Shown here: piece by piece, positions 1 to 64,000 of the stretch
Layout: the number at the start of each line of letters is the position of its first letter
Numbering within the stretch: the first letter of the stretch is position 1
Source: Candidatus Woesearchaeota archaeon
Lineage (GTDB): Archaea; Nanobdellota; Nanobdellia; Woesearchaeales; JAWBMQ01
Assembly: GCA_038825875.1 (NCBI GenBank)
Contig: JAWBOS010000003.1
Coordinates: 1,786-65,785 of the forward strand
Length of the DNA stretch: 64,000 bases
Reading direction: 5' to 3'
The notes under the pieces: generated by a model
What the model saw: the letters and a program-made list of their open reading frames with translations, nothing else
Databases searched by the model: none
What the model was told of the DNA's origin: nothing
Position numbers and translations under genes: made by a program

Positions 1-736
1 CATATTCTCCTCCAAGAGAGAATACATAATCTGCTCTCCTTAACATTTCTTTGGTTTCTGCTGTGATATTTGCCATATAGACCTTTTTTTCACCTGTTTC
101 CTTTTCTGCTTTGTCTCTTAAATTTAAAGTTTTTTCAATTCTTTCTTCAAATCTATTAAATGATTGACTGGTTAGATTTTCGTCATCCTTTACAATGTCC
201 AAGCCTCCAACCCATGCAGCATAGGCGATCTTTGCGTGTTTTGCTGAACTTAAACCTACTTTGGGTTTTACAATAGTTCCTAACAGTGGTCTCTCATAAA
301 CTTTTAACAATTGTCTTATTCCCTTTATTCCAAAAGCAGGACCTGAATAAAGTTTTAGAATCTTTTGTGGGAATAGAATGTCAATTAACCTTAAATTTTT
401 TACTGCTTTCATACCAAATATGTTTCCTGCTAATGCAGAAAGAATTTGAGGAACAGAAGTGCCTTCAAAAAGTTCAGAGGGATATGCTATTTTTATTGTA
501 GATTTTTCCTTATTGATTTCAAATACTGAGGGTTTGAGATTTTCAAATATTTGAGGTTCTAATGACCAAAAGGATGTCCATGTGTCAATGGAGCTTTCAC
601 CAGCAACCTTATCTGCAACTTCCTCTAAGGAATAGTTTTTATTTGGTTCTAAATAGTAGTATGCAACAACATCATTCTTTGTAGGAGCATAGGTTAAATC
701 TATATACTTTAAAGACTTTAGATTTTGATTTTTCAT
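1..736 (-). CDS. rbcL: RuBisCO large subunit, form III (archaeal type). N-terminal part only; the gene continues past the window start.
   Basis: Reverse-strand translation from the ATG at 736 reads MKNQNLKSLKYIDLTYAPTKNDVVAYYYLEP...GTIVKPKVGLS...GGLDIVKDDENLTSQSF. These are the canonical RuBisCO large-subunit motifs (GxxxKPKxGLS and the GGLDxxKDDENxxSQxF loop). AGGTGA sits 5 nt upstream of the ATG. The ORF track missed it because it is truncated at the window edge. Confidence 0.85.
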   Translation of the reverse strand, partial: MKNQNLKSLKYIDLTYAPTKNDVVAYYYLEPNKNYSLEEVADKVAGESSIDTWTSFWSLEPQIFENLKPSVFEINKEKSTIKIAYPSELFEGTSVPQILSALAGNIFGMKAVKNLRLIDILFPQKILKLYSGPAFGIKGIRQLLKVYERPLLGTIVKPKVGLSSAKHAKIAYAAWVGGLDIVKDDENLTSQSFNRFEERIEKTLNLRDKAEKETGEKKVYMANITAETKEMLRRADYVFSLGGEY

Positions 737-808
737 AAATTCACCTAATAAACATCATTTAAAAAACGAGTCAATACTTAAAAAATTTTTTTTACCACTA
801 ATCAAAAG

Positions 809-1615
809 TTATAATATTGTAGAGTTTAATCTGAGATAACTTATAAAGAAACAAATCATAAAGCACATACTTGATAAGTAAAAGAGAAAAGAATGGAAAA
901 ATAATAGGTAATGAACAAAAAGATAAAATCCAGAAAAGGTAAATGATCTTAACAGAGAATTTAAACTTATCTCTACCTTTTCTTTAGAAAATTTATTTAG
1001 CACTTTTAGCATTAAAAAAAGTACAAAACTGGCAAAAAGAAAGTAGATAAAAGTATAAAAAACAATTAAAAGATAATTGAATAAAAACTCCAAAAGAGCA
1101 AATACAAGAAAGAAAATGAAAGTTGTTGTATTAATTAAAAGTTTTATGTCCATTTCCTTTTGATAAATAAAACTGAATATATTTTTTGGATAGAGGAGTA
1201 TGGAATAATATTGGAAATTAGGATTTATAAACTGCTTAGTATCGTACTTTAAAAGAGTATCCTCTAATAAATTAGAAAAGAGCGTGACAGATTTTTCATA
1301 GTAACTTACATAATTAGAGAAGTTTAAAAGATAATGTTGAATAAGTGGAAAAAAGAGAAAAGCTAACATCAAAAGCATAGAGTTCTTTAATGACAAATCA
1401 ACTAGAGGATGATCAAACGGATTTAAGAGAAGAAGGATTAGGTAATTCTTTTTCTTAGTGAATTTCTTTGAGAAAGCTTTTGATTGCGATTTTTCTAAGA
1501 TGAATTGTTTGGTTTCCCTTTTTTTAATAGAGCCTTTACCAGATGAGGATTTTATTATTTGAATCTCATCTTCTTTTTCAAAATCTTCAGATTGAGAGCT
1601 TTTTTCTGGATTCAT
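809..1615 (-). CDS. Hypothetical polytopic membrane protein with a charged N-terminal region and several hydrophobic helices.
   Basis: 268-aa ORF. The K/E/S-rich N-terminus is followed by long F/L/I-rich stretches that look like TM helices. No recognisable motif. Confidence 0.4.
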   Translation of the reverse strand: MNPEKSSQSEDFEKEDEIQIIKSSSGKGSIKKRETKQFILEKSQSKAFSKKFTKKKNYLILLLLNPFDHPLVDLSLKNSMLLMLAFLFFPLIQHYLLNFSNYVSYYEKSVTLFSNLLEDTLLKYDTKQFINPNFQYYSILLYPKNIFSFIYQKEMDIKLLINTTTFIFFLVFALLEFLFNYLLIVFYTFIYFLFASFVLFLMLKVLNKFSKEKVEISLNSLLRSFTFSGFYLFVHYLLFFHSFLFYLSSMCFMICFFISYLRLNSTIL

Positions 1616-1713
1616 TGTTTATTAGTTTTGGATTTTCTCATTTATATTTTTTGTTTTGAAACTATCGCTTGGAAAATTTCAGTATATATAAATATATACT
1701 GATATATTAATAA

Positions 1714-2175
1714 ATGAAAAAACGATACTTTTATATATTAGTTTATGCTAGTAGTTTATTAATGGTAATGTTATTTGACATTTACAATCTGCCAGAAGAT
1801 ATTTATGAAATTGTTTTTTCAACAAAAGCTCAAACAGTGGTTGCAAAAATTTTAGTTGATATGATGAAATCCGAAAATGGAGAAATAACCAAATCAGAAA
1901 TGTCTCTGTTTGCTAATAGATTGCATGAGGGAACCCTTATTGAGCCTGTTCAGAGTACAGTAAAACTTCCTCAGAAAGAAGTGAGCATATCTTACAATAA
2001 GAGACAGTTTTATGATAGAATATTAACACCTATGAAATCGATGGGAATGATTGATTATGATATGTATAAGAAAACATACAAATTATCAGATAAGTTCAAC
2101 AAGGCAATGATTAAGATTGGTTTATTATGGCTTCAGGAATTGAAAAACCCTCCGGGACTGAGATTCAAGAAATAA
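1714..2175 (+). CDS. Hypothetical protein
   Basis: 153-aa ORF with host-like AT-rich codon usage and a hydrophobic N-terminus. No motif recognised. Confidence 0.4.
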   Translation: MKKRYFYILVYASSLLMVMLFDIYNLPEDIYEIVFSTKAQTVVAKILVDMMKSENGEITKSEMSLFANRLHEGTLIEPVQSTVKLPQKEVSISYNKRQFYDRILTPMKSMGMIDYDMYKKTYKLSDKFNKAMIKIGLLWLQELKNPPGLRFKK

Positions 2176-2215
2176 TGCTCTTTCTAGAAAAACCCCCTCA
2201 AAAATTCCCAACCCC

Positions 2216-2238
2216 GAGGGCGTCTTAAAGACGCCCTC
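2216..2238 (+). terminator. GC-rich perfect hairpin (10-bp stem, 3-nt loop) followed by a T-rich run. Intrinsic-terminator-like element downstream of ORF 1714..2175.
   Basis: GAGGGCGTCT-TAA-AGACGCCCTC is a perfect inverted repeat, preceded by a C-rich run (aaaaaccccctc...ccaacccc) and followed by cttttctttctcttagctttttt. It is very GC-rich compared with the surrounding ~25% GC DNA. Confidence 0.5.
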
Positions 2239-2351
2239 CTTTTCTTTCTCTTAGCTTTTTTGTAATATTTTCAAAAAATTGATATAATAAAAGAGATTTT
2301 TTCAATTTTCTTCTCAAAATATTATTAAAGTATTTTAGGGTTCATTTTTCT

Positions 2352-4058
2352 ATGAAAAAAGGATCTTTGAAAGGATTTGCTTTTTTGTTTATCTTTCCTT
2401 TAATAGTTTTTTATCCTAATCCTTTTGATGAATCGAATGAGGGATTTTTTGTTTTAGCTCCAGAAAATATGAATCTTAGTGTAACTGTTGTTGATTTGAG
2501 AAATAATAACACAAAAAATTTATCAATCAGATCAGAGGATTTATATTCTACAAATATTGGAATCTTGAGATCTTTGAGTTTTTACGCAGGTTCACTAGTA
2601 AATACAAAAGCAAATTATTCTATAATTCTTTTCTATAATGATTCGAACTATGAATCTTTTATTTCTTATAGTTCGGCAAAAGAAGGTTGTGTTTATCTGT
2701 TTTCAAGTAACAAGTTAAATAGGCAAGAGATTTGTTTTGATAATGATTCTTCAGATCATATCATAAGTACAGTCTTAGAAAGTATTTTTGAGGAATTAAC
2801 CTTACAAATCAATCCTCAAACAGGTTCTGACTACAATATTAATGAGCAAGAGTTTGTTCTAGATGATGTTGAAGAAACTTTTAAAACAAACCCTTCTTTT
2901 GATGTAGAAATTGATGAGGCCTTTTATGAAGATGAATACATAGTATACACAATTGTGAATAAGAATTGTTCACAATCTTTTAAAAAAGAGGTTTTAGGTT
3001 TTGATATTTTTGGGAAGTCTGTGTATAGAAGTTTTTCAGATAGTAAAATTGCTACAAGACGAACATTTAGAATTAGCTTAAAACCAGGCGATTATAGTTT
3101 AATAATTTCCTGTGGTGATGAAAAGATTATAAGAAATTTTAGTGTTATTCCTCAAGGAGATTTATGTGAGAGTATATTTAATGGAATGGTTATTTTGAAT
3201 AATAGCCTTTCATTTCCATTTAAAGCAAATTGTAAATTTAAAATAGTCTGTGTTTATCCTTCTTATTATGAAAAGGATTTAGATATCTCTAAGACTGCTG
3301 TTGTTAAGCAGAGTTCTATTGCGTGCGATGTAATGAAGATTATTTTTAAAGAAAATGTTAGATATTTTTTATCTCAAGAGTTTCTTAGGGAATTAGAGGA
3401 GTTTAGAGAAAACGGCGATTTTTTTAGTACTGCTAGAATAGACATTTTTCTATGGCAAAAATGGGTATTTGGAAATAAAAGCGATACAAAGATCATCAAA
3501 TTTTTGAGTATTTACCCAAGAACATTTGGATATGAATTAGAATTTTTCAATAAGACTAAATTTTCAAATGATTCCTTAGAAATTATTTTTGATGATAAAT
3601 TTCTAATTAATGTATCTAATCAGACATACTTAAACAGAACTGAAAGGTTATTATTTTCTGCAGGAGCCTATGTTTTGAAGAGTCAAAAGAATTCCAAGGA
3701 AAAACCATTTTTACTGTTTGATTATAACTTTTCAGTTGAAGGAATTCAAATTTTTTCCATAAAAATTAACTGTATTTCAACAAACGAGTGTTTAAAAGAA
3801 GACTTTGTTTTTATTAGTGCTGCTACAACAAATATTACTCAGTTAAACAAAAGCTTAAACTTGCAGGAAAATATTTTGGAAATTCGTAACAATAGTGTAG
3901 AAAATGTTTATTATCCAAAAGAGGTAGAAACAATTCTAGAGGACAGTTCTATGAATTCTGAAATAGTTGAAAAAAATAAAAGTAAATCCAGATTTTGGCA
4001 AAGAATAAGTGAATTTTTCAGGAGAGTTCAAGGGTTATTTATAAAGAATCCAAAATAG
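2352..4058 (+). CDS. Secreted or surface protein with an N-terminal signal/anchor and many N-glycosylation sequons.
   Basis: 568 aa. The N-terminus MKKGSLKGFAFLFIFPLIVFYP is hydrophobic. More than 20 N-x-S/T sequons are present (NLS, NNT, NYS, NDS, NKS, NQT, NRT, NIT, NNS...). No catalytic motif recognised. Confidence 0.55.
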   Translation: MKKGSLKGFAFLFIFPLIVFYPNPFDESNEGFFVLAPENMNLSVTVVDLRNNNTKNLSIRSEDLYSTNIGILRSLSFYAGSLVNTKANYSIILFYNDSNYESFISYSSAKEGCVYLFSSNKLNRQEICFDNDSSDHIISTVLESIFEELTLQINPQTGSDYNINEQEFVLDDVEETFKTNPSFDVEIDEAFYEDEYIVYTIVNKNCSQSFKKEVLGFDIFGKSVYRSFSDSKIATRRTFRISLKPGDYSLIISCGDEKIIRNFSVIPQGDLCESIFNGMVILNNSLSFPFKANCKFKIVCVYPSYYEKDLDISKTAVVKQSSIACDVMKIIFKENVRYFLSQEFLRELEEFRENGDFFSTARIDIFLWQKWVFGNKSDTKIIKFLSIYPRTFGYELEFFNKTKFSNDSLEIIFDDKFLINVSNQTYLNRTERLLFSAGAYVLKSQKNSKEKPFLLFDYNFSVEGIQIFSIKINCISTNECLKEDFVFISAATTNITQLNKSLNLQENILEIRNNSVENVYYPKEVETILEDSSMNSEIVEKNKSKSRFWQRISEFFRRVQGLFIKNPK

Positions 4059-4067
4059 AATTAAGCT

Positions 4068-4622
4068 TTAAGCTTCTTTTCTCGAGAACAAAATCTTTTG
4101 ATTATATCCATATAAACCAATGGATTTCATCTGTTCGTATTGATCTTTGGTTAATGCCAAGTATAGAATATTATATTTGAATTTGTTATACGTTTCTTGG
4201 GCTATGTTCTTTATATATGTTAGATCTATATTTTCTCCTAGCAAGATGAGACTTGCAGAATTTTCCTTTTCCTGACCTTGAAGAATTACTTCTTCCACGT
4301 TAGGATTGTTCTTTACTTGATTCAAGAAAAATTCCAACCCTGAAGGAAGTAGTTTTATTATACTTCTTAGAAATTCTGAAGTTTTGTTTTCAGCAAGTGA
4401 GTAAAGTTTTAGTTTGTTTATTTCTTCTACTTTTACGATTTCCAGGCTCTCTAATTTTTTAAGGATCCTGTGAGTAGAGGAAATGGGTACTTTGCTTTCA
4501 GAGGATATCTCACTCATTCTCATTTTTAGGTTGGTGTTTTTTATAAGGATTTTTAGAATATTGACTATTTTTGGATCTATAAGCTTAATAAGTACTTCTT
4601 CAGGACTGGGAGGACTGGCCAT
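4068..4622 (-). CDS. Winged helix-turn-helix transcriptional regulator
   Basis: 184 aa. The N-terminal segment MSEISSESKVPISSTHRILKKLESLEIVKVEEI has the pattern of an ArsR/TrmB-like HTH recognition helix. The gene is divergent from ftsZ and has a repeat array in the shared intergenic region. Confidence 0.55.
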   Translation of the reverse strand: MASPPSPEEVLIKLIDPKIVNILKILIKNTNLKMRMSEISSESKVPISSTHRILKKLESLEIVKVEEINKLKLYSLAENKTSEFLRSIIKLLPSGLEFFLNQVKNNPNVEEVILQGQEKENSASLILLGENIDLTYIKNIAQETYNKFKYNILYLALTKDQYEQMKSIGLYGYNQKILFSRKEA

Positions 4623-4660
4623 AATATGCTAAAGATATCTTTATTTATAAATATTGTGTA

Positions 4661-4783
4661 TTTTTCATTTTTGAAAATTGTTTTTCATTTTTGGAAAATA
4701 TTTTCATTTTTGAAATTTTCAAAAAAATTATTTTTCATTTTTGAAAGGAATTTTTTAGTATACTATTCATTTTTCAAAAATTT
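4661..4783. promoter_or_regulatory. Array of 4-5 direct repeats of TTTTTCATTTTTGAAA at ~20-bp spacing, with an embedded palindrome TTTTGAAATTTTCAAAA. Candidate operator sites in the regulator/ftsZ divergent intergenic region.
   Basis: Read directly from the sequence. Units start at 4661, 4681, 4701 and 4731, with an inverted variant TCATTTTTCAAAAA at 4767. The 20-bp period equals two helical turns. The array lies immediately upstream of the minus-strand regulator start (4622) and ~250-350 bp upstream of ftsZ. Confidence 0.6.
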
Positions 4784-5020
4784 CTATTTAAAACTTTAAA
4801 ATTTTTAGTTTTTATGGCTTAAAAATGCAAAATATTTTTTTAGTTTTTAAAATAAAAAAATTTATAAATTGATGTTATATATTAGTTATTTCTGTTTGTG
4901 TTTAATTATAAATAGAAACCTTTATATATTACTTTTTTCTAATACGGAATAACCCTCATTCTGTTATTTGTTGAGGGTACTTATGATTAATATAAAGAAT
5001 AAAAAAATGAGGTGAAAAGA

Positions 5021-6091
5021 ATGAATTTCCTAGTGCAAAATGCAATAAAAACCCAAGAAGCTATGCAAGAGCAAGGTTTGGATGAATTTGATGCCTATAA
5101 GGCAACTATAAAGGTTATAGGATGTGGTGGGGCTGGTAATAATATGGTAAATTGGCTCTACCAAAAAGGAGTATATGGAGCTCAAGTGATTGCTGTCAAT
5201 ACTGATGCTCAACATTTGAAAATTACTGAGGCACATACAAAAATTCTGATTGGTAGGGAATTAACACGCGGTTTGGGATGCGGAGGTTTTCCTGAAAAGG
5301 GTGAAGAAGCAGCTAAGGAAAGTATGAACGAAATTAGAAAAGCATTAGAGGGAGCAGACATGGTATTTGTATGTGCTGGTATGGGAGGAGGAACTGGAAC
5401 AGGTAGTGCTCCTGTTGTGGCAAGAATTGCAAGAGATTTGGGAGCAATTGTTATTGGTACAGTTACAATGCCATTTGATGTGGAGAGAGCAAGAATAGAT
5501 AAGGCAGAAATTGGTTTAAGAAAATTAAGAGAGCACTGCGACACTGTCATAGTAATAGATAATAATAGACTTGTTAAGGTTGCAGGTAATTTGCCAGTAA
5601 AGCAGGCATTTGCCGTAGCAAATGAGATAATAGCTACTATGATTAGAGGTATTGTGGAAACTATAGCAAAGCCCAGTTTGGTTAATCTAGATTTCGCAGA
5701 TGTAAAGGCAATTATGAGTAATGGTGGAGTTGCAGCAATTGGAATAGGAATGTCTAATACCAAAAACAGAGTTGAGGAAGCAGTTCAAGCAGCACTAAGC
5801 AATCCTCTATTGGATATAAATTATGAGGGAGCTACAGGTGCATTAGTTCACGTCGCAGGTGGTCCAGACATGACACTAGAAGAGGTTAATCGTGCAGTTT
5901 CTTTAGTTACTGCCTCCATGAGTCCTGATGCAAATGTGATCTTTGGAGCAAGAATTGATGATGAATTAAAGGGACAACTTATGATTATGACAATAATTAC
6001 AGGAGTCAAGTCTCCTTGGATCCTTGGAAAACCAACGAAAGAGGAAACTAAGGCTGCTTTTAGAGAGGAATTGGGAATTGAGTTGCTGTAA
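5021..6091 (+). CDS. ftsZ: Cell division GTPase FtsZ
   Basis: The tubulin/FtsZ signature GGGTGTG is present (VCAGMGGGTGTGSAPVVA), as are the N-terminal GCGGAGNN GTP-binding loop and NxDxxxL motifs. The ORF track begins at a GTG at 5012. The ATG at 5021, with GAGGTGA 5 nt upstream, is the more plausible start. Confidence 0.92.
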   Translation: MNFLVQNAIKTQEAMQEQGLDEFDAYKATIKVIGCGGAGNNMVNWLYQKGVYGAQVIAVNTDAQHLKITEAHTKILIGRELTRGLGCGGFPEKGEEAAKESMNEIRKALEGADMVFVCAGMGGGTGTGSAPVVARIARDLGAIVIGTVTMPFDVERARIDKAEIGLRKLREHCDTVIVIDNNRLVKVAGNLPVKQAFAVANEIIATMIRGIVETIAKPSLVNLDFADVKAIMSNGGVAAIGIGMSNTKNRVEEAVQAALSNPLLDINYEGATGALVHVAGGPDMTLEEVNRAVSLVTASMSPDANVIFGARIDDELKGQLMIMTIITGVKSPWILGKPTKEETKAAFREELGIELL

Positions 6092-6179
6092 AATTAACTT
6101 TTTTTTAATTTCTTGTTTTTTTATTGTCATATTCTTTTTCTAGTGTTTTGTTCAGAATTTTTTTCTTAAACTAACTTTT

Positions 6180-6349
6180 GTCATTAAAAAAAAGACGAAG
6201 TGAATTTTGAATAAGAAAGTCAAGCCAAGCAAAAAGAAAAGCTAAGCAAATCTTAACATAAGTCAAATAGAAAAGTAGAAGAAAAAAGTTAAGGTAAAAG
6301 CCAAGCGAAAAGAACTCACAAAAAAACCTAGGAAAAAAGCTAACTAGAT
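6180..6349. repeat. Purine-rich tract (plus strand) with degenerate AAGC(C/T)AAGC repeats, lying between ftsZ and the foreign-composition ORFs.
   Basis: The plus strand is almost entirely A/G (gtcaagccaagcaaaaagaaaagctaagcaaatc ... aaaagccaagcgaaaagaac ... aaaaaagctaactag). The complementary T-rich strand would serve as a transcription stop for the minus-strand island genes. Confidence 0.4.
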
Positions 6350-7273
6350 TTACTTAGCATATCTGATCTCTCGATCAAGCCAACATGCATCCTCTCGATG
6401 ATAATCTATCAATCCATGCTCATCTAAATCTTTCATGAACTTGTCGTAAAACTCGGGCTTCCATATAGCTTCCTTCCATGCCCTGTCTAACCCTTCATAC
6501 CCCAATAACATCTGCGGTGTCTCTAACAAATCTGGCCTCCTACGATAGATGTTCTTTAACTTCTCTAGGTACTTCAAATAATACTCCTCTGCTGAAAACC
6601 AAAAACCTAACTCATGAAACACATTCATATCTAGCTTTAAGTTCTTATATTTCCTAACTCTCTCACTATACCCTGCTTGCGTGAATATCATGTTCATTGT
6701 CTTTATCATCTGCTCCAAAAATGCTGATTCCGCATCCGTATAATAACCTCTAACCTTGATCTCTGGATCCTGATTGTTCAACATCTTGTAAAATGGTGAA
6801 TCAAACTTGTCTAAATACTCCAATATCTTGTCCATCATATGATTGATAATTATATTCTGCGATGCTATGATATATTTCATCCCTCTTAATCTGTCCCTAT
6901 CATAGTACTTAGAAAAAATATAATCCCATAAGTAACCATTTATCGCATCATTTATACCTGGATATTTCTTCTCCAACTCCTGATAATAGTTATTTAATAC
7001 CTTGGGATCTAAACCTAGAGAACCAAAATTCCCCTTAACTATCTCCACTGCCTCCTTCTCTGTCTTGAAAAACTGCTGCCCTGACCACATATCATATGCC
7101 CTCAATCTCCATGGTGTAACAAAATTTAAACCATCCAATATTCCACTCAAATAACTCGCTGGATTTGTGTATATTATTGGATTATTCCTTTGATTTTTGT
7201 CAAAAACAATGTCATACCATCTCATACTATATATGTTTCCAGATGGTGCAAGTCGATTTAGATGATAAACCAA
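6350..7273 (-). CDS. Hypothetical aromatic-rich protein of foreign composition (downstream ORF of the island pair)
   Basis: 307 aa. It is W/Y/R/D-rich (WRLRAYDMWSGQQFF, GYLWDYIFSKYY, GFWFSAEEYYLKYL, WKEAIWKPEFY). Local GC is ~38% against ~28% for flanking genes, and codons are G/C-ending, unlike the rest of the window. No family recognised. Confidence 0.5.
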   Translation of the reverse strand: MVYHLNRLAPSGNIYSMRWYDIVFDKNQRNNPIIYTNPASYLSGILDGLNFVTPWRLRAYDMWSGQQFFKTEKEAVEIVKGNFGSLGLDPKVLNNYYQELEKKYPGINDAINGYLWDYIFSKYYDRDRLRGMKYIIASQNIIINHMMDKILEYLDKFDSPFYKMLNNQDPEIKVRGYYTDAESAFLEQMIKTMNMIFTQAGYSERVRKYKNLKLDMNVFHELGFWFSAEEYYLKYLEKLKNIYRRRPDLLETPQMLLGYEGLDRAWKEAIWKPEFYDKFMKDLDEHGLIDYHREDACWLDREIRYAK

Positions 7274-7287
7274 TTCAGGATTTATAA

Positions 7288-8157
7288 TTATTGAATATTT
7301 AGAAATCTCTCGAATCCTTGAAAACAGTGAACCTGAATATGGTCTGCAAACATAGTATTTCCTAATACTCTTAAAAATGGATGCTTGTAGGATGTAAGTA
7401 AATAATAATACACTACATTATCATTAACCCTTGTTAATAATTTCACACTATTGTATATCTGTTGAATCAAATCATCTCTATCCTTTAACACCAATCTACC
7501 ATTTCTCTCTATCCTCGGCCTGTATTGAAGACTCTTATCATCTAACCAATCCTCAAATACTATTGAATTTATTACCTCTACCCTAAAATTCTTCCTCAAT
7601 CTTGCTATTAAATCTTCCCTATCTATCCTCTCTGGCTGCCTATCTACCTCTTGTATGTATATCATCGGATCCAACTCCATCACTACATATAACCCTGCTG
7701 TCTCAAAATATGGCTTCTTACTCGGTATCTCTACTGCCTTGTACTTAGCTCCTTCATCTACATAACCTCCTGCCAACCTCTGCGATTTACCTAGAAAATG
7801 TAAATGATATGGAAATGTATGAGCTCCATCACATCTATCCCACCACCCTGGCTTTTGAGGAACTTCTCCCTTCCACACACTAGCTGCAAAATATTCATCT
7901 GACAAAATTCTTTTATATCTTCTTATATCATCTTTTAAATATGAGTAATCTATTTGATTTGCTAACACTATACTCTCTAGGGTATTGGTATGTTGCTTTT
8001 CCTTAATCTCTACTCTTATCTCATTGCCTCTTTCTAATGGTCTATCTTTAATTCTATCTACTATTGCTTCTTGGGTTATGCCTAATAATGTAGGTAATAA
8101 CGACACTCCAACTACAAGATTCTTTAAGCCTTTCTCTAATCTTACCATTTTATCCAC
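7288..8157 (-). CDS. Hypothetical protein of foreign composition (upstream ORF of the island pair). May be the N-terminal part of a single frameshift-split gene with 6350..7273.
   Basis: 289 aa, containing WWDRCDGAHTFPYHLHFLG. It has the same atypical composition as the adjacent ORF. The two ORFs are co-directional and separated by 14 nt in different frames. Confidence 0.5.
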   Translation of the reverse strand: MDKMVRLEKGLKNLVVGVSLLPTLLGITQEAIVDRIKDRPLERGNEIRVEIKEKQHTNTLESIVLANQIDYSYLKDDIRRYKRILSDEYFAASVWKGEVPQKPGWWDRCDGAHTFPYHLHFLGKSQRLAGGYVDEGAKYKAVEIPSKKPYFETAGLYVVMELDPMIYIQEVDRQPERIDREDLIARLRKNFRVEVINSIVFEDWLDDKSLQYRPRIERNGRLVLKDRDDLIQQIYNSVKLLTRVNDNVVYYYLLTSYKHPFLRVLGNTMFADHIQVHCFQGFERFLNIQ

Positions 8158-8287
8158 TGAAAAGTGAATTGATTTTTATTTTTTGCGATAGATGCTTTAT
8201 TTAATTTTTGTGCAATTTCTAAAATTCTTCCATAAGAAATTATAGAGAATAATTTAAAAATATTGATTTTTTACAAGAAGCACGAAG

Positions 8288-9097
8288 ATGGAAGGAAAAG
8301 AAAGACAGAACATTCATAGAAAAGCTAAATTTATAATGGTTGAAGGAATTGATGGAACAGGAAAAGGATATATTGTAGATACAATAGTTAACTTGTTAAT
8401 GAAGAAGGGTTTGACGGTTTACGATTTGAGAAAAAAGGAGGGGAAATTATCATATTTTCCTCTTTTTGAGGAGTTATGTGAATTTGAGGTTTTTGTTTAT
8501 AAAGAGCCTCCAGATTTTGGAATTGGAAAAGACATTAGATTAGAAATTCTTAGACGTGGTAAAGAGGAATATAATGCTAGAACACATGCCTATGCTTTTT
8601 CAGTTTCTCGGGAAGTTCTTTATAAGAGACTAGTAATTCCTGCATTGAAGAATTTAAAATTGGTTGTAGCAGAGAGAGGCTTTATAAGTTCTATAGTATA
8701 TCAACCATTATTTTCACAATTTCTGAAAGATGATGAAATACTCTCTCCAGATTTTGTGCTTTCCTTGGAAGGAAATAAAATAGCAATACAAAATCCTCCA
8801 AATCTCGTTTTAGTCGCGGATTGTGATGTAAATACAGCACTAGATAGAATTACTGAGAGAGATAGAGATAATAAATCGCTTTTTGAAACCAGAGAAATGC
8901 TTGAAAAATCAAGAGAAATATACTTAGGAAAACAAAAGTTTAAAATCTGGGGAAAAGAACAAACATTAGAACAATTTTTAGCAGAAATAGGAAAAAATGA
9001 GGATTTGCAGTACGTTATTGTGAATGCCAATGACTCTAAAGATGTTGTAAGAGAAAGAGTAGAAAAGATTATCTCAGATTTTTTTCTTAAAAATTGA
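8288..9097 (+). CDS. Thymidylate-kinase-like P-loop nucleotide kinase family protein with a non-canonical Walker A motif.
   Basis: IMVEGIDGTGKGY resembles the Tmk P-loop EGxDGxGKST, but the Ser/Thr is replaced by Gly. VVAERGFISSIVYQP parallels the Tmk DRY...AYQ region. At 269 aa it is longer than a typical Tmk. Confidence 0.45.
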   Translation: MEGKERQNIHRKAKFIMVEGIDGTGKGYIVDTIVNLLMKKGLTVYDLRKKEGKLSYFPLFEELCEFEVFVYKEPPDFGIGKDIRLEILRRGKEEYNARTHAYAFSVSREVLYKRLVIPALKNLKLVVAERGFISSIVYQPLFSQFLKDDEILSPDFVLSLEGNKIAIQNPPNLVLVADCDVNTALDRITERDRDNKSLFETREMLEKSREIYLGKQKFKIWGKEQTLEQFLAEIGKNEDLQYVIVNANDSKDVVRERVEKIISDFFLKN

Positions 9098-9223
9098 ATT
9101 AGTGGAAAATGAAAGATCAAAAATAGAAAAAAGAAATATTTATAAATCCTTCATTAATCCAAATCTTAGTTATCCCTTGCTTGAAGTAGCTATGAAACTG
9201 TATGCAAAAATTATTAAAAATAT

Positions 9224-9295
9224 GCTCCGGTGGTGTAACGGTTAGCATAGAGGCCTGTCGAGCCTCTGACCCGGGTTCAAATCCCGGCCGGAGCG
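9224..9295 (+). tRNA. tRNA-Asp (anticodon GUC)
   Basis: Cloverleaf read by eye. The acceptor stem is GCTCCGG/CCGGAGC. The anticodon stem-loop gaggc-ctGTCga-gcctc gives anticodon GUC. The T-arm is GGGTTCAAATCCC. No CCA is encoded. Confidence 0.85.
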
Positions 9296-9300
9296 CTTTT

Positions 9301-9374
9301 GAGTCCGTAGCTCAGGCTGGTAGAGCACTAGGCTTTTAACCTAGGGGTCGGGGGTTCAAATCCCCTCGGACTCA
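9301..9374 (+). tRNA. tRNA-Lys (anticodon UUU)
   Basis: The acceptor stem is GAGTCCG/CGGACTC. The D-arm is GCTCAGGCTGGTAGAGC. The anticodon stem-loop ctagg-ctTTTaa-cctag gives anticodon UUU. The T-arm is GGGGGTTCAAATCCCC. Confidence 0.85.
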
Positions 9375-9585
9375 TTGAGATATGAATGAGATTAAAAAAA
9401 GGAATAACAAAATGAATGCTTGCTTTGTCAATATTTCACGTCTGTATAAAACCTTCTCAGAATTTAAAATTCATTCACATTTTTACAGAGATCTTGAAAA
9501 AATCCAACTTCGTAATCCTCTAAAATGTTGTAATTTTTAAGTTTATATTCCATAATTTCATATTTTATTTAGAGGTGCTCAGAAA

Positions 9586-9990
9586 ATGAAAATTAAAAAG
9601 AAGGAAAAAAAGACTTCTAAATCTGAAATAAAAGATAAAGCAGAAAAAAAAGTTGTTCAAAAAAAGGAGAAAAAGAGAGAGTCTAAAAAAGAAACGCAAG
9701 TAAAGAAAGAGGTGAAATCTAAGAAATCAAAGAGTGAAAAGAAAGAAGAGTCTACGAGGACCATAGAAATTTGGAAACATCAATTAGTTCCTCAGCATAT
9801 TTTGTTAACTCCTGAAGAAATTCAGAAATTGTTTGAAGAGTATAATATAACTTTTGATAATTTGCCAAAGATAAAGGTTCATGATCCAGCAATAAAGCAC
9901 CTTAATGCAAAGCCAGGAGATGTTGTTAAGATCATTCGAAAATCAAAGATTGCAGGTGAGTGTGAATATTATAGGGGTGTGGTCGAATGA
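9586..9990 (+). CDS. rpoH: DNA-directed RNA polymerase subunit H (Rpo5) with an unusual ~60-aa lysine-rich N-terminal extension.
   Basis: The C-terminal 70 aa (HQLVPQHILLTPEEIQKLFEEYNITFDNLPKIKVHDPAIKHLNAKPGDVVKIIRKSKIAGECEYYRGVV) matches the RpoH/Rpb5 core. The gene sits at the conserved position upstream of rpoB. The N-terminus MKIKKKEKKTSKSEIKDKAEKK... is K/E-rich low complexity. Confidence 0.85.
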   Translation: MKIKKKEKKTSKSEIKDKAEKKVVQKKEKKRESKKETQVKKEVKSKKSKSEKKEESTRTIEIWKHQLVPQHILLTPEEIQKLFEEYNITFDNLPKIKVHDPAIKHLNAKPGDVVKIIRKSKIAGECEYYRGVVE

Positions 9991-11549
9991 AATCGCGCAT
10001 CTTAATGAAAAAATATTTTGAAAAGAACTCAATGATTCAATCAATAATTGATTCTTTTAATGATTTTGTTGATTTTGGAATGCAACAAGTTGTAGATGAA
10101 ATACACGAAATAGAACCAACAATAATTCCAGCAAATTTAGAGGAATACAAGATAAAGTTGGGAAAAATAAGGATTGGAGAACCCATAATTACAGAAGCAG
10201 ATGGAAGTATAAGAGAGTTATATCCTTATGAAGCACGCATCCGAGAAATAACCTATGCTTCTCCAATATATCTGGAGTTCATTCCAATAATTAATCAAAT
10301 TTTACAGAAACCTATAGAGGTTAAGATAGGAATGTTACCTATTATGGTTAAGTCAAAGTATTGTAGATTGTATAATCTCAAACCGGAGGAATTAATTGAG
10401 CTGGGTGAAGATCCTGATGATGTTGGGGGTTATTTTATTATTAATGGTTCTGAAAAAGTTATTATAAACATAGAGGATCTTGCACCAAATCAGTTTTTGG
10501 TAAATAAGGATCCAGTTACAGGTTCATATTTTGGGAAAATTTTTTCAGAGAATGGGGCATATAGAATTCCTCTAAGTATTGAACAGAGAAATGATCTTAT
10601 ATTTTATGTTACCTTTACAAGAGTAAAAAGAATTCCTGTGGTTGTCCTTTTGAAGGCTTTGGGTTTAGAAAAGGATTCTGAGATCATGGAAGCAATAAAT
10701 CCAACACCAGAAGGTTCAAATCTAGTTTTTATTAATCTGTACGAATACGCAGAGATTAAGAATTCCTTTGAAGCAAAAGATTACATATCAAAAATTTTAG
10801 GAATGACTCATCCTGTAGAAATAAGAATTCCGAGAATTGAGCAGATACTTGATCAATTCTTGCTTCCACATTTAGGTGTTACCGCTGAAGAAAGAAAGTT
10901 AAAGGCATATAACTTGGCAAGATATGTTTCAAAACTTATTAAAGTGTCAACTGGTGTGTTGCCAGAGGACGATAGAGATCATTATATGAATAAGAGAGTA
11001 AAAACTGCCGGTGAGAGTTTGATGGATTTGTTTAGGTATAACTTTAGAATTTTGGTTAAAGATATACTTTATAATTTTCAGAGAATTGTTAAGAGAGGAA
11101 AATTGCCTCCTCTAAATACAGTAGTTAGAGATAAATTGTTTACAAGTAGATTCTATTCAGCAATGGCTACAGGAAATTGGGTTGGAGAGAGAACTGGAGT
11201 TTGTCAAAGATTTATGCATTGGAGTTATATTGAAACTCTTTCACATTTGCAAAGGGTTTCATCATTACTTGATCCGAATCAGGAAAATTTCAAAGCAAGA
11301 GCATTGCATCCAACACATTTTGGAAGATTGTGCGCGATTGAAACGCCAGAAGGAAAGAATGTGGGATTGAGGAAAAATTTAGCTCTTATGTCAAGTATTA
11401 GTAGATATTACGATGAATCAAAGATTTATGAAGTGTTGCAAAGTTTTGGTCTTAAACTACTTGATCCAAGTATAAAATCATCACTTAAGAAGATGCAAGG
11501 TATAGTTAAGATTACTGATATGTCCGAGAGTAAAAAAGAATCCTCTTAA
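9987..11549 (+). CDS. rpoB: DNA-directed RNA polymerase subunit B'' (N-terminal half of split RpoB)
   Basis: 520 aa, overlapping rpoH by 4 nt (ATGA). Conserved RpoB N-terminal blocks are present (GYFIINGSEKVII, the protrusion and lobe regions). The gene lies immediately upstream of the B' part. Confidence 0.9.
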   Translation: MKSRILMKKYFEKNSMIQSIIDSFNDFVDFGMQQVVDEIHEIEPTIIPANLEEYKIKLGKIRIGEPIITEADGSIRELYPYEARIREITYASPIYLEFIPIINQILQKPIEVKIGMLPIMVKSKYCRLYNLKPEELIELGEDPDDVGGYFIINGSEKVIINIEDLAPNQFLVNKDPVTGSYFGKIFSENGAYRIPLSIEQRNDLIFYVTFTRVKRIPVVVLLKALGLEKDSEIMEAINPTPEGSNLVFINLYEYAEIKNSFEAKDYISKILGMTHPVEIRIPRIEQILDQFLLPHLGVTAEERKLKAYNLARYVSKLIKVSTGVLPEDDRDHYMNKRVKTAGESLMDLFRYNFRILVKDILYNFQRIVKRGKLPPLNTVVRDKLFTSRFYSAMATGNWVGERTGVCQRFMHWSYIETLSHLQRVSSLLDPNQENFKARALHPTHFGRLCAIETPEGKNVGLRKNLALMSSISRYYDESKIYEVLQSFGLKLLDPSIKSSLKKMQGIVKITDMSESKKESS

Positions 11550-11590
11550 GAAGGTTTCAAAAATTATGATTAAAATTTTATGGTGATAAA

Positions 11591-13399
11591 ATGACAGATG
11601 TTTGGTTAAACGGAAAATTTATTGGAACAGTTAAAGATCCTAGAGATTTTGTTGAACGTGTGAGAGAAAATAGAAGAAAAAATGTTCTGCCACCAACATT
11701 AAATATTTACTATGATGAAGAAAGCGATGAGATTAAGATTGAGACGAGTAAAGGGAGGTTGCTAAGACCATTAATCGTTGTGAAGAATGGAAAACCATTG
11801 CTAACTGAAGTACATTTAAAAAAATTGATGCAAAATGAGATGACATGGGATGATTTAGTTGCGCAGGGAATTATTGAGTATCTTGATGCATCAGAGGAAG
11901 AAAATGCTTACATAGCAATTTCTGAAGAGGAATTAACTCCAGAACATACACATTTAGAAATTTCACCCCTAGTTATGTTAGGTATAACTTCTTTGTGTGT
12001 ACCTTTTGGAAATTATAATCAAACAGCAAGATATACTATTGGAATAAAATCCTTGAAACAAGGAATGGGATTGTATATGGCCAATTACCATTTGAGAAAC
12101 GAACCAGATGTTTTTATTTTGCACAATCCTGAAGTTCCATTAGTGAAGACTTTTGGAGATGAAGTGATAAATATACAAAAGCATCCAGTTGGGCAGAATT
12201 TAGTAGTTGCGGTAATGACTTACGAAGGATATAACATGGAAGATGCGGTCATACTTAATCTAGGAGCAGTTCAGAGAGGATTGATGAGAGGTACATTTTT
12301 TATGCCTTTTGTTGGTGAGGAGATAAAATATGCAGGTGGCCAAAGTGATAAATTTACAATTCCTAGTAAAGATGTTGTTGGATATATTAGTGAACATGCG
12401 TACAGATTTTTGGAAGAAGATGGTATTGTGAGTCCAGGTATAGAGGTGCAGGAAGGTGATGTGATTATTGGTAAGGTTTCTCCTCCAAGATTTTTGAACG
12501 AACAAGCACAGTATTCTTTTATTGGGGTTACTAAAAGAGATTCTTCAATAAGTTTATCAAAAGGAGAGCAGGGAATTGTCGATACTGTTTTCGTAACAGA
12601 GAGTGAAGAAGGCAATAAAAAAGTAGTGATAAAGGTTAGAGAAAATAAGATTCCAGAGATTGGAGATAAATTTTCATCTAGACATGGACAGAAAGGAGTT
12701 ATTGGAATGCTTATTCCAGAATACGAGATGCCTTTTTCTGCAAGAGGAATTGTACCAGACTTGTTGTTTACTCCTTTTGGTATTCCTTCTCGTATGACTG
12801 TTGCACATCTGTTAGAAATGTTGGGTGGAAAAGTTGGTGCTCTTAAAGGCGAACAGATTGATGGAACTATCTTCGAGAATCAAAGCGAGCAAGAGCTTAG
12901 AGATCAATTGCTGAAACTTGGATTCCGAGATGATGGACTTGAAACGTTTTATGATGGTATAACTGGAAGAATGATCATGGCAAGAATTTATGTGGGAAAT
13001 ATTTTTTATGCCAGATTGAGACAAGTAGTTAGTAATAAAATCCAAGCTCGTGCAAGAGGTAAGGTACAATTGTTAACTAGACAGCCCACAGAAGGAAGAA
13101 GAAAAGGAGGAGGAATTAGATTGGGAGAAATGGAACTTGATGCACTGTTAGGATACGGAGCAGCAATGATTGTGAATGAAAGATATAGTGCAGATTCTAC
13201 AGAAGTGTATGTTTGCGAAAGCTGTGGAAGTTTGGCTTTTTATGATGAAATTAATAAGAGGGTAAGTTGTAAGTATTGCGGAGATTCTTTGAACATATCT
13301 AAAATCTCAATAAGTTATGCGTTTAAATTATTTTTAGAAGAGTTAATGGCCTTGGGAATAAGGCCTAAAATAAATATTAAAACAAAGTACGTGAGTTAG
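11591..13399 (+). CDS. rpoB: DNA-directed RNA polymerase subunit B' (C-terminal half of split RpoB)
   Basis: 602 aa containing SSRHGQKGV, GGIRLGEMELDALLGYGAA and the C-terminal Zn-ribbon CESCGSL...CKYCG. These are the typical RpoB' / Rpb2 C-terminal motifs. Confidence 0.92.
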   Translation: MTDVWLNGKFIGTVKDPRDFVERVRENRRKNVLPPTLNIYYDEESDEIKIETSKGRLLRPLIVVKNGKPLLTEVHLKKLMQNEMTWDDLVAQGIIEYLDASEEENAYIAISEEELTPEHTHLEISPLVMLGITSLCVPFGNYNQTARYTIGIKSLKQGMGLYMANYHLRNEPDVFILHNPEVPLVKTFGDEVINIQKHPVGQNLVVAVMTYEGYNMEDAVILNLGAVQRGLMRGTFFMPFVGEEIKYAGGQSDKFTIPSKDVVGYISEHAYRFLEEDGIVSPGIEVQEGDVIIGKVSPPRFLNEQAQYSFIGVTKRDSSISLSKGEQGIVDTVFVTESEEGNKKVVIKVRENKIPEIGDKFSSRHGQKGVIGMLIPEYEMPFSARGIVPDLLFTPFGIPSRMTVAHLLEMLGGKVGALKGEQIDGTIFENQSEQELRDQLLKLGFRDDGLETFYDGITGRMIMARIYVGNIFYARLRQVVSNKIQARARGKVQLLTRQPTEGRRKGGGIRLGEMELDALLGYGAAMIVNERYSADSTEVYVCESCGSLAFYDEINKRVSCKYCGDSLNISKISISYAFKLFLEELMALGIRPKINIKTKYVS

Positions 13400-13431
13400 A
13401 GTGAAAATATATTTCAAAAAGAGGTGAAAAA

Positions 13432-16128
13432 ATGCCTAGAAAATCAAAATTAAGAAAACCTCAGGATGAAATTCCTCAAGAGGAAGTAAAAAAAGATCAA
13501 AATTTAACATTTTCACTTGATGACTATAGGACATATCTAAATGTATATGAAAAATTGGTGGATTCCATTGAGTTCTTTTTGCTTTCTCCAGAAGATATTA
13601 GAAAGATGAGTGCCGTTAAAATAATTACTCATGAACTTTATGATAGTGAGGGATATCCTGTTGATGGTGGTTTGGTCGATCCTAGAATGGGCGTTGTGGA
13701 TCCAGGATTAAGATGCAGAACTTGTGGAGGAAGTGTTAAGACCTGTCCAGGACATCCAGGACATATAGAATTGGCAAGACCAGTTTATCATCCAAAATTT
13801 GTTCCTCTAATATATGTTTTGTTGAGTACTACTTGTCCTGTTTGTGGAATGCCGTTATTATCTAGAGAGGATTTAAATGCTACTATCTCAAAACTAAAAA
13901 AGATGAAGGAAAAATTGGGAGCAGTTGAATTTAGAGAGTTTTCAAAAAGAATTAGAAGTCAACTTACATTTAGAGATGTTTGTGATTTCTGTGGAGCAAG
14001 TAGAGCAGCTATTATTCTTGAAAAACCATATAATTTCTATGAGGGAGATAGAAGATTGACACCTTTAGAAGTGAGAACTAGATTAGAAAAAATACCCGAT
14101 GATGTTCTTATACTTTACGGCATAGATCCTTTATATGCAAGACCTGAGTGGACAGTTTTAACTGTTTTGTTAGTGCCTTCGGTATTAACAAGACCAAGCC
14201 TGACTTTGGAAACCGGAGAAAGAAGTGAAGACGATTTAACACATAAATTAAGTGATATAGTGAGATTTAATCAAAGATTGTTTGAGAATATTAATGCAGG
14301 AGTACCTGAAGCAGTTATTGAAGATATGTGGGATCTTTTGCAATATCATGTGGCAACTTATTTTGATAATACTATTCCCCAATTACCACCTGCTAGAAAT
14401 AGAGCAGGGCAGCCACTGAAATCTCTAGTAGAGCGATTAAAAGGAAAAGAAGGTAGAATGAGACAAAATTTGGTAGGCAAGAGAGTAAATTTTTCGGGAC
14501 GTTCAGTGATAAGTCCTGATCCGAGAATTGGCCTGGAAGAGATTGGAATTCCAGAATCTATGGCTAGAGAATTAACATATCCTGTTAGAGTTACTACATG
14601 GAACTGGCAATATTTAAAAAAATTCATTGAGAATTATCCAAAATATCCATCTGCAAACTATGTGATTAGACCTGATGGTACTTTAAAGAAAGTAACTGAA
14701 GAAACTAAAGAAATGATACTTGAAGAATTGAAGCCAGGCTATATTGTTGAAAGGCATCTTATGGATGGGGATATAGTTTTGTTCAACAGATATCCTACTT
14801 TACATAGAATGAGTATTATGGCACATACAGTAAGGGTTTTGCCGGGTAAAACCTTGAGACTCAATCCTGCTGTTTGTTTGCCATATAACGCAGATTTTGA
14901 TGGCGATGAGATGAATATCCATGTATTACAGACAATAGAAGCACAGGCAGAGGCTCGAGAACTGTTGTATATCCCATATAATCTCATAGTTCCAAAAAAT
15001 GGATTAGTTGCAGTGGGTCCAAGCTTGGATGCAATTGTAGGAAATTATCTCCTATCTAGATATCTTAAATTACCAAAAAATGAAATAATTGATCTTTTAG
15101 CAAGGTCAGGAGTAACAGATTTTTCCAGATTGCCACAAGGAGAGATTTTAGACGGAAAGGAATGTTATGCATGTATATTCCCTGAAGATTTTCATTTTGA
15201 AGGCGCTACAAAAGAATTTGTCTCTTCTTTAGGTAAGAAACAGGAGGGATGGTTAATTATTGATAAAGGAAGAATTATTCAGGGATTCTTGGATTCAAAA
15301 GTGTTGGCAAGTGGATCAGGATTACTTATTAGAAAACTGTGGGCGGATTACGGAGAGGAAAAAACAGTTGCAATTTTGGAAAAACTTACTCTTTTAGGTG
15401 TTGTGACTCTAACCAGATTTGGCTTGACTTCTGCAATTTCACATTTTGATTTACCAGAAGATATTTATGCAAAAATAGAAGAAATTCTACAAAAGGCATA
15501 TCAAGAAAGTGAAGATTTGATTAGGCAGTATCGTGAAGGGACATTAGAATTAATTCCTGGAAGAAATGAACAGGAATCATTAGAGATTAAGATATTAGCT
15601 ACGTTGAATAGGGCAAGAAATCAGGTAGGTGAATTGATTTTAGAAGCTTCAAAGAAAATAAACGAAAGCTTGCTTATGATAAAATCAGGTGCAAAGGGTA
15701 ACATAATTAATCTTTCTCAGATTGCAGGTGTTGTAGGACAGCAATCACTTGGAGGACAAAGATTGACAGTTGGTTATAAAGGAAGGGTTGTACCTCACTA
15801 TAAAAAAGATGATCTTTCTCCAGATGCAAGAGGTTTTATTAGAACAAGTTTTAAGAAGGGAATGAAACCATTGGAATTCTTTTTCCAAGCAATGACAGGT
15901 AGAGATTCACTTATTAGTAAAGGTATGGCAACTCCAAAATCCGGTTATCTTTATAGAAGGATGGCAAATTCATTCCAAGATTTGGTTGTGGATTATAACT
16001 TGACTGTAAGAGATTCTACTGGAACTGTGGTTCAGTTTAAGTTTGGAGATGATGGAATTGATGTTTCAAAATCTGAAGCTGGTACCATAAATGTAAGAAG
16101 AATAATTGATGAGGTTTTACAACAATAA
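13432..16128 (+). CDS. rpoA1: DNA-directed RNA polymerase subunit A' (RpoA1)
   Basis: 898 aa. The N-terminal Zn-binding CRTCGGSVKTCPGHPGHIELARPVYHP and the catalytic NADFDGDEMN motif are present. AGGTGA lies upstream. Confidence 0.93.
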   Translation: MPRKSKLRKPQDEIPQEEVKKDQNLTFSLDDYRTYLNVYEKLVDSIEFFLLSPEDIRKMSAVKIITHELYDSEGYPVDGGLVDPRMGVVDPGLRCRTCGGSVKTCPGHPGHIELARPVYHPKFVPLIYVLLSTTCPVCGMPLLSREDLNATISKLKKMKEKLGAVEFREFSKRIRSQLTFRDVCDFCGASRAAIILEKPYNFYEGDRRLTPLEVRTRLEKIPDDVLILYGIDPLYARPEWTVLTVLLVPSVLTRPSLTLETGERSEDDLTHKLSDIVRFNQRLFENINAGVPEAVIEDMWDLLQYHVATYFDNTIPQLPPARNRAGQPLKSLVERLKGKEGRMRQNLVGKRVNFSGRSVISPDPRIGLEEIGIPESMARELTYPVRVTTWNWQYLKKFIENYPKYPSANYVIRPDGTLKKVTEETKEMILEELKPGYIVERHLMDGDIVLFNRYPTLHRMSIMAHTVRVLPGKTLRLNPAVCLPYNADFDGDEMNIHVLQTIEAQAEARELLYIPYNLIVPKNGLVAVGPSLDAIVGNYLLSRYLKLPKNEIIDLLARSGVTDFSRLPQGEILDGKECYACIFPEDFHFEGATKEFVSSLGKKQEGWLIIDKGRIIQGFLDSKVLASGSGLLIRKLWADYGEEKTVAILEKLTLLGVVTLTRFGLTSAISHFDLPEDIYAKIEEILQKAYQESEDLIRQYREGTLELIPGRNEQESLEIKILATLNRARNQVGELILEASKKINESLLMIKSGAKGNIINLSQIAGVVGQQSLGGQRLTVGYKGRVVPHYKKDDLSPDARGFIRTSFKKGMKPLEFFFQAMTGRDSLISKGMATPKSGYLYRRMANSFQDLVVDYNLTVRDSTGTVVQFKFGDDGIDVSKSEAGTINVRRIIDEVLQQ

Positions 16129-16146
16129 ATCTCAAAAGGTGAAAAT

Positions 16147-17346
16147 ATGTATGAAAAAATAATAGAAAAATATCAAAATTTGTTGCCTAAAAAAATCATT
16201 GATGAAATTATATCCAATTTACCTTCAAATAAAAAGATAAGTGATGAAAAGGTAGAGGAAATCTTTAGGAAAGTATATCAGGATTATGTTGCTACATTAT
16301 TAGAACCAGGGCATAGTATTGGTTTGATCACAGCTCAATCATTTGGAGAACCAGCAACTCAGATGACATTGGATACCTTTCACTTAGCAGGTGTTTCAGA
16401 ATTAAACATATCCGTGGGTTTACCGAGAATTATTGAACTATTTGATGGTAGAAAAACTACAAAAACCCCAATAACTTTCATTTACCTAGTTCCTCCTTAC
16501 AATACTAAGGAATATGTTAGATCAGTAGCTTTAAGATTAAAAGAAACATCCTTGAAAGAAATAATGGATTCTGTAGAATTGGATTTGATGAACTATTCTG
16601 TTAGAGTTAATTTGAATTCAAAAATATTGGCTGATTTGGAAATGACACCTCAAACGGTGCTAGGAAAATTGAAAAAGTACATAAAAAACATAGAAATGGG
16701 TTTAGAAAAGAACATGATTTTTATTAAATTTCCTGAAGATATTGATATTAAGTTTTTATATAAGTTCAAAGAAAATATCAAAAGCTATTTTATTAGTGGA
16801 GTTAAGGGAATTAAATATGTTTTGCCTAAAGAAATAGAATATGAAGGAAAGAAGGAATATATGATTTTAGCAGCTGGTCAAAATCTTGGAGAATTGCTAA
16901 AGTTAGATTTTGTAGATCCATATAGAACGTATTCAAATGATATTTATGAAGTTTATACTTATTTGGGTGTTGAAGCTGCTAGAGAACTTTTGTTTAGAGA
17001 GATTTTAAATGTAGTTTCTGAACAGGGATTGAATATTGATTTGAGGTATATCTCTTTGATAGCTGATGTTCTTATGGCATATGGTGAATACAGAGGAATC
17101 ACAAGATATGGATTGATGAAAAGTAAATCTAGTGTATTGGCAAGAGCCACGTTTGAAACACCAATCACGCATTTTATTGATGCTGCATTGGTTGGAGAAA
17201 AAGAAAGATTAATTGGATTAATGGAAGCTGTTATTGTTGGACAACCGCCAGCAGTAGGAACTACATTATCTCAAGTGTACTTTGTGTCGAATCCTAAATC
17301 AAAGCAAGATGAGAAGAACAAGGAATCAAAGCAGGAAAATAAGTAA
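16147..17346 (+). CDS. rpoA2: DNA-directed RNA polymerase subunit A'' (RpoA2)
   Basis: 399 aa. The trigger-loop region GEPATQMTLDTFHLAGV is present. The gene immediately follows rpoA1 in the conserved order. Confidence 0.9.
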   Translation: MYEKIIEKYQNLLPKKIIDEIISNLPSNKKISDEKVEEIFRKVYQDYVATLLEPGHSIGLITAQSFGEPATQMTLDTFHLAGVSELNISVGLPRIIELFDGRKTTKTPITFIYLVPPYNTKEYVRSVALRLKETSLKEIMDSVELDLMNYSVRVNLNSKILADLEMTPQTVLGKLKKYIKNIEMGLEKNMIFIKFPEDIDIKFLYKFKENIKSYFISGVKGIKYVLPKEIEYEGKKEYMILAAGQNLGELLKLDFVDPYRTYSNDIYEVYTYLGVEAARELLFREILNVVSEQGLNIDLRYISLIADVLMAYGEYRGITRYGLMKSKSSVLARATFETPITHFIDAALVGEKERLIGLMEAVIVGQPPAVGTTLSQVYFVSNPKSKQDEKNKESKQENK

Positions 17347-17431
17347 AATTAAAAAGATTAATAGGATTACAAAATATTTTTAAATGTTGGCTGATTCATA
17401 ACGCTCCAATACATGCTTTTGAGGTGAACAA

Positions 17432-17719
17432 ATGATTAATAAAAGGATGAGCAAAGAAGAATTTGATGAATTCATGTTTAAGGAAAATAGGCAGAATGTT
17501 GTAATAGGTTTCAATAGAGTAAGAAAATTGCTCAAAAATTCAAAGATTAAAATAGTATTTATTTCAAATAATGCTCCTGATTTTATAAGAAAGGATATTG
17601 AGTATTATTCAAAACTTAGCGGAATAGAAGTTGTGGAATTAGATCTTAATAATATTCAACTGGGAAATTACTTTAAAAAAATTTACGGTATAAATGTAAT
17701 AGGGATCTTAACAGGTTGA
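17432..17719 (+). CDS. rpl30e: Ribosomal protein L30e
   Basis: 95 aa. The L30e/L7Ae-fold pattern is present (IKIVFISNNAPDFIRKDIEYYSKLSGIEVVEL...LG). The gene sits at the conserved position between rpoA2 and nusA. Confidence 0.75.
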   Translation: MINKRMSKEEFDEFMFKENRQNVVIGFNRVRKLLKNSKIKIVFISNNAPDFIRKDIEYYSKLSGIEVVELDLNNIQLGNYFKKIYGINVIGILTG

Positions 17720-17814
17720 GTGATTGAAGATTGATAAATTAAAAAGAGAATGTGTTGAATGTGTTATAGATATCAACTCGAAAATTTAAGTTAATTAAAA
17801 AATAGAAAAAATTA

Positions 17815-18243
17815 GTGATTAGAAATATGAGAAGGAAAATTGATAATGAACTTTTGAATTCGATAAATGTGTTTTTGAATGTTTCGAATGCAAAGTTGAA
17901 GGATTGCTTCAATTATGAAGGAGTAATATATTTTATTGTTGATGAAGGAGAATTGGGTAAAGCAGTTGGATTAAAAGGAGTTTTTGCTAAAACAATTCGA
18001 GAGAGATTAAAGAAAAATATAAAAATTGTAGAATTTTCAAAAGATCCAGTAAAATTTATAAAAAATTTTTTGCTCCCAATTCAGGTTGATGATATATTTA
18101 TTCAAGATAATGTGATTTATGTTGTTCAATTAGACAAGTTTCAAAAAGCAAAGATCATAGGAAAACAGAAGAAGAATCTAAATTTAATGAATGAGTTAGT
18201 AAAACAATATTATGGTCCTAATTTGAGTGTGTATGTTAAGTAA
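17815..18243 (+). CDS. nusA: Archaeal NusA-like KH-domain transcription termination/antitermination factor
   Basis: 142 aa, the size of archaeal NusA (two KH domains), with VGLKGVFAKTIRE and KIIGKQKKNLN GxxG-like loops. The placement is conserved, in the order rpl30e, nusA, rps12, rps7. Confidence 0.65.
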   Translation: MIRNMRRKIDNELLNSINVFLNVSNAKLKDCFNYEGVIYFIVDEGELGKAVGLKGVFAKTIRERLKKNIKIVEFSKDPVKFIKNFLLPIQVDDIFIQDNVIYVVQLDKFQKAKIIGKQKKNLNLMNELVKQYYGPNLSVYVK

Positions 18244-18293
18244 AGATTTATGAAATTAGTGGTTATGCAGTGCTTATCAAAAGTCATTGGTGA

Positions 18294-18737
18294 TTGAAAA
18301 TGGGAAAGAAAACGAATGGTTTTTTTGCAGGTAAAAAATTACTTATGAGAAGAAAGAAATTTAGATATAATGATACAAGATATATTAAGAGAATATTCAA
18401 GATTAAGAAAAAAGTTGATCCTCTGGAAGGATCGCATCAAGCAAGGGGTATTGTTCTTCAGAAAGTGGAAATTGAGGCTCGTCAGCCATGTTCCGGTTTA
18501 AGAAAGGCTGTGAAAGTTCAACTAATTAAAAATAAGAAAGTTATAACTGCACTATTACCAGGAGATAGAGCTACTAGTTTTGTGGATGAACATGATGAAG
18601 TTTTAGTAGAATGTATTGGTGGAAAACAAGGAAGAGCAATGGGGGATGTTCCAGGAGTTAGATGGAAAGTTATAAAGGTTAATGATCAATCCTTAGAAGC
18701 ATTGAGAAAAGGAAAAATACAAAAGGCAAGAAAATAA
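18294..18737 (+). CDS. rps12: Ribosomal protein S12 (uS12)
   Basis: The S12/S23 signature [27 protein letters not shown]...[27 protein letters not shown] is present. Confidence 0.9.
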
Positions 18738-18738
18738 G

Positions 18739-19347
18739 GTGGAAAAAATGGACTCATTCAAAGTGTTTGGAAAGTGGAGTATTGATGAAGTAGAACTAAC
18801 AGATCCAGGATTAAAAGATTACCTTTCATTGAAATCTCAGCACTATCTGAGTAGCTTTGGAAGATTGGGACATATAAGATTTTATAAGGCATATATGAAT
18901 CCAGTTGAGAGATTAATAAACAAATTAATGATTCCGGGGCATAAGGGTAAAAAACATTTCATTACTTCAAGGCATTTTGCTGGTAAAAAATTGAAAGCAA
19001 TGAAAATTGTAAAGAAAGCTTTTGAGATAATTGAAAAAGAGAAGAAGAAAAATCCTGTTGTTGTTTTTTATAGAGCAATTGAAAATGCAGCACCTTGTGA
19101 GGAAATAACTACAATTGAATATGGTGGAGCAAGATATCCTAAGGCAGTTGATTGTAGTCCTGTTAGAAGAATAGATTTGGCATTGAGATTTTTTATTCAG
19201 TCGGCATATCAGAGAGCTTTTAATAGCAAAAAAAAGATATATCAAACGTTGGCTGAAGAAATTATGAATGCTTATGATAATAACACTCAAAGTATGGCTA
19301 TTGTGAAAAGGCAAGAATTGGAGAAACAAGCAGATGCTTCAAGATAA
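18739..19347 (+). CDS. rps7: Ribosomal protein S7 (uS7)
   Basis: 202 aa, immediately after rps12. The S7/S5e-like C-terminal region (AIENAAPCEEITTIEYGGARYPKAVDCSPVRRIDLALR) is present. Confidence 0.85.
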   Translation: MEKMDSFKVFGKWSIDEVELTDPGLKDYLSLKSQHYLSSFGRLGHIRFYKAYMNPVERLINKLMIPGHKGKKHFITSRHFAGKKLKAMKIVKKAFEIIEKEKKKNPVVVFYRAIENAAPCEEITTIEYGGARYPKAVDCSPVRRIDLALRFFIQSAYQRAFNSKKKIYQTLAEEIMNAYDNNTQSMAIVKRQELEKQADASR

Positions 19348-19435
19348 TCCTTTCTTTTCTAATTATTTTTTGCTTATTTCTGCTAAATTTGATTAAGAAA
19401 ATATTTAAAAAGGATACATATTTTCAACAATTAAG

Positions 19436-19915
19436 ATGATTGAGCGTACATTGGTTTTAATAAAACCTGATGGAATTGAGAGAGGTTTAATTGGAAAAAT
19501 TATTGAAAGATTTGAAAATGTAGGCTTGAAAATTGTTGCAGCAAAAATGGTAAAGATTGATCAAGAGTTTGCAAGAAAGCATTATTGGGAGCATGTGGAA
19601 AAACCATTTTATCAATTTATAGAAAAGTACATTACCTCAGGACCAGTTTTGGCTTTGGTTTTAGAGGGATTGCATGCAGTAGAAGTTGTTAGAAAATTAG
19701 TAGGCCCGACAGAACCAAGAAAAGCACAACCAGGAACAATAAGAGGAGATTTTTCGCATGTAAGTTATGCGTATGCAGATAACAAGAAAATGGCAGTTAA
19801 GAATTTAATTCATGCAAGTGATAGCCTAGAAAATGCTAAATATGAGATTAGTTTGTGGTTCAAACCTGAAGAAATTATAGAGTACGAATCTGTTCATGAA
19901 AAGCATATTTTTTAA
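19436..19915 (+). CDS. ndk: Nucleoside diphosphate kinase
   Basis: ERTLVLIKPDG, the catalytic His context NLIHASDS, and a size of 159 aa all fit NDK. Confidence 0.9.
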   Translation: MIERTLVLIKPDGIERGLIGKIIERFENVGLKIVAAKMVKIDQEFARKHYWEHVEKPFYQFIEKYITSGPVLALVLEGLHAVEVVRKLVGPTEPRKAQPGTIRGDFSHVSYAYADNKKMAVKNLIHASDSLENAKYEISLWFKPEEIIEYESVHEKHIF

Positions 19916-19937
19916 TCAACCCTTGTGAGGTGAATAA

Positions 19938-22112
19938 ATGGCAAAATTGATGATTGATAGAATAAAAGAAATTATGAATATGCCAGAAAGGATAAGAAAT
20001 ATGGGAATTATTGCGCATATAGACCATGGAAAAACTACACTGAGCGATAATCTTATAGCAGGAGCTGGAATGATTTCCAAGGAATTAGCTGGTCAGTTAT
20101 GTGTTCTAGATTTTCATGAAGATGAAAAAGAGAGAGGAATTACTATTGATGCAGCAAATGTCTCTATGTTGCATACACTTGAAGGACAGGATTATTTGAT
20201 TAATTTAATTGATACTCCAGGACATGTAGATTTTGGAGGAGACGTTACAAGAGCAATGCGTGCTGTAGATGGAGCAGTTGTTGTTTGTTGTGCTGTTGAA
20301 GGAACTATGCCACAAACAGAAACTGTGTTAAGACAAGCTTTAAGAGAAAGAGTTAAACCAATACTTTATATAAATAAGGTTGATAGGTTGATCAGAGAGA
20401 TTAAATTAACTCCAGAAAAGATGCAGGAAAGGTTCATGGAAATAATTAGAAAAGTTAATCAATTAATTTACAGATATGCACATCCTGAGTTTAAAGAAAA
20501 GTGGCAAGTTAATGTTAATGATGGTTCTGTAGTTTTTGGTTCTGCATTTCATAATTGGGCATTGAGTGTGCCTTACATGCAAAAGAATAAAATAACTTTT
20601 AAGGAAATTATTGATGTTTATTTGTCTCAAGAGGAACAAGCAAAAAATATACTCAGAGATAAAGCTCCTCTGCATGTTGTATTATTGGATTCTGTAATTA
20701 GACATTTTCCAAATCCGAAAGAAGCTCAATCTTATAGAGTTCCGCACTTGTGGAAAGGAGATTTGGATACTGAAGAAGGAAAGGCCTTAATAAGCTGTGA
20801 TCCTAATGGACCTGCTGTTTTTGTAGCTACAAAAATAGTTATTGATCCACATGCTGGAGAAGTTATTACTGGAAGGCTTTTTAGCGGAAGACTTAGGCCA
20901 GGTATGGAAGTTGTTCTCTTAAAAACTAACTATCCAAAATATAGATTACAACAAGTTTTTATTTCCAACGGACCAAAGAGAGAATTGGTTGATGAGGTAT
21001 TGGCTGGAAATATAGTTGGAATTACAGGTGTTAAGGATTGTTTTGCTGGAGACACAGTAGCCTCTAAGGTAATGCAACCATTTGAAGAAATAAAACATAT
21101 ATTTGAACCAGTTGTTACCAAGGCAATCTCAGCAAAAAAACCTGGAGATTTGCCTAAGTTGGTAGAAGTTCTTAAACAGGTTCATAAAGAAGATCCATCA
21201 TTAAGAATTGAAATTAATGAGGAAACTGGACAACATCTTATCTCAGGGATGGGAGAGTTGCATTTGGAAGTGATTGAAAATCGTATAAAAAGGGAGAAAA
21301 ACGTAGATGTAGTTACATCTTCACCAATTGTTGTTTATAGGGAAACTGTTAGAAAAGAATCACCAGTTGTCGAAGGAAAAACTCCAAACAAGCACAATAA
21401 ATTCTACATTAAGGTTCAACCTTTAGAACCCAAATTACTCGATGTTGTGAGAGAATTGCCCAATCAAAGGGTAAAAAAATTTGATCAATTCTTAATTGAT
21501 GCATTGCAAAAAGGAGGAATGAGTTATGATGAGGCAAAGAGAGTAAAAGCAATAAATAACGCAAATATATTAGTAGATGCTACAAGAGGAATCATTCATT
21601 TGGATGAAGTTATGGAAATGATATTAGACATGTTTGAAGATGTGATGAAACAAGGACCATTGGCTAGAGAGCCTGGATTTGGAATAAAAGTTGTTTTAGT
21701 TGATGCAGTACTACACGAAGATTCAATTCACAGAGGACCAGCTCAAGTTTATCCTGCGGTTAGAGATGCAATAAAACAAGCAATGCTTCAAGCAGACCCT
21801 GTTTTGTACGAACCAGTTCAGATAATGCAATTTGAAGCACCACCAGAATTTATAGGAGCAATAACTAAGTTAATATCCTCAAAGAGGGGAATGATTTTAA
21901 CAATGGATCAGGGGGATTATCATGCAGTGATTCAAGCTAAGTTGCCAGTGGCAGAAACATTTGGATTAAGTAGTGAATTTAGGTCTGCAACAGGAGGAAG
22001 GGGTAGTTTTTTTGTAGTAGATCAGATGTTTGAATTACTACCATTAGAATTGCAAGATAAGATAATAAAGCAGATCAGAGATAGAAAGGGATTAGTAGAA
22101 GGCCAATTGTAA
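19938..22112 (+). CDS. fusA: Translation elongation factor 2 (aEF-2)
   Basis: 724 aa. The G1 motif AHIDHGKTTLSD and the G3 motif DTPGHVDF are present. The diphthamide-target loop DAVLHEDSIHRGPAQ carries the conserved His. Confidence 0.93.
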   Translation: MAKLMIDRIKEIMNMPERIRNMGIIAHIDHGKTTLSDNLIAGAGMISKELAGQLCVLDFHEDEKERGITIDAANVSMLHTLEGQDYLINLIDTPGHVDFGGDVTRAMRAVDGAVVVCCAVEGTMPQTETVLRQALRERVKPILYINKVDRLIREIKLTPEKMQERFMEIIRKVNQLIYRYAHPEFKEKWQVNVNDGSVVFGSAFHNWALSVPYMQKNKITFKEIIDVYLSQEEQAKNILRDKAPLHVVLLDSVIRHFPNPKEAQSYRVPHLWKGDLDTEEGKALISCDPNGPAVFVATKIVIDPHAGEVITGRLFSGRLRPGMEVVLLKTNYPKYRLQQVFISNGPKRELVDEVLAGNIVGITGVKDCFAGDTVASKVMQPFEEIKHIFEPVVTKAISAKKPGDLPKLVEVLKQVHKEDPSLRIEINEETGQHLISGMGELHLEVIENRIKREKNVDVVTSSPIVVYRETVRKESPVVEGKTPNKHNKFYIKVQPLEPKLLDVVRELPNQRVKKFDQFLIDALQKGGMSYDEAKRVKAINNANILVDATRGIIHLDEVMEMILDMFEDVMKQGPLAREPGFGIKVVLVDAVLHEDSIHRGPAQVYPAVRDAIKQAMLQADPVLYEPVQIMQFEAPPEFIGAITKLISSKRGMILTMDQGDYHAVIQAKLPVAETFGLSSEFRSATGGRGSFFVVDQMFELLPLELQDKIIKQIRDRKGLVEGQL

Positions 22113-22132
22113 TTCGGATCTTACATCTTTTT

Positions 22133-22528
22133 TTATTTCCTTATTGTTTCCATTTTCTTTCTATCTTGTTTATCATTCATGATATCTTTTATGTCTATGA
22201 ATCTTTCTTTAAAATTGATAATTTTATTGTTTATTACTCCAATACCTTCTCTTTTTAGGTTTCTCTTTTTTAATGATAACATTTTTTTAGATGTTGAGTT
22301 GAAATAACCTCCAATTTCACCGTTGCTTTTTACTATCTTATAACAGGGAGCATTAGTTTTATTCATCCCAAGTAATTTTCCAACAAAACGAGGCGATAGG
22401 TTTAGATAATTTCCTAAACTTTTGTATGTACTTACCTTACCTTTTGGAATCTTCTTTAGAATTTTGACTATTTTCTCAAGTAATTCTTTTTTACATTCTT
22501 TAGATTTTTCGTTAACTGATATTTTCAT
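22133..22528 (-). CDS. ogt: Methylated-DNA-protein-cysteine methyltransferase (MGMT/Ogt) DNA-binding-domain protein
   Basis: 131 aa. VSTYKSLGNYLNLSPRFVGKLLGMNKTNAPCYKIV matches the MGMT C-domain, with the active-site PC(H/Y)(R/K)VV cysteine present (PCYKIV). Confidence 0.7.
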   Translation of the reverse strand: MKISVNEKSKECKKELLEKIVKILKKIPKGKVSTYKSLGNYLNLSPRFVGKLLGMNKTNAPCYKIVKSNGEIGGYFNSTSKKMLSLKKRNLKREGIGVINNKIINFKERFIDIKDIMNDKQDRKKMETIRK

Positions 22529-22542
22529 TTGAGTTTGACTTT

Positions 22543-25029
22543 TTATTTTTTAATTCTACTTATTCCATTGCTTTTTTCAACATAAATAATATTATCTACA
22601 AAACTTTCAATATCCTGTTCATGACTTACAATTATTACTTGTGAAAACATAAGTTCTTTTAGTATGTCTCTTACTTTTTCTAATTGTTCTTTGCTAAATC
22701 CATCAGTAGGTTCATCTAGAATTATTATATTTTCCTTTATGCCAAAATAGTTAAGAATAGTTTCATTGAGTGCAAGTCTATATGCTAGTGAACAAGCAGT
22801 TTTCTCTCCACCAGAAAGATCTTCAAAGTCAATATTATAACCATTTTGTTCAACTACTACGCTGAAATCTTCATCTAATCTAGAAATTAGTAGTTCATTG
22901 TCTATCAATTTATCAAACCATTTTCTGTAAAGTTCATCAAAGTCCTTTAAAATTTGTAATCTTATATGTGTTTCAATATTTTCAGTTAGCGGCATGAAAA
23001 AAGTTTCAAAATATCTAAGTAAATTTTCAAGTAATTCATACTTTTCTTTTTCTTTTTCGAGTCGATTTATTTCATTTATAATGTCTCTATTTAATTCAAA
23101 CAGATTTTTTATCATTCCTCTTAGCTCCGCTATTTCACTAATTACCTTGCTTTCCTTTTCTTCAAATTCAAGTTTACTGTTTTTTAAATTAGATTTAGTC
23201 TGTTGCACTTGATTTAGAGTTTCTTCAATATTGAGTTTTTCCAATACTTCTATCTGAGAAATTATATTTTCTTTATCTTTTTTATAAGCCTCAATCTTCT
23301 TTTTTGATAATTCCATTTCATTTAATAGATACTTCAGATGTTCTGATAACTCTTGAAGTCTTATTTCTATCTTTTCTTTTTCTTGGATTTTTTCAAGTTC
23401 TTTTCTACTAAGCAAGATCTCTTGTTTAATTCCATCAAAATCAGTCATTTTTAACACTTGTAAAATTTTTTTATATTTTTCTAAAAGAGATGAGTTTTTT
23501 TGAATTTCATTTTTTATTTCTTTTATTTCTAGTATCTGTTTTTCAAGTTGTTCTTTTTTTGCAAGAAGAATCTTGGATTCGTTTATTCGCTGTATTAGAT
23601 TGTTTATGTTCTTTCTTTTTCTTTCTATTTCATTTTCTATTTCATTCTTTTCAAATTCTAACTTTTTAAGTTTTTCATTTTCACTATTGATGAAATCATT
23701 AAACTCAGATTTTATTTTTGATTTATGAGTAGGATCAATTCTTTGTAAGCATAGTGGACAGGTTTGAAGATTTTCAATATTTTCTATAACCTTTTCTTTT
23801 TCATTAATTCTATTTTTAGATTGGAAAAAGAGATCTTTTATTTCATTTAGTCTATTTTGAAGAGATTCAAGTTCCATTTCCTCTTTTTTATGAGTTGTTT
23901 CAAGTTCGGAAACATTTTCAAGTTGAGAATTTAGCTTGATCAATTCTTCGTTAATTATTGGTTCTTCAGATAATCTTTTTTCGAGATATTCTTGCTTAAC
24001 TTCGATCTCTTTTATGTATTTTTCAGTTTCAAAAATTTGATTTTTTTTCTCTTCGAGAAATTTCTCCTTTTCTTCAATGTCTTTCAAAAGAAGCTCTTTT
24101 GATTTTTCAATATGAAGATTTTCATTTAGTAATTTTAACTTATTTATTTCATCTTCAATTTTTGACCTCTTATTTTCAGATATACTTAACTTTTCTTCTA
24201 ATTCTAAAATTTCCTTTTCAATAGTTCTTTGTTTTTCTAGAAGATTATCCTTTTCTATTTTCATCTTTAAGAATTTTGTTTCTTCATCTAATGTTTTTTC
24301 TAATTCTTTTGAGATTGACTGAATTTTTTCTTTTAATATAATTTGTTCGGACAGCAGTGAATTTAATTTTCGTTGATATTCTTCAATTTTGAGGGAATTG
24401 TTGGCAACCTTTTCTTTTAATTCAGGTAATTTTTTAGTGGACTCTGTTATTCCCTTTAAAACAGATCTTAAATATGGTAATATTATTTTTCGTAGATTCT
24501 CTCTCATAATTTCATATTTGTCAATTGAAAAAACTTTTCTAATTACACTTAAACGTTCATCAGATTTACTTCTTAAAATTTCCTTCATGGATTCCTGAGG
24601 TGTGTAGATCGTAAATCTAAATAGTGGTAAATAATCTTTTTTCAAAAATTCAAGCGGATAATTTAAAAGTTTGAAAATGAAGTATTTTGCTTCAACAGGT
24701 GAAAGATATGTTTCATTATTGTTTACAACTATTTTTACATTTTTTTGTTCGTAATTCTTGTTTTTTCTAATAATTGTTCTTTCAATGACTACTTCTTTGC
24801 CATTATGAATAAAATGTAAAACAATTTTACCTTCGCTTGTACCAACTCTCAGAAGTTTTTGATATGTTAGATCATTTACAAGGCCGAATAGTGCAAATTC
24901 TATTGCATAAAGAATAGTACTCTTTCCACTACCAATGTCTCCCTTAATCAAAGTACTGTTTAGAGGAAATTCTATAAATTCATCTACATAACTTCTGATA
25001 TTCTGGAGTTTTAAACTCTTTAGTATCAT
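22543..25029 (-). CDS. rad50: Rad50-like SMC-family DNA double-strand-break repair ATPase
   Basis: 828 aa. The Walker A motif GDIGSGKST is N-terminal. A long coiled coil carries a central CxxC zinc hook (TCPLCLQRI). The C-terminal signature LSGGEKTACSLAYRLAL and the Walker B motif IIILDEPTDGF are present. Confidence 0.85.
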   Translation of the reverse strand: MILKSLKLQNIRSYVDEFIEFPLNSTLIKGDIGSGKSTILYAIEFALFGLVNDLTYQKLLRVGTSEGKIVLHFIHNGKEVVIERTIIRKNKNYEQKNVKIVVNNNETYLSPVEAKYFIFKLLNYPLEFLKKDYLPLFRFTIYTPQESMKEILRSKSDERLSVIRKVFSIDKYEIMRENLRKIILPYLRSVLKGITESTKKLPELKEKVANNSLKIEEYQRKLNSLLSEQIILKEKIQSISKELEKTLDEETKFLKMKIEKDNLLEKQRTIEKEILELEEKLSISENKRSKIEDEINKLKLLNENLHIEKSKELLLKDIEEKEKFLEEKKNQIFETEKYIKEIEVKQEYLEKRLSEEPIINEELIKLNSQLENVSELETTHKKEEMELESLQNRLNEIKDLFFQSKNRINEKEKVIENIENLQTCPLCLQRIDPTHKSKIKSEFNDFINSENEKLKKLEFEKNEIENEIERKRKNINNLIQRINESKILLAKKEQLEKQILEIKEIKNEIQKNSSLLEKYKKILQVLKMTDFDGIKQEILLSRKELEKIQEKEKIEIRLQELSEHLKYLLNEMELSKKKIEAYKKDKENIISQIEVLEKLNIEETLNQVQQTKSNLKNSKLEFEEKESKVISEIAELRGMIKNLFELNRDIINEINRLEKEKEKYELLENLLRYFETFFMPLTENIETHIRLQILKDFDELYRKWFDKLIDNELLISRLDEDFSVVVEQNGYNIDFEDLSGGEKTACSLAYRLALNETILNYFGIKENIIILDEPTDGFSKEQLEKVRDILKELMFSQVIIVSHEQDIESFVDNIIYVEKSNGISRIKK

Positions 25030-25735
25030 TTTTAAATTTAATTAGTTTGATTAAACCTCTAAATACATCACTCTCATCAGAGAGGACTATTTTAAATGGT
25101 TTTTTGAATTCTTTCTGTATTTTTAAGTATTTTGTTAATTCCTTTCTTCTTTGATAAACAAAAAACCCGATAGACCCATGTAAAACTAATTTGTCAAAAA
25201 AGAAGATATACCATAAACATTCTATGATTTTTGCAACCTTTCTTAAGAACTCTTGTTCTTCCTTTTTTGTTAAGTCTTCAAATTTTTTTCCATTTCTGAA
25301 TTTTTCTAATAGCTCTTTTTCGAGTTCAGTTTTACCAGTGTTTATATGTCCAATCTCTCCAAAGTTCCCGTTAAGAAGTGTTCCACGATATACACATCCA
25401 ACTCCAATTCCAGTTCCTAAGATAAGTGCAACAATCGTTTCTTTTCCATGGGAATGTGCCAGAGCAATTAAATTAGCATCATTTTCAGAGACAATAGATT
25501 TTTTGATTTTTAGCTTAATATTTTTGTTTGGTATTAAGACTAATTTGGACGTTTTATCTTCCTTTAAAACGATACCTGCATAAGATATTCCCTCGATCCT
25601 TCTGTATTTATTTATTAGGTAAACTATTTTTTTAATAGATGTTTTATTATATTCAATTTTTTCAATAATCTTTTCCTTTTTTGCTAAGCGAAAATAGGTT
25701 CCGCCAAAGTCTAAAAGATACATCTTTCGATTCAC
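24980..25735 (-). CDS. ROK/glucokinase-like sugar kinase family protein (ASKHA fold)
   Basis: The N-terminal LLDFGGTYFRLA resembles the phosphate-1 motif. LILGTGIGVGCVYRGTLLNGNFGEIGHI matches the ROK signature. The CxCGxxGC zinc motif is absent. The 3' end overlaps the rad50 start by 50 nt. Confidence 0.5.
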   Translation of the reverse strand: MNRKMYLLDFGGTYFRLAKKEKIIEKIEYNKTSIKKIVYLINKYRRIEGISYAGIVLKEDKTSKLVLIPNKNIKLKIKKSIVSENDANLIALAHSHGKETIVALILGTGIGVGCVYRGTLLNGNFGEIGHINTGKTELEKELLEKFRNGKKFEDLTKKEEQEFLRKVAKIIECLWYIFFFDKLVLHGSIGFFVYQRRKELTKYLKIQKEFKKPFKIVLSDESDVFRGLIKLIKFKNDTKEFKTPEYQKLCR

Positions 25736-25859
25736 TATAGAGTATTATATATTTAAATTCTTCTTTTTTGAATTATTTTTAAAGGTAATTTGAGATGTCA
25801 TTATTTTTAAATTCATAGTAGAAACTTTTATATATCACTTTTTTCCTACTTGCCTAACC

Positions 25860-26021
25860 ATGGCAAAATTCGATGACAAAAACAAAAAGAAAAAGAAAGA
25901 AGAGTTTGAAGATGAGGAATTTGAGGAGGAATTTGAAGAATCAGATTTAGAAGAAGATTACGAAGAAGATTATGAAGATTATTCAGATGAGGACTGGGAT
26001 GAGGATTGGGAAGAGGAATAA
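25860..26021 (+). CDS. Unannotated 53-aa hyper-acidic small protein
   Basis: The plus-strand ORF ATG...TAA encodes MAKFDDKNKKKKKEEFEDEEFEEEFEESDLEEDYEEDYEDYSDEDWDEDWEEE, which is over 60% D/E. TTTTATATAT lies 25-34 nt upstream of the ATG, which suggests a leaderless transcript. The ORF is below the track's 60-aa cutoff. The opposite-strand ORF at 25846..26028 is its low-complexity shadow. Confidence 0.5.
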   Translation: MAKFDDKNKKKKKEEFEDEEFEEEFEESDLEEDYEEDYEDYSDEDWDEDWEEE

Positions 26022-26102
26022 ACATCAATCTTTTCTTTTTTAAGTTTTCTTTTGTTATTCTTGTTTTTTGTTTTTTCTTTATTTTTTCAGTTATTTGCTT
26101 GA

Positions 26103-26762
26103 TTATTTTTTGTTTTCATCTTTTATTCTTATTCTTGTCAATTCTAACAGTTCTAGATTAAAGTAAAGGATTTCTGAAGGAATTGGTTCATTAAGAAGAT
26201 ATTTTATAACAAAAGATGCAGCCAATGATGATAAAAACATCACTGCAGAATTCATCACGCCAACTTCATTTAATTTTTGAGGAATCTTATTTTTGTATAT
26301 TTTAAGTATAGAAGATTTTTGAGGAGTATATAAGTACACAAATCCATGATTTTTTTGAACAGAGGTAAACAAATAATCTCTTCTGTTGTCTAAGCAAAAT
26401 CTTGCTATTGCTATTTTTGTATTAATATCATCTGTGCAATCTACACACAAATCATTAAAAGGGATATCATTTAAGTTTGTTGAATCTACCTTTACTGGAA
26501 GAGTTTCAATATTTGAGAACTTTTTTAGTCGATTTTTTAAACAATCCACTTTTAATTTTCCAATTTCTTCTAAGAAATAGTTTTGTCTTTCAAGATTTGA
26601 TTCTTCAACAATATCATAATCGACTAATAGCAAATTTATACCAGCTTTTGCTAATAGTTCAGCAAGCCAACTTCCGGTTCCTCCACAGCCAATGATTGTT
26701 ACTTTCTTTTTTTCCAAATCTTGAAGATTGTTTTTATAGATTCTGGATTTTCGAGTGATCAT
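26103..26762 (-). CDS. ThiF/MoeB/E1-like adenylyltransferase family protein (minimal, 219 aa)
   Basis: The Rossmann nucleotide-binding loop VTIIGCGGTGSWLAELLAKAGINLLLVDYDIVEESNLERQ is typical of E1-like/ThiF proteins. Confidence 0.65.
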   Translation of the reverse strand: MITRKSRIYKNNLQDLEKKKVTIIGCGGTGSWLAELLAKAGINLLLVDYDIVEESNLERQNYFLEEIGKLKVDCLKNRLKKFSNIETLPVKVDSTNLNDIPFNDLCVDCTDDINTKIAIARFCLDNRRDYLFTSVQKNHGFVYLYTPQKSSILKIYKNKIPQKLNEVGVMNSAVMFLSSLAASFVIKYLLNEPIPSEILYFNLELLELTRIRIKDENKK

Positions 26763-26807
26763 ATTTAAGGAAAAACATTTAAAAGTTAAATATTTTACTT
26801 ACTGAAA

Positions 26808-27410
26808 ATGATATCTTTTTTTCAAGAATTTTTTTTGTACATCTTAAAATCTATGTGGTTTCTCTTGCCAGCTTATATAGCAAATTCTACCCCTGTTTTA
26901 GTATATAAACTCCCTGTTTTGAACGTACCTGTGGATTTTAATAGGAAGCTAAATGGTAAACCTATTTTTGGAACTCATAAAACTTGGAGAGGATTGGTTT
27001 TTGGAATTCTTTTTGGTATGATAATTACATATTTACAAGCCATCCTATATCAAAATTTTGAGTTCATTAAAAAAATATCTATTTATGATTATGAAAATGC
27101 TTTTTTGTTTGGGTTTCTTATGAGTTTTGGTGCCCTATTTGGAGATTTGGTCAAGAGTTTTTTTAAGAGAAGAGTTGGAATTAGAGAGGGCAAGGATTGG
27201 CCAATTTTTGATCAAATTGATTTTATTGTTGGTGCTCTTGTCTTTACTCTTCCATATTTTGAGAAATCATTTATTTTCATATTTTCATGTTTTTTCATAA
27301 GCATTGTTCTTCATATATTCACAAATCTATATCTTAAACCATTATTTATGCAAGAAAAAAACTCTAAAAAGGCTAAGATAAGATATAAGAAAACATACTT
27401 TGTCTTTTAA
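26808..27410 (+). CDS. carS: CDP-archaeol synthase-like (CdsA-type cytidylyltransferase motif) integral membrane protein
   Basis: 200 aa with about 5 predicted TM helices. GDLVKSFFKRRVGIREGKDWPIFDQIDF resembles the CdsA/CarS signature S-x2-KR-x4-KD-...-D-x2-D. Confidence 0.5.
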   Translation: MISFFQEFFLYILKSMWFLLPAYIANSTPVLVYKLPVLNVPVDFNRKLNGKPIFGTHKTWRGLVFGILFGMIITYLQAILYQNFEFIKKISIYDYENAFLFGFLMSFGALFGDLVKSFFKRRVGIREGKDWPIFDQIDFIVGALVFTLPYFEKSFIFIFSCFFISIVLHIFTNLYLKPLFMQEKNSKKAKIRYKKTYFVF

Positions 27411-27424
27411 TGTTTTTTAAGTTT

Positions 27425-29935
27425 TTAGAGTTCTTTATTAAAAAACAAAAATGGTTTTTTGTCGATCTTTTTGGATATTATCCATTTTGTTAGATCTCCA
27501 ACTAAAAATATCGAGCTTGTGATTAAGGAAATAAAAAGGATTTCTTTTGGATCTATCCATGCATTCCCTAAAATCTTAGCAAGAGGTTCAAAGTAAATAG
27601 CAATTAAACTTCCAATCAAAGCAACTATTGCTCCAACAAGTAATTTTTTGTTGCTTAAGAAACTAACAAATGTAGTTCTGTGCAGTTCTACAAATACAAA
27701 AGCACAAAATATTTCAGACATAGTAATAGTAACAAAAGCTACAGTTCTTATTCTTTCTATCGAAGAATTTTGATGTGCCATGTAAAAAAATAATAGCAAA
27801 TTTAAACATAACAGATATAGCCCTAGAGTTAATATTATAATTATGTATTTTTTTGTTATTAATGGTTCATTTCTCTTGATAGGTTTCAAATTCATTGTGT
27901 TTTCTGTGAAATTGGATAAACTCAAATTTATAGAGGTAATATCGTCACTAAATAAATTGAAGAAAAGAATTTGAAGAGCTGTTAAAGGAGTGGGAAATCC
28001 GAGTATTGTAGGGATCAACAAAAAACCAATTTCCAGAATTTTGCATATGAATAGATATGAAATATATTTCCTTGTATTCGCAAACACTAATCTTGCTTCC
28101 TTAACTGCATCTCTAAATGCACTAAAGGAGTTATCTATTAAAATCATATCTGCGGATTCCTTTGCTACTTCTGTACCAGATCCAACAGCAATTCCTATGT
28201 CCGCTTCACTTAGTGCTGGCGCATCATTAACTCCATCTCCAGTCATTGCTACAATGTAATCTTTTTCTTTTAGGCTTTTTACAATTTCTAGCTTCTTTAA
28301 CGGTTTTGTTCTTGCAAAAATACCATATTTTGAAGCATCATCTAACTCTCTATCCCACGTAAAAATTTCCAAATTCTTAATTCCAGCTTGTTTTGCTATC
28401 GAGTAGGCGGTTTTAGCATAATCCCCAGTAATCATCTTTACCTCTATTCCACCACCTTGAACAGTTTCTATTGCTTCTCTCACATCCTCTTTTATTGGAT
28501 CAATCATTCCTGCTAATCCTACAAATATATAATTACCAGTAAGTTCTTCCTTTAGCTTATGCTCTGTTGTTTCACGATAGCAAAATCCTATTACTCTTAA
28601 TGCTTCATCAGAAAATGTTTCAATAGTAGCTAAAACTTCTTCCTTTGAGGATATTCCATTCATAAGATGCTTTGAATTTTCAAGTAATAATGTTGGATTT
28701 CCTTTTACGATTTCATATCTCTTGCCCTCAAATTCAACTAATGCTTTCATATATCCATTTTCAGATTTGAATGGGATTATGTCTATGATAGAAAAGGATT
28801 CATTAAATTTCGCTACAGAATACTCCTTTAATGCCACATCAACAGCATCACCACTCCATCTTTCTGAATTTTCTTCTTTCTTTAGTTTTGCACTGTTACA
28901 TGCACACATAATTAGATGCATGATCTTATTTTCATTAAATGTCTTTACTACAGTTAGTTGGTTCTTTGTAATGGTTCCTGTCTTATCAGTACATATTACA
29001 TTCACACAACCCAATGCTTCAATTACACTTAATCTTTTGACCAATACCTTCTTTCTGTAAAGTCTTCTCATAGCTAGTGCAAGAGATAATGTTACTACTA
29101 TTGGTAATCCTTCTGGAATAGATGCTACAAGAAAAGCAATGCTGATTTCAATTATTTCTATTAATTTTTGATATGAAAATCCTTGATTAATTATAAAAGA
29201 TGTAATTAGGATAAAACATGAGACGAAAGCCATAGTAATGAGTAATTTTACTATATGAGATATGTGCTTGTTTAGAATCACAATTTTATCTTCTTTTATT
29301 GATTTAGCTATTTTTCCAAATTCTGTGTTTTTTCCTGTCTTTACAACGATTGCTTCACAATTTCCGCTTTTTACAAAAGTTCCCATAAAGAGTTCTGGCT
29401 CTACAGAGAAATCAAACATATTATTTTGTATTAAACTAAGGACTTTTTCAGCATTATCACTTACAATTTTTTTTACGGGAATGCTTTCTCCAGTTAATAC
29501 GGATTCATCAACTCTTAATTCTTTCTCTGAAAGAATTATGCAGTCAGCAGGAATTCTATCTCCTTCTTCAAGGTAAATCAAGTCTCCTGGAACAAGATCT
29601 CTAGCATCTATTTCAATTAGGTTTCCATTTCTGTACACCTTACATTTTGGATTTAATAACTTTCTTAGGGATTCAATAGCTTTATTTGCTCGATATTCTT
29701 GAATAAATCCTAGTAAAATAACTACTAGAATGATTATCAAGATTACAATTGATTCTGCTAATTTCTTGGAAATTACTGAAAGAACAAGAGCAAAAATCAA
29801 GATCCACGGAATAATGCTCTTAAATTGATTTAATACAATCGTAATTGCGGTATTTTTCTTTTTTGTTTCTATTTCGTTAGGGCCAAAGGTATTTAAGAGT
29901 TCTTTTGCTTTTTCATTACTAAGACCGTTGTACAT
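27425..29935 (-). CDS. P-type cation-transporting ATPase (P2-type, Ca2+-ATPase-like)
   Basis: 836 aa. The phosphorylation motif ICTDKTGTITKN, MITGD, and the hinge TGDGVNDAPAL are present. The N-terminus (GLSNEKAKELLNTFGPNE) is typical of Ca-ATPases. About 10 TM helices are predicted. Confidence 0.9.
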   Translation of the reverse strand: MYNGLSNEKAKELLNTFGPNEIETKKKNTAITIVLNQFKSIIPWILIFALVLSVISKKLAESIVILIIILVVILLGFIQEYRANKAIESLRKLLNPKCKVYRNGNLIEIDARDLVPGDLIYLEEGDRIPADCIILSEKELRVDESVLTGESIPVKKIVSDNAEKVLSLIQNNMFDFSVEPELFMGTFVKSGNCEAIVVKTGKNTEFGKIAKSIKEDKIVILNKHISHIVKLLITMAFVSCFILITSFIINQGFSYQKLIEIIEISIAFLVASIPEGLPIVVTLSLALAMRRLYRKKVLVKRLSVIEALGCVNVICTDKTGTITKNQLTVVKTFNENKIMHLIMCACNSAKLKKEENSERWSGDAVDVALKEYSVAKFNESFSIIDIIPFKSENGYMKALVEFEGKRYEIVKGNPTLLLENSKHLMNGISSKEEVLATIETFSDEALRVIGFCYRETTEHKLKEELTGNYIFVGLAGMIDPIKEDVREAIETVQGGGIEVKMITGDYAKTAYSIAKQAGIKNLEIFTWDRELDDASKYGIFARTKPLKKLEIVKSLKEKDYIVAMTGDGVNDAPALSEADIGIAVGSGTEVAKESADMILIDNSFSAFRDAVKEARLVFANTRKYISYLFICKILEIGFLLIPTILGFPTPLTALQILFFNLFSDDITSINLSLSNFTENTMNLKPIKRNEPLITKKYIIIILTLGLYLLCLNLLLFFYMAHQNSSIERIRTVAFVTITMSEIFCAFVFVELHRTTFVSFLSNKKLLVGAIVALIGSLIAIYFEPLAKILGNAWIDPKEILFISLITSSIFLVGDLTKWIISKKIDKKPFLFFNKEL

Positions 29936-30028
29936 CTATAGGTACTCTATTTAGAAATATTTATAAATTTTTCTTTTGAACTTTAGAAAAACAAGTAATC
30001 GTTTTGTAAATATCTTCATAAATTCTTA

Positions 30029-30634
30029 TCAGAAATATTTTAATAGTCGGTCTGCAAAACTTTTCCAGTCGGTTATCTTGTTTTGATATTTGTTAGCAAC
30101 ATCAGATGCTACAGTTTCGATTCTTAGTAAATAATTTTCAATGCTTTCATTATCTTTTTTTACTACTTCCTTTGCTAAATTCAATAAGTCTTTGTTTATT
30201 TCTTCTTGTCGCATTTCTCCATACTTACTATAGAAATCATTTTTTTTATAGGATCTTGCTTGGATAAAACCAATAGCACTCCCTGCTGGAATGAAAAGCA
30301 AGCTTGTCAAACCAAAATATTCTTTAGTAATTGCAGTGGTAATCGCACCACCAATTGCTCCAACTATTGAATTTATCATCTTCTTTTTATCGTAAACCTT
30401 TAGAGATTCATACAGATCCCAAAGGCTCATAAAGGTAACACAATTCTCTACTGCAATTAAAGTTTTTTTGGCTATCTTTGCTTTTTCATTGCCGGATTGT
30501 ATAATTTTTTCTAGTTCACTTTTGACATCTTCACTCTGAATATTGAATTCACTTTTAATGGTTTTTTTGAGCGGACTGAGTATTGAATCTTCATACAACT
30601 TTTGGTTTTCATAACTAAATCTTAGATTTTCCAT
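30029..30634 (-). CDS. Hypothetical protein with central hydrophobic helices
   Basis: 201-aa ORF. The central segment is MINSIVGAIGGAITTAITKEYFGLTSLLFIPAGSAIGFIQ. No motif recognised. Confidence 0.35.
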   Translation of the reverse strand: MENLRFSYENQKLYEDSILSPLKKTIKSEFNIQSEDVKSELEKIIQSGNEKAKIAKKTLIAVENCVTFMSLWDLYESLKVYDKKKMINSIVGAIGGAITTAITKEYFGLTSLLFIPAGSAIGFIQARSYKKNDFYSKYGEMRQEEINKDLLNLAKEVVKKDNESIENYLLRIETVASDVANKYQNKITDWKSFADRLLKYF

Positions 30635-30717
30635 GTTATCACTTTAGGATGGGTATGTTTTTTGTTTAATAAATTTTTTGTTTTTTATAAGAGAAATTTG
30701 GAATATGATTGACAGAG

Positions 30718-30801
30718 CGTCGGGGGAGGGATTTGAACCCTCAAGCCCTTTCGGGCACTAGCTCTCCAGGCTAGCGCACTACCTGGTTATGCGACCCCGA
30801 C
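30718..30801 (-). tRNA. tRNA-Ser (anticodon GGA), type II with a long variable arm
   Basis: The minus-strand read is GTCGGGG-T-CGCA-TAACCAGGTAG-TGCG-CTAGC-CTGGAGA-GCTAG-TGCCCGAAAGGGCTT-GAGGG-TTCAAAT-CCCTC-CCCCGAC-G. The anticodon loop cuGGAga gives GGA. It has an 84-nt length, a variable stem-loop, and no encoded CCA. Confidence 0.8.
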
Positions 30802-30874
30802 AATAAAATAACTACGTGTTGAATAAAAGTATAGTTCACTTTTTAAATTTTTTGGACAAAATATTTTTTTAAAC

Positions 30875-31501
30875 TCAAAAATAGTATTTCATTCCTTTCT
30901 TATAAATTTTCCAATACTTCTTATTGCTCAACTCTTTTCTTATGTTTTTTAGATAATCTTCAAAAGAACTCTGTGTGTCCACACTCAACATTTCTAGTTT
31001 TCCGACGTGATTTTGAAGAAAATTTGATATTTTCCTAATTTCTTTGAGAACAAAATAGGCTTTTGGTAATACTTGAATATTCTTTAGGAATGATTCACGG
31101 GATTGTTGAGTATTTTGAACATACTCTAGTACATCTTGGAGAGATGCTTCTAATTTTGGTAATATCATTCGAAGATAACCTTTATAGGCAGAGTAACAAT
31201 TTTTTAGATAAAAGTATGTGTTTCTTATATTTTCACATAGTTCTGGATCTTCTTGAGCAGCTTCAGTTTTTGCTACTATTTCTGCTAAATCTCTGAAATC
31301 AAAGTCTTTTAATTCTTCTTTAGGAATTCCACAGAGATTAGAGACTCTGTATCTTAAGTTATCCATCACATTAGAGAGAACATTTTGGTAATTTTCAGAT
31401 AATACATCTTCATCAACTATAAGAGAGAAAACATTCTTCTGTTCGTAAAAGTTTTCATCTATTTGACTTTCAAGATCTTTTCTGTTATGGGAATAGGTCA
31501 T
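30875..31501 (-). CDS. Hypothetical protein
   Basis: 208-aa ORF, acidic and helical, with no motif recognised. Confidence 0.35.
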   Translation of the reverse strand: MTYSHNRKDLESQIDENFYEQKNVFSLIVDEDVLSENYQNVLSNVMDNLRYRVSNLCGIPKEELKDFDFRDLAEIVAKTEAAQEDPELCENIRNTYFYLKNCYSAYKGYLRMILPKLEASLQDVLEYVQNTQQSRESFLKNIQVLPKAYFVLKEIRKISNFLQNHVGKLEMLSVDTQSSFEDYLKNIRKELSNKKYWKIYKKGMKYYF

Positions 31502-31680
31502 TTTTAATTTTTGTTTTATTTTATCTTATGATTTTTCGTTCGGGATTTATTTTATTAATTTTTACTTTGTTCTTGTTTTTATTTTTTTAGTTATACATTC
31601 GGAAAGGTTTCTAAATTTGTTGTTACTTTATGGTAGTTAAACTAATTTAAATATTTTATGAATTTTTAAATCTTTGTTCA

Positions 31681-32925
31681 ATGGAGTTACATGCTAGATT
31701 TTTGATTCAAGATGAGAATACTGTTCTTGAGAATTGTATAATTTTAATTCAAAACGGAATCATTAAGGAAATAACTCCATCTAAAGAGTGTAAGGGAAAT
31801 AACATTGTAATGCCAGGTTTTGTTAATGCTCATACACATGCAGCAATGTATTCTTTAAGAGGATACAGTGATAATTTGCATCTCCAAGATTGGCTACAAA
31901 ATGTTTGGAAAATTGAAGAAAAGCTTACAGAAGAACTTGTTGAGATTTCTACTAGATTTGCTGTTTTAGAAATGCAAAGATTTGGAACCCTGGGATTTGT
32001 GGATCAATATTTTCATGAAATTGAAAGTGCAAAGGTTTGTGAAGAAGAGAAGATGTATTGTGCACTTGGGACACCTTTTGTTGATGATCCAAACTTTGAT
32101 AAAAGAGTTAAAAGATTTGATAAATTCCTTGAATTTGTAAAAGATTTTAGATTTATAAGGCCAATTTTTAATGTTCATGCAATATACACTACAGAAAATT
32201 CCTTTTCTGAATTGGTTATGTTAAGATTTCAAAAATATAGAGATCTTTGGTTGAATATTCATGCGGCAGAAACCAGAAAGGAAGTTTATGATTGCTATAA
32301 TAAGCATGGAAAGTATGTATTAGAATACCTAGATTCATTTTCTTTGTTGGAAAATTCAATCTTGGCTCATTGTGGATGGATTACTAAATCTGAGATTAAT
32401 CTTTTAAAGGGGAAAAATTCAATAGTTGTTCATAATCCAACCTCAAATATGAAATTAGCAACTGGTGCTCATTTTCCATATGTTGAATTTATGAATGCAG
32501 GAGTAACTGTTGCACTGGGAACTGATGGACCAGCAAGTAATAACTCTTTTAATATGTTTACTGAGATGAAAGTGATGAGTTTGTTGAATAAGCATAATTA
32601 TTGGGATTCGAAGTGTTGTTTGCCAGGGGATACGTTAAAATGTGCATTTGCTGGGTGGAAAATTTTTGGTAAGGATTATAGATTAGTTGTAGGAAACGAT
32701 GCTACTTTTATTGTTTTAGATGCATCTAACATTACACTTCAACCATTGAGAAAAGATAACATTTTTTCAAATATTGTATACTCTTTTGATGGAAAAATAA
32801 AGGAAAGCTATGTGAAGGGAGAAATAGTATTTGATGATGAAATTTATAGAAGAAAATTTGAAAATCTGATGAGTGAAGTTTATAAAATAAATTCGCTTTA
32901 CTCTAATTCGCCATCTAGTGAATAA
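31681..32925 (+). CDS. Amidohydrolase-superfamily nucleoside deaminase (MTA/SAH or 5'-deoxyadenosine deaminase MtaD/DadD-like)
   Basis: The metal-binding N-terminal motif VMPGFVNAHTHAAMYSLRG is present, as are the downstream HAAE and D-G ligand contexts. The size (414 aa) fits the ATZ/TRZ family. Confidence 0.65.
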   Translation: MELHARFLIQDENTVLENCIILIQNGIIKEITPSKECKGNNIVMPGFVNAHTHAAMYSLRGYSDNLHLQDWLQNVWKIEEKLTEELVEISTRFAVLEMQRFGTLGFVDQYFHEIESAKVCEEEKMYCALGTPFVDDPNFDKRVKRFDKFLEFVKDFRFIRPIFNVHAIYTTENSFSELVMLRFQKYRDLWLNIHAAETRKEVYDCYNKHGKYVLEYLDSFSLLENSILAHCGWITKSEINLLKGKNSIVVHNPTSNMKLATGAHFPYVEFMNAGVTVALGTDGPASNNSFNMFTEMKVMSLLNKHNYWDSKCCLPGDTLKCAFAGWKIFGKDYRLVVGNDATFIVLDASNITLQPLRKDNIFSNIVYSFDGKIKESYVKGEIVFDDEIYRRKFENLMSEVYKINSLYSNSPSSE

Positions 32926-33560
32926 ATATATCTGTCAATTTCAAGTACTCTTTTATTTTTGATTTTAATTTCCTTCGCAAAAAATGGTGCATATAACGTA
33001 AATGTTTCTGCTTCTCCTCCTTCAAAAACAGGATTGAACATTTTTTGAGATAGAAGCTCTTTCAAATCTTCCTTTGTGATTATTTTTCCAATAAGATCTT
33101 TTTTCAAACCTTCGCACATTATCTTTACTATTACAAATTTTAACCATGAAACTTCTTCTTCAAGAATGGTTTTGTATGGTTTTTTCCAGAGAAAACTAAA
33201 TACAGGTAAATTCAATTCTTCACATACAAAATTTATTCTCATTCTTTGATAGTCTGAGTTTATGGCTCCAGTTACGATTCCATTTATTTGAAATTTTTCT
33301 ATGCATTCTGCAATGACTTCTTTGAGAACGCTTAATTCGTTTTCATTAGTGCATTTTTTAATTATTATTGGGAATGGTAAGAATTTCTTTATTTCTTCTA
33401 TTTTGTCTGTAAAGGGATTGTGAAACATTAGAGAATCTTCAGCAGGAATTAATGTTATTAAGCATTTGATTTCCTTTCCACTTAATAAGCTTAATAAGGT
33501 ACTGTAACAACTATCTTTTCCATTGCTGTAAAGTACAGCTAATTTCAGATCCTCAACCAT
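32898..33560 (-). CDS. PP-loop ATP pyrophosphatase of the MJ0570 family (diphthine-ammonia ligase Dph6-like)
   Basis: AVLYSNGKDSCYS is an SGGKDS-type PP-loop at the N-terminus. The length (220 aa) and downstream blocks resemble MJ0570/Dph6. Confidence 0.55.
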   Translation of the reverse strand: MVEDLKLAVLYSNGKDSCYSTLLSLLSGKEIKCLITLIPAEDSLMFHNPFTDKIEEIKKFLPFPIIIKKCTNENELSVLKEVIAECIEKFQINGIVTGAINSDYQRMRINFVCEELNLPVFSFLWKKPYKTILEEEVSWLKFVIVKIMCEGLKKDLIGKIITKEDLKELLSQKMFNPVFEGGEAETFTLYAPFFAKEIKIKNKRVLEIDRYIYSLDGELE

Positions 33561-33631
33561 AGGTATACAGTTAGAGAAGAGATAAATTTAAAAATATCTC
33601 TATTATCTCTTTTAAAAAGAGGTGATGGAAA

Positions 33632-33820
33632 ATGAAAACAAGGTTAAATCCTGTTTCAAAATTTGTTAAAGTTCGATGTTCAAAATGTAATAATGAACAA
33701 ATAATCTTTGATAAATCTTCAACATATGTAAAATGTTTAATTTGTGAAACTCCAATAGCTAAACCTACTGGAGGAAAAGCAAAGCTTATTAATAGTCAAG
33801 TTTTAGAAGTTTTGGATTAA
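33632..33820 (+). CDS. rps27e: Ribosomal protein S27e
   Basis: 62 aa containing the C4 zinc ribbon VRCSKCNNEQ...CLICETP. It sits at the conserved position upstream of aIF2alpha. AGGTGA lies upstream. Confidence 0.8.
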   Translation: MKTRLNPVSKFVKVRCSKCNNEQIIFDKSSTYVKCLICETPIAKPTGGKAKLINSQVLEVLD

Positions 33821-33826
33821 GATACA

Positions 33827-34639
33827 ATGTACCTCGTAAAAAAAGGATTTCCAGAAGTAGGAGAATTGGTTTACTGTGAAGTTAAGTCAATTACATCTGG
33901 AGGAGCTTTTTTGGAATTGCTAGAGTATAAGAAAGATGCATTTCTTCCGACACCTGAAATTAGTGCAGGCAGAATTAGGAATCTAAGAGATTTTGTTGAA
34001 GAAGGAAAAAGAATTGTTTGTGTGGTGTTATCTACTGATCCTAAGAATAACTCCATTATAGTTTCGTTGAGAAGGGTATCTCAAAATGAAATGAGGAGAA
34101 AATTAGAATTTATTAGGCAGGAGAATAGTGCTGAGGAACTTGTCAAATATGTGGCAAATCAATTGAAAAAAGATCCAGAAAAATTATACCTTTCAATATA
34201 TGAAAACATCAAAAATAAGTATAGTTCTGTTTATGATTTTTTTATCTCTATTGTTAATGGAGAAGATGAGTTAGCTAATTATGTTGAAGATAAAACTGTT
34301 GCAACACTGTTGAAGAATGTTATTGTTGAAAGAATCAAACCAAAATTTGTGGAAAAAAAGGCAAGAATATCCTTAAAGGTTTATACTTCTCAAGGAGTAG
34401 AGTTGATAAAACAAGCTTTTAAAGAGGTTTTATCAATAAATCCTAAAAAATTTAAGTTTTCAAAGTTAAGTGCTTCATATCTTGGTGGTGGAAATTATGA
34501 ACTAGAGGTCATAGCAGGAGATTTTAAGGATGCTAATAAAGTTATTGATGAAGCAATAAATATATTAAACAGATATTTTGAGAATAAGAAGGGAATAGAA
34601 TACAGTGTTCAAGTTCTTAAGGGAGATAAGTTAAGATAA
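33827..34639 (+). CDS. eif2a: Translation initiation factor 2 alpha subunit (aIF2alpha)
   Basis: The N-terminal S1 domain (GELVYCEVKSITSGGAFLELLEYKKDAFLP) is present. The length is 270 aa, in the conserved rps27e, eif2a, nop10 order. Confidence 0.85.
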   Translation: MYLVKKGFPEVGELVYCEVKSITSGGAFLELLEYKKDAFLPTPEISAGRIRNLRDFVEEGKRIVCVVLSTDPKNNSIIVSLRRVSQNEMRRKLEFIRQENSAEELVKYVANQLKKDPEKLYLSIYENIKNKYSSVYDFFISIVNGEDELANYVEDKTVATLLKNVIVERIKPKFVEKKARISLKVYTSQGVELIKQAFKEVLSINPKKFKFSKLSASYLGGGNYELEVIAGDFKDANKVIDEAINILNRYFENKKGIEYSVQVLKGDKLR

Positions 34640-34663
34640 GCGAATATGTTAAATGAATGTTAA

Positions 34664-34849
34664 ATGAATTTCGTTAATTTCAAAATGAGAAAGTTAAGGA
34701 TTTGTCCTTCTTGTGGTAAGTATACCATGAAAGATGTTTGTGATACTTGTAATGTTAATACTGTAATTTTTAAGACTCTGAAATTTTCTTTGGAAGATAA
34801 ATATCAACAATATAGAATAAGTAAGAAAAGAGAATATTTAAAAAATTAA
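34664..34849 (+). CDS. nop10: H/ACA ribonucleoprotein subunit Nop10
   Basis: 61 aa, with RICPSCGKYTMKDVCDTC matching the Nop10 zinc ribbon. It sits at the conserved position after aIF2alpha. Confidence 0.75.
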   Translation: MNFVNFKMRKLRICPSCGKYTMKDVCDTCNVNTVIFKTLKFSLEDKYQQYRISKKREYLKN

Positions 34850-35886
34850 ATCTTAGATTCTTCCGCAATAACTTCTTCAACTTTGCTTTTCTTAGGCATT
34901 TTTTTCTGCATACTTTTCATTAGTTCTTCTTCTTCAGTTATTGCACTTCTTACAATTTTAGATGCATTCTTTATTTCCTCTACAATTTCAATGAAGTCTA
35001 AATTTCTTTGATCGTTTTCATTCTTTAATTGTTTTATTGCTTCATAAAGTTGATCTATTTGGCTCTTATTCTTTGCTAACAATTTTGAAATTACATCTAA
35101 TTGTTCTTCAAACGTAGTTGTTAGTAAATTAGCTCTTTCTCTCAAGTTTAAATATTCCTTTGTAACTTGTTTTAGAATTGTTTCTTTTTCGATTTCATGT
35201 GTTCTCTTCTCGGCTTCAAGAGTAACGAGGAACTCATTTCTTTCAGAGATAAGTTTTTGTTTCAATTCTTTTGTTTGACTTTCTAATTTCTCCTTTTCCA
35301 TTTTTAGATTTAATATCTGCTGATTCAATTCCTTGTTTTCGTTTTCTAGTAGAGTTATTTTTGTTTTTAGTTTTTCTATTTCAATATTAAGTTTTTCAAG
35401 TGATGCATTTTTTTCAGTTTTTTCTTTTTCTAAAGTAGAGAGAGTTGTTTGAAGTTCCTGATTTAGTTGATAGATTATTCTCTTTTGATCTTCTTCAATT
35501 TTGTTTATGTAATTCTGAACATTTCTCAAAGCCGTGTCCTTTTTTTCTATCTCTTCAGAGAGTTTAGTTTTTAGATTTTGAAGTTCTTCGATTAGTTTGT
35601 TTTTCTGATCAATTTCTTTTTTTAAAGCATCTATTTTTTGATTTAGGTTTTGAATGGTTTTTGCATAATCCGCATTTAATTGAGAGAGTTGATTTATTTT
35701 TTCATGTAAAGAAATTAGTTTTTTTAGTTCTGAAAGTTTTTCATTTTCTTTAGGTGGACCGGATTCTGTTTTCAATGCTTTTGCTAGTTCTAATAGAATT
35801 CTTTTTTCCTCTTCTATTTCCTTTTCATAATTTTCTAATCTTTTTGTTAGCTCAATAATTCTATCTTCAACGGTTTTAGATCGCAT
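34846..35886 (-). CDS. Coiled-coil protein (hypothetical)
   Basis: 346 aa of K/E/L/Q-rich heptad repeats throughout. No catalytic motif. Confidence 0.4.
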   Translation of the reverse strand: MRSKTVEDRIIELTKRLENYEKEIEEEKRILLELAKALKTESGPPKENEKLSELKKLISLHEKINQLSQLNADYAKTIQNLNQKIDALKKEIDQKNKLIEELQNLKTKLSEEIEKKDTALRNVQNYINKIEEDQKRIIYQLNQELQTTLSTLEKEKTEKNASLEKLNIEIEKLKTKITLLENENKELNQQILNLKMEKEKLESQTKELKQKLISERNEFLVTLEAEKRTHEIEKETILKQVTKEYLNLRERANLLTTTFEEQLDVISKLLAKNKSQIDQLYEAIKQLKNENDQRNLDFIEIVEEIKNASKIVRSAITEEEELMKSMQKKMPKKSKVEEVIAEESKI

Positions 35887-35985
35887 GATATAAAATAAAC
35901 TTCTATTTTTTTAAATGTTAGTTATCACTTTTCAGTAATTTTAATTATATGATTTAATTACTTTAATCACTTAGAATCCCTTTTA

Positions 35986-36939
35986 CTACTTTTTACACAA
36001 CTTAGCAAGAAATCCTTTTAGTTGAACTAAATCACTGCACCCATTCACTAGATTTGCCTCTACTAGTGCACATTCTTCTATGATTCTTATCTTTAAATCA
36101 TCGGGAATTGTTTCTTTTGATACGAAAGATTGAAATTGAGTAATAAAATCAATACCACTTAGAGCATATTTGTCAATTAATGATTCAAGAATAGATTGAG
36201 CTTTGAAGTAGTTCCTATTAACAATTGCGTTTAAAAGTTCTTTCATCTCATTGGGAAGAATTAAAGAAGCCATGGAATAAACCAATTCCTTAGTTATTTC
36301 TTTCTTCAATACACTGCAAGATTGAAGAATATTCTCTGCTTTTCTGCAATCCCCTTGAGAAATCTCGTACAATGCTTCTTTAGCACCTTCATCAATTTTT
36401 AAATTTTCATGTTTTGCTATCTTGTCCAATATCTTAAAAATATCCTCTTTTTGCAATCTTTTGAATTTGAAAACAGCACATCTGCTTTGAATTGGATCTA
36501 TTATCTTGGTCAAGTAATTGCAACTTAGAATAAATCTAGTTTCATTTGAATATTTCTCCATCATTCGTCTCAGTGCTTGCTGAGCAGCACTTGTCAGAGC
36601 ATCACTTTCATCTAAATATGCAATTTTGAAAGGCACATTTGGACTTTTTTTGCTTCTAGCAAAATCCTTTAATTTGCTTCTAATTACCTCTATTCCTCTT
36701 TCATCACTTGCATTCATCTCTAAAAAGTGTTCTCTGTAATTTTCTCCATAAAGCTGTTTTGCTATAACGATTGCTGTAGTAGTTTTTCCTGTTCCAGGTG
36801 GCCCTGCAAATAATAAATGAGGCATTTCTTTTTTTTCTACAAAAGATCTTATTTTAGAAATTATTTCTTCTTGGCCTACAATTTCTTCAAATTTTGAAGG
36901 CCTGTATTTCTCAGTCCACATTAAGTTTTCGAATTCCAT
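35986..36939 (-). CDS. rfcS: Replication factor C small subunit
   Basis: The Walker A motif LLFAGPPGTGKTTTA, the Walker B motif AYLDESDALT, and the SRC motif IQSRCAVFKF are present. The length is 317 aa. Confidence 0.9.
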   Translation of the reverse strand: MEFENLMWTEKYRPSKFEEIVGQEEIISKIRSFVEKKEMPHLLFAGPPGTGKTTTAIVIAKQLYGENYREHFLEMNASDERGIEVIRSKLKDFARSKKSPNVPFKIAYLDESDALTSAAQQALRRMMEKYSNETRFILSCNYLTKIIDPIQSRCAVFKFKRLQKEDIFKILDKIAKHENLKIDEGAKEALYEISQGDCRKAENILQSCSVLKKEITKELVYSMASLILPNEMKELLNAIVNRNYFKAQSILESLIDKYALSGIDFITQFQSFVSKETIPDDLKIRIIEECALVEANLVNGCSDLVQLKGFLAKLCKK

Positions 36940-36998
36940 GGTTTTTAATGATAAGTTTTTACTTTTACTATTTATGTTTTTCTATAATTTTCTATAAT

Positions 36999-38807
36999 TT
37001 ATAAGAAGATTTCAAAATGTTCATTAAAGTGTTTTTCTAACTTTTCTAAATGTTCCCTCTTTAAAGTGAGTCTCTTTAATTGCTCCTTTGTTAGTATTTC
37101 ATTTAATTTATCTATTTCAATCGTTTCAATAAAATTCATTTCTTTGTCAAGGACATGTATGAGATTTGTTTCATATTCATGCAAATAGTTTGCTTTTTCA
37201 GTTGGAATGAGTTCATATACTTTATTCTTTCCCTTGAATCTTATTTTGTATGTTTCAAGTTTTCTAAAGTTCTGTGCTTGCAAGTATTCTATCAATCCTT
37301 TCATGAATTCTGTCGCATTTTGACGGAGTTTGTTCATATCTATTTTTTCACTTTCATTTTTTGTGTATTTTTCATAACTTTCAAGTATTTGGTCTAACAT
37401 TCTTAAAAATTTTTGAGGAATTTTTCCACTTTTTATGAGATGTTCATTAAATAGATCTCTTATTTCTTTTTCATCTATTTTTTCAATCCCTTCCGTCTTT
37501 AAGGTATCTCTTATAATAGTGATTACATCATCATATATCTTTACAATGATTTCTCTCTCTTTTCTTTCTTCGATTTCATTGAATAGTTTCTTTATTCTTT
37601 TGATAAAATCTTCAGCATTTTTGTAATATTTTGCCAAATCCTCAGGTTTTAATTCTTTTACAGTTCCATGTTCAATTTCTTTTCTTACTTTTATTGCATC
37701 TTCTAATATTTTTGCATATTTTTCTTCAATCATGTTTTCCTTTTCTATGAAAATGCTTCTGAATAATGTGGGAGTTCCTTTAGGAGGCGGAATTGCAATT
37801 CCATATTTCATAAGAGCTGCTTGTGATGGAGTAAGAACTGCATAATATAAATCTTCTATTATTAGTTCTTTTACTTTGTTTTTTACATCTTCAATTATTC
37901 GTTCTCCTGTTTCAAATAATCTCTCTACGGCTTCAGGACTTGGTTGAATCATGCCCATCTTTAATAATTGCTTCCACGGCATGAAAATTCCACGATCATA
38001 CAAGGGGATTCCATCTCTGAGGAATGTATATATTACTGGATTTGCTTGTCTTAGACTATCCCAAAATTCTGTTAATAAGTAAACTTGTATGTTTAAATCA
38101 TTTTTTACTCCTGTTTTTTCTTTTGCAATAAATCCAGATTCTAAAATTATAGCTCTCAATTTTTCTCTTAATTCTACTCTTGTCATTCTCTTTACATCAG
38201 TATCATCAATTACTACAAATACATCTACATCACTTGTAGGAGTTGCTTCTCCTCTTACAGTGGATCCTGCTAATACATAAGCAACAACATATTTCTCAAA
38301 TTTTTCTAGAACAAGAATTTTGTGCACTTCTGACACTTTTATTGCACAAAACAGCCCTCTATCATATACATTGTAACCTAATGAAAATATCTTCAAAACC
38401 TCAAAATTAGAATCAAAACAATTTTGCCATAACTCAGAAAGCAACATTATTTCTGGTTTTATCTCTTTTTGTTGCGAAAATTCAATACATTTCTTTATTG
38501 CTTCAAGTTTTAGTTTTGCAATATCTTCTGTTTTTGAATCATCTAAAAGAGTGAACAAATGAATCTTATCACTTTTCTTATCTTCTTCATTTTCTAAAAT
38601 TGAAAATTCTTTTGGAATTATGGAAACTCCAATCAGTGTTTCTTTGAATTCTTTTTTCACCCAATTGATAAATTCTTCAACAGTTGTTTTGTTTTCCATT
38701 ACTTTTTTTTGCAAATCTTCAGGTAGTATTTTTATTTGTTCTGTTATTATTTGATTTTCAGACATTTTTTCACCTTTTTTATTTTTCTTTAATGATTTTA
38801 TAATCAT
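36999..38807 (-). CDS. Large Pol-beta-type nucleotidyltransferase-domain protein of unknown function
   Basis: The NTase signature AGSTVRGEATPTSDVDVFVVIDD (GS-x9-DxD) lies near residue 185 of 602. An R-x4-H (HEPN-like) element IKVRKEIEHG lies downstream. The C-terminal ~200 aa are K/E-rich and helical. Confidence 0.5.
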   Translation of the reverse strand: MIIKSLKKNKKGEKMSENQIITEQIKILPEDLQKKVMENKTTVEEFINWVKKEFKETLIGVSIIPKEFSILENEEDKKSDKIHLFTLLDDSKTEDIAKLKLEAIKKCIEFSQQKEIKPEIMLLSELWQNCFDSNFEVLKIFSLGYNVYDRGLFCAIKVSEVHKILVLEKFEKYVVAYVLAGSTVRGEATPTSDVDVFVVIDDTDVKRMTRVELREKLRAIILESGFIAKEKTGVKNDLNIQVYLLTEFWDSLRQANPVIYTFLRDGIPLYDRGIFMPWKQLLKMGMIQPSPEAVERLFETGERIIEDVKNKVKELIIEDLYYAVLTPSQAALMKYGIAIPPPKGTPTLFRSIFIEKENMIEEKYAKILEDAIKVRKEIEHGTVKELKPEDLAKYYKNAEDFIKRIKKLFNEIEERKEREIIVKIYDDVITIIRDTLKTEGIEKIDEKEIRDLFNEHLIKSGKIPQKFLRMLDQILESYEKYTKNESEKIDMNKLRQNATEFMKGLIEYLQAQNFRKLETYKIRFKGKNKVYELIPTEKANYLHEYETNLIHVLDKEMNFIETIEIDKLNEILTKEQLKRLTLKREHLEKLEKHFNEHFEIFL

Positions 38808-38816
38808 TTAGAATGT

Positions 38817-40325
38817 TTATTCCTTTATAAGTTTATCCTTAAAATCTTCGATTGTTTTTTCCCCAAAAAGTTCCTCTAAAACTGGTAAAAGTTCATCCTT
38901 TTTTACCCTTATTTGTTTTTCACTGTCTCTGTCTCTGATTGTTACTGAACTGTCTTCTAAGGTTTGAAAGTCAATTGTTATAACATAAGGAATTCCAAGT
39001 AAATTACATCTTAAATACCTTCTTCCGATGGATCCTGTTTCGTCATAAAATACATCGTACTGTTTTTCTAATAGACTTTTTATTTCAAATGCCTTTTGTA
39101 TGAGTTCAGGTTTTCTCAATAATGGTAATACTGCAACAGGAATTGGAGCAATATGTTTAGGCAACCTTAGTGTACTCTTTCCCTCTTCCTTTTCAAGTTC
39201 CTCATAGCAGTTACTAATCATTGCAAATATTATTCGATCAATTCCATATGCTATTTCAAGGATATGAGGAATCTCTTGTTTTTGCGTTTCTTCGTTAAAA
39301 GCTGTTAAGGATTGATTGCTAAATTTTGAGTGTTGAGTTAAGTCATAATTGCTTCTGTCATGTATTCCACATACTTCTTTCCAGCCAAAAGAAGGAAGTA
39401 GAATTTCTGCATCCCAAGCGTCAAGTGCATAAAATGCTTTTTCATCTTGCTTGTGCTGCCTTAGTCTAATCTTTTCTGGTGAAAATCCTAAGTCTAGAAA
39501 ACTTTTGTAGGTTAATGCTATACAATATAGATATGCATTGTTTTTGAATAGATTCTTATTCCAAGCTGAGTAAGGAGATAATCTGTATGTTCTGTCTTTT
39601 TCATCAATTAAGTTCATTTCAAATTGGAATTCTTTTAATTTTTCTTGAAACATGTTTTTTTGGTTTTCAAATATAAAAAGTTGACACTCGAATTGTGTAA
39701 ACTCTCTACATCTCAAGATGTGTTGTCTTGGATTTATTTCATTTCTATAAGCTTTACCTGTTTGAAATATTCCAAAAGGAAGCTTTTTTCTAAAAAAGTT
39801 GTAGTAGTAAATGAATGGAAGATATGTTGTAGTAGCAGTTTCTGGTCTGCAATAAGCTTCAGAATTTGCAACTTTTGCTTCAATCATTAGACTTTTCATC
39901 TCAATCTTTTCATCAAAACTACCATTGCATGAAGGACATTTAAGTTGTTTTATTAGTGATTTCATTTCTTCAATAGTATTTACTTTTTTGTCTAACTGTT
40001 CCTCAATTAAGTTATCTGCTCTAAATTCACCTTTGCAGTTTTTACATGTTATAACCGGATCTTTGAATCGATCTAAATGTCCAGAAGCTTTCCAAACAAT
40101 AGCAGGCATTATCGTAGGAAGTTCAACTTCCCAAAAGTCGTACCTATAATAGTATTTTCTTAGGAAATTTTCTATTGAATTTTTCAGTCTTTTTCCAAGT
40201 GGGCCATATGTGTAAAAACCAGCAAATCCCCCATATATTTCAGGACTAGGTCCATAAATTAATCCTCTATCTCGCATAAAAGCAATCAGTCTTTCTAACA
40301 CCTTTTTTTCATTTTCAGATGTCAT
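38817..40325 (-). CDS. glyS: Glycyl-tRNA synthetase (archaeal/eukaryotic alpha2 type)
   Basis: The N-terminus LIYGPSPEIYGGFAGFYTYGPLG matches the class II GlyRS motif 1 region. The length is 502 aa, and an anticodon-binding domain is present at the C-terminus. Confidence 0.88.
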   Translation of the reverse strand: MTSENEKKVLERLIAFMRDRGLIYGPSPEIYGGFAGFYTYGPLGKRLKNSIENFLRKYYYRYDFWEVELPTIMPAIVWKASGHLDRFKDPVITCKNCKGEFRADNLIEEQLDKKVNTIEEMKSLIKQLKCPSCNGSFDEKIEMKSLMIEAKVANSEAYCRPETATTTYLPFIYYYNFFRKKLPFGIFQTGKAYRNEINPRQHILRCREFTQFECQLFIFENQKNMFQEKLKEFQFEMNLIDEKDRTYRLSPYSAWNKNLFKNNAYLYCIALTYKSFLDLGFSPEKIRLRQHKQDEKAFYALDAWDAEILLPSFGWKEVCGIHDRSNYDLTQHSKFSNQSLTAFNEETQKQEIPHILEIAYGIDRIIFAMISNCYEELEKEEGKSTLRLPKHIAPIPVAVLPLLRKPELIQKAFEIKSLLEKQYDVFYDETGSIGRRYLRCNLLGIPYVITIDFQTLEDSSVTIRDRDSEKQIRVKKDELLPVLEELFGEKTIEDFKDKLIKE

Positions 40326-41485
40326 TCTTCCACCTTTTCTTTTAATGAAATTAGGTTGTTGTATAAATTATCATCAATCTCAAGTAATTCTCTAATTGTT
40401 TCGGAATTTTTGATTATTTCAATATATCTATCAAAAATCATTAGAATATCTTCACGATTTGCATGTGTAATTTTTGAAATCTTTTCGATCAATGCATTCT
40501 TTATTGCTTGTTTATTTGAAGCATTCCACTTATGAATATAGATGTTTGGTGCAGTAATTTTGAAGTTTGTTGCTGTTTCTTTTTTACTTTTTCCAACCAT
40601 TACTGACAAATAAAAGAATATGTAAACAAGCATTCTCCAGTATTCGTTTTTTTTCAATTCAAGAAGTAGGTAGTTTGCATTTTGTATATTTTTTAGCATT
40701 TCTTGTATTGAGATGTAACTAAAATTTGCATTCCAAATACTGTGTTCAACCCAATAGAGTATTTCTTCGGGTTCCAATTCTACATTAGAAAATGCCATAG
40801 ATAGATCATTGTAAGTGTTTTTGTAAATTATTGTAAGTATTGCGTTTACTATCTTTTTCTCAAGTTCTCTACCTAAGGGTTCTAGCGATTTGTTTTGAGA
40901 GTATAGTATTGCGTTTAGATCATTTAATGCGGCTCTAAGATCCCCCTTTGCACCATCTGCAATTTCTTCAAGAATTTCATCAGAGATCTGTATGTTTTCC
41001 AGCTGAGTGATTTTTTTTAATTGTTGAAAAATTTTTCTTTTGTTAATATGATTAAATTCTACAACTTTGCATAAGCTTCTTAGCTCTTTGAATCTTTTGT
41101 CCCAGATGTCGTTTGCTGTTAATACTACTGGAAATATTGATTCTTTGATTATTCTTTTTATCCCCTCTATAGCGCCGTAATCGGTATTACTTATTCCATC
41201 AATTTCATCGATTAAAATGATTTTATTTCTGCCAAATATTGATTTTTGCTTTACTGCAGGAATGTACTTTTCTAGTTCGCTTTTGCTTCTTTCATCACTT
41301 GCATTGATTTCTATTACTTCATAATTTAGATCACTTGCTATTGCATAAACACAACTTGTTTTTCCTACACCAGGAGGGCCATATATTATGATCTTTTGAT
41401 TTTTCTTTATGAGTTCTATTACTTCAGAAATCTTTTGCTCAATTATCTCTTTTGAGCTTTTTGGTCTGTATTTTTCGGCTAGCAT
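40322..41485 (-). CDS. rfcL: Replication factor C large subunit
   Basis: The Walker A motif IIYGPPGVGKTSCVYA and the Walker B motif LIDEIDG are present. At 387 aa it has the typical archaeal RfcL architecture. The gene overlaps glyS by 4 nt. Confidence 0.85.
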   Translation of the reverse strand: MLAEKYRPKSSKEIIEQKISEVIELIKKNQKIIIYGPPGVGKTSCVYAIASDLNYEVIEINASDERSKSELEKYIPAVKQKSIFGRNKIILIDEIDGISNTDYGAIEGIKRIIKESIFPVVLTANDIWDKRFKELRSLCKVVEFNHINKRKIFQQLKKITQLENIQISDEILEEIADGAKGDLRAALNDLNAILYSQNKSLEPLGRELEKKIVNAILTIIYKNTYNDLSMAFSNVELEPEEILYWVEHSIWNANFSYISIQEMLKNIQNANYLLLELKKNEYWRMLVYIFFYLSVMVGKSKKETATNFKITAPNIYIHKWNASNKQAIKNALIEKISKITHANREDILMIFDRYIEIIKNSETIRELLEIDDNLYNNLISLKEKVEE

Positions 41486-41528
41486 TGGAAATAGATAGAT
41501 CTCTTCTTTTTAAATATTTTATTTTTAG

Positions 41529-41834
41529 TTAGTCTACTAAAGGATTCTCTTTGCAATATATCACAGACATTAACCTTTTTTCTAAAGTACCTATAAAATA
41601 TTTGCCAGGTAAAAATTCCTTATCTATTTTTATCTCAATAGCTCTCTTTATAAAGGTTTTTCTTTGTTTTTGATCATTAAATGCCATAACAAAGCTGTTC
41701 TTTGTTTCATTTATTATAATCCCTGTGTATTCTGTGTTATTGAATCTTATTGTTACCTGCTTACCTATTAGATTTTTACAGATGTATTTTTTTAATTCAT
41801 CGATTATTGATTTTTTCTCATTAAATGTCATCAA
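41529..41834 (-). CDS. rnp1: RNase P protein subunit Rpp29/Pop4-like (Sm-like fold)
   Basis: LIGKQVTIRFNNTEYTGIIINETKNSFVMAF...KTFIKRAIEIKI...GTLEKRL parallels the Rpp29 pattern (LIGLKVEVV.S.NPSLVGIKGKVIDETKNTLVIE...F.F...VEIDG.LL.GRPE.RL). Confidence 0.5.
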   Translation of the reverse strand: MMTFNEKKSIIDELKKYICKNLIGKQVTIRFNNTEYTGIIINETKNSFVMAFNDQKQRKTFIKRAIEIKIDKEFLPGKYFIGTLEKRLMSVIYCKENPLVD

Positions 41835-41882
41835 TCCTTGAATACAAACAAACTTTAAATATTTTTATGCTTTTTCAAAATT

Positions 41883-42956
41883 ATGAGAGATAAGGGCAGC
41901 TTAAAACTATTTCAAGAGGGAAAAATAAGCTTTTATGCATCTTCTGGCAAGATAAGTGCAAATTTGGAAGTATTTTATAATCCTGTTATGAGAACAAATA
42001 GAGATATTACAATTTTATTTGTTAAAAGTATATTAAGCACAGATTCATTAAAAAATGAGAAAGAATTTCTATTTTTAGATGGATTCTCAGCTTCAGGAGT
42101 TAGAGGACTTAGATTGTTATGTGAAGGCGTAAATGTAATACTTAACGACATTTCTCCAATCTGTTGTGAAGTTATAAAAAAGAATTTAGAGATGAATAAT
42201 TTAAATGCAACAGTTGAAAATTTGGCTTTTGATGAACTTATTTTAAAATATAAGTATAAATATGATTTTGTAGATATTGATCCCTTTGGAACTCCTAATC
42301 CTTATTTGGATATTGCAATTAGATATGCAAAAAATAATTCCTATATAGCAGTTACTTCAACAGATACTGCAGCGTTAACTGGTACATATCCTAAAGTAAC
42401 AAAAAGAAAGTATTGGAGCAATCCAATGAAGAATGAAATGATGCATGAGATGGGATTGAGAACTTTGATACGGAAGTGCCAGATGATAGCTAGTCAATAT
42501 GATAAAGCGCTTATTGTTAAACTTGCATATTATAAGGATCATTATTTTAGAGTATTTTTTCAGGTTATAAATGACAAAAAGACTACAGATGAAATTCTAA
42601 ATTTGCATCAGTACTATTCCCTGGATGAATTTAGAAATGTAATTCTTGGCAATGGATATGGGCCAATTTATATTGGAAATCTTTGCATAAAGGATTTGAT
42701 TGAAAGAATGCTTGCATTTGATTTAGATATTAGTACAGAAACAAAAAAATTATTGGAATTGCTATTAATGGAGTATGAAAAGGTAGGATTTCTAGATTTA
42801 CACACAGCTTCAAAATTTGGTTATATTAAAAAAATTCCAAAGATTAGTGAAGTTTTACATCTTACAAATGCAACAAGAACACATTTTTGTAACACTGCTA
42901 TAAAATCTCCTTTGAGAAATGAGGAAATTTATAACATTATTAACTCAAAATTCTGA
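41883..42956 (+). CDS. trm1: tRNA (guanine26-N2)-dimethyltransferase Trm1
   Basis: The N-terminus FYNPVMRTNRDITIL, the SAM-binding LDGFSASGVRGLR, and DIDPFGTPNPYLD are Trm1 hallmarks. Confidence 0.85.
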   Translation: MRDKGSLKLFQEGKISFYASSGKISANLEVFYNPVMRTNRDITILFVKSILSTDSLKNEKEFLFLDGFSASGVRGLRLLCEGVNVILNDISPICCEVIKKNLEMNNLNATVENLAFDELILKYKYKYDFVDIDPFGTPNPYLDIAIRYAKNNSYIAVTSTDTAALTGTYPKVTKRKYWSNPMKNEMMHEMGLRTLIRKCQMIASQYDKALIVKLAYYKDHYFRVFFQVINDKKTTDEILNLHQYYSLDEFRNVILGNGYGPIYIGNLCIKDLIERMLAFDLDISTETKKLLELLLMEYEKVGFLDLHTASKFGYIKKIPKISEVLHLTNATRTHFCNTAIKSPLRNEEIYNIINSKF

Positions 42957-43922
42957 TTCTTTGTCAATAACGTACAGTTTTCTGGAGAAATTTCTGTTTA
43001 CAGGAATGTTTATAGAATTTTCTATTTTTAGATGATATTTTTTGCATATCTCTCTTATTGTTTCATCTATCTCTTTTTTGTCAATTATTAGCATAGCAGT
43101 CCTTAATCTACAGGAAAGAACTGATTCAATTAATTGTGGAAGATTTTCTCTTATTTTTGATCTAAAACCATATGGGAAGTCAGTGATTATCTTAGTTATT
43201 CCAAATTTTTTTACTAGTTTTTGACAATTTAGAGCATTTTCCCACAGTACAGTTGCATTTTTGCATCTAAACCAGATAAGATTCAATCTTGCTTTTCTAA
43301 GCATAATATGAAACAAATCGCTTCCATAGAATTGATTTTTATATAATCTGCAGCCTTCAATAAGAATTCCACCGGCTCCACAAAAAGGATCGAGGATTAT
43401 ATCATTCTCATTTATTCTTGATAGTAATAGCATAGATCGAGCAATCTTAACATCTAATAATGTAGCTGAATTTACCAGCACTATGGAATTTCTGTAATTG
43501 ATATAATCAATATCTGCTTTCCAGATCTGTTTTGCAAGATAAACTTGTTCATTTATAAGAAAAAGATTTATTTGTTCTCCTCTAAAATCTACCAGTTTTC
43601 CATTATTTTCGCATAATCTACCTAAGCTTATTTTCAATTCTTTTGGCACTTCTTTTGTCATTTCTTTCAAATAAAACCTTTGTGGAATTTTCTCGAATTC
43701 TTGGAACTCTGAAACAAATTTTTCACAGGTATTTTTGTAAATTACTTGATATGTTTTTCTTAAATAGCCAGATTTGTTTAAATTTTGAGTAGAAATGGGA
43801 TATTTTGTAAGTGCTAAGTTATTGTAAATCACAAAGTCTTTTGTGAGTTCTTTTAATTCCATTATTGCAAGCTTTGGATTTTCTTTTGAAAATTCTATAA
43901 TATTTTCAACCATCTTTAGCAT
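42945..43922 (-). CDS. tRNA guanine-N2 methyltransferase of the Trm11/Trm14 (THUMP plus DPPY-class MTase) type
   Basis: The SAM motif I ILDPFCGAGGILIEG and the catalytic D/N-PPY-type motif ITDFPYG are present. An N-terminal ~150-aa THUMP-like region is also present. Confidence 0.65.
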   Translation of the reverse strand: MLKMVENIIEFSKENPKLAIMELKELTKDFVIYNNLALTKYPISTQNLNKSGYLRKTYQVIYKNTCEKFVSEFQEFEKIPQRFYLKEMTKEVPKELKISLGRLCENNGKLVDFRGEQINLFLINEQVYLAKQIWKADIDYINYRNSIVLVNSATLLDVKIARSMLLLSRINENDIILDPFCGAGGILIEGCRLYKNQFYGSDLFHIMLRKARLNLIWFRCKNATVLWENALNCQKLVKKFGITKIITDFPYGFRSKIRENLPQLIESVLSCRLRTAMLIIDKKEIDETIREICKKYHLKIENSINIPVNRNFSRKLYVIDKESEF

Positions 43923-43961
43923 ACTTTTATAAAATCAATTATTTTTTATTTTTTATGAAAA

Positions 43962-44642
43962 ATGGAAAACGAAAATTTTGAAAATTATATTTTGAAGTAT
44001 AAGAATCTAATTTTTTTCGGTTCTTCGCATGTATCTAAAAAAGGATATCATATAATAAATAGAATCTTTGATAATTATAAAATTGATGCAGTTGCTTTAG
44101 AACTTGATCTTGGAAGATTTGTTGCTTTAGTTTCAGACCAAAAACCAACACTTTTTAGAGTTTTTTCAATTATGGATATAATTGTATATTTTTTGGCAAA
44201 GATTCAGTACGATTTAGCTAAAAAAATAGGAACAGACGTTGCTTTAGATATGAAACTTGCAGTTAAAAAATGTATAACTGAGAATTTGCCAATTTATCTG
44301 ATTGATCAACCAATGTCTTTTACTTTGAAAAGATTAAGAAAACACATCACATTTAGATTTTTTATTAAAGTTATCAAAGATTTTCTTAGGGGAGAAAAGA
44401 TAAAATTTTTGGTAGATGATTTTTTGGATTTATCTTATGATGAAATAGAAAAGGTTTTGGATTTGATGAGAAAAAGATATCCTGAACTCTATACACCATT
44501 GCTAGAGGAAAGAAATAGGTACATGGCAAAGAAGCTTAAGAATTTGTTAAACTCATCAGAAACTATACTTGTAATCGTTGGAAAAGCACATGTTCCAGGA
44601 ATTTTAAAAGATCTAGAACAACTTAATCAAAAGAATCCTTAA
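43962..44642 (+). CDS. TraB/PrgY-family protein
   Basis: FFGSSHVS resembles the GTAHVS motif, and LVIVGKAHVPGI resembles VVGAGHLxGI. The size is 226 aa. Confidence 0.55.
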   Translation: MENENFENYILKYKNLIFFGSSHVSKKGYHIINRIFDNYKIDAVALELDLGRFVALVSDQKPTLFRVFSIMDIIVYFLAKIQYDLAKKIGTDVALDMKLAVKKCITENLPIYLIDQPMSFTLKRLRKHITFRFFIKVIKDFLRGEKIKFLVDDFLDLSYDEIEKVLDLMRKRYPELYTPLLEERNRYMAKKLKNLLNSSETILVIVGKAHVPGILKDLEQLNQKNP

Positions 44643-46473
44643 TTTCAACAGTATTTATGTTTTTTGAAACACTTCTTATCTCTTTACTTATTTCTTTTTC
44701 TTCATTTTCAGATAGATGATTTGTTTTTAGAATTATTTTAAATCGTCCACTTTCTGCAGAAGCATCCACAGCTTGTAACTTTACTTTTTCTCTTATCTTT
44801 GAAAGTATCTTTAAGAGAATTCCATCTTCATCCTTACCATAGATGTATATTTTTGAAAATCTTTGTTTCCATTTTAATGGTTCTTTTTTGAAGATTGGAA
44901 GTATGTTTTGACAATTTTCTCTGTGAACAACTTCACCAGTTTTTGTGTGAACAAGAACTATTGGTTCTCCATATTTGATATTACTGCAACAACCAGCAAT
45001 CTTCAAATCCTTGTTATGGTCTATTAGTTTTTTGATGGCTACTGAAGTTTCTTCCTTCTTGCTTTTTTTGCTCATTCCTAGTATTCCTCTTATCATTGAT
45101 TTTACACTGTTACTTTTAACAATAGATAACCACTTTTCATTTATTTGAGGTTTTGGACTTGTAACGATTTCTACAATGTCTCCTGATTTTAGTTCTGTAT
45201 TTAGTGGCATTTTTTGTCCATTTATCTTTGCATATTGAGCATGAATTCCAATATCTGTGTGAACCTTAAATGCAAAATCTAAAGCAGTTCCACCTTTTGG
45301 AAGTTCAATAGGATCACCTTTTGGGGTGAAAACGAAAATTTTTTCTTCAAATGCGGAAAATTTAGGCTTATTACTTAATATGGGAAGAATGGAAATGATT
45401 TGTTTATTCCAAAAGAAAAATTTATCTAGTTTATCTGCTTCTATATTTTTATATTTCCAGTGGGCGGCTACACCATATTCTGCAAAATAATGCATATCCT
45501 CTGTTCTGATCTGAATCTCAAAAGGTTTTCCCTTGTAGTAAAAACAATTGTGCAAACTTTTATAACCATTAGGCTTTGGATGTTGAATGTAATCCTTAAA
45601 TCTTCCAGGTATTTCTTCAAATTTATCCTTCATAATTTCCATTGCTAAATAACACTCTTCCACAGTTTTTGTTATTATCCTTAATGCAATAAAGTCATAA
45701 ATTTCATCTAATTTTTTTCCACTCTCTTCTAATTTTTTCAATACACTATAAAGATGCTTTATTCTTCCTTCAATTCTGTGTTGAGGAAAAAGGTTTAAGA
45801 GGATATTATGCAATTCTTTTAGCAAAACATCTGCCTCTTTATATCTTTGGTTTATGTCTTTGTTTATTTTTTCATAAACTTCAGGATATAGAATCTTTAG
45901 TGGGATGTCTTCTAAACTGACTTTTAGAGCATTAATTCCTAATTTGTGTGCTATAGGAGCATAAATCTCTAGGGTTTCCTTTGCTATTTGGATTTGTCTT
46001 TCCTGTGGTAAGTATTGAATTGTTTTCAAATTATGAACCCTATTTGCTAACCATATTATGAGCGTTCTGAAATCCTTTAAGCCAGCTATTAGTAGAGTTC
46101 TTTTAAGATTTAGAGAATAATTATAGTCTTCTGCTCTCTTTTTTAAATCGTTTTTTTCGTGTAAAAGCTGAAGTAATTCATAAACTTCAGGATCCTTATT
46201 TTTTATACTTTCTATCAATTTTTGACTACAGTGATGTAAAAGTGCAGAGTATATTGTTTGAGGATCTGAATTTAAATCATGGACGATTTTACTAACAGCA
46301 AGAGAATGACAAATTGTTGGGGCTCCTGAATGTCTTTTTGAATCCTTTAAATCATTATCTGCCAAAATATAGTATTCCTTTAGCTTTTCTAATTCTTGTT
46401 TGTTTAATAAAGTAAAGTAAATTTTGAGTTCATCAGGTTCGAGATAAATTTCATTCTCATTGTATTTTATCAT
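44623..46473 (-). CDS. Full-length RelA/SpoT homologue (RSH, a (p)ppGpp synthetase) with a degenerate HD hydrolase motif, plus TGS and C-terminal regulatory domains.
   Basis: The synthetase core GRIKHLYSVLKKL...IALRIITKTVEECY...IPGRFKDYIQHPKPNGYKSLH...EIQIRTEDMHYFAEYGVAAHWKYK matches Rel/RelA. The TGS domain FVFTPKGDPIELPKGGTALDFAFKVHTDIG is present. The N-terminal HD region has RHSGAPTICHSLAV, but the HD dyad is changed to HH (ALLHHCSQ). Confidence 0.8.
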   Translation of the reverse strand: MIKYNENEIYLEPDELKIYFTLLNKQELEKLKEYYILADNDLKDSKRHSGAPTICHSLAVSKIVHDLNSDPQTIYSALLHHCSQKLIESIKNKDPEVYELLQLLHEKNDLKKRAEDYNYSLNLKRTLLIAGLKDFRTLIIWLANRVHNLKTIQYLPQERQIQIAKETLEIYAPIAHKLGINALKVSLEDIPLKILYPEVYEKINKDINQRYKEADVLLKELHNILLNLFPQHRIEGRIKHLYSVLKKLEESGKKLDEIYDFIALRIITKTVEECYLAMEIMKDKFEEIPGRFKDYIQHPKPNGYKSLHNCFYYKGKPFEIQIRTEDMHYFAEYGVAAHWKYKNIEADKLDKFFFWNKQIISILPILSNKPKFSAFEEKIFVFTPKGDPIELPKGGTALDFAFKVHTDIGIHAQYAKINGQKMPLNTELKSGDIVEIVTSPKPQINEKWLSIVKSNSVKSMIRGILGMSKKSKKEETSVAIKKLIDHNKDLKIAGCCSNIKYGEPIVLVHTKTGEVVHRENCQNILPIFKKEPLKWKQRFSKIYIYGKDEDGILLKILSKIREKVKLQAVDASAESGRFKIILKTNHLSENEEKEISKEIRSVSKNINTVEIKDSFD

Positions 46474-46476
46474 TTT

Positions 46477-47934
46477 TTATTCTCTTTTTTCAGGTTTTAT
46501 GGGTGGGAATGGAATAGCATCTTTTATTGAGTCTGTGTTAATAAGGATCATCACAAGTCTATCTATTCCAAATCCCAAACCACCAGTAGGAGGCATTCCT
46601 GTTTCAATTGCTTCTAAAAAGTCATAATCTAAAGGCATTGCTTCTTCATCGCCTTTTTTTCTATTTTCTTCTTGTTCTAAAAATCTCTGCTTTTGATCAA
46701 GAGGATCATTCAGTTCTGAATATGCGTTTGCTATCTCTCTTCCTGCAATAAACAATTCAAATCTTTCGACTAAGGTAGGATCTTTTCTGTGAACCTTTGT
46801 TAGGGGAGAAACCTCTTTTGGATAGTCCATTACAATTGTTGGTTGAATTAAATGTTCTTCTACAAAGTTTTCAAATACTTCATTAATTAAAACACCTCTT
46901 GGAGTATCTATGTCTAAAAATACATCTTTCTCTTGGAGTAATTCCCGCAATTCCTGATCTGTCATTTTGTCTATGTCTATTTTTGCATACTTTTTTATTG
47001 CATCTTTCATGGTAATCCTTTCAAATTTACTGAAATCAAGCTCATAATCTAAGTATTTGAATTTATAAGTTCCTTTTATTTTCAGAACAATCTTTTTGAA
47101 CAATTCTTCGATCATGTTCATCATATCATAGTAATCAGCATATGCCATGTACCATTCTATCATTGTAAATTCAGGACTATGTCTTGTGTCATAGCCTTCA
47201 TTTCTAAAGTTTTTTGTAATCTCAAATACCTTTTCATAACCACCAATTATAAGTCTTTTTAAATATAACTCTGGGGAAATTTTCAGGTAAAAATCGCAAT
47301 CGAGCGCATTGAAGTGAGTCGTGAATGGTCGTGCGTTTGCTCCTCCATAAACTGGTTGAAGAATTGGCGTTTCTAACTCAATAAAACCCCTTTCATATAA
47401 AAATTCCCTAGTCATGCGGATTACTTCATGTCTTATTTTGAAATTTTCTCTTGTGGGCCAATTCATTATTAAATCTAAATATCTTTTCCTGTATTTCAAT
47501 TCCTCATCTGTGAGAGAGTGATACTTCTCTGGTAGAGGTCTTGTAGATTTGCATAGAATCTCGAAACTTTTAGCGAAAATACTTATTTCTCCTGTTTTTG
47601 TTTTTCCTACATTTCCATGAACGCCTATCCAATCTCCGAGGTCTAGATATTTTAGAAGATCATAGTTTGTGGTTGAATCTTTTTTAAATACAATTTGTAA
47701 ATCTGCAAACTCATCTCTTATAGTAACAAAAGTAATTTTTCCCATCTCTCTAAATAGCATTATTCTACCTGCAACAGATTCTGTTTGTTCTGTGATCTTA
47801 TTACTTTCAATTTCCTTAAATTCGTTTTTGATTTGAGCATTGTTTTTTGTTTTTACAAATTTATAGGGATAGGGATTTATTCCTAGCTCTCTTAATTTGT
47901 TTAATTTTTCGATTCTTGTATGAATAATATCCAT
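46477..47934 (-). CDS. lysS: Lysyl-tRNA synthetase, class II
   Basis: The N-terminal OB-fold anticodon-binding region (VAGRIMLFREMGKITFVTIRDEF) and class II motifs 1-3 (ELETPILQP..., FRNEG, GGLGFGIDRLVM) are present. The length is 485 aa. Confidence 0.85.
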   Translation of the reverse strand: MDIIHTRIEKLNKLRELGINPYPYKFVKTKNNAQIKNEFKEIESNKITEQTESVAGRIMLFREMGKITFVTIRDEFADLQIVFKKDSTTNYDLLKYLDLGDWIGVHGNVGKTKTGEISIFAKSFEILCKSTRPLPEKYHSLTDEELKYRKRYLDLIMNWPTRENFKIRHEVIRMTREFLYERGFIELETPILQPVYGGANARPFTTHFNALDCDFYLKISPELYLKRLIIGGYEKVFEITKNFRNEGYDTRHSPEFTMIEWYMAYADYYDMMNMIEELFKKIVLKIKGTYKFKYLDYELDFSKFERITMKDAIKKYAKIDIDKMTDQELRELLQEKDVFLDIDTPRGVLINEVFENFVEEHLIQPTIVMDYPKEVSPLTKVHRKDPTLVERFELFIAGREIANAYSELNDPLDQKQRFLEQEENRKKGDEEAMPLDYDFLEAIETGMPPTGGLGFGIDRLVMILINTDSIKDAIPFPPIKPEKRE

Positions 47935-48042
47935 AATTCCACCACATTTAGAAAGAAAAGATTTTCCTTTAAAAATTTTTGTTTAAAGTTGAGAGTTATA
48001 TAATAATTGGTATGATTATATTGAATAATGAATGAAAAAAGA

Positions 48043-49383
48043 TCAATAGATATAGTTGTTTTTAATGGCTTCGGAGTATTCCTTTTCTGATGATTCTATC
48101 TGTTCTTTTAGAGAAACCTTAACTTTTTCAATTGGAACTTTTAAATATGTTTCTGCGGGAACTTTTTGCTTATTGAGAATGTGAGGATTATGTTCTTTTA
48201 AGATATGCGAATCAATGCCATATTTTTTTGATAACTCTTCCCAGGATGTTGGTTTTTCTAAGAAATAATGGGAATATATAGTTTTTTCATATTTTTTCTC
48301 TAGATATCTTGGAATAATTTCATGCCAAGAAATACAACCAATTATATATTTTTTCCCGCTATTTTTGAATTCAGGATACGTTTCTTGAAGAGTTAAATCT
48401 TTGATTAGATCTATTAATTTTATATCATATTTCTTTATAATTTCCGCGTTTATGTTTTCAGGATTAATATTTTCTTTGTAAAAGGTTTTTAGATGAGTTG
48501 AAATCATCCTTTTTACCTTATTTTCACCAAGATGATAAGCTAAAACAGTTAGATCCCATCTATATAGTCTGTTGTTTAATCTTCGTAGATATTGGAGTGC
48601 TGAGTCTATACTTTTCTCTGGATGAAATCTTTCTTCTACATCATTTGTTACTTTCATTCCCATTAACCATGCAGTACTGAGGCTTATTTGATATATTCCT
48701 TTATCATTTGATTGCTTGTTTACTGATTTTATGGTTCCATCAGTTTCATAAAGCATAATTCCAATTGCTGCAGGAAGTGGAATATTGTATTGAACACATT
48801 TTTTGAAAATATGATCATAGTATTGGTTTAGCAATCTCATCCTTAAGTCTATTCCTTTTTCATATCCTAAAAGTCTTTTTTCATATGACTTTACTTCTTC
48901 ATATAACCACTTTACTTCATCTAAGAAATAATCTCCCAAAAAGATAGAATACTTCTTTTGGAATTCTTCCACATCAGAGGTTTGAATGAAATATTTCTTT
49001 AACAGCGAGGATTCTTGAGAATTATTGGCTATATCTTCCAAAGTGTAGGTTTTACTTAAAGGTTCATTTGGTTCTTTTATTTCAGGAAATAATTTTTTAT
49101 CGTGGAAAAATTTTTCTAGTAGTTCATTAATAAAATTTTTAAAATCTTGATTTGCTTTTTCAAAATGTTTTTTAATTTGATCATAAGTTTTGTCAAGCTT
49201 CTCTGAAAAAGGAGCAACAATTTTAGATCCTCTATCTAAAAACCATTCATAGGATTCATTCATTTTTCTCTTAAGTTCTTCAGGCGGTATTTTAGAACAG
49301 AGATGAATTGTTGAAAGTATTCCTATTGTAGCTAAGGTAGCTCTAATTATTCCCTTTCCTTGAGATTGTTTGTTACTTTTCAT
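48043..49383 (-). CDS. Membrane-anchored or secreted lytic-transglycosylase (SLT) domain protein with a C-terminal LysM-like domain.
   Basis: The N-terminal hydrophobic anchor is GIIRATLATIGILSTIHLC. The SLT-like motifs are IGIMLYETDG (catalytic E-S/T), KGIYQISLSTAWLMG (GLMQ-like) and LAYHLGENKV (AYNxG-like). The C-terminal YFLEKPTSWEELSKKYGIDSHILKEHNPHILNKQKVPAETYLKVP fits the LysM consensus. Confidence 0.5.
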   Translation of the reverse strand: MKSNKQSQGKGIIRATLATIGILSTIHLCSKIPPEELKRKMNESYEWFLDRGSKIVAPFSEKLDKTYDQIKKHFEKANQDFKNFINELLEKFFHDKKLFPEIKEPNEPLSKTYTLEDIANNSQESSLLKKYFIQTSDVEEFQKKYSIFLGDYFLDEVKWLYEEVKSYEKRLLGYEKGIDLRMRLLNQYYDHIFKKCVQYNIPLPAAIGIMLYETDGTIKSVNKQSNDKGIYQISLSTAWLMGMKVTNDVEERFHPEKSIDSALQYLRRLNNRLYRWDLTVLAYHLGENKVKRMISTHLKTFYKENINPENINAEIIKKYDIKLIDLIKDLTLQETYPEFKNSGKKYIIGCISWHEIIPRYLEKKYEKTIYSHYFLEKPTSWEELSKKYGIDSHILKEHNPHILNKQKVPAETYLKVPIEKVKVSLKEQIESSEKEYSEAIKNNYIY

Positions 49384-49539
49384 TTTTGTTTTTCATGTGT
49401 TAAATTAAGCTAATTAATCTTGAAAATAATAATTACTTATTGGTGATTAATTGTAATTTATAAATATTTTTAAATTATCGTTATTACTTTAAAAAAGTTA
49501 CAAAAACTTATATATGAATTCGTGTTATGTTCTTAAGAG

Positions 49540-49755
49540 GTGAATACTATGGTTGGAATTGATATAAATCAAATTTTGTTAATAGTGGTATTAGCAGCTT
49601 TGTTAGCAATAATGTATGTGTTGAGAGTTTTAATAATTATGGAGAGATCTATTGCTAATATTGAGTTGCATATGGAGAAAATCGTTGAAAAGATTTATGA
49701 AGAGGAACTAAAGGTTGAGAAGGAACTTAAAAAAGTTGAAAAACAAATCAAATAA
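49540..49755 (+). CDS. Small single-pass membrane protein (hypothetical)
   Basis: 71 aa. The TM segment ILLIVVLAALLAIMYVLRVLII is followed by a K/E-rich tail. AGAGGTGA RBS lies upstream. Confidence 0.4.
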   Translation: MNTMVGIDINQILLIVVLAALLAIMYVLRVLIIMERSIANIELHMEKIVEKIYEEELKVEKELKKVEKQIK

Positions 49756-49789
49756 TTTTCTTCTTTGATTCTATTTTGTTTTTTTACAA

Positions 49790-50728
49790 ATGGTATTTGA
49801 GGCTTTTTTTAAGACTGTAGAGGAGATTAAACAGTTAAAAATTCAAGGGGCTCAAAATATCGCAGAATCTGGGCTAATTGCACTAAGAAATGCTTTTTTT
49901 GAAGCTGTTTCTTTAGGATATTCATCTGAAGAATTAAAAAATAAAGTGTTTGAAATGAAAACAATTCTAGAATCTGCAAGACCTACAGAGCCTTTGCTTA
50001 GAAATGTTCTTAATTATGTATGGTCAATTATTAAGGATGATGAAGATCTCTTCTTGTTGAAAAAGGATTTTGAGTTAGCATGTCAGGAGATTATGAATCA
50101 TTTTAGAGAAAGCGAAGAAAAAATAGCAGAAATTGGATCAAATCTAATAAAAAATGGTATGATTGTATTTACTCATTGCCATAGCTCTACTGTTGTAAAA
50201 TTACTCAAAAAAGCATACGATAAGGGAATAAGATTTGAGGTTTACAATACTGAAACAAGACCTCTTTATCAAGGAAGAATTACAGCTAAGGAATTGGCAG
50301 ATTACAATATAAAAGTTACACATTTTGTAGATTCTGCAGCAAGAATTGCTTTAAAAAATGCAGATCTTTTCTTGTTTGGATGTGATGCAATAACCGCTCA
50401 AGGAAAGATTGTGAATAAGATAGGTACCGAAATGTTTGCTGAGATAGCTCAATTGTACGGAGTAGAAGTTTATACTGTTACAGACTCCTGGAAGTTTGAT
50501 CCATTAACATTCTTTAATCCAGAAAAAATTGAAATCCGAAGTCCATATGAGGTTTGGCCAGATTGTCCAAAAAACGTGGAAATTTTAAATTATGCGTTTG
50601 AAATGGTAGATAAGGATCTTATTGATGGAATTGTATGTGAGTTTGGAATAATTGGAGTAGATGAGTTAATTTTTGAACTTAAAGAGCATTATCCCTTCTT
50701 CTTTCAGATGTATTCAAAAAAGGTGTGA
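49790..50728 (+). CDS. eIF-2B alpha/beta/delta-family protein; candidate ribose-1,5-bisphosphate isomerase (AMP pathway partner of form III RuBisCO)
   Basis: 312 aa. The eIF2B/MtnA-family fold pattern is present (VFTHCHSSTVVKLL...GCDAITAQG...). The specific function is assigned by inference from the rbcL in the same window. Confidence 0.55.
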   Translation: MVFEAFFKTVEEIKQLKIQGAQNIAESGLIALRNAFFEAVSLGYSSEELKNKVFEMKTILESARPTEPLLRNVLNYVWSIIKDDEDLFLLKKDFELACQEIMNHFRESEEKIAEIGSNLIKNGMIVFTHCHSSTVVKLLKKAYDKGIRFEVYNTETRPLYQGRITAKELADYNIKVTHFVDSAARIALKNADLFLFGCDAITAQGKIVNKIGTEMFAEIAQLYGVEVYTVTDSWKFDPLTFFNPEKIEIRSPYEVWPDCPKNVEILNYAFEMVDKDLIDGIVCEFGIIGVDELIFELKEHYPFFFQMYSKKV

Positions 50729-51552
50729 AGATGTTGGTTACTTCAAAAGAACTTTTGAATCAAGCAAAGGTAAAGAAAATAGCTATTGGTGCATTTAATA
50801 TCAATAATTTTGAATTTGCAAAAGCAATTATATTAGCAGCAGAGGAAATGAAACAGGATGTGATTGTGCAAACAACTCAAAACGCAATCGATTATGCTGG
50901 TTTTAAAGTATTGTCTTCGATCGTGAGAAATCTGGCAGAAGAAACCGATGTTAGAGTAGTTTTACATTTAGATCATGGAAAGGATTTGAAGTATGTTCTT
51001 AATGCTTTGAAATTTGGATGGACGAGTGTAATGATAGATGGATCACATTTACCATATTCTCAGAATGTTCAAATAACCAAAACTGTTGCAACTTTAGCAC
51101 ATCAATTAGATGTTCCTGTTGAGGGCGAACTTGGTCCAATTCCCAAAGCAAGTGAAAAAATTACAGAATTTACAGATCCAAATTTAGTAGAGGATTTTGT
51201 TAATACAACAGGAATTGATTTTTTGGCGATAGCGATTGGAAATGCTCATGGAATTTATACTGTCTCTAATCCACAATTGAATTTTTCTGTTCTTAAAGAA
51301 ATAAGAAGGAAAGTAAATATACCTCTAGTTATGCATGGTGGTTCAGGTATTCCTGATGAACAAATAAGAAGAGCAATTAAAGAGGGAATTTGTAAGATCA
51401 ATTTTGATACAGAGTTAAGGATGGCCTTTAGTGCTTCTCTTGAAAACTATTTCAAAGAAAAACCTGGAGATTATAATGTAAGAACATATCTTAGTGCTGC
51501 AATCCAAGCAATCAAAGAAAAAGTCAAAGAAAAAATGAACTTGTTGAGATAA
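50725..51552 (+). CDS. fba: Class II (metal-dependent) fructose/tagatose-bisphosphate aldolase
   Basis: The N-terminus LLNQAKVKKIAIGAFNINNFEFAKAIILAAEEMKQDVIVQTTQ matches class II aldolases. VVLHLDHG (a metal-binding His) and HGGSGIPDE are present. The gene overlaps the preceding gene by 4 nt. Confidence 0.8.
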   Translation: MKMLVTSKELLNQAKVKKIAIGAFNINNFEFAKAIILAAEEMKQDVIVQTTQNAIDYAGFKVLSSIVRNLAEETDVRVVLHLDHGKDLKYVLNALKFGWTSVMIDGSHLPYSQNVQITKTVATLAHQLDVPVEGELGPIPKASEKITEFTDPNLVEDFVNTTGIDFLAIAIGNAHGIYTVSNPQLNFSVLKEIRRKVNIPLVMHGGSGIPDEQIRRAIKEGICKINFDTELRMAFSASLENYFKEKPGDYNVRTYLSAAIQAIKEKVKEKMNLLR

Positions 51553-51576
51553 GAAAAATTTTAAAACTATACATTC

Positions 51577-52668
51577 TTGCAATACACTATGGAGGATGTA
51601 TTAAAAAAGATAAAGGATTTAGCATTTAGAATTTATGATAGAATCACAAAACTAGAACCTCCTGAATTAGAAGTGCCTCAAAGAAATTTGCAGAATGTAT
51701 ATTATGATGAAAAGCAAGGTTATTTTGAAATGCAAGATTTGATCAAAAAGAGGAAATTATCAGTTAATACTGTAAAAACATTTGCTCAAACATTAAAGAT
51801 GATTGAGTTATCCAAGATTCTTATTGAGACTGATGATATAGCAACAAAAAGAGAGGCTTATTATGTATCCAAAAATTGGGGAGAAGCTAGATTTAAGGAG
51901 CAGGCTGAATCAGATGCAATTATGGATGATATCGAGGCAATGTTTAAGGTTAACAGAGAACAATTGGGGTTTATTCCTGAAGAAAGAGGAGGAGATGTTG
52001 CAGGAGAGTTGCTTGTTATTGATAAGGATTCAGAGGGCAAAAGATTAGAAATAGACTGTACAAAGTTTGGTTCTGGAGCATATAGTATTCCTGTATCTGT
52101 TGAACATTTGAAATTTCAAACTAATGCAGAATTTGTGATTGCTATAGAAACACATGGTATGTTTCAACGTTTGGCAAAACATGGTTTTTGGAAAAAGTCT
52201 AATTCAATTTTAATAAATATGGGAGGAGTGCCAACAAGAGCAACAAGAAGATTCATAAGAAGATTGTCTGATGAATTTAAAATTCCAGTAGTTGTTTTTA
52301 CTGATGGAGATCCCTATGGATGGTTAAATATTTATAGAACGCTGAAAGTTGGCTCTGGTAATGCAGCTCACATTAACAGGTTCTTTTCAGTTCCACAAGC
52401 AAAGTTTATAGGTATCACTGCAAGAGATATTAAGGATTATGCTTTACCCACACATCCCTTAAAGGATGTAGATATAAAGAGAATAGATGATGGTCTTAAA
52501 AATGATCCTTTTGTTAAGCACCATCAAGAATGGCAACAGGAGTTACTTTTGTTAAAAGGTATGAAAAAAAGAGCAGAACAGCAAGCTCTCGCAAGCCATG
52601 GTTTAAATTATGTTATAGATACGTATTTACCAGAAAAATTGTCTATGCCTGAAAAGTGGTTGCCATAG
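51577..52668 (+). CDS. top6A: DNA topoisomerase VI subunit A (Spo11-like)
   Basis: The catalytic-Tyr motif TKREAYYVS, the Toprim acidic cluster VVVFTDGDPYGW and IAIETHGMF are present. The length is 363 aa. Confidence 0.85.
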   Translation: MQYTMEDVLKKIKDLAFRIYDRITKLEPPELEVPQRNLQNVYYDEKQGYFEMQDLIKKRKLSVNTVKTFAQTLKMIELSKILIETDDIATKREAYYVSKNWGEARFKEQAESDAIMDDIEAMFKVNREQLGFIPEERGGDVAGELLVIDKDSEGKRLEIDCTKFGSGAYSIPVSVEHLKFQTNAEFVIAIETHGMFQRLAKHGFWKKSNSILINMGGVPTRATRRFIRRLSDEFKIPVVVFTDGDPYGWLNIYRTLKVGSGNAAHINRFFSVPQAKFIGITARDIKDYALPTHPLKDVDIKRIDDGLKNDPFVKHHQEWQQELLLLKGMKKRAEQQALASHGLNYVIDTYLPEKLSMPEKWLP

Positions 52669-52732
52669 CCTATTAGATGAAGTTTTCAGGAAAAATAAAA
52701 ATAATTTGAAAATAAAATCAAAAGAGAAAATA

Positions 52733-52978
52733 TTATTCTTTTAGTTTTTCCAACATACTCACTAAGTTCCACAGATTAGTTCGTGTGTATGGTTCTATAT
52801 TTGGATCCTCATCGAGCTCTTCGAGCAGGGTAATGCATTTATCTGCTTGAATTCCGATGTCCTTTCCCTTTTCTCCAAGAATTTTTTTTATTTCCCTTAA
52901 CGTTTCTCTAACAGTTGTTTGAGTTCCAGAATCCGTTAAGAGAAAATCAATAAAATCAATGATTTCAGAAGGTTTCAT
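52733..52978 (-). CDS. Small conserved archaeal protein, UPF0147-like
   Basis: 81 aa. The pattern ...LLEELDEDPNIEPYTRTNLWNLVSMLEKL resembles UPF0147 family members. This recognition is from memory only. Confidence 0.35.
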   Translation of the reverse strand: MKPSEIIDFIDFLLTDSGTQTTVRETLREIKKILGEKGKDIGIQADKCITLLEELDEDPNIEPYTRTNLWNLVSMLEKLKE

Positions 52979-53223
52979 TTTCCATCACCCTTACTTTTTA
53001 GTTCGTTTAATTTCTTTTTTAAAGATTGTAATTTAAAAGCAAGCATCTCTTTTTTTTCAATTAATTTTTCTTCAATTTCCTTTTTAGGTTTTTTTATTAG
53101 GAAATTTGAAATTAGCTCGTAAACCTCTTCTTTATCTTTTATTTCTTCCAGGACTCCATCAATTTCATTTATCTGAATCTCAATTGCTTGAATCTGATGC
53201 ATTAAAGTTTCGAGATCATTCAT
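52975..53223 (-). CDS. Short prefoldin-beta-like coiled-coil protein
   Basis: 82-aa coiled coil. EVYELISNFLIKKPKKEIEEKLIEKKEMLAFKLQSLKKKL resembles the central hairpin and C-helix of prefoldin beta. It sits at the position prefoldin beta takes in the conserved L37ae-RpoP superoperon, but it is shorter than the usual ~120 aa. Confidence 0.35.
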   Translation of the reverse strand: MNDLETLMHQIQAIEIQINEIDGVLEEIKDKEEVYELISNFLIKKPKKEIEEKLIEKKEMLAFKLQSLKKKLNELKSKGDGK

Positions 53224-53428
53224 TTTTCAAAAATTTTTGTGTTATTTCATAAATTTTTAATGCTTTAATGATTCCATCTAAGTTAGCACGCAATGCAGTT
53301 GCATCCTTTGCAGAAACAATTACTCTATTTTCTTCTAATTGAGATGTACTTCTTTTTCCTTGATAGAGTGCCAACTTTATGATTTTATTTAATTTCTTAT
53401 CTTTATAATCAATTGTTACAGTGTACAT
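53216..53428 (-). CDS. pcc1: KEOPS subunit Pcc1-like protein
   Basis: 70 aa. VSAKDATALRANLDGIIKALKI parallels the Pcc1 C-terminal helix (KATDSSALRGTVNSYLRWIKA). The gene starts 2 nt after the rpoP stop. Confidence 0.45.
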   Translation of the reverse strand: MYTVTIDYKDKKLNKIIKLALYQGKRSTSQLEENRVIVSAKDATALRANLDGIIKALKIYEITQKFLKNE

Positions 53429-53430
53429 TT

Positions 53431-53565
53431 TTATTCTGCCTTTATTTTAGTTGGATGTATTCTACTTTTAAAAAAGATTTTGCTTCCACAGTATGGGCAT
53501 TGAACTTTTCTTTTTAGGTATTGCGGATCTACTTCTCTTTTGCATTTGAAGCATACGTATGCCAT
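53431..53565 (-). CDS. rpoP: RNA polymerase subunit P (RpoP / Rpb12-like zinc ribbon). Unannotated 44-aa ORF.
   Basis: The minus-strand ORF ATG(53565)...TAA(53431) encodes MAYVCFKCKREVDPQYLKRKVQCPYCGSKIFFKSRIHPTKIKAE. It carries the CxxC...CPYCG zinc ribbon and the typical RpoP length. It lies between rpl37ae and the pcc1-like gene, as in the conserved archaeal superoperon. Confidence 0.75.
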   Translation of the reverse strand: MAYVCFKCKREVDPQYLKRKVQCPYCGSKIFFKSRIHPTKIKAE

Positions 53566-53578
53566 TAGCTTTCACCTC

Positions 53579-53815
53579 TTATACTTTCATTTCTTCCACA
53601 GAATAAGCGTATCCTGTGAATTTAGAATTACAGCTTTTGCATTGCCAGATTCCCACTGCAACTCTTTTCACTGCTATTTTTCCACAGTATGGACATCTAT
53701 ATGTTTTTCTTGATAATCTTTCTACTTCGTCTACTCTCTTTCTTATCCTTAAACCATATCTTGCTCCGAATCTTTTAGACGGTTTTCCTTTGATTTCTTT
53801 GACCATATTTGTCAC
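53579..53815 (-). CDS. rpl37ae: Ribosomal protein L37ae (eL43)
   Basis: RFGARYGLRIRKRVDEVERLSRKTYRCPYCGKIAVKRVAVGIWQCKSCNSKFTGYAY matches the L37ae C4 zinc-ribbon signature. Confidence 0.9.
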   Translation of the reverse strand: MTNMVKEIKGKPSKRFGARYGLRIRKRVDEVERLSRKTYRCPYCGKIAVKRVAVGIWQCKSCNSKFTGYAYSVEEMKV

Positions 53816-53823
53816 CTGTAATC

Positions 53824-53897
53824 TGGGGCTGCCCGGATTCGAACCGGGGTCTCAGGCTCCCAAAGCCCGAAGGATAACCAGGCTACCCTACAGCCCC
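53824..53897 (-). tRNA. tRNA-Pro (anticodon UGG)
   Basis: The minus-strand read is GGGGCUG-UA-GGGU-AGCCUGGUU-AUCC-UU-CGGGC-UUUGGGA-GCCUG-AGAC-CCCGG-UUCGAAU-CCGGG-CAGCCCC-A. The anticodon loop uuUGGga gives UGG. It lies immediately upstream of rpl37ae on the same strand. Confidence 0.75.
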
Positions 53898-53990
53898 TAG
53901 CAAATAATTAGAGTATAAGGTATAATGTTTTCTTTATAAATTTTTGCTATTTAAGAAAACTTTTTATATCTCTTTATCAATGAATACTTA

Positions 53991-54743
53991 ATGATAACCA
54001 ATCCATTTCCTTTTTCCTATCTTAATCAGTTAAACTTTTCTGTTGATGAGTTCTTCAAAGAGTTTTTGACAATTTTTGAAAACTTTCATTCATATTCTAC
54101 AGAGTCAAGGATAGCACTTTCAAAGATTTCAGATCAAGAATTGGTTAATCTTATTTCCCAGTATGAGACACAGTACTTGTTAACTATTAAATCTTTAACC
54201 AAAATTTATACTATCCTTTATAGGTGTCATAGTCAGGATATTGAATATATCAATAGTTTATTTCTTCCTAAAGGCAGTTTATCTTTTTCAGAAAAACCAT
54301 ATTTCAATAGAGAAAAAACAGAATACAAAAAATTAGTTTCAAAGTTGAGGGAACTGAGAAAGAACAGAAATCTGATAATGTTACTTTCACTTCATGATCC
54401 AATATTATTTTCTCCTTTTCTGCCCTACTCAGGTAATTTTCAAATTACTGAGCAGTATCATAATGAAATTTTAAAGTTATTGTTGCGTCTTTTGAAGTAT
54501 TGGAAAAAATTTACCAAGAGTACTTTTTTTAGCAAATTATCAGAAATAAGAAGAGAAAGGGATTTGTTTTATAAAACATCTTTTTGGATTCTTAAGAGAA
54601 AGAAATATGATCTATCTGAGCTAAGAAAGGTTAAGAATCAAAACTTTAGCATAAAAAAATTAATGAGTTTAAATGATCAGGAGATACAGATAAGGGACAT
54701 AAGGTCAGATGGTTTGTTACCTTTAAGTGACAGGATTATTTGA
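53991..54743 (+). CDS. Hypothetical protein
   Basis: 250-aa ORF with host-like codon usage. No motif recognised. Confidence 0.35.
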   Translation: MITNPFPFSYLNQLNFSVDEFFKEFLTIFENFHSYSTESRIALSKISDQELVNLISQYETQYLLTIKSLTKIYTILYRCHSQDIEYINSLFLPKGSLSFSEKPYFNREKTEYKKLVSKLRELRKNRNLIMLLSLHDPILFSPFLPYSGNFQITEQYHNEILKLLLRLLKYWKKFTKSTFFSKLSEIRRERDLFYKTSFWILKRKKYDLSELRKVKNQNFSIKKLMSLNDQEIQIRDIRSDGLLPLSDRII

Positions 54744-54849
54744 AAAAGCAAAAATTTTTATATTTGAATATCTGTTTATTTTTGTCTATATTATTATACT
54801 TTTTAGGTATATTGAAAAACGAATACATTGAAAATCGTAAGGTGAGGAT

Positions 54850-55395
54850 ATGGCAATATCTCGCGAGGAATTAGAAAATTATCTTCGAAAAAGAAGAGAG
54901 ATTTATGGATATAGAGAAAGGATAAAAAAGATCAGACCAAAAGATAAAGAAGAAAAAAAGACCGATGAAAAAAGAGAACAAGTTCCTAAGCTTTCAATTC
55001 TTGATAAGATTAGAGGATTAATAAAACCAAAGGTAAGAAAATTGGAAATTTCTCCAGAAATAAAGGATGCGGATGAGATGATTGAAGAAATAGAAAACAT
55101 GGCAGTTTCTTCTGATGAATTCAGAAAAGAAAGAGTTGCAAAAAAATGCTTTTTTTCTCAAATAAGAAAACTTTTTGTAAGAAAACAAGATATGATTGAA
55201 ATTCCAGAAAAGAAAACGCTTGATTTGGATTATGAAGAGATAAGACAGGCTTTTAGAATAGCAAATTCATTGATTAAAAAATTGCCTCCTGCTGTGTTAA
55301 AGGCATTTAAGGAATCAGATAGCTATAAGATTTATTATAACACTATGAAAAAATTAGATCTGGTAAAAAAATCTGAAGATGAAATACACCAATAA
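54850..55395 (+). CDS. K/E-rich hypothetical protein
   Basis: 181-aa highly charged ORF (KDKEEKKTDEKREQ...). AAGGTGA lies upstream. Confidence 0.35.
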   Translation: MAISREELENYLRKRREIYGYRERIKKIRPKDKEEKKTDEKREQVPKLSILDKIRGLIKPKVRKLEISPEIKDADEMIEEIENMAVSSDEFRKERVAKKCFFSQIRKLFVRKQDMIEIPEKKTLDLDYEEIRQAFRIANSLIKKLPPAVLKAFKESDSYKIYYNTMKKLDLVKKSEDEIHQ

Positions 55396-57313
55396 AGCTT
55401 TAATTTTTGGAATTTTGATTTTTTTTATGTTTTCTGTGAGTGCTGAGTTGATATCTCTGTGTGATTATAACAATAAGAGTTTGAGCAATTATTCAATTAA
55501 TGCAGAAATTAAAATATTGGCTTCAAATAAAATTATGAGCGGAGATGTTGTTCCAGAAATTTATGTTTACTCTAACAATACGAGAATAGGAGTATTAAAT
55601 GATATTGGTAAAGGATGTGATGATGTTAAGGAAGATGGCGTTTACTGTGGATATATAAAGGCAAGTGATATTGTAGGAAGTATTGTTGTAGTTTATTCAA
55701 AGATAGCAAACGAATCCTTAAACTTTACCATTCTACAGGATAATTTTTCCACATATGAAATTAAATGTTTTCCAGATGAAAAAGATTCAAACAATGCAAT
55801 TTGTAGAATATTATCAAATGATACTTTTGTGCTAAATGGGAATATTATTACGGAAATTTCAGGATTGCAAGGATCTTTGAGGGATTTTACGTTTTATCAA
55901 TACACTTCTCTTTGCGGAAAAAGAAAAAGAACAATCTCAATTTTGTTTCCTGATTTTCAACCACCAAAACCGGTAGAGCTTAATTGTACTACTGCTAGTA
56001 ATAATGTTGTTCAAATTTCATGGAGTAAATCTGAAGATAATACTGGAATAAAATATTATGAAGTGTTTAAGTGCTCATTTCCTGTTTCAATGAAGGATGA
56101 AGAGAAGATTACTTCTTTTGTAGATAAAGCAAAATGTAATTTGACAAGTTTTAAGATTTTTAAGGAAAACGAGGAGTTAAGATTTGAGGATTATTGCGAT
56201 AATTGCGAGATCTATTATAAAGTTAGAGTTTATGATATTTTTAATAATTCAGTTGACTCAAAAATTTGTAGAACTTTTTCAGATTCTTCAAAGCCTAATG
56301 TAGAATATTTCTTGCAGTATCCTGATAAAATCTTAATATTGTATGGCGATGCTCATACAGTTTTTTATGATAAACTTTATCCTTTCAAAAACGGCATGAG
56401 TTTGAATTATGATAAAAATTTGTCAATTATCTTCTATGATAAGTTTGGAAATTTTGTTATGCTGAAAGTTAATGAAGTTGAAGAATTTCCTTTTTTAGAT
56501 GTTATTAATGATAAAGTTAAGAATGCAGGATTTTATTCTAACGAGAGTGTTTATAGGAAAGATATGAAAAAGGAATCATTTGGAAGATATTATTATGTGA
56601 TTAATCCTCCCTATGTTTTTAGATATGAAATTAGTACTAATCATTATACACAGAAGAATTCTTTTGTCTTTATTCCAAAGGCCAAGAATTTTACAATAGA
56701 TGGTCATTATAGATATTTTAAGTTGGAAAATGATGAAGTAGATGCAATATTGATTTCAAACGCAACTCTTATTATAACAGAAAATAACGTTAGATACAGA
56801 TATGACTTGGAATCAGATGAAAATATTTTGGATTTTTTAACAAATCTCAGAGCAGATTCATATAATGATAAGGAAGAATTCTTGATTGCAATTAATAAAT
56901 CTTTAGGGGATTATTATTTGGATAATTATTCATTGAAAAGGAAATCCACATCTCTTTTAGAATTGACCGGATTTTTTGTGAAAGGAGATAAATTGAGAGG
57001 CCTTTTTTCTGGCATTTCTTTAATTCTTCTTATTGTAGTAATCATTGGAATTATTTTTCTCTATATTTTGATTTCATTTTTAAAAATTCAGTTTAGACAA
57101 GTTAATTATAGGAAGAATTTTCTCAAAAAAATGGAAAACAAAAGAAAGGAAGAACAACAACTGTTGAAGAAATTGGAAGAAAAAAAGAAAAAGGATGAAT
57201 TAAAGAAGCAAGCGGAAAATGAGTTTATAAAAAGGGCAGTTGAAGAAGAAAAGAAAATTGAAGAAAAAGAGGTAATGAAAAAAGGTTTCAGATATAGGAG
57301 AAATGAATTTTAA
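55379..57313 (+). CDS. Type I membrane surface protein. It has a signal peptide, a Cys- and N-sequon-rich ectodomain with an FN3-like segment, a C-terminal TM helix and a K/E-rich cytoplasmic tail.
   Basis: The N-terminal segment is ALIFGILIFFMFSVSA. Many NxS/T sequons are present. ELNCTTASNNVVQISWSKSEDNTGIKYYEVFKC is FN3-like. The C-terminal TM helix is GISLILLIVVIIGIIFLYILISFL, followed by KKMENKRKEEQQLLKKLEEKKKKDELKK. Confidence 0.5.
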   Translation: MKYTNKALIFGILIFFMFSVSAELISLCDYNNKSLSNYSINAEIKILASNKIMSGDVVPEIYVYSNNTRIGVLNDIGKGCDDVKEDGVYCGYIKASDIVGSIVVVYSKIANESLNFTILQDNFSTYEIKCFPDEKDSNNAICRILSNDTFVLNGNIITEISGLQGSLRDFTFYQYTSLCGKRKRTISILFPDFQPPKPVELNCTTASNNVVQISWSKSEDNTGIKYYEVFKCSFPVSMKDEEKITSFVDKAKCNLTSFKIFKENEELRFEDYCDNCEIYYKVRVYDIFNNSVDSKICRTFSDSSKPNVEYFLQYPDKILILYGDAHTVFYDKLYPFKNGMSLNYDKNLSIIFYDKFGNFVMLKVNEVEEFPFLDVINDKVKNAGFYSNESVYRKDMKKESFGRYYYVINPPYVFRYEISTNHYTQKNSFVFIPKAKNFTIDGHYRYFKLENDEVDAILISNATLIITENNVRYRYDLESDENILDFLTNLRADSYNDKEEFLIAINKSLGDYYLDNYSLKRKSTSLLELTGFFVKGDKLRGLFSGISLILLIVVIIGIIFLYILISFLKIQFRQVNYRKNFLKKMENKRKEEQQLLKKLEEKKKKDELKKQAENEFIKRAVEEEKKIEEKEVMKKGFRYRRNEF

Positions 57314-57372
57314 GTCCCTTTTAAAAAATCATCCATAATATTTATATTATACCAGATTTCTTTTATGGTCAA

Positions 57373-57912
57373 ATGAAATCTAAATGGAAAAAGGTTGTAG
57401 ATGCAAAAGATTTGAAAATTTTTGAATACGTAGATTCACGAAAAAATGAAAAAAAGATAGTTGAAGCAAGATTAGTGGATGGGAAGTGGCATATAATAAA
57501 AAAGGAAAAAGAAACAGTAAATGAATATCTTGTAGATGAAAAAGATTTTGATCTTTTTTTAAGAAAGGTTTTTAAGGATGAAATCAAGATTAAGCAAAAT
57601 AAGAACACAGAACCAGTGATAAAATTCTATCGCTTATTTAAGGATTCAATTTGTGAAAAATGGGTTATAAGCATAAATAATGAATCTTATTCTAATGTTG
57701 CATATATCTATGCAACAGATCTTATTTCTGTTGATCTTATTTTGCATATGAAATATAAGTTCCTAGAAAAAAAGATTCTTGATGAGTTGAAAATCACTTT
57801 AGGGATTTATAATGAGGATATTGAATTTAATGTTTATTATTATAGCTATTCTCAAAAATTTTTTGAAATGAATGAATTCAATGAATTTGAGCGGTGGGAG
57901 GATGAGGATTAG
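57373..57912 (+). CDS. Hypothetical protein
   Basis: 179-aa ORF. No motif recognised. Confidence 0.35.
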   Translation: MKSKWKKVVDAKDLKIFEYVDSRKNEKKIVEARLVDGKWHIIKKEKETVNEYLVDEKDFDLFLRKVFKDEIKIKQNKNTEPVIKFYRLFKDSICEKWVISINNESYSNVAYIYATDLISVDLILHMKYKFLEKKILDELKITLGIYNEDIEFNVYYYSYSQKFFEMNEFNEFERWEDED

Positions 57913-59782
57913 TTTTGAAGGCAAATCTTATGTTACTGAAGCAAAAACTATCTTAGAGTTTTTAAAAGAAATAAAAAAAGACAAAGATGCATTGGTTGCA
58001 GAGGTGAATGGTGAATTGTGTGATTTGACTTCGCCTGTAGTTGATAATTCCAATCTTAGAATTTATACTTTTGCAGATAAAAAAGGAAAAGAGGTTTTTT
58101 GGCATACGTCGAGCCATATCTTAGCTCAGGCAGTTAAGCGATTGTTTCCAAATGCAAAATTAGCAATAGGTCCATCAATAGAGGAGGGTTTTTTTTATGA
58201 TATTGATTTAGAGCTTAGAGAGGAGGATTTAGAAAAGATTGAAAAAGAGATGAAGAAAATAATTTCTGAAAAGTTGCCAATACAAAGAAAAGAAATTAGT
58301 TATGAAGAAGCAAAAAAATTGTTTCAAGATAATCCCTATAAATTAGAGCTCATTGAAGAATACAAAGAAAATTTGACAATTTACATTCAGGGTGAATTTT
58401 TTGATTTGTGTAAGGGACCACATTTACCAAATACAAGTTATGTTGGTGCAATAAGGATAACAAAACTGGCAGGAGCTTATTGGAGAGGAGATCCTAATAA
58501 TAAGATGCTTACAAGAATTTATGGGATTTCTTTTCCCACCGAAAAAGAACTTCAAGATTACTTGACCTTTTTGGAAGAAGCAAAAAAAAGAGATCACAGA
58601 ATTCTAGGACAAAAATTGGATCTGTTTAGTTTTCATGATGAAGGGCCTGGTTTTGTTTTTTGGCATTACAAAGGAATGATTTTAAGAAATATTCTATTAG
58701 ATCTCTGGAGAAAAATACACTATAGTCAAGGTTATCAGGAGATTTCTACACCCATACTGTTAAATGAATCTCTATGGCATACAAGTGGACATTGGGATCA
58801 TTATAAGAAAAATATGTACTTTACTACAATAGATGATCAAATTTATGCAATTAAGCCAATGAATTGTCCAGGAGGCATTTTAGTTTATAAATCTAGACCA
58901 AGATCTTATAAGGAGTTTCCTCTTAAATTGGCAGAGATTGGATTAGTTCATAGACATGAGTTAAGCGGGGTTTTGCATGGATTATTAAGAGTTAGGGCTT
59001 TTACTCAAGATGATGCCCATATCTTTTGTGAACCAGAATATTTAAAGAAAGAAATAAAAGAAGTTGTTAAACTCATAGATTCAGTTTATAAGATTTTTGG
59101 ATTTGATTATCACGTTGAAATTTCTACAAGACCTGAAAGCAGAGTTGGAAGTGATGAGTTATGGGACTTGGCAGAAAATTCACTTGAGGAAGTGTGCAGG
59201 GAAATGAATCTAAATTATAAAATTAATCCCGGAGAAGGGGCATTTTATGGTCCCAAGATTGATTTTCATATAAGAGATTCTTTAAAGAGAACTTGGCAAT
59301 GTGCTACAGTTCAAGTAGATTTCAATATGCCACAGAGATTTGAATTAACTTATATGGGACGTGATGGAACTTATAATCATAGACCAGTGATGTTACATCG
59401 AGTTGTTTATGGTAGTTTGGAAAGATTCATAGGAATTCTTATTGAGCATTATGCTGGAAATTTTCCACTTTGGCTAAATCCAGTTCAGATAAAAATATTG
59501 ACTGTTGCAGATAGATTCCAAGAAAAAGCAAGGTCTATTGGCGAAAAGATAGCTAAGGAAGGTTTTAGAGTGGAGTATGATTTTGAAGCAATGACTATAA
59601 ACAAGAAAGTGAGAAATGCAGAATTGGAAAAGGTTAATTACATTTTGGTAATCGGTGAAAAAGATTCCGAGGAAAGATTGGCAGTGAGATCTAGAGATGA
59701 TAAGATAGAATTTTTGTCTCTTAGAGAGTTCTTGGAAAAACTTAAGCAAGAGATGAATGAACCATTTAAGCATCTGTTTTGA
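57902..59782 (+). CDS. thrS: Threonyl-tRNA synthetase (bacterial/eukaryotic type, with TGS and N2 editing domains)
   Basis: RDHRILGQKLDLFSF is the ThrRS HRxLG motif. SSHILAQAVKRLFPNAKLAIGPSIEEGFFYD is the N2 editing domain. The class II motifs and the C-terminal anticodon-binding domain are present. The track ORF starts at 57872; the ATG at 57902 (MRISFEG, TGS start) is the more likely start. Confidence 0.9.
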   Translation: MRISFEGKSYVTEAKTILEFLKEIKKDKDALVAEVNGELCDLTSPVVDNSNLRIYTFADKKGKEVFWHTSSHILAQAVKRLFPNAKLAIGPSIEEGFFYDIDLELREEDLEKIEKEMKKIISEKLPIQRKEISYEEAKKLFQDNPYKLELIEEYKENLTIYIQGEFFDLCKGPHLPNTSYVGAIRITKLAGAYWRGDPNNKMLTRIYGISFPTEKELQDYLTFLEEAKKRDHRILGQKLDLFSFHDEGPGFVFWHYKGMILRNILLDLWRKIHYSQGYQEISTPILLNESLWHTSGHWDHYKKNMYFTTIDDQIYAIKPMNCPGGILVYKSRPRSYKEFPLKLAEIGLVHRHELSGVLHGLLRVRAFTQDDAHIFCEPEYLKKEIKEVVKLIDSVYKIFGFDYHVEISTRPESRVGSDELWDLAENSLEEVCREMNLNYKINPGEGAFYGPKIDFHIRDSLKRTWQCATVQVDFNMPQRFELTYMGRDGTYNHRPVMLHRVVYGSLERFIGILIEHYAGNFPLWLNPVQIKILTVADRFQEKARSIGEKIAKEGFRVEYDFEAMTINKKVRNAELEKVNYILVIGEKDSEERLAVRSRDDKIEFLSLREFLEKLKQEMNEPFKHLF

Positions 59783-59898
59783 TCAGTACTAGGTTTCTTT
59801 TTTTCATTTTGACTTTTCATTTAGGTGATTCTTTAGAGGATTTATCACTTTAATTTAATTAGAAAGATTTAAATATTTAAAAAAGGTAGGATTTTTAA

Positions 59899-60570
59899 AT
59901 GAAAACATATCTTGTTTGGATTACTTTGTTTTTAATACTTTTATCTTTTCCAGTTTTTTCGATTCAACAATCTCATCCGGCATCTGAAATTGAACCTGGT
60001 GTTTTTGGTGCAGATCTTTATGTTGGAAATTATACTTTTCCTGATTCTTTATCTGTTTCAAGAGATCTTTCTGTGGGTTTGAGGATTGGTGTAGGAACTT
60101 CTACACCTAGAGAAGCTATTGAAGTGGTAGGTTCTATAGGTTTGTCTGGTTCAAACCCTGTCAGAATTGGAACTATAGATAGCATAGGGTTATCTATAGT
60201 AACTGCAAATACATCCAGAATTTTGATTAGCTCTACTGGAAATGTAGGCATAGGGACAACAAGTCCAAGTTATAGGTTAGATGTATCAGGCGCATTAAGG
60301 ACAACCCAAGATACATACTTAGCAACGACAAGTGGAAATGTAGGGATAGGAACAACAACGGCTAATGATAAGTTGGAGGTAGCAGGAAATGTTAGGGCTG
60401 TGCAATTTATAGACAGGGATAATACGAATTATTATTTAGATCCGTCTAATACAGGATTATCGATGAGAGTAGCGGGGAATATAAGGGTAGATGGTAATAA
60501 TATACAGGATTCAGGGGGAACAGCAAGATTTACTGTTTCAGGAACTAATGTCATAATTACTATTGGTTAG
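59899..60570 (+). CDS. Secreted protein with tail-fibre-like repeats (G-N-V-G-I-G-T-T-S/T-P ... L-x-V-x-G)
   Basis: The signal peptide is MKTYLVWITLFLILLSFPVFS. The repeats are RIGVGTSTPREAIEVVGS, GNVGIGTTSPSYRLDVSGA and GNVGIGTTTANDKLEVAGN. Codon usage is atypically G-rich (GGG/AGG). Confidence 0.5.
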   Translation: MKTYLVWITLFLILLSFPVFSIQQSHPASEIEPGVFGADLYVGNYTFPDSLSVSRDLSVGLRIGVGTSTPREAIEVVGSIGLSGSNPVRIGTIDSIGLSIVTANTSRILISSTGNVGIGTTSPSYRLDVSGALRTTQDTYLATTSGNVGIGTTTANDKLEVAGNVRAVQFIDRDNTNYYLDPSNTGLSMRVAGNIRVDGNNIQDSGGTARFTVSGTNVIITIG

Positions 60571-61453
60571 TGTTAGTTTGTTCTTCAATTTTCAAGATAA
60601 TTTTTTTGATTTCTTCTATTGATTTAGATTTGTTTATTTCTGTTCTGAGTTTTTTTGCATTTTTTGTTTCTTTTGTAAATATGTAACTTAGTTGTTTAAT
60701 TCTTTTAAATTCGATTTTAAATTCTTCTGCAAGTTCAAGATAATTGTAGAAAAGTTTTATTTTGCTTATCTTTTTGTTTGATTGGATTTCACTGAAAATT
60801 GAAGGATTTCTTAATGCTCCTCTACCTATCATGATTCCATCAAGATTCCGCTTTTTTGAATAATAATCTTGGGCATGAAAAATATCTCCATTTCCTATGA
60901 TTGGAAAATTTGTTATTTCTTTCAGCTTATAAATGTCTTCATATTTTGCTTTTCCACTAAATCCTTGTTTTACAGTTCTACAATGTACTATTAATTCATC
61001 GACATTCAATTTTACAAATTCTGATGTTATTGATTTTTCGTATCCTAATCTTGTTTTAAAAGAGAAAGGTATTGCCAGCTCTTTTTTGCACATTTTAGAA
61101 AAGTTAATTAACCTTTCTATATCTTTCAACCAGTAACCTCCACTTTTACTTTTTAGAATGTTTTTGTCAGGACAACCAAAATTGAAATTTATAAAATCAC
61201 ATTCATATTTTTTTTCTAAGATCTTTGCACTTTTTATTAATTCTTTTTCGCTATTTCCAAACAATTGAATACCAAAATCCTTACAATAGCCTCTGTTTAT
61301 TATGAATTCAGGAACCTTTTTACTGATTATTGCTGAGCTATGAATCATTTCAGAGTAGCAAACAATTCTTCCAGTTTTAGAAATTAGACTTCTGAATGCT
61401 ACATCTGTAAAACCTTTGAGAGGAGCTAAGTGAAGATCACTTATGTGTTTCAT
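60560..61453 (-). CDS. dus: tRNA-dihydrouridine synthase (Dus family, FMN-dependent)
   Basis: FINFNFGCPDKNILKSKSGGYWLKD is the Dus NxGCP motif. The TIM-barrel pattern and the size of 297 aa fit the family. Confidence 0.7.
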   Translation of the reverse strand: MKHISDLHLAPLKGFTDVAFRSLISKTGRIVCYSEMIHSSAIISKKVPEFIINRGYCKDFGIQLFGNSEKELIKSAKILEKKYECDFINFNFGCPDKNILKSKSGGYWLKDIERLINFSKMCKKELAIPFSFKTRLGYEKSITSEFVKLNVDELIVHCRTVKQGFSGKAKYEDIYKLKEITNFPIIGNGDIFHAQDYYSKKRNLDGIMIGRGALRNPSIFSEIQSNKKISKIKLFYNYLELAEEFKIEFKRIKQLSYIFTKETKNAKKLRTEINKSKSIEEIKKIILKIEEQTNTNQ

Positions 61454-61539
61454 TACTCTTAAGATTAGGTAATGTTTTTTATTATTTTTGTTGTTTTTGT
61501 TTCAAAATATTTTTATTTTCAAGTATTTTATCTATTTTT

Positions 61540-61953
61540 ATGCTATACAAGAGCACAGAAAATTATCTTTTTAGGTTGCCCGAAGGGGATGATCTTATTG
61601 AAGGATTAGTTAATTTTGCCAAGCAAAAAGAGATTTTAACAGGTGTTATTTTTGTTATTGGTGCTGTGAAAGATGTTGTATTAGCTTACTATGATTTTGA
61701 AGAAAAGAGATATAAGGAGATTGAATTAGATGGTACTTATGAGTTGGTATCTGCAATAGGAAATATTTCTGTTAAAGAGGATAATATATTTGTTCACTTA
61801 CATACTACTGTTGCTAATTCTCAGGGAAAAATTTATGGTGGGCATTTAATGAAAGCAAAGGTGGTTGTTGCGGAAGTTTTGATTGAAAAGATGATAGGTA
61901 ATCCTTTATATAGAAAACTCCAGCTCAATGGGTTATATTTGTGGGATATATAA
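61540..61953 (+). CDS. PPC-domain (DUF296) protein
   Basis: 137 aa. LPEGDDLIEGL...VIGAVKDV...LVSAIGNIS...HLHTTVA...GGHL fits the PPC/DUF296 pattern. Confidence 0.5.
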   Translation: MLYKSTENYLFRLPEGDDLIEGLVNFAKQKEILTGVIFVIGAVKDVVLAYYDFEEKRYKEIELDGTYELVSAIGNISVKEDNIFVHLHTTVANSQGKIYGGHLMKAKVVVAEVLIEKMIGNPLYRKLQLNGLYLWDI

Positions 61954-61954
61954 C

Positions 61955-62245
61955 ATGGAAATAAAATCTTCAATCTTGGAAGAGATAGATACTATAAGAA
62001 GAATTGTTGAAGAAAATAAATACAGAAAGATTCTGATTCAATTACCAGATGGTTTAAAATCCTATGCTCCAGTTATCTTTGAAAGAATAAAAGATCTCTG
62101 TGAGGTATTTTTTTATGGCAATTCAAATTTTGGAGGTTGTGATTTGCCAATTTATTTAAAGGATGATTTTGATGCTGTATTTCATTTTTCACATTCCAAA
62201 TATTTCGATACTGCCCAAGAGAATAATTTTTCTAAAAAATCTTAG
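61955..62245 (+). pseudogene. dph2: N-terminal fragment (~95 aa) of the diphthamide synthase Dph2. Truncated, and a likely pseudogene or remnant.
   Basis: KILIQLPDGLKSYAPVIFERIKDLCEVFFYGNSNFGGCDLPIYLKDDFDAVFHFSHSKY aligns with the Dph2 N-terminus (VLIQSPEGL...EVFLHGEINYGACD...CDALIHLGHS). The ORF then terminates. Full-length Dph2 is about 330-350 aa with three Fe-S Cys, and only the first Cys is retained here. Confidence 0.5.
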
Positions 62246-62341
62246 TCTTTGAATATCTTTCAATTTTCTTTAAGACTTTTCAAAAATTTTTCAATTTTTT
62301 TACAAAAATTAATTTTAACTCTTTCATATTGCAAGACTTAG

Positions 62342-63325
62342 GTGAGACAAATGGATGAAAATTTGAATGAGTTAATAAAAAAGTACGAGAATTCTATGCC
62401 ATCTATGATGGAGTATAAAAACGCTGCAGAATTTTCAGGAACAGAATCTAAAAGAGTTGATGGGATGATCAAGGAAGTTACGGATTCGTGGAATAAGATA
62501 GATAAAGAGATGAGATCAATTTGGGGTTCTTATGCAGGATTACTTGCAAAAGTAAAAAACATAGTGAATCCAATGTCTAAAGAAGAAATTCTTAAGGAGA
62601 TAAAAAAGAAGTTAAGTGAAAACATATCTAAATGTAATCAGCTCTATAAAGTTGTAGAAAGTGAATACAATAAGATGGAAAAAGAGTCAAAATTTTTGGA
62701 GGATTATATGGAGGAAAAATACGAGGAATTGGAGAAAGTAAAAGCAGATGCTACTAAAATGTATCTTGAATATTCAAAATTATTGAATAGTAATAAAGAT
62801 CAGAAGTCATATTATTTTAGAAGATTAGAAAAGGCTTTGTTTAACAATTTATCAAAATTGGATTCTTTGATGTTTCAAATTCAACATCTTAGGCAAAGTT
62901 ATGATTATATCTATTTTAATCAACTAGTACTTCAAAAGTATTCTGTTGCATTGAATAATACATCAACTACTCTTCAAACAGCACTATCTAATTTAGAAAC
63001 GCTATACATGTCTTTTGATCTGAGAAACTTCCATGAGGTTATTAAGGACTCATATGACTTTACATCAAAATTGAGAGAACTTGAAGGTAAGATGATGAAT
63101 GTGAAAAATAAAGAAGTTGAAGTAACTAATCAAGTTGTTAGAGAAGCAGAAAATTCTTCAAAAGTTATGGAGGATGTAGTGAAGAGATTTGATGAACAAA
63201 ACAGACTGATGGAGAGATTGTATAATAGTCCAAACATTGCAGAATTCTTAAAAAGTTTAGAAGAAAGGGGGTTAAATGTTCAAGAAAATAGAGATGAAGA
63301 AAAAGAAAACAGACTTAGATCATAA
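62342..63325 (+). CDS. Coiled-coil hypothetical protein
   Basis: 327-aa helical K/E/N-rich ORF. No motif recognised. Confidence 0.35.
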   Translation: MRQMDENLNELIKKYENSMPSMMEYKNAAEFSGTESKRVDGMIKEVTDSWNKIDKEMRSIWGSYAGLLAKVKNIVNPMSKEEILKEIKKKLSENISKCNQLYKVVESEYNKMEKESKFLEDYMEEKYEELEKVKADATKMYLEYSKLLNSNKDQKSYYFRRLEKALFNNLSKLDSLMFQIQHLRQSYDYIYFNQLVLQKYSVALNNTSTTLQTALSNLETLYMSFDLRNFHEVIKDSYDFTSKLRELEGKMMNVKNKEVEVTNQVVREAENSSKVMEDVVKRFDEQNRLMERLYNSPNIAEFLKSLEERGLNVQENRDEEKENRLRS

Positions 63326-63331
63326 GCAAAA

Positions 63332-64000
63332 ATGTACGAGAAAATTCTTTCTTTTTTTGAGAAGTATAGGTTAGAGTATAAAGTTTCCCAGATTGAGGCT
63401 TTAGTTTTTTCTTTCTTTTCTACTTTGGAATATTCCAAGGAAACTATTCTTTCGAGCAAGGACCCATATAAAACCTTTTTAGAGACTCTTTATGTATCTT
63501 CATCACTCGCACTCAAACCCTTTGACATACCTATAGATAGTTTTAGAGAGTATAATTTATCTTCAAAGGTGGAAGATTCTTTAAAAGATGTGGTAAAATA
63601 TTACTATGAAGAAATTTGTAATGTTACAAATGTTGAAGAGATTAAGTTTTACACACAGAAATATTTTGAAAAATTGAAGAGAACAGCAAAAAATCGTCTT
63701 TCAATTGAATTAATTTCAAAATTAGATGGGATTATTCAAAAATCTCCTCCACTTTCCTTTGAAGAGGGATTAAAATTTAAAGCCTCAATTTTAGAAAAAA
63801 TGGAGAAACAAAAGATGCAAGAATTATCTCAAAAATCAAATGAAATAGCAGGAAATCAATCAATAGATACTTACTCTACATTCGAGGAGATAGAGCAATT
63901 ATGGAAGGATATCATAGGAAACGATGATGTGAAGCAGGGACTTAGAAGAATTATAAGATGCCTATTTGCTTATGATTTTAATGTAAAAAAGAATCCTTGG
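63332..64000 (+). CDS. Hypothetical protein, partial (runs off the window end). Its last residues resemble the lead-in to an AAA+ ATPase domain.
   Basis: The open frame from the ATG at 63332 to the window end spans 223 codons. The end of the fragment (IIGNDDVKQGLRRIIRCL) resembles the region preceding Walker A in AAA+ proteins. This assignment is speculative. Confidence 0.3.
   Translation, partial: MYEKILSFFEKYRLEYKVSQIEALVFSFFSTLEYSKETILSSKDPYKTFLETLYVSSSLALKPFDIPIDSFREYNLSSKVEDSLKDVVKYYYEEICNVTNVEEIKFYTQKYFEKLKRTAKNRLSIELISKLDGIIQKSPPLSFEEGLKFKASILEKMEKQKMQELSQKSNEIAGNQSIDTYSTFEEIEQLWKDIIGNDDVKQGLRRIIRCLFAYDFNVKKNPW

What the first reader, a model, noticed from the sequence alone, without database searches (positions are those of the whole stretch)
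4623..5020. A 20-bp-period TTTTTCATTTTTGAAA repeat array between a wHTH regulator and ftsZ suggests a cell-division regulatory module
Four to five near-identical 16-17-mers start at 4661, 4681, 4701 and 4731, with an inverted variant at 4767. Their spacing is two helical turns, and a perfect palindrome TTTTGAAATTTTCAAAA lies at 4707-4723. They fill the divergent intergenic region between the winged-HTH regulator (4068..4622, minus strand) and ftsZ. Such phased arrays are typical cooperative binding sites for wHTH dimers or oligomers. The arrangement recalls small regulators adjacent to ftsZ genes in other archaea. The regulator family is not assignable from sequence.
Basis: partly seen in the sequence, partly recalled or inferred. 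Interest (0 to 1): 0.62.

Follow-up and report, generated by a model that had tools for sequence, protein, structure and literature searches.

The report
Self-operator of an ftsZ-linked archaeal regulator
The repeats are real and are most likely the binding sites through which a small DNA-binding protein of Woesearchaeota (DPANN archaea) controls its own gene; that gene sits next to the cell-division gene ftsZ in nearly all relatives, but direct control of ftsZ by these repeats is not shown.

Summary
Observation confirmed. Four copies of the 14-bp dyad TTTCATTTTTG(A/G)AA start at 4663, 4683, 4702 and 4733. No other strong copy occurs in the 64-kb window.

In about 70 related loci from Woesearchaeota MAGs and metagenomes, the same dyad (TTYCA-WWWW-TGRAA) occurs in 2-4 copies. 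The period is 19-20 bp. It always lies directly upstream of the TATA box of the orthologous regulator gene: 55 of 57 loci carry a site, against a background of 0.017 per 140 nt. No phased pair occurs anywhere else in about 470 kb.

The array follows the regulator gene through rearrangements. Where ftsZ has a separate upstream region, the motif is not enriched there (4 of 42). The best reading is therefore a cooperative auto-operator of the regulator.

The regulator is an undescribed family: a winged helix-turn-helix domain plus a C-terminal domain with the minimal-nucleotidyltransferase (MNT) fold that lacks catalytic residues. Its gene stays within about 3 kb of ftsZ in at least four arrangements while other flanking genes differ. 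That supports a functional link to cell division. CdrS, the known ftsZ-linked regulator, is reported absent from DPANN.

Nothing was tested experimentally. Control of ftsZ is inferred.

The parts
4068..4622 (-). Regulator gene (184 aa). The product has an N-terminal winged helix-turn-helix and a C-terminal alpha/beta domain with the minimal-nucleotidyltransferase (MNT) fold that lacks catalytic acidic residues.
   Evidence: Pfam matches cover only the HTH: TrmB 25.3 bits, IclR 22 bits; all 24 family members hit HTH models only. AF2 models have pLDDT 91 and 92. Foldseek matches the N-terminal domain to AF1382/ArsR-SmtB/MarR. It matches the C-terminal domain to 2rff and the MNT antitoxins 8xeo/7ae2/5yep/6m6w/1no5, TM 0.49-0.62. 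The family has 99 representatives at E<=1e-30 and 280 at E<=1e-10.
4644..4651 (-). Predicted TATA box (TTTATAAA, self-complementary) of the regulator gene. It spans -29 to -22 relative to the A of the ATG, which implies a leaderless mRNA. No Shine-Dalgarno sequence lies upstream.
   Evidence: Read directly from the sequence. A TATA-like element sits at the same distance from the ATG in the orthologous loci. It is conserved with L002. The promoter assignment is an inference; there are no transcript data.
4663..4676 (.). Operator site S1, TTTCATTTTTGAAA. It lies 11 nt from the TATA box. In most relatives this gap is 2-5 nt, so their S1 overlaps the BRE position.
   Evidence: (17.0 bits).
4683..4696 (.). 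Operator site S2, TTTCATTTTTGGAA.
   Evidence: 16.7 bits.
4702..4715 (.). Operator site S3, TTTCATTTTTGAAA.
   Evidence: 17.0 bits.
4717..4721 (.). Orphan half-site TTTCA. With the right half of S3 it forms the 8+1+8 palindrome at 4708-4724.
   Evidence: Read from the sequence. It is conserved in L002. No full dyad is present here.
4733..4746 (.). Operator site S4, TTTCATTTTTGAAA, 31 bp after S3.
   Evidence: 17.0 bits. It is conserved in L002.
4764..4778 (.). Only one half-site is intact, and it is probably not a functional full site.
   Evidence: Two mismatches. It is absent from matrix hits of 9 bits or more. It is not conserved in L002.
4922..4929 (+). Best candidate for the ftsZ-proximal TATA box (TTTATATA). 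A second conserved TATA-like block lies at 4861-4868.
   Evidence: The blocks AGAAAC-TTTATATA and AAATTTATAAATTG are conserved with L002. The assignment is inferred; the 17%-GC region has many TATA-like strings.
4936..4949 (.). Weak dyad match TTTCTAATACGGAA between the ftsZ-proximal TATA candidate and the hairpin. It is probably a chance match.
   Evidence: 11.4 bits, rank 14 in the window. It is not conserved in L002. Matrix hits in separate ftsZ upstream regions are rare, 4 of 42 loci including this one.
5021..6091 (+). The ftsZ gene, with Shine-Dalgarno sequence GAGGTGA at 5009-5015. It is syntenic with the regulator across the family.
   Evidence: TIGR00065, 417 bits; Tubulin and FtsZ_C domains. 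The closest solved structure is M. jannaschii FtsZ1. Synteny is shown.

Best explanation
The array is the operator of the adjacent regulator gene.

Proposed mechanism:
- Dimers of the 184-aa protein each recognise one 14-bp dyad, TTYCA-WWWW-TGRAA. The protein has a winged helix-turn-helix domain plus a catalytically dead MNT-fold domain.
- Dimers on neighbouring dyads, 19-20 bp apart with only about 5 bp between sites, bind cooperatively. This builds a short nucleoprotein filament immediately upstream of the gene's own BRE/TATA box, on a leaderless gene.
- In most family members the strongest site is the second one. The weaker gene-proximal site overlaps the BRE position. This fits concentration-dependent negative autoregulation by occlusion of TFB/TBP.
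- In this window's lineage the array is expanded to four equally strong sites and sits 11 nt from the TATA box. The sign of regulation here, repression or activation, is therefore open.
- The distal end of the array faces whichever gene is transcribed divergently: a nitroreductase gene in most relatives and ftsZ here. It may co-regulate that gene.

Shown by computation: the sites, their non-random occurrence, their conservation, phasing and position, their exclusive association with the regulator gene, the protein's folds, and the regulator-ftsZ synteny.

Inferred: that this protein is the binder, cooperativity, the sign of regulation, and any effect on ftsZ.
For: 1. Four sites at one mismatch or fewer lie within 85 bp and none elsewhere in 64 kb; 0.47 are expected per 64 kb. 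Only these four score 16 bits or more with the family matrix, against 0.45 expected.
2. Window versus L002 footprint: the regulators are 71% identical. Dyad positions are 55/56 identical (98%), against 68% and 65% for the rest of the intergenic region.
3. Out-of-sample test: the matrix was built from 17 loci and applied to 57, about 40 of them new. 55 of 57 have at least one site within 140 nt upstream of the regulator ATG, and 49 have at least two. Background is 0.017 per 140 nt over 402 kb.
4. Every phased pair (sites of 9 bits or more, 18-21 bp apart) in about 470 kb lies upstream of a regulator gene. There are none elsewhere, including the full window.
5. The architecture is fixed: site 2, 5 nt, site 1, 2-5 nt, TATA, about 22-26 nt, ATG. 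Site 2 has a median of 17.9 bits and site 1 a median of 14.4 bits.
6. The array moves with the regulator gene in the divergent, divergent-plus-nitroreductase, tandem, convergent and ligase-inserted arrangements.
7. The recognition helix (S/T)(S/T)(F/Y/H)RIL is nearly invariant (T50, R52, I53). This matches the invariant DNA core.
8. A close mechanistic precedent exists. Ss-LrpB binds three regularly spaced 15-bp palindromes with an A/T centre in its own control region, one dimer per site, cooperatively (PMC1802622).
Against: - There is no experimental binding, transcript-start or expression data. Another factor could bind the array.
- No clear covariation was found between half-site variants (TTTC/TTCC) and recognition-helix residues.
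- In this window site 1 does not overlap the BRE, so the repression mechanism inferred for the family may not apply here.
- The 19-bp period is 1.8 turns of canonical B-DNA. "Same-face" binding holds only if the A-tract-rich DNA has about 10 bp per turn, or if the complex is superhelical.
- Only 64 kb of this genome and about 10 kb per relative could be scanned. A wider regulon cannot be excluded.
Confidence: 0.75

Rival explanations
1. The array is a bidirectional control element that directly regulates ftsZ transcription. This would act here through the shared intergenic region, in relatives through a nitroreductase-ftsZ transcript, or through regulator-ftsZ read-through. This is the first reader's cell-division module in the strict sense, and it is compatible with autoregulation.
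For: - ftsZ lies within about 3 kb of the regulator in every locus that has enough sequence on both sides. This holds in at least four arrangements and across clades, while other flanking genes differ.
- In about 46 of 49 ftsZ-containing loci, ftsZ is on a strand and side where it could be transcribed from a promoter that flanks the array.
- In nitroreductase loci the last site lies 3-28 nt from the divergent TATA box.
- CdrS is reported absent from DPANN, so that role is not known to be filled there.
Against: - Separate ftsZ upstream regions have their own conserved promoter-like elements and no motif enrichment, 4 of 42 loci.
- Here the ftsZ TATA candidates lie 115-175 bp beyond the last full site.
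- T-tracts follow the regulator stop codon in tandem loci.
- Three loci (L019, L024, L035) are incompatible with transcription of ftsZ from an array-flanked promoter.
Confidence: 0.3
2. The protein is not primarily a transcription factor. It is a site-specific DNA anchor that works with FtsZ, in the manner of a nucleoid-occlusion, positioning or centromere-like factor. The array next to its own gene would be its chromosomal loading site.
For: - The linkage to ftsZ is tight even though no operator lies at ftsZ promoters.
- The C-terminal surface-helix motif QYEQM..GL is invariant and could be a protein-protein interface.
- The winged-helix centromere-binding protein AspA of pNOB8 (4rs8), which binds next to its own gene, is among the fold matches.
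Against: - The array abuts the TATA box at a fixed 2-5 nt in most loci. That placement is the signature of promoter control.
- Only 2-4 sites are present.
- No partner gene of the ParA or SepF type is conserved alongside.
- Nothing is known about any interaction with FtsZ.
Confidence: 0.07
3. The dyads are bound by a different regulator, global or encoded elsewhere, that controls this gene. The adjacent protein binds something else.
For: No experiment links the protein to the motif, and no covariation was detected.
Against: The motif occurs nowhere else in about 470 kb and always travels with this gene. That is the pattern expected of an autoregulator, not of a global factor.
Confidence: 0.07
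4. The repeats are origin-recognition-box-like elements of a replication origin, or are chance low-complexity repeats in AT-rich DNA.
For: - The intergenic region is long and AT-rich (17% GC).
- The dyad TTTCA..TGAAA loosely resembles mini-ORB cores as I recall them. This resemblance comes from memory and was not tested.
Against: - No orc1/cdc6 gene lies within 4 kb or among the AAA+ ORFs checked, which are RFC subunits.
- In relatives the array sits in 110-190-bp spacers between two promoters, with no room for an unwinding element.
- Chance is excluded.
Confidence: 0.02

Closest known systems
Ss-LrpB of Sulfolobus solfataricus and its own control region (Lrp/FFRP family)
   Same: - An archaeal regulator binds several regularly spaced palindromic boxes upstream of its own promoter.
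- Each box has conserved half-sites and an A/T-only centre.
- One dimer binds per box, binding is cooperative, and the complexes formed depend on concentration (PMC1802622).
   Different: - The protein architecture differs: Lrp has an HTH plus a RAM domain, whereas this protein has a winged HTH plus an MNT-fold domain.
- The box differs: TTGCAAAATTTGCAA (15 bp) against TTYCAWWWWTGRAA (14 bp).
- The dyads here are packed at 19-20 bp.
- Here the gene is linked to ftsZ.
CdrS / CdrL - ftsZ2 locus of Halobacteria and other Euryarchaeota
   Same: A small DNA-binding protein gene keeps conserved synteny with an ftsZ gene. In haloarchaea it is implicated in control of cell division (PMC7439475, PMC8406309).
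   Different: - CdrS and CdrL are ribbon-helix-helix proteins.
- cdrS is co-transcribed with ftsZ2.
- CdrS is reported in all major archaeal groups except DPANN.
- Here the protein is a winged HTH plus MNT-like domain with its own promoter and operator.
- The linked FtsZ is closest to M. jannaschii FtsZ1.
- The arrangement varies: divergent, tandem, or with an intervening gene.
TrmB / IclR / MarR-type winged-helix regulators
   Same: The N-terminal winged HTH matches these Pfam HTH models and ArsR/MarR-like structures. Like archaeal TrmB-family regulators (from general knowledge), the outcome probably depends on site position relative to the BRE/TATA.
   Different: - Scores are at or below the Pfam gathering thresholds.
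- None of the C-terminal effector domains of those families is present.
- The C-terminal domain has the MNT fold.
MNT (minimal nucleotidyltransferase) antitoxins of HEPN-MNT systems
   Same: The C-terminal domain shares their fold: 2rff, 8xeo, 7ae2, 5yep, 6m6w and 1no5, TM 0.49-0.62.
   Different: - There is no sequence-level match.
- The Gly-Ser...Asp-x-Asp catalytic signature is replaced by HG...KANVLLL, with no conserved acidic residues.
- No HEPN partner gene is present.
- The domain is fused to a DNA-binding domain.

Membership tests
TrmB family (PF01978 HTH plus TrmB_C sugar-binding domain) | TrmB-type HTH scoring above the Pfam gathering threshold | tested here: not met
   25.3 bits against a cutoff of 25.6 for the window protein. 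23 of 24 family members hit at E<=1, best 2.1e-6.
TrmB family (PF01978 HTH plus TrmB_C sugar-binding domain) | C-terminal TrmB effector (sugar-binding) domain | tested here: not met
   No Pfam hit beyond the HTH. The C-terminal domain has the MNT fold.
IclR family | HTH_IclR plus the C-terminal IclR effector domain | tested here: not met
   HTH_IclR scores 22.0 bits, equal to the cutoff. No IclR C-terminal domain is present, and the protein is only 184 aa.
CdrS/CdrL cell-division regulators | Ribbon-helix-helix fold (PF01402) and co-transcription with ftsZ2 | tested here: not met
   The fold is a winged HTH, not RHH. The gene has its own promoter and a variable orientation relative to ftsZ. 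CdrS is reported absent in DPANN.
Autoregulated transcription factor with tandem operators (functional class) | Repeated, phased, dyad-symmetric sites adjacent to the core promoter of the factor's own gene and conserved in orthologues | tested here: met
Autoregulated transcription factor with tandem operators (functional class) | The protein binds these sites and changes its own transcription | not testable with these tools
   This needs EMSA or footprinting and in vitro transcription or reporter assays.
MNT / Pol-beta-type nucleotidyltransferases | Catalytic G[SG] ... D-x-[DE] motif | tested here: not met
   There are no invariant acidic residues in the corresponding strands. The consensus is IILHGxxxKxKANxLL. 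Similarity is at the fold level only.
Archaeal replication origin (ORB / mini-ORB arrays) | Adjacent orc1/cdc6 gene and an AT-rich unwinding element flanked by ORBs | tested here: not met
   No Orc1/Cdc6 among the neighbouring ORFs. Orthologous arrays lie in 110-190-bp promoter spacers.

The most novel reading that the evidence does not exclude
The winged-HTH/MNT-like family is the Woesearchaeal (DPANN) counterpart of CdrS. It would be a dedicated cell-division regulator, or a DNA-anchored partner of FtsZ. Its phased auto-operator would set its own dosage, and its conserved linkage to ftsZ1 would reflect direct control of, or physical cooperation with, the division ring. This would be the first candidate division regulator in DPANN archaea.
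Probability: 0.3. Interest if true: 0.7.

Novelty: new variant of a known kind. Interest (0 to 1): 0.55.

Why it matters
Control of cell division in DPANN archaea is essentially unknown. The only characterised ftsZ-linked archaeal regulators (CdrS/CdrL) are reported absent from that group.

This locus provides three things:
- A defined, previously undescribed regulator family: about 100 clusters at E<=1e-30, none with a Pfam model for the full protein.
- A precise 14-bp recognition motif with a fixed promoter architecture.
- A gene linkage to ftsZ that has survived several rearrangements.

Together these make a concrete hypothesis testable with recombinant protein and synthetic DNA, even though the organisms are uncultured. 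If the link to ftsZ proves to be only positional, what remains is a clean but ordinary example of an autoregulated archaeal transcription factor.

Tried and rejected
- Regulon search in the window. The matrix finds no further site of 16 bits or more and no phased pair outside 4663-4746. The mild excess at 10-12 bits (24 against 12.9 expected) is partly the array itself and was not pursued.
- The weak dyad at the ftsZ core promoter (4936-4949) is not conserved in L002, so it is treated as chance.
- Covariation between half-site variant and recognition-helix residues showed no clear pattern.
- Rfam search on 4400-5200 gave no hit at E<=1.
- The 57-aa ORF at 4626..4799(+) across the array was rejected. 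It is a T-rich translation artefact, and L002 has indels relative to the window within this stretch.
- Origin of replication was rejected.
- Sequence searches for the C-terminal domain gave nothing in Pfam or PDB sequences. Only the fold search was informative.
- The first word-indexed homologue search found only 3 proteins. The profile searches were needed to see the family.
No collection-wide DNA-motif scan was possible.

Full report
**1. Observation**

The window is about 30% GC. It comes from a Candidatus Woesearchaeota MAG (source names).

Between the regulator gene 4068..4622(-) and ftsZ 5021..6091(+) lies a 398-bp intergenic region of 17% GC. Its regulator-proximal part carries TTTTCATTTTTGAAA at 4662, 4701 and 4732, and a one-mismatch copy at 4682. 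Each unit is itself a dyad, TTTCA-N4-TGAAA.

No other copy with one mismatch or fewer occurs in 64 kb. The expectation is 0.47 per 64 kb at window composition, and 0.0035 per 100 bp even at the composition of the intergenic region.

The palindrome is at 4708-4724. The array covers about 87 bp of the 398 bp.

**2. Flanking genes**

- ftsZ is certain: TIGR00065 at 417 bits, plus Tubulin and FtsZ_C domains. The closest solved structure is M. jannaschii FtsZ1.
- The 184-aa protein has an N-terminal winged helix-turn-helix. Pfam TrmB, IclR and HTH_24 models score at or just below threshold.
- All 24 aligned family members hit only HTH models.
- AlphaFold models are confident, with pLDDT 91 for the full length and 92 for the C-terminal domain.
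- Foldseek matches the N-terminal domain to AF1382/ArsR-SmtB/MarR-type winged helices.
- Foldseek matches the C-terminal domain to minimal nucleotidyltransferases: 2rff and the MNT antitoxins 8xeo, 7ae2, 5yep, 6m6w and 1no5, at TM 0.49-0.62.
- The family alignment has no conserved acidic residues where the nucleotidyltransferase catalytic motif should be. The most conserved feature is a C-terminal QYEQM..GL helix. I read the C-terminal domain as a catalytically inactive MNT-fold module. It would serve dimerisation, cooperativity, or ligand or partner binding; this is an inference.

**3. The family and its loci**

- A word-indexed search found only three proteins.
- A profile search found 27.
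- A full HMM search of 1.84 billion representatives found 99 at E<=1e-30 and 280 at E<=1e-10, nearly all 170-190 aa.
- DNA for about 70 loci was fetched.

**4. The array is a phylogenetic footprint tied to the regulator's promoter**

- Window versus L002, whose regulator is 71% identical: the dyad positions are 55/56 identical, while the rest of the intergenic region is 65-68% identical.
- In every one of the first 17 loci, with regulators down to 31% identity, 2-4 copies of TTYC-N6-GRAA lie 32-44 nt upstream of the regulator ATG at 19-20-bp steps.
- The consensus from 47 sites is TTYCA-WWWW-TGRAA. Positions 5 and 10 were not part of the search pattern, yet are 84% A and 84% T.
- The matrix was then applied to 57 loci, about 40 of which were not used to build it. 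55 have at least one site of 11 bits or more within 140 nt upstream of the regulator, and 49 have at least two. Background is 0.017 per 140 nt in 402 kb of flanking sequence.
- All phased pairs found anywhere in about 470 kb, including the whole window, lie upstream of a regulator gene.
- The layout is fixed: site 2, 5 nt, site 1, 2-5 nt, TATA box, about 22-26 nt, ATG. This implies a leaderless transcript and a proximal site that overlaps the BRE position.
- Site 2 is the strongest (median 17.9 bits) and site 1 is weaker (median 14.4 bits). This design suits nucleation at site 2 followed by cooperative, concentration-dependent filling of the BRE-overlapping site, that is, negative autoregulation.
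- The window and L002 are outliers. They have four equally strong sites, and site 1 lies 10-11 nt from the TATA box (TTTATAAA, 4644-4651).

**5. Relation to ftsZ**

tblastn shows ftsZ within about 3 kb of the regulator in every locus that has enough sequence on both sides. The one exception is a truncated 83-aa paralogue. Several arrangements occur:

- Directly divergent: the window, L002, L005, L008 and L018.
- Divergent with one nitroreductase-family gene in between: 29 loci, plus 11 truncated contigs that show the nitroreductase gene.
- Regulator upstream of ftsZ on the same strand: 12 loci.
- Convergent: L024.
- With a DNA ligase gene inserted: L019.
- One other arrangement: L035.

Other flanking genes are not conserved between clades. 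On a neighbour-joining tree the nitroreductase arrangement occurs in two major clades and is probably ancestral. The tandem form defines one clade, and the window belongs to a directly divergent clade.

Linkage that survives several rearrangements argues for a functional tie between the regulator and ftsZ.

However, the array always stays with the regulator gene. Where ftsZ has its own upstream region, that region lacks the motif (4 of 42 loci with a hit of 11 bits or more, near background). It carries different conserved elements instead. In the window the ftsZ TATA candidates (4861-4868, 4922-4929) lie 115-175 bp beyond site 4. The single weak dyad at 4936-4949 is not conserved.

Direct control of ftsZ by the array is therefore possible but not indicated by operator placement.

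**6. Mechanism, stated with its limits**

Most likely (0.75), the array is the cooperative auto-operator of the winged-HTH/MNT-like protein. The family-wide layout favours autorepression by BRE/TATA occlusion. In this window the sign of regulation is uncertain.

A bidirectional role that includes ftsZ is a compatible add-on (about 0.3). The minor rivals are a DNA-anchor or FtsZ-partner role, binding by a different factor, and a replication origin. No orc1/cdc6 gene lies nearby.

**7. Comparison with known systems**

- The closest mechanistic precedent is Ss-LrpB. It binds three regularly spaced 15-bp palindromes with an A/T centre in its own control region, one dimer per site, cooperatively (PMC1802622).
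- The closest biological analogue is CdrS/CdrL-ftsZ2. These are ribbon-helix-helix proteins co-transcribed with ftsZ2 and are explicitly reported in all major archaeal groups except DPANN (PMC7439475).
- The protein fails the membership tests for TrmB, IclR, CdrS and catalytic MNT (see the membership table).
- Full-text searches found no paper that combines Woesearchaeota, ftsZ and helix-turn-helix.

**8. Verdict**

The feature is real, non-random and conserved. The mechanism is of a known kind: an autoregulated transcription factor with phased operators. The protein family, with its domain architecture and persistent ftsZ linkage, is undescribed, so I rate it a new variant of a known kind.

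Interest is 0.55. The finding is solid and testable, and it could open the question of division control in DPANN archaea. The cell-division claim itself rests on synteny alone.

Noticed in passing
window 4952-4978; L002 about 4135-4168 (- strand): A hairpin (ACCCTCA-N13-TGAGGGT) lies between the ftsZ-proximal TATA candidate and the Shine-Dalgarno sequence. L002 has a hairpin of different sequence (CCAAAACAC..GTGTTTTGG) at the same place. More distant loci carry short palindromes just downstream of the ftsZ TATA box, for example L011 TTTTGCATAATGCAAAA. This could be a 5'-UTR structure or a second operator.
   Followed up: partly
L010 1727-2096, L011 3810-4155, L012 4913-5135, L014 4452-4779, L015 2911-3257 (gaps between the nitroreductase gene and ftsZ): The ftsZ upstream regions of the nitroreductase clade share several elements. 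There is a distal promoter-like block TATATTCT-N5-AATAGAAATATTTAAATA. It is followed by about 150 nt rich in GGTTTGG repeats, then a proximal TATA box (AGTATATAA) with TTTTGYAT, then the Shine-Dalgarno sequence GAGGTGGTGTAAAATG. This may be a small RNA or a long structured leader. The window region 4760-4830 (TATTTAAAA ... GGCTTAAAAAT) may be the equivalent.
   Followed up: partly
L010-L015, L023, L027, L036-L041 and others; absent from the window: A nitroreductase-family gene (about 210-246 aa, PF00881) sits between the regulator and ftsZ in most relatives. It is the gene actually divergent from the operator array there. No homologue is detectable anywhere in this 64-kb window (tblastn best E = 2.2).
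   Followed up: partly
window 6350-8157 (- strand): Two ORFs without Pfam hits (307 and 289 aa) lie on the opposite strand between ftsZ and the thymidylate kinase gene. In the close relative L002, ftsZ is followed directly by thymidylate kinase. GC skew flips here (-0.29 for 6001-8000). This looks like a lineage-specific insertion.
   Followed up: no
window 48043-49383 (- strand): A 446-aa ORF has a lytic transglycosylase SLT domain (PF01464, E = 6e-16). This is unusual for an archaeon and is possibly relevant to a host-associated DPANN lifestyle.
   Followed up: no
window 2352-4058 (+) and 1714-2175 (+): A 568-aa protein rich in N-x-S/T sequons and a 153-aa protein lie downstream of the regulator. 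Neither has a Pfam hit. Both are conserved with L002 only, where the first is 744 aa.
   Followed up: no
window about 1-740 (- strand, cut by the window start): This ORF is homologous to the RuBisCO large-subunit gene of L002 (PF02788/PF00016 there). It is a form-III-type RuBisCO of the kind reported in DPANN archaea; the type assignment is from general knowledge.
   Followed up: no
L016 and L010/L012/L013/L017 record titles: Several contigs that carry this Woesearchaeal regulator-ftsZ locus are deposited under other names ("Alphaproteobacteria bacterium", "uncultured Methanosarcinales archaeon"). These are probably binning or labelling errors.
   Followed up: no

What the first reader, a model, noticed from the sequence alone, without database searches (positions are those of the whole stretch)
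6092..8287. A ~2 kb compositionally foreign island with two aromatic-rich ORFs of unknown family, next to ftsZ
ORFs 6350..7273 and 7288..8157 (minus strand) have ~38% GC and G/C-ending codons (AGG, GAG, CAG, AAG), against a ~28% GC A/T-ending background. Their proteins are W/Y/R/D-rich (WWDRCDGAHTFPYHLHFLG; WRLRAYDMWSGQQFF; GFWFSAEEYYLKYL). I recognise no family with confidence; they might form an aromatic-rich, carbohydrate-active-enzyme-like fold. The two ORFs are co-directional, 14 nt apart and in different frames. They may be one gene split by a frameshift. The island sits between the ftsZ 3' end and a P-loop kinase gene, with no integrase. It looks like a recent horizontal acquisition of an uncharacterised enzyme.
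Basis: seen in the sequence. Interest (0 to 1): 0.72.

Follow-up and report, generated by a model that had tools for sequence, protein, structure and literature searches.

The report
Frameshifted, duplicated orphan gene of Woesearchaeota
The two "foreign" ORFs are really one roughly 600-codon gene, broken here by a single missing base; it belongs to a tiny protein family seen only in hot-spring Woesearchaeota, occurs in at least two near-identical copies per genome with one hypervariable patch, and probably encodes an exported protein of unknown role.

Summary
**Observation.** It is real but overstated. Total GC is 36.0% and 34.6% against a window mean of 30.3%, and ftsZ next door is 39.4%. 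The true anomaly is synonymous. Purine-ending codons are 67% G-ending in two blocks of the gene, against 27% in the background (p = 8e-22). Pyrimidine-ending codons are unchanged.

**One gene.** ORF2 and ORF1 are one gene (8148→6350, minus strand, about 599 codons) split by a 1-nt deletion at 7341/7342. A paralogue in the same MAG reads straight through the site. Distant homologues are single collinear ORFs of 514–545 aa.

**A repeat.** The gene plus 36 nt upstream and roughly 100–150 nt downstream is a dispersed repeat of about 1.95 kb with at least two copies per genome. Copies are about 98–99% identical except for a 126-nt patch (7813–7938), where both dS and dN are high.

**A mobile family.** It was found only in a few Woesearchaeota MAGs. 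In two of them an A–B gene pair is 93.5% identical in DNA, while adjacent genes are 28–43% identical in protein.

**Function.** No match in Pfam, NCBIfam, PHROGs, PADLOC, PDB, viral or plasmid collections. Both AlphaFold models were unusable. All members have one N-terminal hydrophobic segment, so an exported or surface protein is the best guess. The enzyme/CAZyme idea has no support. Lateral acquisition is plausible but unproven for this locus.

The parts
6350..8148 (-). Reconstructed single gene of about 599 codons, from ATG 8148 (MVRLEK...) to stop 6350. It is intact only if one C is restored at 7341/7342.
   Evidence: Adding one C gives an 1800-nt ORF with no internal stop. Paralogue P0002 reads through the site. 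It is collinear with single-ORF homologues.
7288..8157 (-). ORF2 as it stands (QW524_01075, annotated from ATG 8148). This is the N-terminal fragment, ending in an out-of-frame tail (HIQVHCFQGFERFLNIQ*).
6350..7273 (-). ORF1 as it stands (QW524_01070, annotated from ATG 7225). This is the C-terminal fragment. Its reading frame is already open from 7417 and overlaps the end of ORF2.
7341..7342 (-). Frameshift site. The window reads GAC-CA where the intact copy must read GAC-CCA, so one C of a short C run is missing.
   Evidence: The three-frame translation and the tblastn of P0002 stop at 7342.
8074..8127 (-). The only hydrophobic segment of the protein (residues about 8-25, LKNLVVGVSLLPTLLGIT), following basic residues. 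It is a signal-peptide or N-terminal-anchor-like segment.
   Evidence: Kyte-Doolittle scan: one segment at residues about 8-25 in all five family members and none elsewhere. It aligns across the family.
7813..7938 (-). Hypervariable patch (codons 71-112; at the protein level variation extends to about residue 116).
   Evidence: dS 0.70 and dN 0.23 here, against dS 0.08-0.10 and dN 0-0.01 in the flanks. 13-15 of 48 residues differ in every pair of copies, against 3-7 of about 200 outside the patch.
8149..8184 (-). 36 nt upstream of the ATG that are shared with the second copy. They contain an A/T-rich TATA-like tract (AAAAAATAAAAAT, 8172-8184). This is the 5' edge of the repeat.
   Evidence: The DNA alignment with L001 becomes identical at 8184 and is unrelated beyond it. 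The promoter role is inferred.
6200..6349 (-). T-rich 3' tail of the unit, with its approximate 3' edge at 6200-6245. It contains a 17-nt direct repeat at 6222-6238 and 6298-6314.
   Evidence: Independent Logan contigs carrying the identical FtsZ end at window 6230 and 6244. The repeat is family D4. The position of the edge is inferred from where assemblies break.
7399..7848 (-). G3-rich block 1 (codons 101-250).
   Evidence: G3 of 0.24-0.38 against a background of 0.14.
6353..7174 (-). G3-rich block 2 (codons 326-599). It includes the most conserved family motif, GYSE...LGFWFSAEEYY...G.E.L..W.
   Evidence: G3 of 0.24-0.44. 35% identity to P0007 over 163 residues, E = 3e-18.
5012..6091 (+). 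ftsZ, a flanking core gene convergent with the unit.
   Evidence: Tubulin and FtsZ_C domains.
8288..9097 (+).
   Evidence: PF02223 and TIGR00041 above their cut-offs.

Best explanation
**What it is.** The 2.2-kb interval holds one gene, not two.

- **Family.** It is a 599-codon member of a very small family restricted to Woesearchaeota. Members are aromatic-rich proteins of about 515-600 aa with a single N-terminal signal or anchor-like hydrophobic segment.
- **Break.** In this assembly the gene is broken by loss of one C at 7341/7342.
- **Repeat.** The gene, 36 nt of upstream sequence and about 100-150 nt of 3' tail form a dispersed repeat of about 1.95 kb. There are at least two copies per genome: this one between ftsZ and tmk, and another next to the rpS13 operon.
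- **Mosaic.** The copies are kept about 98-99% identical, most simply by gene conversion or recombination. The exception is a 126-nt patch that stays deeply divergent between copies and between conspecific genomes.
- **Movement.** The family moves laterally among Woesearchaeota as promoter-plus-gene cassettes without any recognisable mobility gene. It carries its own purine-loaded (G-ending) codon signature.

**Shown:** the single-gene architecture, copy number, the 5' repeat edge, the mosaic divergence, the codon signature, and the step in divergence between genomes.

**Inferred:**
- The protein is exported or membrane-anchored and acts at the cell surface, with the variable patch as an interaction site. 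For a DPANN symbiont the partner could be a host cell or a virus.
- The window copy is either a very recent pseudogene or carries an assembly error.
- The 3' edge of the repeat.
For: - **One gene.**
  - P0002 (QW524_02860, same MAG, another contig, 93% identical) continues NTMFAD|PYSGAMFARIHEI, which matches the window's ORF1 frame PYSGSLFSRIREI.
  - Restoring one C gives an 1800-nt ORF without stops.
  - Homologues of 514-545 aa are single ORFs collinear with ORF2+ORF1.
- **Repeat.**
  - Cluster members are all cut by contig ends (QW524_02860, QXD62_01940, QXD62_02175).
  - A 59-aa fragment (QW524_03865) is 100% identical to the ORF1 C-terminus and lies on a third contig of the same MAG.
  - L002 shows a syntenic copy in a conspecific MAG, 99.3% identical over 10.2 kb and broken at 7950.
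  - L001 shows a copy beside rpS13/S4/S11/rpoD.
  - Edges lie at 8184 and at about 6200-6245.
- **Mosaic.** dS and dN by segment and residue differences between copies.
- **Export signal.** One hydrophobic segment at residues about 8-25 in all five members.
- **Context.** In L007 and L089 the family follows a 1,669-1,789-aa Cys-rich ORF with an N-terminal hydrophobic leader.
- **Lateral movement.** The A-B pair is 93.5% identical in DNA over 2,984 nt between L089 and L007, while the adjacent giant ORF is 28% and the ~640-aa ORF 43% identical in protein.
- **Codon signature in three backgrounds**.
  - Window: 0.667 against 0.272, p = 8e-22.
  - L007 A2/B2: 0.41 and 0.36 against 0.225, p = 1e-8.
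  - L089 A/B: 0.395 and 0.336 against 0.14-0.20, p = 1e-11.
Against: - **Function is not demonstrated.**
  - No family, motif or fold could be assigned. Both structure models are unusable.
  - No dedicated signal-peptide predictor was available. The hydrophobic core is short (about 14-17 residues) and has no small residues at -1/-3, so cleavage is uncertain.
- **Limited DNA for the mosaic.** Only one DNA comparison across the patch was possible (window against L001). Copy B of the window's own MAG is known only as protein.
- **The 3' edge is inferred** from where assemblies break.
- **The frameshift is seen in one assembly only**, and it lies about 13 codons before the point where the paralogue's contig ends. 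That is inside an assembly-graph branch, so it may be an artefact.
- **L007 A1/B1 lack the codon signature**, so it is not universal in the family.
- **Genome-wide divergence of L007 and L089 was not measured.** The 28-43% figures come from neighbouring genes that may themselves evolve fast.
Confidence: 0.6

Rival explanations
1. Two genuine separate genes, as annotated in GenBank (QW524_01075 and QW524_01070): a small operon encoding an anchored N-terminal protein and a cytoplasmic aromatic-rich partner.
For: - Both are annotated as separate CDSs.
- ORF1 has possible TTG and ATG starts and no further lesion over 924 nt.
- Its last 59 residues are identical to another copy.
Against: - The paralogue reads through the junction.
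- All distant homologues are single collinear ORFs.
- The ORF1 frame is open for 48 codons upstream of its supposed start and overlaps ORF2.
- ORF1 alone would lack the family's N-terminal leader.
Confidence: 0.12
2. The frameshift, and possibly part of the contig path through the repeat, is an assembly or consensus artefact. On this reading the chromosomal copy is intact.
For: - The unit is a repeat of about 1.95 kb that broke the assembly in every other case: all other copies end at contig ends, MAG2 breaks at 7950, and Logan contigs break at 6230/6244.
- The paralogue's contig ends about 13 codons after the site, so the graph branches there.
- Apart from this one base the ORF is flawless.
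Against: - Single-base deletions in a run of only two or three C are not a typical short-read error (own knowledge).
- No independent assembly of this stretch could be retrieved to compare.
Confidence: 0.3
3. The variable patch is the target of a diversity-generating retroelement (DGR), as described for surface proteins of DPANN archaea.
For: - A roughly 45-residue patch varies on a fixed aromatic scaffold (W, EVPQKP, WWDR, GAHTF, HFLGK).
- Three positions show three different residues in three copies.
- DGRs are known in Woesearchaeota and Pacearchaeota (own knowledge: Paul et al. 2017, Nat Microbiol).
Against: - No reverse transcriptase in any ORF of at least 100 aa in the 64-kb window.
- No template-like repeat of the patch in the window.
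- Differences are spread evenly over codon positions (9/9/13), include many synonymous changes (dS 0.70) and runs of four adjacent bases, and are not confined to adenine-type positions.
- The patch is not C-terminal.
Confidence: 0.04
4. A remnant or cargo gene of an unknown virus or plasmid of Woesearchaeota, for example a receptor-binding or exclusion protein deposited at several chromosomal sites.
For: - Atypical codon usage that travels with the gene.
- Several dispersed copies.
- Near-identical A-B pair in genomes with divergent neighbours.
- 3.3-kb metagenome contigs that look circular.
Against: - No hit in IMG/VR, in INPHARED phages or PLSDB plasmids by tblastn, or in PHROGs.
- No viral or plasmid hallmark gene beside any copy.
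- The 'circular' contigs are explained by collapse of the A1-B1-A2-B2 tandem array seen in L007.
- No tRNA or terminal repeats at the edges.
Confidence: 0.12
5. An ordinary vertically inherited host gene. On this reading the codon bias reflects expression level or RNA-level selection rather than foreign origin.
For: - It sits at the same locus in the conspecific MAG.
- Total GC is within the range of neighbouring core genes.
- The bias is purine loading, not a general GC shift. Purine loading is a known feature of thermophile mRNAs (own knowledge: Lao and Forsdyke 2000).
Against: - Ribosomal-protein, RNA-polymerase and elongation-factor genes in the same window do not show the bias (GC3 0.20-0.25).
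- The bias is mosaic within the gene.
- The family is absent from 1.84 billion representative proteins apart from a few MAGs, and from the ftsZ loci of about 50 DPANN relatives.
- There is a step in divergence between L007 and L089.
Confidence: 0.1
6. A carbohydrate-active or other enzyme.
For: Only the richness in W, Y and D, which is common in sugar-binding sites.
Against: - No match to any Pfam, NCBIfam or PDB enzyme family, even with a five-member profile.
- The conserved columns across the family do not resemble a catalytic motif (K, G, V, E, A, Y, P, N, D, F, Q, I, W).
- The low-confidence models predict the C-terminal half as all-helical, which is weak evidence.
Confidence: 0.04

Closest known systems
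Multi-copy variable surface-protein genes maintained by segmental gene conversion (for example Neisseria pilE/pilS, Borrelia vlsE, Anaplasma msp2); comparison from own knowledge
   Same: - Several near-identical copies per genome.
- A short hypervariable segment embedded in conserved sequence.
- Divergence that jumps about 7-fold in dS and more than 20-fold in dN inside the patch.
- A product with an N-terminal export-type leader.
   Different: - Only two copies are documented, and no array of silent cassettes.
- No sequence or domain similarity.
- The organism is archaeal.
- Whether variation is generated within a cell or merely sampled from population alleles is unknown.
- dN/dS in the patch is about 0.33, so positive selection is not shown.
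DGR variable proteins of DPANN archaea (Paul et al. 2017; own knowledge)
   Same: - Lineage: Woesearchaeota.
- Variable residues on a fixed scaffold in a probable surface protein.
   Different: - No RT or template repeat in 64 kb.
- Substitutions are not adenine-type and include many synonymous and third-position changes.
- The patch is near the N-terminus rather than C-terminal.
Strain-variable cell-surface gene islands of archaea (for example Haloquadratum walsbyi and Halorubrum genomic islands; own knowledge)
   Same: - A secreted or surface-type ORFan with atypical composition lying between core genes.
- No integrase.
- Evidence of exchange between genomes.
   Different: - The unit is a single gene of about 1.95 kb, not a multi-gene island.
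- It is duplicated at unrelated loci.
- The compositional signal is strand-specific purine loading rather than a GC shift.
Free-standing homing-endonuclease genes or other single-gene selfish cassettes inserted between essential genes (own knowledge)
   Same: - A promoter-plus-gene unit with sharp edges sitting between core genes (ftsZ/tmk; the rpS13 operon).
- No integrase or transposase.
- Copies at several sites.
   Different: - No LAGLIDADG, GIY-YIG, HNH or any nuclease signal.
- The protein has an export-type leader.
- No demonstration of an empty target site.
Giant surface proteins of DPANN archaea (for example SPEARE proteins of Nanohaloarchaeota; own knowledge)
   Same: In L007 and L089 the family lies directly downstream of a 1,669-1,789-aa Cys-rich ORF with an N-terminal leader, in a recurring cluster.
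   Different: - No sequence similarity between the family and the giant ORFs.
- No giant ORF lies next to either copy in the window's species.

Membership tests
Any curated protein family (Pfam-A, NCBIfam, PHROGs, PADLOC) | A profile match at or near the curated threshold | tested here: not met
   - Both ORFs give 0 families in Pfam and PHROGs.
- The best NCBIfam hits are E = 0.076 and 0.16, far below the cut-offs.
- Five family members give no consistent hit in Pfam or PADLOC.
Proteins with a solved structure | Sequence or profile similarity to a PDB chain | tested here: not met
   - phmmer best E = 0.089 and 1.1.
- The five-member profile gives best E = 0.075, to interferon alpha-8, which is not meaningful.
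Carbohydrate-active enzymes / lectins | A recognisable GH/CBM/lectin domain or fold | tested here: inconclusive
   - No sequence signal.
- The fold could not be assessed because both models have mean pLDDT of 37 and 41.
Sec-type exported or N-terminally anchored proteins | Basic n-region followed by a single hydrophobic h-region at the N-terminus, conserved in homologues | tested here: met
   - Maximum hydropathy (15-residue window) of 1.85-2.10 at residues 8-11 onward in all five members, with no other segment above 1.8.
- K/R residues precede the segment.
- Cleavage and topology were not testable, because no SignalP or TMHMM was available.
DGR target gene | A nearby reverse transcriptase and a template repeat matching the variable region except at adenines | tested here: not met
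   - No RT domain in any ORF of at least 100 aa of the window.
- No repeat of 7813-7938 in the window.
- The rest of the genome was not available.
DGR target gene | Variation confined to adenine-templated positions, typically first and second codon positions of AAY codons | tested here: not met
   31 differences fall at codon positions 1/2/3 as 9/9/13, with mixed base changes and runs of four adjacent differences; dS is 0.70.
IS element / transposon / integrative element | A transposase or integrase gene, terminal inverted repeats, target-site duplication or a tRNA attachment site | tested here: not met
   - No such gene in the window.
- No terminal repeats pairing the two edges.
- The nearest tRNAs are at 9224-9375, beyond tmk.
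Virus or plasmid gene | A homologue on a viral or plasmid sequence, or viral hallmark neighbours | tested here: not met
   - IMG/VR scans with four family members found none.
- tblastn against 50,697 phage and 72,556 plasmid records found none.
- The neighbours are core genes.
Gene-conversion-maintained paralogue pair | Copies at different loci with very low divergence (including synonymous sites) over most of their length, and sharp segments of much older divergence | tested here: met
   - Copies lie at ftsZ-tmk and beside rpS13.
- dS is 0.08-0.10 in the flanks, 0.70 in the patch and 0.34 in codons 1-25.
- Only one DNA pair was available, and it spans two conspecific MAGs.
Horizontally acquired island at this locus | A close relative with the same flanks but without the insert | tested here: inconclusive
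   - The conspecific MAG has the gene at the same site.
- In 80 ftsZ loci from GTDB representatives (FtsZ at most 72% identical), none keeps tmk/rpoH/rpoB next to ftsZ.

The most novel reading that the evidence does not exclude
The unit is a new kind of self-contained, integrase-free gene cassette that spreads among Woesearchaeota genomes. It encodes a hypervariable exported protein used in symbiont-host recognition or virus exclusion. Its patch would be diversified by a dedicated mechanism, either targeted recombination from a pool of alleles or an unrecognised mutagenic system, and its G-for-A third-position signature would be a footprint of that vehicle or mechanism.
Probability: 0.1. Interest if true: 0.75.

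Novelty: new variant of a known kind. Interest (0 to 1): 0.45.

Why it matters
DPANN archaea depend on contact with other cells, yet almost nothing is known about the proteins that mediate that contact. This is an exported, aromatic-rich protein family with four notable properties:

- It is confined to a few hot-spring Woesearchaeota.
- It is kept in several copies.
- It carries a sharply delimited hypervariable patch.
- It appears to be exchanged between genomes as a bare promoter-plus-gene unit.

That makes it a reasonable candidate for such an interaction determinant, and a small, tractable case of gene conversion and lateral cassette exchange in reduced archaeal genomes.

On the practical side, the GenBank annotation of two hypothetical proteins (QW524_01070 and QW524_01075) is probably one disrupted or mis-assembled gene. 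The 3.3-kb 'circular' metagenome contigs carrying homologues are assembly collapses, not replicons.

If it turns out to be simply an ORFan pseudogene, the finding is ordinary.

Tried and rejected
**Family and structure searches**
- Pfam, NCBIfam, PHROGs and PADLOC on the ORFs and on five family members: nothing.
- PDB by sequence and by profile: nothing meaningful.
- Word-indexed searches of 5.8 billion proteins with ORF1, ORF2 and a family profile: only self and paralogues.
- Exhaustive phmmer over 1.84 billion representatives: three hits, only one of them a distant relative.
- AlphaFold2 on the reconstructed 599-aa protein and on the C-terminal half, with the shallow family alignments: mean pLDDT 37 and 41. 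I ran no fold search, because matches to such models are meaningless.

**Collection scans for related loci**
- GTDB representative genomes with ORF2: none.
- JGI metagenome contigs with the C-terminal alignment and with the full protein: none.
- IMG/VR with four queries: none.
- Phage and plasmid tblastn: none.
- A family HMM against every ORF of at least 100 aa in 1.2 Mb of fetched DPANN loci and the window: only the known members.

**Ideas tested and dropped**
- DGR: rejected on substitution pattern and on the absence of RT and template repeat.
- A small circular replicon, suggested by L003/L004 (16- and 9-nt terminal overlaps, 3,287-bp unit): rejected after L007 showed a chromosomal A1-B1-A2-B2 tandem array.
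- Programmed -1 frameshifting: no X XXY YYZ slippery heptamer at ATGTTTGCAGACCATATT (read directly).
- GC-biased gene conversion as the cause of the codon bias: rejected because only purine-ending codons shift and C-ending is unchanged.
- Class III (pilin-type) signal or lipobox: not evident by eye in the leaders. I did not test this formally.

**Tests that could not be completed**
- Empty-site test by synteny: uninformative, because ftsZ-tmk adjacency is not conserved in any available relative.
- Copy-B DNA of the window's own MAG could not be retrieved.

Full report
**Source and setting.**
- The window comes from a 76-kb contig of a metagenome-assembled genome that NCBI labels Candidatus Woesearchaeota (locus tags QW524_*).
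- The flanks are core archaeal genes. On one side lie a TrmB-like regulator and ftsZ. On the other lie thymidylate kinase, two tRNAs, rpoH, split rpoB and rpoA.
- Related assemblies sit in the same GenBank accession block as MAGs whose isolate names are Tengchong hot-spring sample codes. A geothermal origin is therefore likely, but I did not verify it.

- The two ORFs, their spacing, their frames and the quoted peptides are as described.
- The composition claim needs correcting.
  - Total GC is 36.0% and 34.6% against 30.3% for the window.
  - ftsZ (39.4%) and the RNA-polymerase genes (35%) are as high or higher, because their first and second codon positions are GC-rich.
- What stands out is synonymous usage.
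  - ORF1 has the highest GC3 of the 54 ORFs (0.416; mean 0.234, sd 0.037). ORF2 is only mildly raised (0.290).
  - The shift is confined to purine-ending codons. In ORF1, AAG/GAG/CAG make up 80/86/78%, against 31/22/25% in the background.
  - Four-fold families move from T-ending to A- or G-ending codons. C-ending of pyrimidine codons does not change.
- The bias is mosaic along the reconstructed gene.
  - Codons 1-100 and 251-325 look like the host. Codons 101-250 and 326-599 are G3-rich.
  - In the rich blocks, 94 of 141 two-fold purine codons end in G, against 1603 of 5889 in the background (p = 7.6e-22). In the poor blocks the figure is 15 of 53 (p = 0.88).
- The anomaly is therefore real, far beyond chance, strand-specific and patchy. 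It is purine loading of the coding strand, not a general rise in GC.

**One gene, not two.**
- ORF2 has a 93%-identical paralogue, P0002 (QW524_02860), on another contig of the same MAG.
  - After the shared ...LGNTMFAD it continues PYSGAMFARIHEI.
  - In the window those residues are encoded in the ORF1 frame, immediately after GAC 7344-7342, as PYSGSLFSRIREI.
  - That frame then runs without a stop through ...ELVYHLNRLAPSGNIYSMRWYD... into ORF1.
- The ORF1 frame is open from 7417, 48 codons before its nominal start.
- Restoring one C (GACCA to GACCCA) yields an 1800-nt ORF of 599 codons with no internal stop.
- Independent support comes from distant homologues. P0007 is 35% identical over 163 residues (pairwise BLASTP E = 3e-18; phmmer E = 9e-11 for the whole library). 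The four paralogues in locus L007 are single ORFs of 514-545 aa that align collinearly with ORF2+ORF1 from the N-terminal leader to the C-terminal GYSE...GFWF.AEE.Y...G.E.L..W block.
- The frameshift lies in a segment (residues about 255-335) that the homologues lack and that has host-like codons.
- I found no slippery heptamer at the site.
- Whether the missing base is a real, very recent mutation or an assembly error cannot be decided here.
  - The site lies about 13 codons before the end of the paralogue's contig, where the assembly graph branches.
  - No independent assembly of this stretch could be retrieved.

**A dispersed repeat.**
- Every other member of the ORF2 cluster is cut by a contig end.
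  - QW524_02860 (282 aa) is in the same MAG.
  - QXD62_01940 (240 aa) and QXD62_02175 (66 aa) are in a second MAG.
- A 59-aa fragment, QW524_03865, is identical to the C-terminus of ORF1 and lies at the end of a third contig of the window's MAG. The C-terminal half is therefore duplicated too.
- The second MAG is conspecific. Its contig L002 is 99.3% identical to window 7950-18148 and ends inside the gene at the same tmk-side locus.
- Its other copy (L001) sits beside the rpS13-rpS4-rpS11-rpoD operon, an unrelated locus.
- Edges of the repeat:
  - DNA identity between the window and L001 begins at window 8184, 36 nt upstream of the ATG. It starts with an A/T-rich tract (AAAAAATAAAAAT) placed where an archaeal TATA box for a short-leader transcript would lie, which is an inference.
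  - On the other side, two independent Logan assemblies that encode the identical FtsZ end at window 6230 and 6244, in the T-rich tail after the stop codon.
- The repeated unit is thus about 1.95 kb: promoter-proximal sequence, gene and 3' tail.
- There are no terminal repeats pairing its edges, no adjacent tRNA, and no mobility gene anywhere in the window.

**A hypervariable patch.**
- Between the window copy and L001, divergence is very uneven.

| Segment | dS | dN |
|---|---|---|
| Codons 1-25 (leader) | 0.34 | 0.11 |
| Codons 26-70 | 0.08 | 0 |
| Codons 71-112 (window 7813-7938) | 0.70 | 0.23 |
| Codons 113-240 | 0.10 | 0.01 |

- At the protein level, each pair among the three long copies differs at 13-15 of 48 patch residues, but at only 3-7 of about 200 residues elsewhere.
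  - This includes the two copy-B alleles from MAGs that are 99.3% identical. They share the copy-B marker residues L13, I18, K185, F207 and C232.
- The variable residues are interleaved with a fixed aromatic scaffold (W, EVPQKP, WWDR, GAHTF, HFLGK).
- Synonymous divergence is raised as much as non-synonymous, and differences are spread over all codon positions. The pattern is that of a recombination or gene-conversion mosaic that preserves old alleles in the patch.
- It is not demonstrable positive selection (dN/dS is about 0.33), and it is not adenine-directed DGR mutagenesis.

**The wider family and its mobility.**
- Exhaustive phmmer over 1.84 billion representative proteins found only the paralogue, the 59-aa fragment and P0007.
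- P0007 and its near-identical cluster mates lie in other Woesearchaeota MAGs.
- L007 carries a tandem array A1(545)-B1(515)-A2(524)-B2(514) directly after a 1,789-aa Cys-rich ORF with an N-terminal leader and a ~655-aa ORF.
- L089 has the same order: 629 aa, 1,669 aa, A, B.
- Two 3.3-kb metagenome contigs (L003, L004) appear circular, with 16- and 9-nt end overlaps that both imply a 3,287-bp unit. They are explained by collapse of the A-B-A-B array and are not replicons.
- L089's A-B pair is 93.5% identical in DNA to L007's A2-B2 over 2,984 nt. The adjacent giant ORFs are only 28% identical in protein and the ~640-aa ORFs 43%.
- In both genomes this pair carries the G-ending purine-codon signature against its neighbours.
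  - L007 A2/B2: 0.41 and 0.36 against 0.225, p = 1e-8.
  - L089 A/B: 0.395 and 0.336 against 0.14-0.20, p = 1e-11.
  - L007's older-looking A1-B1 pair does not carry it (0.25, p = 0.40).
- The simplest reading is recent lateral exchange of the gene pair among Woesearchaeota, with gradual loss of the signature after arrival.
- The caveat is that I could not measure genome-wide divergence between those MAGs.

**What the protein may do.**
- Nothing in Pfam, NCBIfam, PHROGs, PADLOC or the PDB resembles it, even with five members.
- Both AlphaFold2 attempts failed (pLDDT 37 and 41), so I drew no fold inference and ran no fold search.
- The one consistent feature is a single hydrophobic segment at residues about 8-25, preceded by basic residues, in all five members. 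This is the layout of a Sec signal peptide or N-terminal anchor.
- Three further observations point the same way: the association with giant leader-bearing Cys-rich ORFs in two genomes, the multi-copy state, and the allelic patch.
- My best inference is an exported or surface-anchored protein involved in interactions at the cell surface, with the patch as the contact site.
- I give this about a 50% chance of being right at the level of 'extracytoplasmic', and much less for any specific partner.
- The CAZyme idea has no support.

**Was it horizontally acquired here?**
- Codon usage is clearly distinguishable from host genes, which favours acquisition.
- The only genome sharing the locus is conspecific and also has the gene there.
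- No available relative (FtsZ at most 72% identical) keeps ftsZ next to tmk or carries a family member near ftsZ. No empty site exists to compare with.
- Acquisition is therefore plausible, and supported by the family's behaviour elsewhere, but it is not demonstrated for this locus.

**Verdict.**
- The finding is a real feature whose anatomy differs from the first description. It is a single, disrupted copy of a duplicated cassette-like orphan gene with a hypervariable patch and a strand-specific codon signature.
- It behaves like known multi-copy variable surface-protein genes and strain-variable surface islands. However, it belongs to no known family, and it moves without any recognisable mobility function.
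- Hypothetical lineage-specific proteins are common in DPANN genomes and the function remains unknown, so interest is moderate (0.45).

Noticed in passing
window 44623-46473 (-): A 616-aa long RelA/SpoT homologue with HD_4, RelA_SpoT and TGS domains. It is a bacterial-type (p)ppGpp synthetase/hydrolase, which is unusual in archaea.
   Followed up: no
window 48043-49383 (-): A 446-aa protein with an SLT lytic transglycosylase domain, a murein-degrading type of enzyme, in a DPANN archaeon. It may act on bacterial cell walls.
   Followed up: no
window 2352-4058 (+): A 568-aa ORF with an N-terminal hydrophobic leader, many N-x-S/T sequons and no Pfam match. It is another probable surface protein, two genes from the finding. 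It is not homologous to the family or to the giant ORFs of L007/L089.
   Followed up: partly
window 4068-4622 (-): The TrmB-like winged-helix regulator upstream of ftsZ has the most atypical synonymous codon usage in the window (z = -3.5). Even so, a homologue lies upstream of ftsZ in several DPANN relatives.
   Followed up: partly
window 61928-62245 and 62342-63325 (+): A 105-aa ORF matching only the N-terminal part of the diphthamide-synthesis domain is followed by a 327-aa ORF with no hit at E = 1e-5. This may be a split or frameshifted dph2.
   Followed up: no
window 59899-60570 (+), repeats at 60237-60290 and 60333-60386: A 223-aa ORF with very high second-position GC (0.48) and an internal 54-nt direct repeat 96 nt apart. 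No Pfam match.
   Followed up: no
window 6222-6238 and 6298-6314: A 17-nt direct repeat (AAGCCAAGC[A/G]AAAAGAA, 94% identical, 76 nt apart) in the ftsZ-side intergenic tail. One copy coincides with the point where independent assemblies break.
   Followed up: partly
L003 1-3303 and L004 1-3296: These 3.3-kb metagenome contigs have 16- and 9-nt terminal overlaps that imply a 3,287-bp circle holding only two paralogous genes. They are explained as a collapsed A-B-A-B tandem array.
   Followed up: yes
L007 1191-6560 and L089 4911-9920: Giant ORFs of 1,789 and 1,669 aa, Cys-rich, with an N-terminal leader and no Pfam domain. They are only 28% identical to each other, and each is preceded by a ~630-655-aa ORF (43% identical). 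Together they form a recurring cluster with the A-B family genes.
   Followed up: partly
window 50725-51552 (+): A class II (bacterial-type) fructose-bisphosphate aldolase. Together with the RSH and SLT genes, it suggests substantial bacterial-derived gene content in this Woesearchaeote.
   Followed up: no

What the first reader, a model, noticed from the sequence alone, without database searches (positions are those of the whole stretch)
25736..26102. An unannotated gene for a 53-aa hyper-acidic peptide beside a minimal E1-like (ThiF) protein
The plus-strand ORF 25860..26021 encodes MAKFDDKNKKKKKEEFEDEEFEEEFEESDLEEDYEEDYEDYSDEDWDEDWEEE. It has a well-placed TATA box (TTTTATATAT, 25826-25835), which suggests leaderless expression. 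The ORF track only shows a low-complexity antisense shadow. Peptides this acidic can act as DNA mimics (anti-restriction or nucleoid-protein decoys), or as chaperones for basic proteins such as histone or ribosomal proteins. The convergent neighbour is a 219-aa ThiF/MoeB E1-like enzyme.
Basis: seen in the sequence. Interest (0 to 1): 0.6.

Follow-up and report, generated by a model that had tools for sequence, protein, structure and literature searches.

The report
Conserved hyper-acidic microprotein gene in Woesearchaeota
A 53-codon gene for an extremely acidic peptide studded with evenly spaced aromatic residues is real and conserved in a narrow group of tiny (DPANN) archaea, is not tied to the neighbouring E1-like enzyme, and most likely makes a disordered polyanion that covers the nucleic-acid-binding surface of some basic protein, although that function is only inferred.

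Summary
Window 25860..26021 (+) encodes a 53-aa peptide with 58% D+E and net charge -24. It is by far the most acidic ORF in the window.

It is very probably a real gene:
- A Candidatus Woesearchaeota relative whose neighbouring proteins are only 44-63% identical keeps a 52-aa ORF in the same slot and orientation.
- Both copies share the same design: seven Lys, all in the first 12-13 residues, then about 40 acidic residues with a hydrophobic, mostly aromatic, residue every 3-5 positions along most of the tail.
- Both have TTTATATA at exactly -33 and the start context AACCATGG.
- A third genome shows the C-terminal end of another copy.
- All DNA repeats inside the ORF have periods that are multiples of 3.

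Every sequence search was negative: 5.8 and 1.84 billion proteins, Pfam, NCBIfam, PHROGs, PDB, phage genomes, and viral and metagenome scans. More distant Woesearchaeota lack the ORF.

The ThiF link is not supported. Relatives have another gene in between, and 80 loci around distant ThiF relatives contain no such ORF.

The function is inferred only. The best analogy is an acidic, aromatic-anchored disordered binder such as DSS1 or the APLF acidic domain. That is a resemblance in design, not family membership.

Verdict: a lineage-restricted orphan microprotein of moderate interest.

The parts
25860..26021 (+). Coding sequence of the 53-aa hyper-acidic microprotein, stop codon TAA at 26019-26021: MAKFDDKNKKKKKEEFEDEEFEEEFEESDLEEDYEEDYEDYSDEDWDEDWEEE
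   Evidence: A syntenic 52-aa ortholog is present in L007, L093 and L094, and a partial ortholog in L008. Codon positions follow G-A-N, with GAA, GAG, GAT and GAC all used.
25860..25898 (+). N-terminal basic block (residues 1-13, MAKFDDKNKKKKK). All 7 Lys of the peptide are here.
   Evidence: All K/R fall within the first 13 residues (12 in L007). This arrangement appeared in fewer than 1e-5 of sequence shuffles.
25899..26018 (+). Acidic tail (residues 14-53). It has 29 D/E and 9 hydrophobic residues (8 aromatic plus Leu30), spaced 3-5 residues apart. It is built from tandem repeats in codon phase.
   Evidence: The regularity of spacing has shuffle p=2e-4. Tandem Repeats Finder gives periods of 12, 9 and 12 nt. 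In L007 the repeat period is 27 nt.
25827..25834 (+). TATA box TTTATATA, starting at -33 from the ATG
   Evidence: The same 8-mer sits at the same distance in L007. A strict TATA at -36..-29 precedes 1% of all ATGs.
25819..25824 (+). Purine-rich TAGAAA next to the TATA box (BRE-like), conserved in L007
   Evidence: Alignment. Reading it as a BRE rests on general knowledge of archaeal promoters.
25856..25863 (+). Conserved start context AACCATGG. There is no Shine-Dalgarno motif, so the predicted 5' UTR is only a few bases (leaderless).
   Evidence: Identical in window and L007. The transcription start position is inferred from the usual TATA-to-start distance.
26030..26041 (+). Oligo-T tract CTTTTCTTTTTT, 9 nt after the stop codon, followed by further T runs up to about 26089. 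This is an archaeal-type terminator candidate.
   Evidence: A T-rich tract also follows the L007 stop codon. No hairpin terminator was found. The function is inferred.
25750..25757 (-). TATA box (TTTAAATA) of the divergent ROK gene. It lies at -34 from the probable ROK start, ATG 25723.
   Evidence: conserved block TTATATATTTAAA. It is listed because the two back-to-back promoters share the 136-bp spacer.

Best explanation
This is a real, monocistronic, leaderless small gene of a Candidatus Woesearchaeota (DPANN archaeon) chromosome.

**Product.** It makes a 53-residue peptide with two blocks. A short lysine patch (residues 1-13) is followed by a 40-residue polyanionic tail. In the tail, one hydrophobic (mostly aromatic) side chain is exposed every 3-5 residues between runs of Asp and Glu.

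**Likely state.** The peptide is most likely intrinsically disordered, or only transiently helical.

**Likely mechanism (inferred).**
- The acidic tail lies along the positively charged, nucleic-acid-binding surface or a lysine-rich tail of one or more basic partner proteins.
- The carboxylates replace phosphate contacts, and the Phe, Tyr and Trp residues plug into hydrophobic pockets.
- The partner is thereby shielded, chaperoned or competitively regulated.
- The N-terminal Lys patch could fold back on the tail as self-inhibition, or tether the peptide to nucleic acid.

**Shown versus inferred.** The gene structure, expression signals, conservation of the design and lineage restriction are shown. 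Disorder, binding mode and partner are inferred. The partner is unknown; candidates are histones or Alba, ribosomal proteins, and the lysine-rich N-terminal extension of RpoH encoded in the same window.
For: **Gene reality.**
- The ORF and its extreme composition are confirmed.
- A syntenic ortholog of 52 aa exists in a genome whose flanking proteins are 44-63% identical: ROK 44%, Rad50 51%, ThiF 57%.
- The ortholog has the same length and orientation, the same 7 Lys confined to the N-terminus, and net charge -25 against -24.
- TTTATATA lies at -33 and AACCATGG at the start in both, while the rest of the spacer has diverged.
- A third genome shows the tail end ...DDEEFDEEEW-stop.
- Between two 96%-identical genomes the ORF has 0 of 159 differences. 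The flanking spacers differ by 5-6% and neighbouring genes by 2-3.5%.
- A 99.4%-identical strain has one change in the ORF, and it is synonymous.
- Codon position 3 is mixed while positions 1 and 2 are fixed. Repeat periods are 12, 9, 12 and 27 nt, all multiples of 3.
- The antisense ORF is not conserved.
- The RNA is no more structured than shuffles (z=+0.37), and there is no Rfam match at gathering thresholds.
- The TATA position matches the leaderless gene class of this genome and is rare for random ATGs.

**Design.**
- Hydrophobic (mostly aromatic) residues are spaced regularly, shuffle p=2e-4 in the window peptide.
- Trp makes up 3.8-5.8% of the peptides against 0.6% in the window's proteins.
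- AlphaFold2 gives only short helices at mean pLDDT 67 and no fold.

**Mode of action by analogy.**
- The acidic domain of APLF uses aromatic anchors within an acidic disordered stretch and mimics histone-DNA contacts (PMC9328677).
- DSS1 is a small acidic protein that shuts down DNA binding by BRCA2 HD-OB1 (PMC11329725 and PMC7641332).
Against: - There is no experimental evidence of transcription or translation.
- No partner has been identified, and no histone gene lies in the window.
- Within the acidic tail, the residue order of the two orthologs is no more similar than composition-matched shuffles (z=0.8). The conservation is therefore of composition and pattern only, and the repeats evolve by slippage.
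- Only three species-level lineages carry it. More distant Woesearchaeota with the same ROK-Rad50 arrangement have a tRNA-Leu in the slot instead. It cannot be a core function.
- The regular hydrophobic spacing is significant in the window peptide but not across the whole L007 tail (p=0.22).
- A polyanion could equally act non-specifically.
Confidence: 0.45

Rival explanations
1. It is a real gene, but the peptide acts non-specifically as a soluble polyanion. It might buffer divalent cations or polyamines, or act as a Hero-like or 'hyper-acidic minichaperone' shield that keeps the lysine-rich proteome of this AT-rich organism soluble.
For: It has 31 carboxylates in 53 residues. Residue order in the tail is not conserved beyond composition. 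The window's proteins are Lys-rich (10.5% K). The only PDB sequence matches are very weak ones to calmodulin Ca-binding segments (E at least 0.3), which reflect a similar D/E-plus-aromatic composition. Hyper-acidic fusion partners are used as solubilisers (PMC11594932, listed).
Against: A pure counter-ion would not need costly Trp, Tyr or Phe at regular spacing, nor a segregated Lys block. Both features are kept in the orthologs. Trp is ten times rarer in the rest of the proteome.
Confidence: 0.2
2. It is a DSS1/Sem1-like stoichiometric 'glue' subunit. The peptide is a permanent small subunit that threads across a basic groove of one defined complex, for example an OB-fold ssDNA-binding or recombination protein or an RNA polymerase subunit, rather than a free chaperone.
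For: Like DSS1, it is a small free-standing protein with acidic segments and Trp or Phe anchors. L007 against DSS1 scores slightly above composition shuffles (z=2.7, p=0.012). The gene shares a divergent promoter region with the ROK-Rad50 transcription unit. RpoH in the window carries a 60-aa Lys-rich extension.
Against: There is no match to Pfam DSS1_SEM1 at E up to 1 and DSS1 is not among the PDB hits. The window peptide against DSS1 is not above composition shuffles (z=0.9). It lacks the C-terminal helix of DSS1. Repeat turnover between species argues against a precisely fitted interface.
Confidence: 0.1
3. It is not a functional gene. A purine-rich, slippage-prone spacer happens to be open in one frame and is called as a gene only because it has an ATG.
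For: The sequence is low-complexity and made of short tandem repeats. The antisense frames are also largely open. No homolog turned up in any database. There are no expression data.
Against: The start, stop, length, orientation, promoter position and block design are conserved across genomes in which typical proteins are about 50-60% identical and the spacers have diverged. Repeat periods are all multiples of 3. The ORF has 0 of 159 changes where flanks have 5-6%. Nothing comparable occurs in the other 540 kb of loci.
Confidence: 0.08
4. It is a substrate or partner of the neighbouring ThiF/E1-like enzyme. The peptide would be C-terminally adenylated or modified, in the manner of a ubiquitin-like modifier or of a ribosomal peptide precursor handled by an E1-like enzyme such as MccB or PaaA (these examples are from my own knowledge).
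For: The ORF ends 81 bp from the ThiF gene in the window. E1-like enzymes acting on short peptides exist. The peptide is Glu-rich.
Against: The two genes are convergent, not co-transcribed. A 177-181-aa gene lies between them in L007, L008, L093 and L094. The C-terminus is not conserved and has no Gly-Gly. The ThiF protein is a bare 219-aa adenylation domain with no extra peptide-binding domain and scores below every NCBIfam equivalog cut-off. No acidic ORF occurs next to 80 distant ThiF relatives.
Confidence: 0.04
5. It is an anti-restriction or anti-defence DNA mimic brought in by a mobile element.
For: Strong negative charge and small size are typical of DNA-mimic inhibitors.
Against: The locus is core chromosome, with RNA polymerase, NusA, S12, S7, EF-2, Rad50, CarS, eIF2-alpha and RFC genes. 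Synteny is conserved across species. No mobile-element genes are nearby. There is no match in PHROGs, 50,697 phage records or the viral-contig scan. Known mimics such as Ocr and ArdA are folded proteins.
Confidence: 0.03

Closest known systems
DSS1/Sem1 (eukaryotic 70-89-aa acidic protein; subunit of the proteasome lid, BRCA2 and TREX-2)
   Same: It is a free-standing, very small and largely disordered protein. It has a short basic-containing N-terminus (MSEKK...), then acidic segments with Trp and Phe anchors. It binds basic grooves and competes with DNA (PMC11329725, PMC7641332).
   Different: There is no detectable homology: no Pfam DSS1_SEM1 match, and the alignment score is no better than composition shuffles. 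The window peptide is far more acidic (58% D+E), is repeat-built, lacks the C-terminal helix and occurs in a DPANN archaeon. Whether DSS1's partners (BRCA2, PCI proteins) exist in this organism is not known.
Acidic domain of APLF, and the 'acidic stretch plus aromatic anchor' histone-binding regions of eukaryotic histone chaperones
   Same: It is an acidic disordered segment of about 60 residues. Spaced Tyr, Phe and Trp anchors insert into hydrophobic pockets while the carboxylates mimic DNA phosphate contacts (PMC9328677).
   Different: The APLF domain is part of a large multidomain DNA-repair factor, and its anchors are 6-9 residues apart. Here the segment is a stand-alone gene product with a Lys block and anchors every 3-5 residues. 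Histone binding is untested, and no histone chaperone is known in archaea (the latter from my own knowledge).
Prothymosin-alpha / nucleoplasmin-tail-type polyanionic disordered proteins
   Same: They have extreme negative charge and disorder, and they bind basic chromatin proteins. Nucleoplasmin also pairs basic and acidic disordered segments for intramolecular regulation (PMC5738438, abstract listed).
   Different: Prothymosin-alpha has no aromatic residues and is twice as long (from my own knowledge). There is no sequence relationship.
Folded DNA-mimic inhibitors (Ocr, ArdA, Ugi, and anti-CRISPR mimics)
   Same: They carry a negative surface charge that imitates DNA, and they are small.
   Different: Those are folded, usually phage- or plasmid-encoded, and target defence enzymes. 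This peptide is low-complexity, chromosomal and vertically inherited, with no match in phage resources.

Membership tests
DSS1/Sem1 (Pfam PF05160) | Significant match to the family profile or to DSS1 sequences | tested here: not met
   Pfam scans of both orthologs at E up to 1 gave no family. PDB sequence searches at E up to 10 did not return DSS1/Sem1, although the DSS1 sequence I used is correct. The Smith-Waterman score against DSS1 is not above composition-matched shuffles for the window peptide (z=0.9).
DSS1/Sem1 (Pfam PF05160) | Two acidic Trp-containing binding segments followed by a C-terminal amphipathic helix | tested here: not met
   Acidic Trp-containing segments are present, but the peptide ends in the acidic tail (DWEEE, or EEEW in relatives) with no non-acidic C-terminal helix.
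DSS1/Sem1 (Pfam PF05160) | Binds PCI-domain pairs or BRCA2-type OB folds | not testable with these tools
   No interaction data are available, and the rest of the genome is not available to look for partners.
Ubiquitin-like / sulfur-carrier proteins activated by ThiF-type E1 (SAMP, ThiS, MoaD) | Beta-grasp fold and a conserved C-terminal Gly-Gly | tested here: not met
   The C-termini are ...DWEEE...DEEEW and ...DEEEW. The AlphaFold2 model shows only short helices and no strands. There is no Pfam match.
Ubiquitin-like / sulfur-carrier proteins activated by ThiF-type E1 (SAMP, ThiS, MoaD) | Conserved genomic linkage to the E1-like gene | tested here: not met
   The genes are convergent. Another gene intervenes in four related loci. 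There are no acidic ORFs in 80 loci around distant ThiF relatives.
Phage/plasmid DNA-mimic anti-restriction proteins (Ocr, ArdA) | Sequence or profile match to known families, and location on a mobile element | tested here: not met
   PHROGs gave no family. tblastn against 50,697 phage records gave no match. The viral-contig scan found none. The context is conserved core chromosome.
Acidic-stretch/aromatic-anchor histone-binding regions (APLF acidic domain type) | Acidic disordered segment with spaced aromatic anchor residues | tested here: met
   The 40-residue tail has 29 D/E and 9 hydrophobic residues (8 aromatic plus Leu30) at 3-5 residue spacing, shuffle p=2e-4. The model has low confidence and no fold. 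This is a shared design, not homology.
Acidic-stretch/aromatic-anchor histone-binding regions (APLF acidic domain type) | Binds histone DNA-binding surfaces and prevents non-native histone-DNA contacts | not testable with these tools
   This needs biochemistry. No histone gene lies within the window. Woesearchaeota in general encode histones (PMC6136690).
Archaeal leaderless protein-coding gene | TATA box about 26-30 nt upstream of a transcript start that coincides with the start codon, with no Shine-Dalgarno motif | tested here: met
   TTTATATA lies at -33..-26 from the ATG in the window and in L007. The same spacing is seen for 11 of 54 long genes and for 1% of random ATGs. The transcript start itself has not been measured.

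The most novel reading that the evidence does not exclude
The peptide is a free-standing archaeal counterpart of eukaryotic acidic, aromatic-anchored disordered chaperones or DNA mimics (DSS1, APLF acidic domain). It would bind archaeal histones, Alba or an OB-fold or RNA-polymerase lysine-rich surface, compete with nucleic acid, and so be the first chromatin- or nucleic-acid-protein chaperone of this type described in Archaea. It would have arisen de novo from a GAA-rich repeat in one Woesearchaeota lineage.
Probability: 0.15. Interest if true: 0.7.

Novelty: new variant of a known kind. Interest (0 to 1): 0.4.

Why it matters
If the peptide is expressed and binds a defined basic partner, three things follow.
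- It would show that archaea with tiny genomes also use stand-alone polyanionic disordered microproteins to manage nucleic-acid-binding proteins. That strategy is so far documented mainly in eukaryotes (DSS1, prothymosin, acidic histone-chaperone tails) and in phage DNA mimics.
- It would be a clean, minimal model (53 residues, repeat-built) for how charge blocks and aromatic spacing encode binding.
- It would be an example of recent birth of a gene from a codon-phase repeat.

Its restriction to three sampled species limits its general importance. It also illustrates a blind spot: standard homology tools with composition correction cannot see even the true ortholog.

Tried and rejected
**Direct homology searches with the peptide were all empty.**
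- Word-indexed phmmer against 5.8 billion proteins.
- Exhaustive phmmer against 1.84 billion representatives.
- Pfam, NCBIfam and PHROGs.
- PDB sequences, which gave only calmodulin at E of at least 0.3.
- tblastn against phage records.
- Pattern plus tblastn scans of viral and metagenome contigs with the two-ortholog alignment.

BLASTP with default filters finds no alignment even between the two orthologs. These negatives are therefore weak evidence of absence.

**Technical dead ends.**
- The genome-contig scan with ThiF returned only Bacillus loci.
- The metagenome scan with the ThiF alignment returned only distant relatives, at most 46% identity over short stretches. I used these only as a background set.

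**Searches for the ORF in more distant relatives.** Four Rad50-anchored loci from more distant Woesearchaeota showed no acidic ORF.

**Structure.** The AlphaFold2 single-sequence model has low confidence, so I did not send it to fold search.

**Ideas considered and rejected.**
- Ubiquitin-like modifier or ribosomal peptide precursor for ThiF.
- Mobile-element anti-restriction protein.
- Structured non-coding RNA (z=+0.37; no Rfam match).
- Coding on the antisense strand.
- A homolog of the 181-aa neighbour, or a histone gene, hidden in the window.

Full report
**1. What is at the coordinates**

The window is AT-rich (30% G+C). It is core chromosome of a Candidatus Woesearchaeota (DPANN) archaeon: its ThiF and Rad50 proteins are identical to NCBI proteins so named. 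The surrounding genes are RpoH/B/A, NusA, S12, S7, NDK, EF-2, an MGMT-like protein, Rad50, ROK, ThiF, CarS, a P-type ATPase, Dph6, S27e, eIF2-alpha, RFC and prefoldin.

The interval 25736..26102 is the 367-bp gap between two minus-strand genes: ROK (24980..25735) and a 219-aa ThiF-family gene (26103..26762; Pfam ThiF E=2e-35, below every NCBIfam equivalog cut-off).

On the plus strand, 25860..26021 encodes MAKFDDKNKKKKKEEFEDEEFEEEFEESDLEEDYEEDYEDYSDEDWDEDWEEE, exactly as reported. It has 58.5% D+E and net charge -24. The next most acidic ORF in the window has 22% D+E.

**2. Is it a gene?**

*Promoter.*
- TTTATATA starts at -33 from the ATG.
- Many genes in this window have a TATA-like 8-mer at -29 to -36 and no Shine-Dalgarno motif. 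Operon-internal genes instead have GGTG 5-8 nt upstream.
- With a strict definition, 1.0% of all ATG triplets have such a TATA, against 11 of 54 long genes. The acidic ORF is the only intergenic small ORF that has one.
- Archaeal TATA boxes are centred about 26-27 nt upstream of the transcript start (general knowledge). The mRNA should therefore begin 2-4 nt before the ATG, which makes it leaderless.
- T tracts begin 9 nt after the stop codon.

*Conservation.* The ThiF protein has only two close relatives in 5.8 billion proteins, at 63% and 58% identity.
- The 58% relative lies on an 83-kb contig (L007) with the same gene order. Proteins there are 44-85% identical to the window's: ROK 44%, Rad50 51%, ThiF 57%, CarS 60%, EF-2 85%.
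- In the same slot, divergent from ROK, is a 52-aa ORF: MVKKEDTKKKKKYMEEEDEEEYFDEEEDFDEDWDEEEFDEDWDEEEMDEEEW.
- The spacer alignment shows conserved islands exactly where signals are expected: the ROK TATA, TAGAAA plus TTTATATA at -33, and AACCATGG.
- The 63% relative (L008, a 2-kb contig) breaks off inside a third copy. Its end reads ...DDEEFDEEEW-stop, in the corresponding position after the 177-aa gene.
- A 96%-identical sister of L007 (L093/L094) has 0 of 159 differences in the ORF. The two flanking spacers differ by 5-6% and neighbouring genes by 2-3.5%.
- A 99.4%-identical strain of the window organism has one change in the ORF, and it is synonymous.

*Coding signature.*
- Codon positions 1 and 2 are almost fixed as G and A, while position 3 uses all four bases.
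- Tandem repeats have periods of 12, 9 and 12 nt in the window and 27 nt in L007. All are multiples of three, and the repeat units differ between species.
- The window's antisense 60-aa ORF has no counterpart in L007.
- The RNA folds no better than shuffles (z=+0.37), and no Rfam family matches at gathering thresholds.

I put the probability that this is a functional protein-coding gene at about 0.9.

A gene is called for this peptide on three public assemblies, but the peptide is missing from the clustered protein collection.

**3. Design of the peptide**

Both full-length orthologs share four features:
- a length of 52-53 aa;
- seven Lys, all within the first 12-13 residues (fewer than 1e-5 of shuffles);
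- a 40-residue tail with about 30 acidic residues;
- 9-10 hydrophobic residues in the tail, mostly aromatic.

In the window peptide these residues are spaced 5, 4, 5, 4, 4, 3, 5, 4 apart (shuffle p=2e-4). In L007 the C-terminal two-thirds has 4-5 spacing, but the whole tail is not significantly regular (p=0.22).

Trp is 0.6% of the window's proteins but 3.8% and 5.8% of the two peptides.

The exact order of residues in the tail is not conserved beyond composition (z=0.8). The overall similarity (z=3.7) comes from the block architecture. Selection therefore appears to act on charge blocks and anchor spacing, as is typical of disordered proteins, while the repeats turn over by slippage.

AlphaFold2 on the single sequence gives four short helices at mean pLDDT 67 and no tertiary fold.

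**4. Distribution**

All direct searches were empty. Default-filtered BLASTP cannot align even the two orthologs, so absence elsewhere is not proven.

Synteny-based checks are more telling. The next Rad50 relatives are only about 35-37% identical.
- One of them (L009) keeps ROK-Rad50-MGMT but has a tRNA-Leu upstream of ROK.
- The other three loci have no acidic ORF.
- No ORF of 25-120 aa with at least 38% D+E exists in 80 metagenomic loci around distant ThiF relatives.

The family is so far confined to one narrow clade: three species-level lineages across seven contigs.

**5. Relation to ThiF**

- In L007, L093, L094 and L008, a 177-181-aa gene with no family match lies directly after ThiF on the same strand, between it and the acidic ORF. 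The window lacks that gene.
- The acidic ORF is convergent with that unit, and its constant neighbour is the divergent ROK promoter.
- The peptide has no Gly-Gly end and no beta-grasp fold.

The E1 link suggested by the title is therefore not supported.

**6. How it most likely works (inferred)**

The design is a polyanion with regularly exposed aromatic side chains plus a short polycation. It matches known disordered binders that occupy nucleic-acid-binding surfaces.
- The APLF acidic domain tethers histones through Tyr, Phe and Trp anchors, while its carboxylates mimic DNA contacts (PMC9328677).
- DSS1, 'the small acidic protein', shuts down DNA binding by BRCA2 HD-OB1 (PMC7641332 and PMC11329725).
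- Nucleoplasmin is reported to undergo dynamic intramolecular regulation of histone binding and release through its disordered tail (PMC5738438, title and abstract).

I therefore favour a chaperone or decoy for one or more basic proteins. The Lys block would serve as a self-inhibitory or nucleic-acid-tethering element.

Candidate partners are speculative:
- histones or Alba, which Woesearchaeota encode in general (PMC6136690), although none lies in the window;
- ribosomal proteins;
- the unusual 60-aa Lys-rich N-terminal extension of RpoH at 9586..9990.

Membership in the DSS1/Sem1 family fails on the features tested. The resemblance is one of design, not descent.

**7. Rivals**

- Non-specific polyanion, acting as a cation or polyamine buffer or as a solubility shield: 0.2.
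- DSS1-like fixed subunit of one complex: 0.1.
- Non-functional repeat ORF: 0.08.
- ThiF substrate: 0.04.
- Mobile-element DNA mimic: 0.03.

The evidence for and against each is given in the rival-explanations section of this report.

**8. Verdict**

The DNA-mimic or chaperone idea remains the best but untested mechanism.

It is an orphan, lineage-restricted microprotein: a new variant of the known kind 'small acidic disordered binder', with no homology to any described family. Interest is moderate at 0.4. It would rise to about 0.7 if the peptide proved to be an archaeal chromatin or nucleic-acid-protein chaperone.

Noticed in passing
window 9586..9990 (+): The RNA polymerase subunit H (Rpb5 C-terminal domain at residues 61-132) carries a lysine-rich N-terminal extension of about 60 aa (53% K+R over 30 residues, net +16). 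A GAGGTG ribosome-binding motif lies upstream. RpoH in more distant Woesearchaeota (L010, L012) is only 80-84 aa.
   Followed up: partly
L007 8724..9269; L008 1347..1880; L093 8378..8923; L094 4067..4612: A conserved 177-181-aa gene with no Pfam, NCBIfam or PHROGs match follows the ThiF gene on the same strand in the related genomes, probably as an operon. It is absent from the window, both at this locus and anywhere else in the 64 kb.
   Followed up: partly
window 24980..25735 (-): The ROK-family gene probably starts at ATG 25723 (247 aa, as called on public assemblies) rather than GTG 25735. That puts its TATA box (25750-25757, minus strand) at -34, so it is also leaderless. Its 3' end overlaps the Rad50 start by about 50 nt, which suggests co-transcription of ROK and Rad50.
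   Followed up: partly
L093 12527..18333; L094 8216..14022: In the sister genome of L007, a 1755-aa protein with SLT and Peptidase_M23 domains plus a 171-aa gene lie between Rad50 and EF-2. The window has an MGMT-like gene there, and L007 has nothing.
   Followed up: no
window 26103..26762 (-): The ThiF-family protein is a bare 219-aa adenylation domain. It has the GCGGTGS nucleotide loop and a DCTD motif, but no CxxC zinc motifs and no C-terminal domain. It scores below the cut-off of every NCBIfam equivalog (ThiF, MoeB, UbaA, TcdA). Only two close relatives were found among 5.8 billion proteins.
   Followed up: partly
window 30875..31501 (-): A 208-aa protein of unknown function gives a weak, sub-threshold match to the STING ligand-binding domain (E=2e-4, 21 bits against a cut-off of 27). 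This is probably chance.
   Followed up: no
L009 5432..5519: In a more distant Woesearchaeota contig that keeps ROK-Rad50-MGMT, the slot upstream of ROK holds a tRNA-Leu(GAG) gene instead of the acidic ORF.
   Followed up: yes
window, genome-wide: There are two clear classes of translation start. Leaderless genes have a TATA at -29 to -36 from the ATG. Operon-internal genes have a GGTG or GAGGTG motif 5-8 nt upstream.
   Followed up: partly
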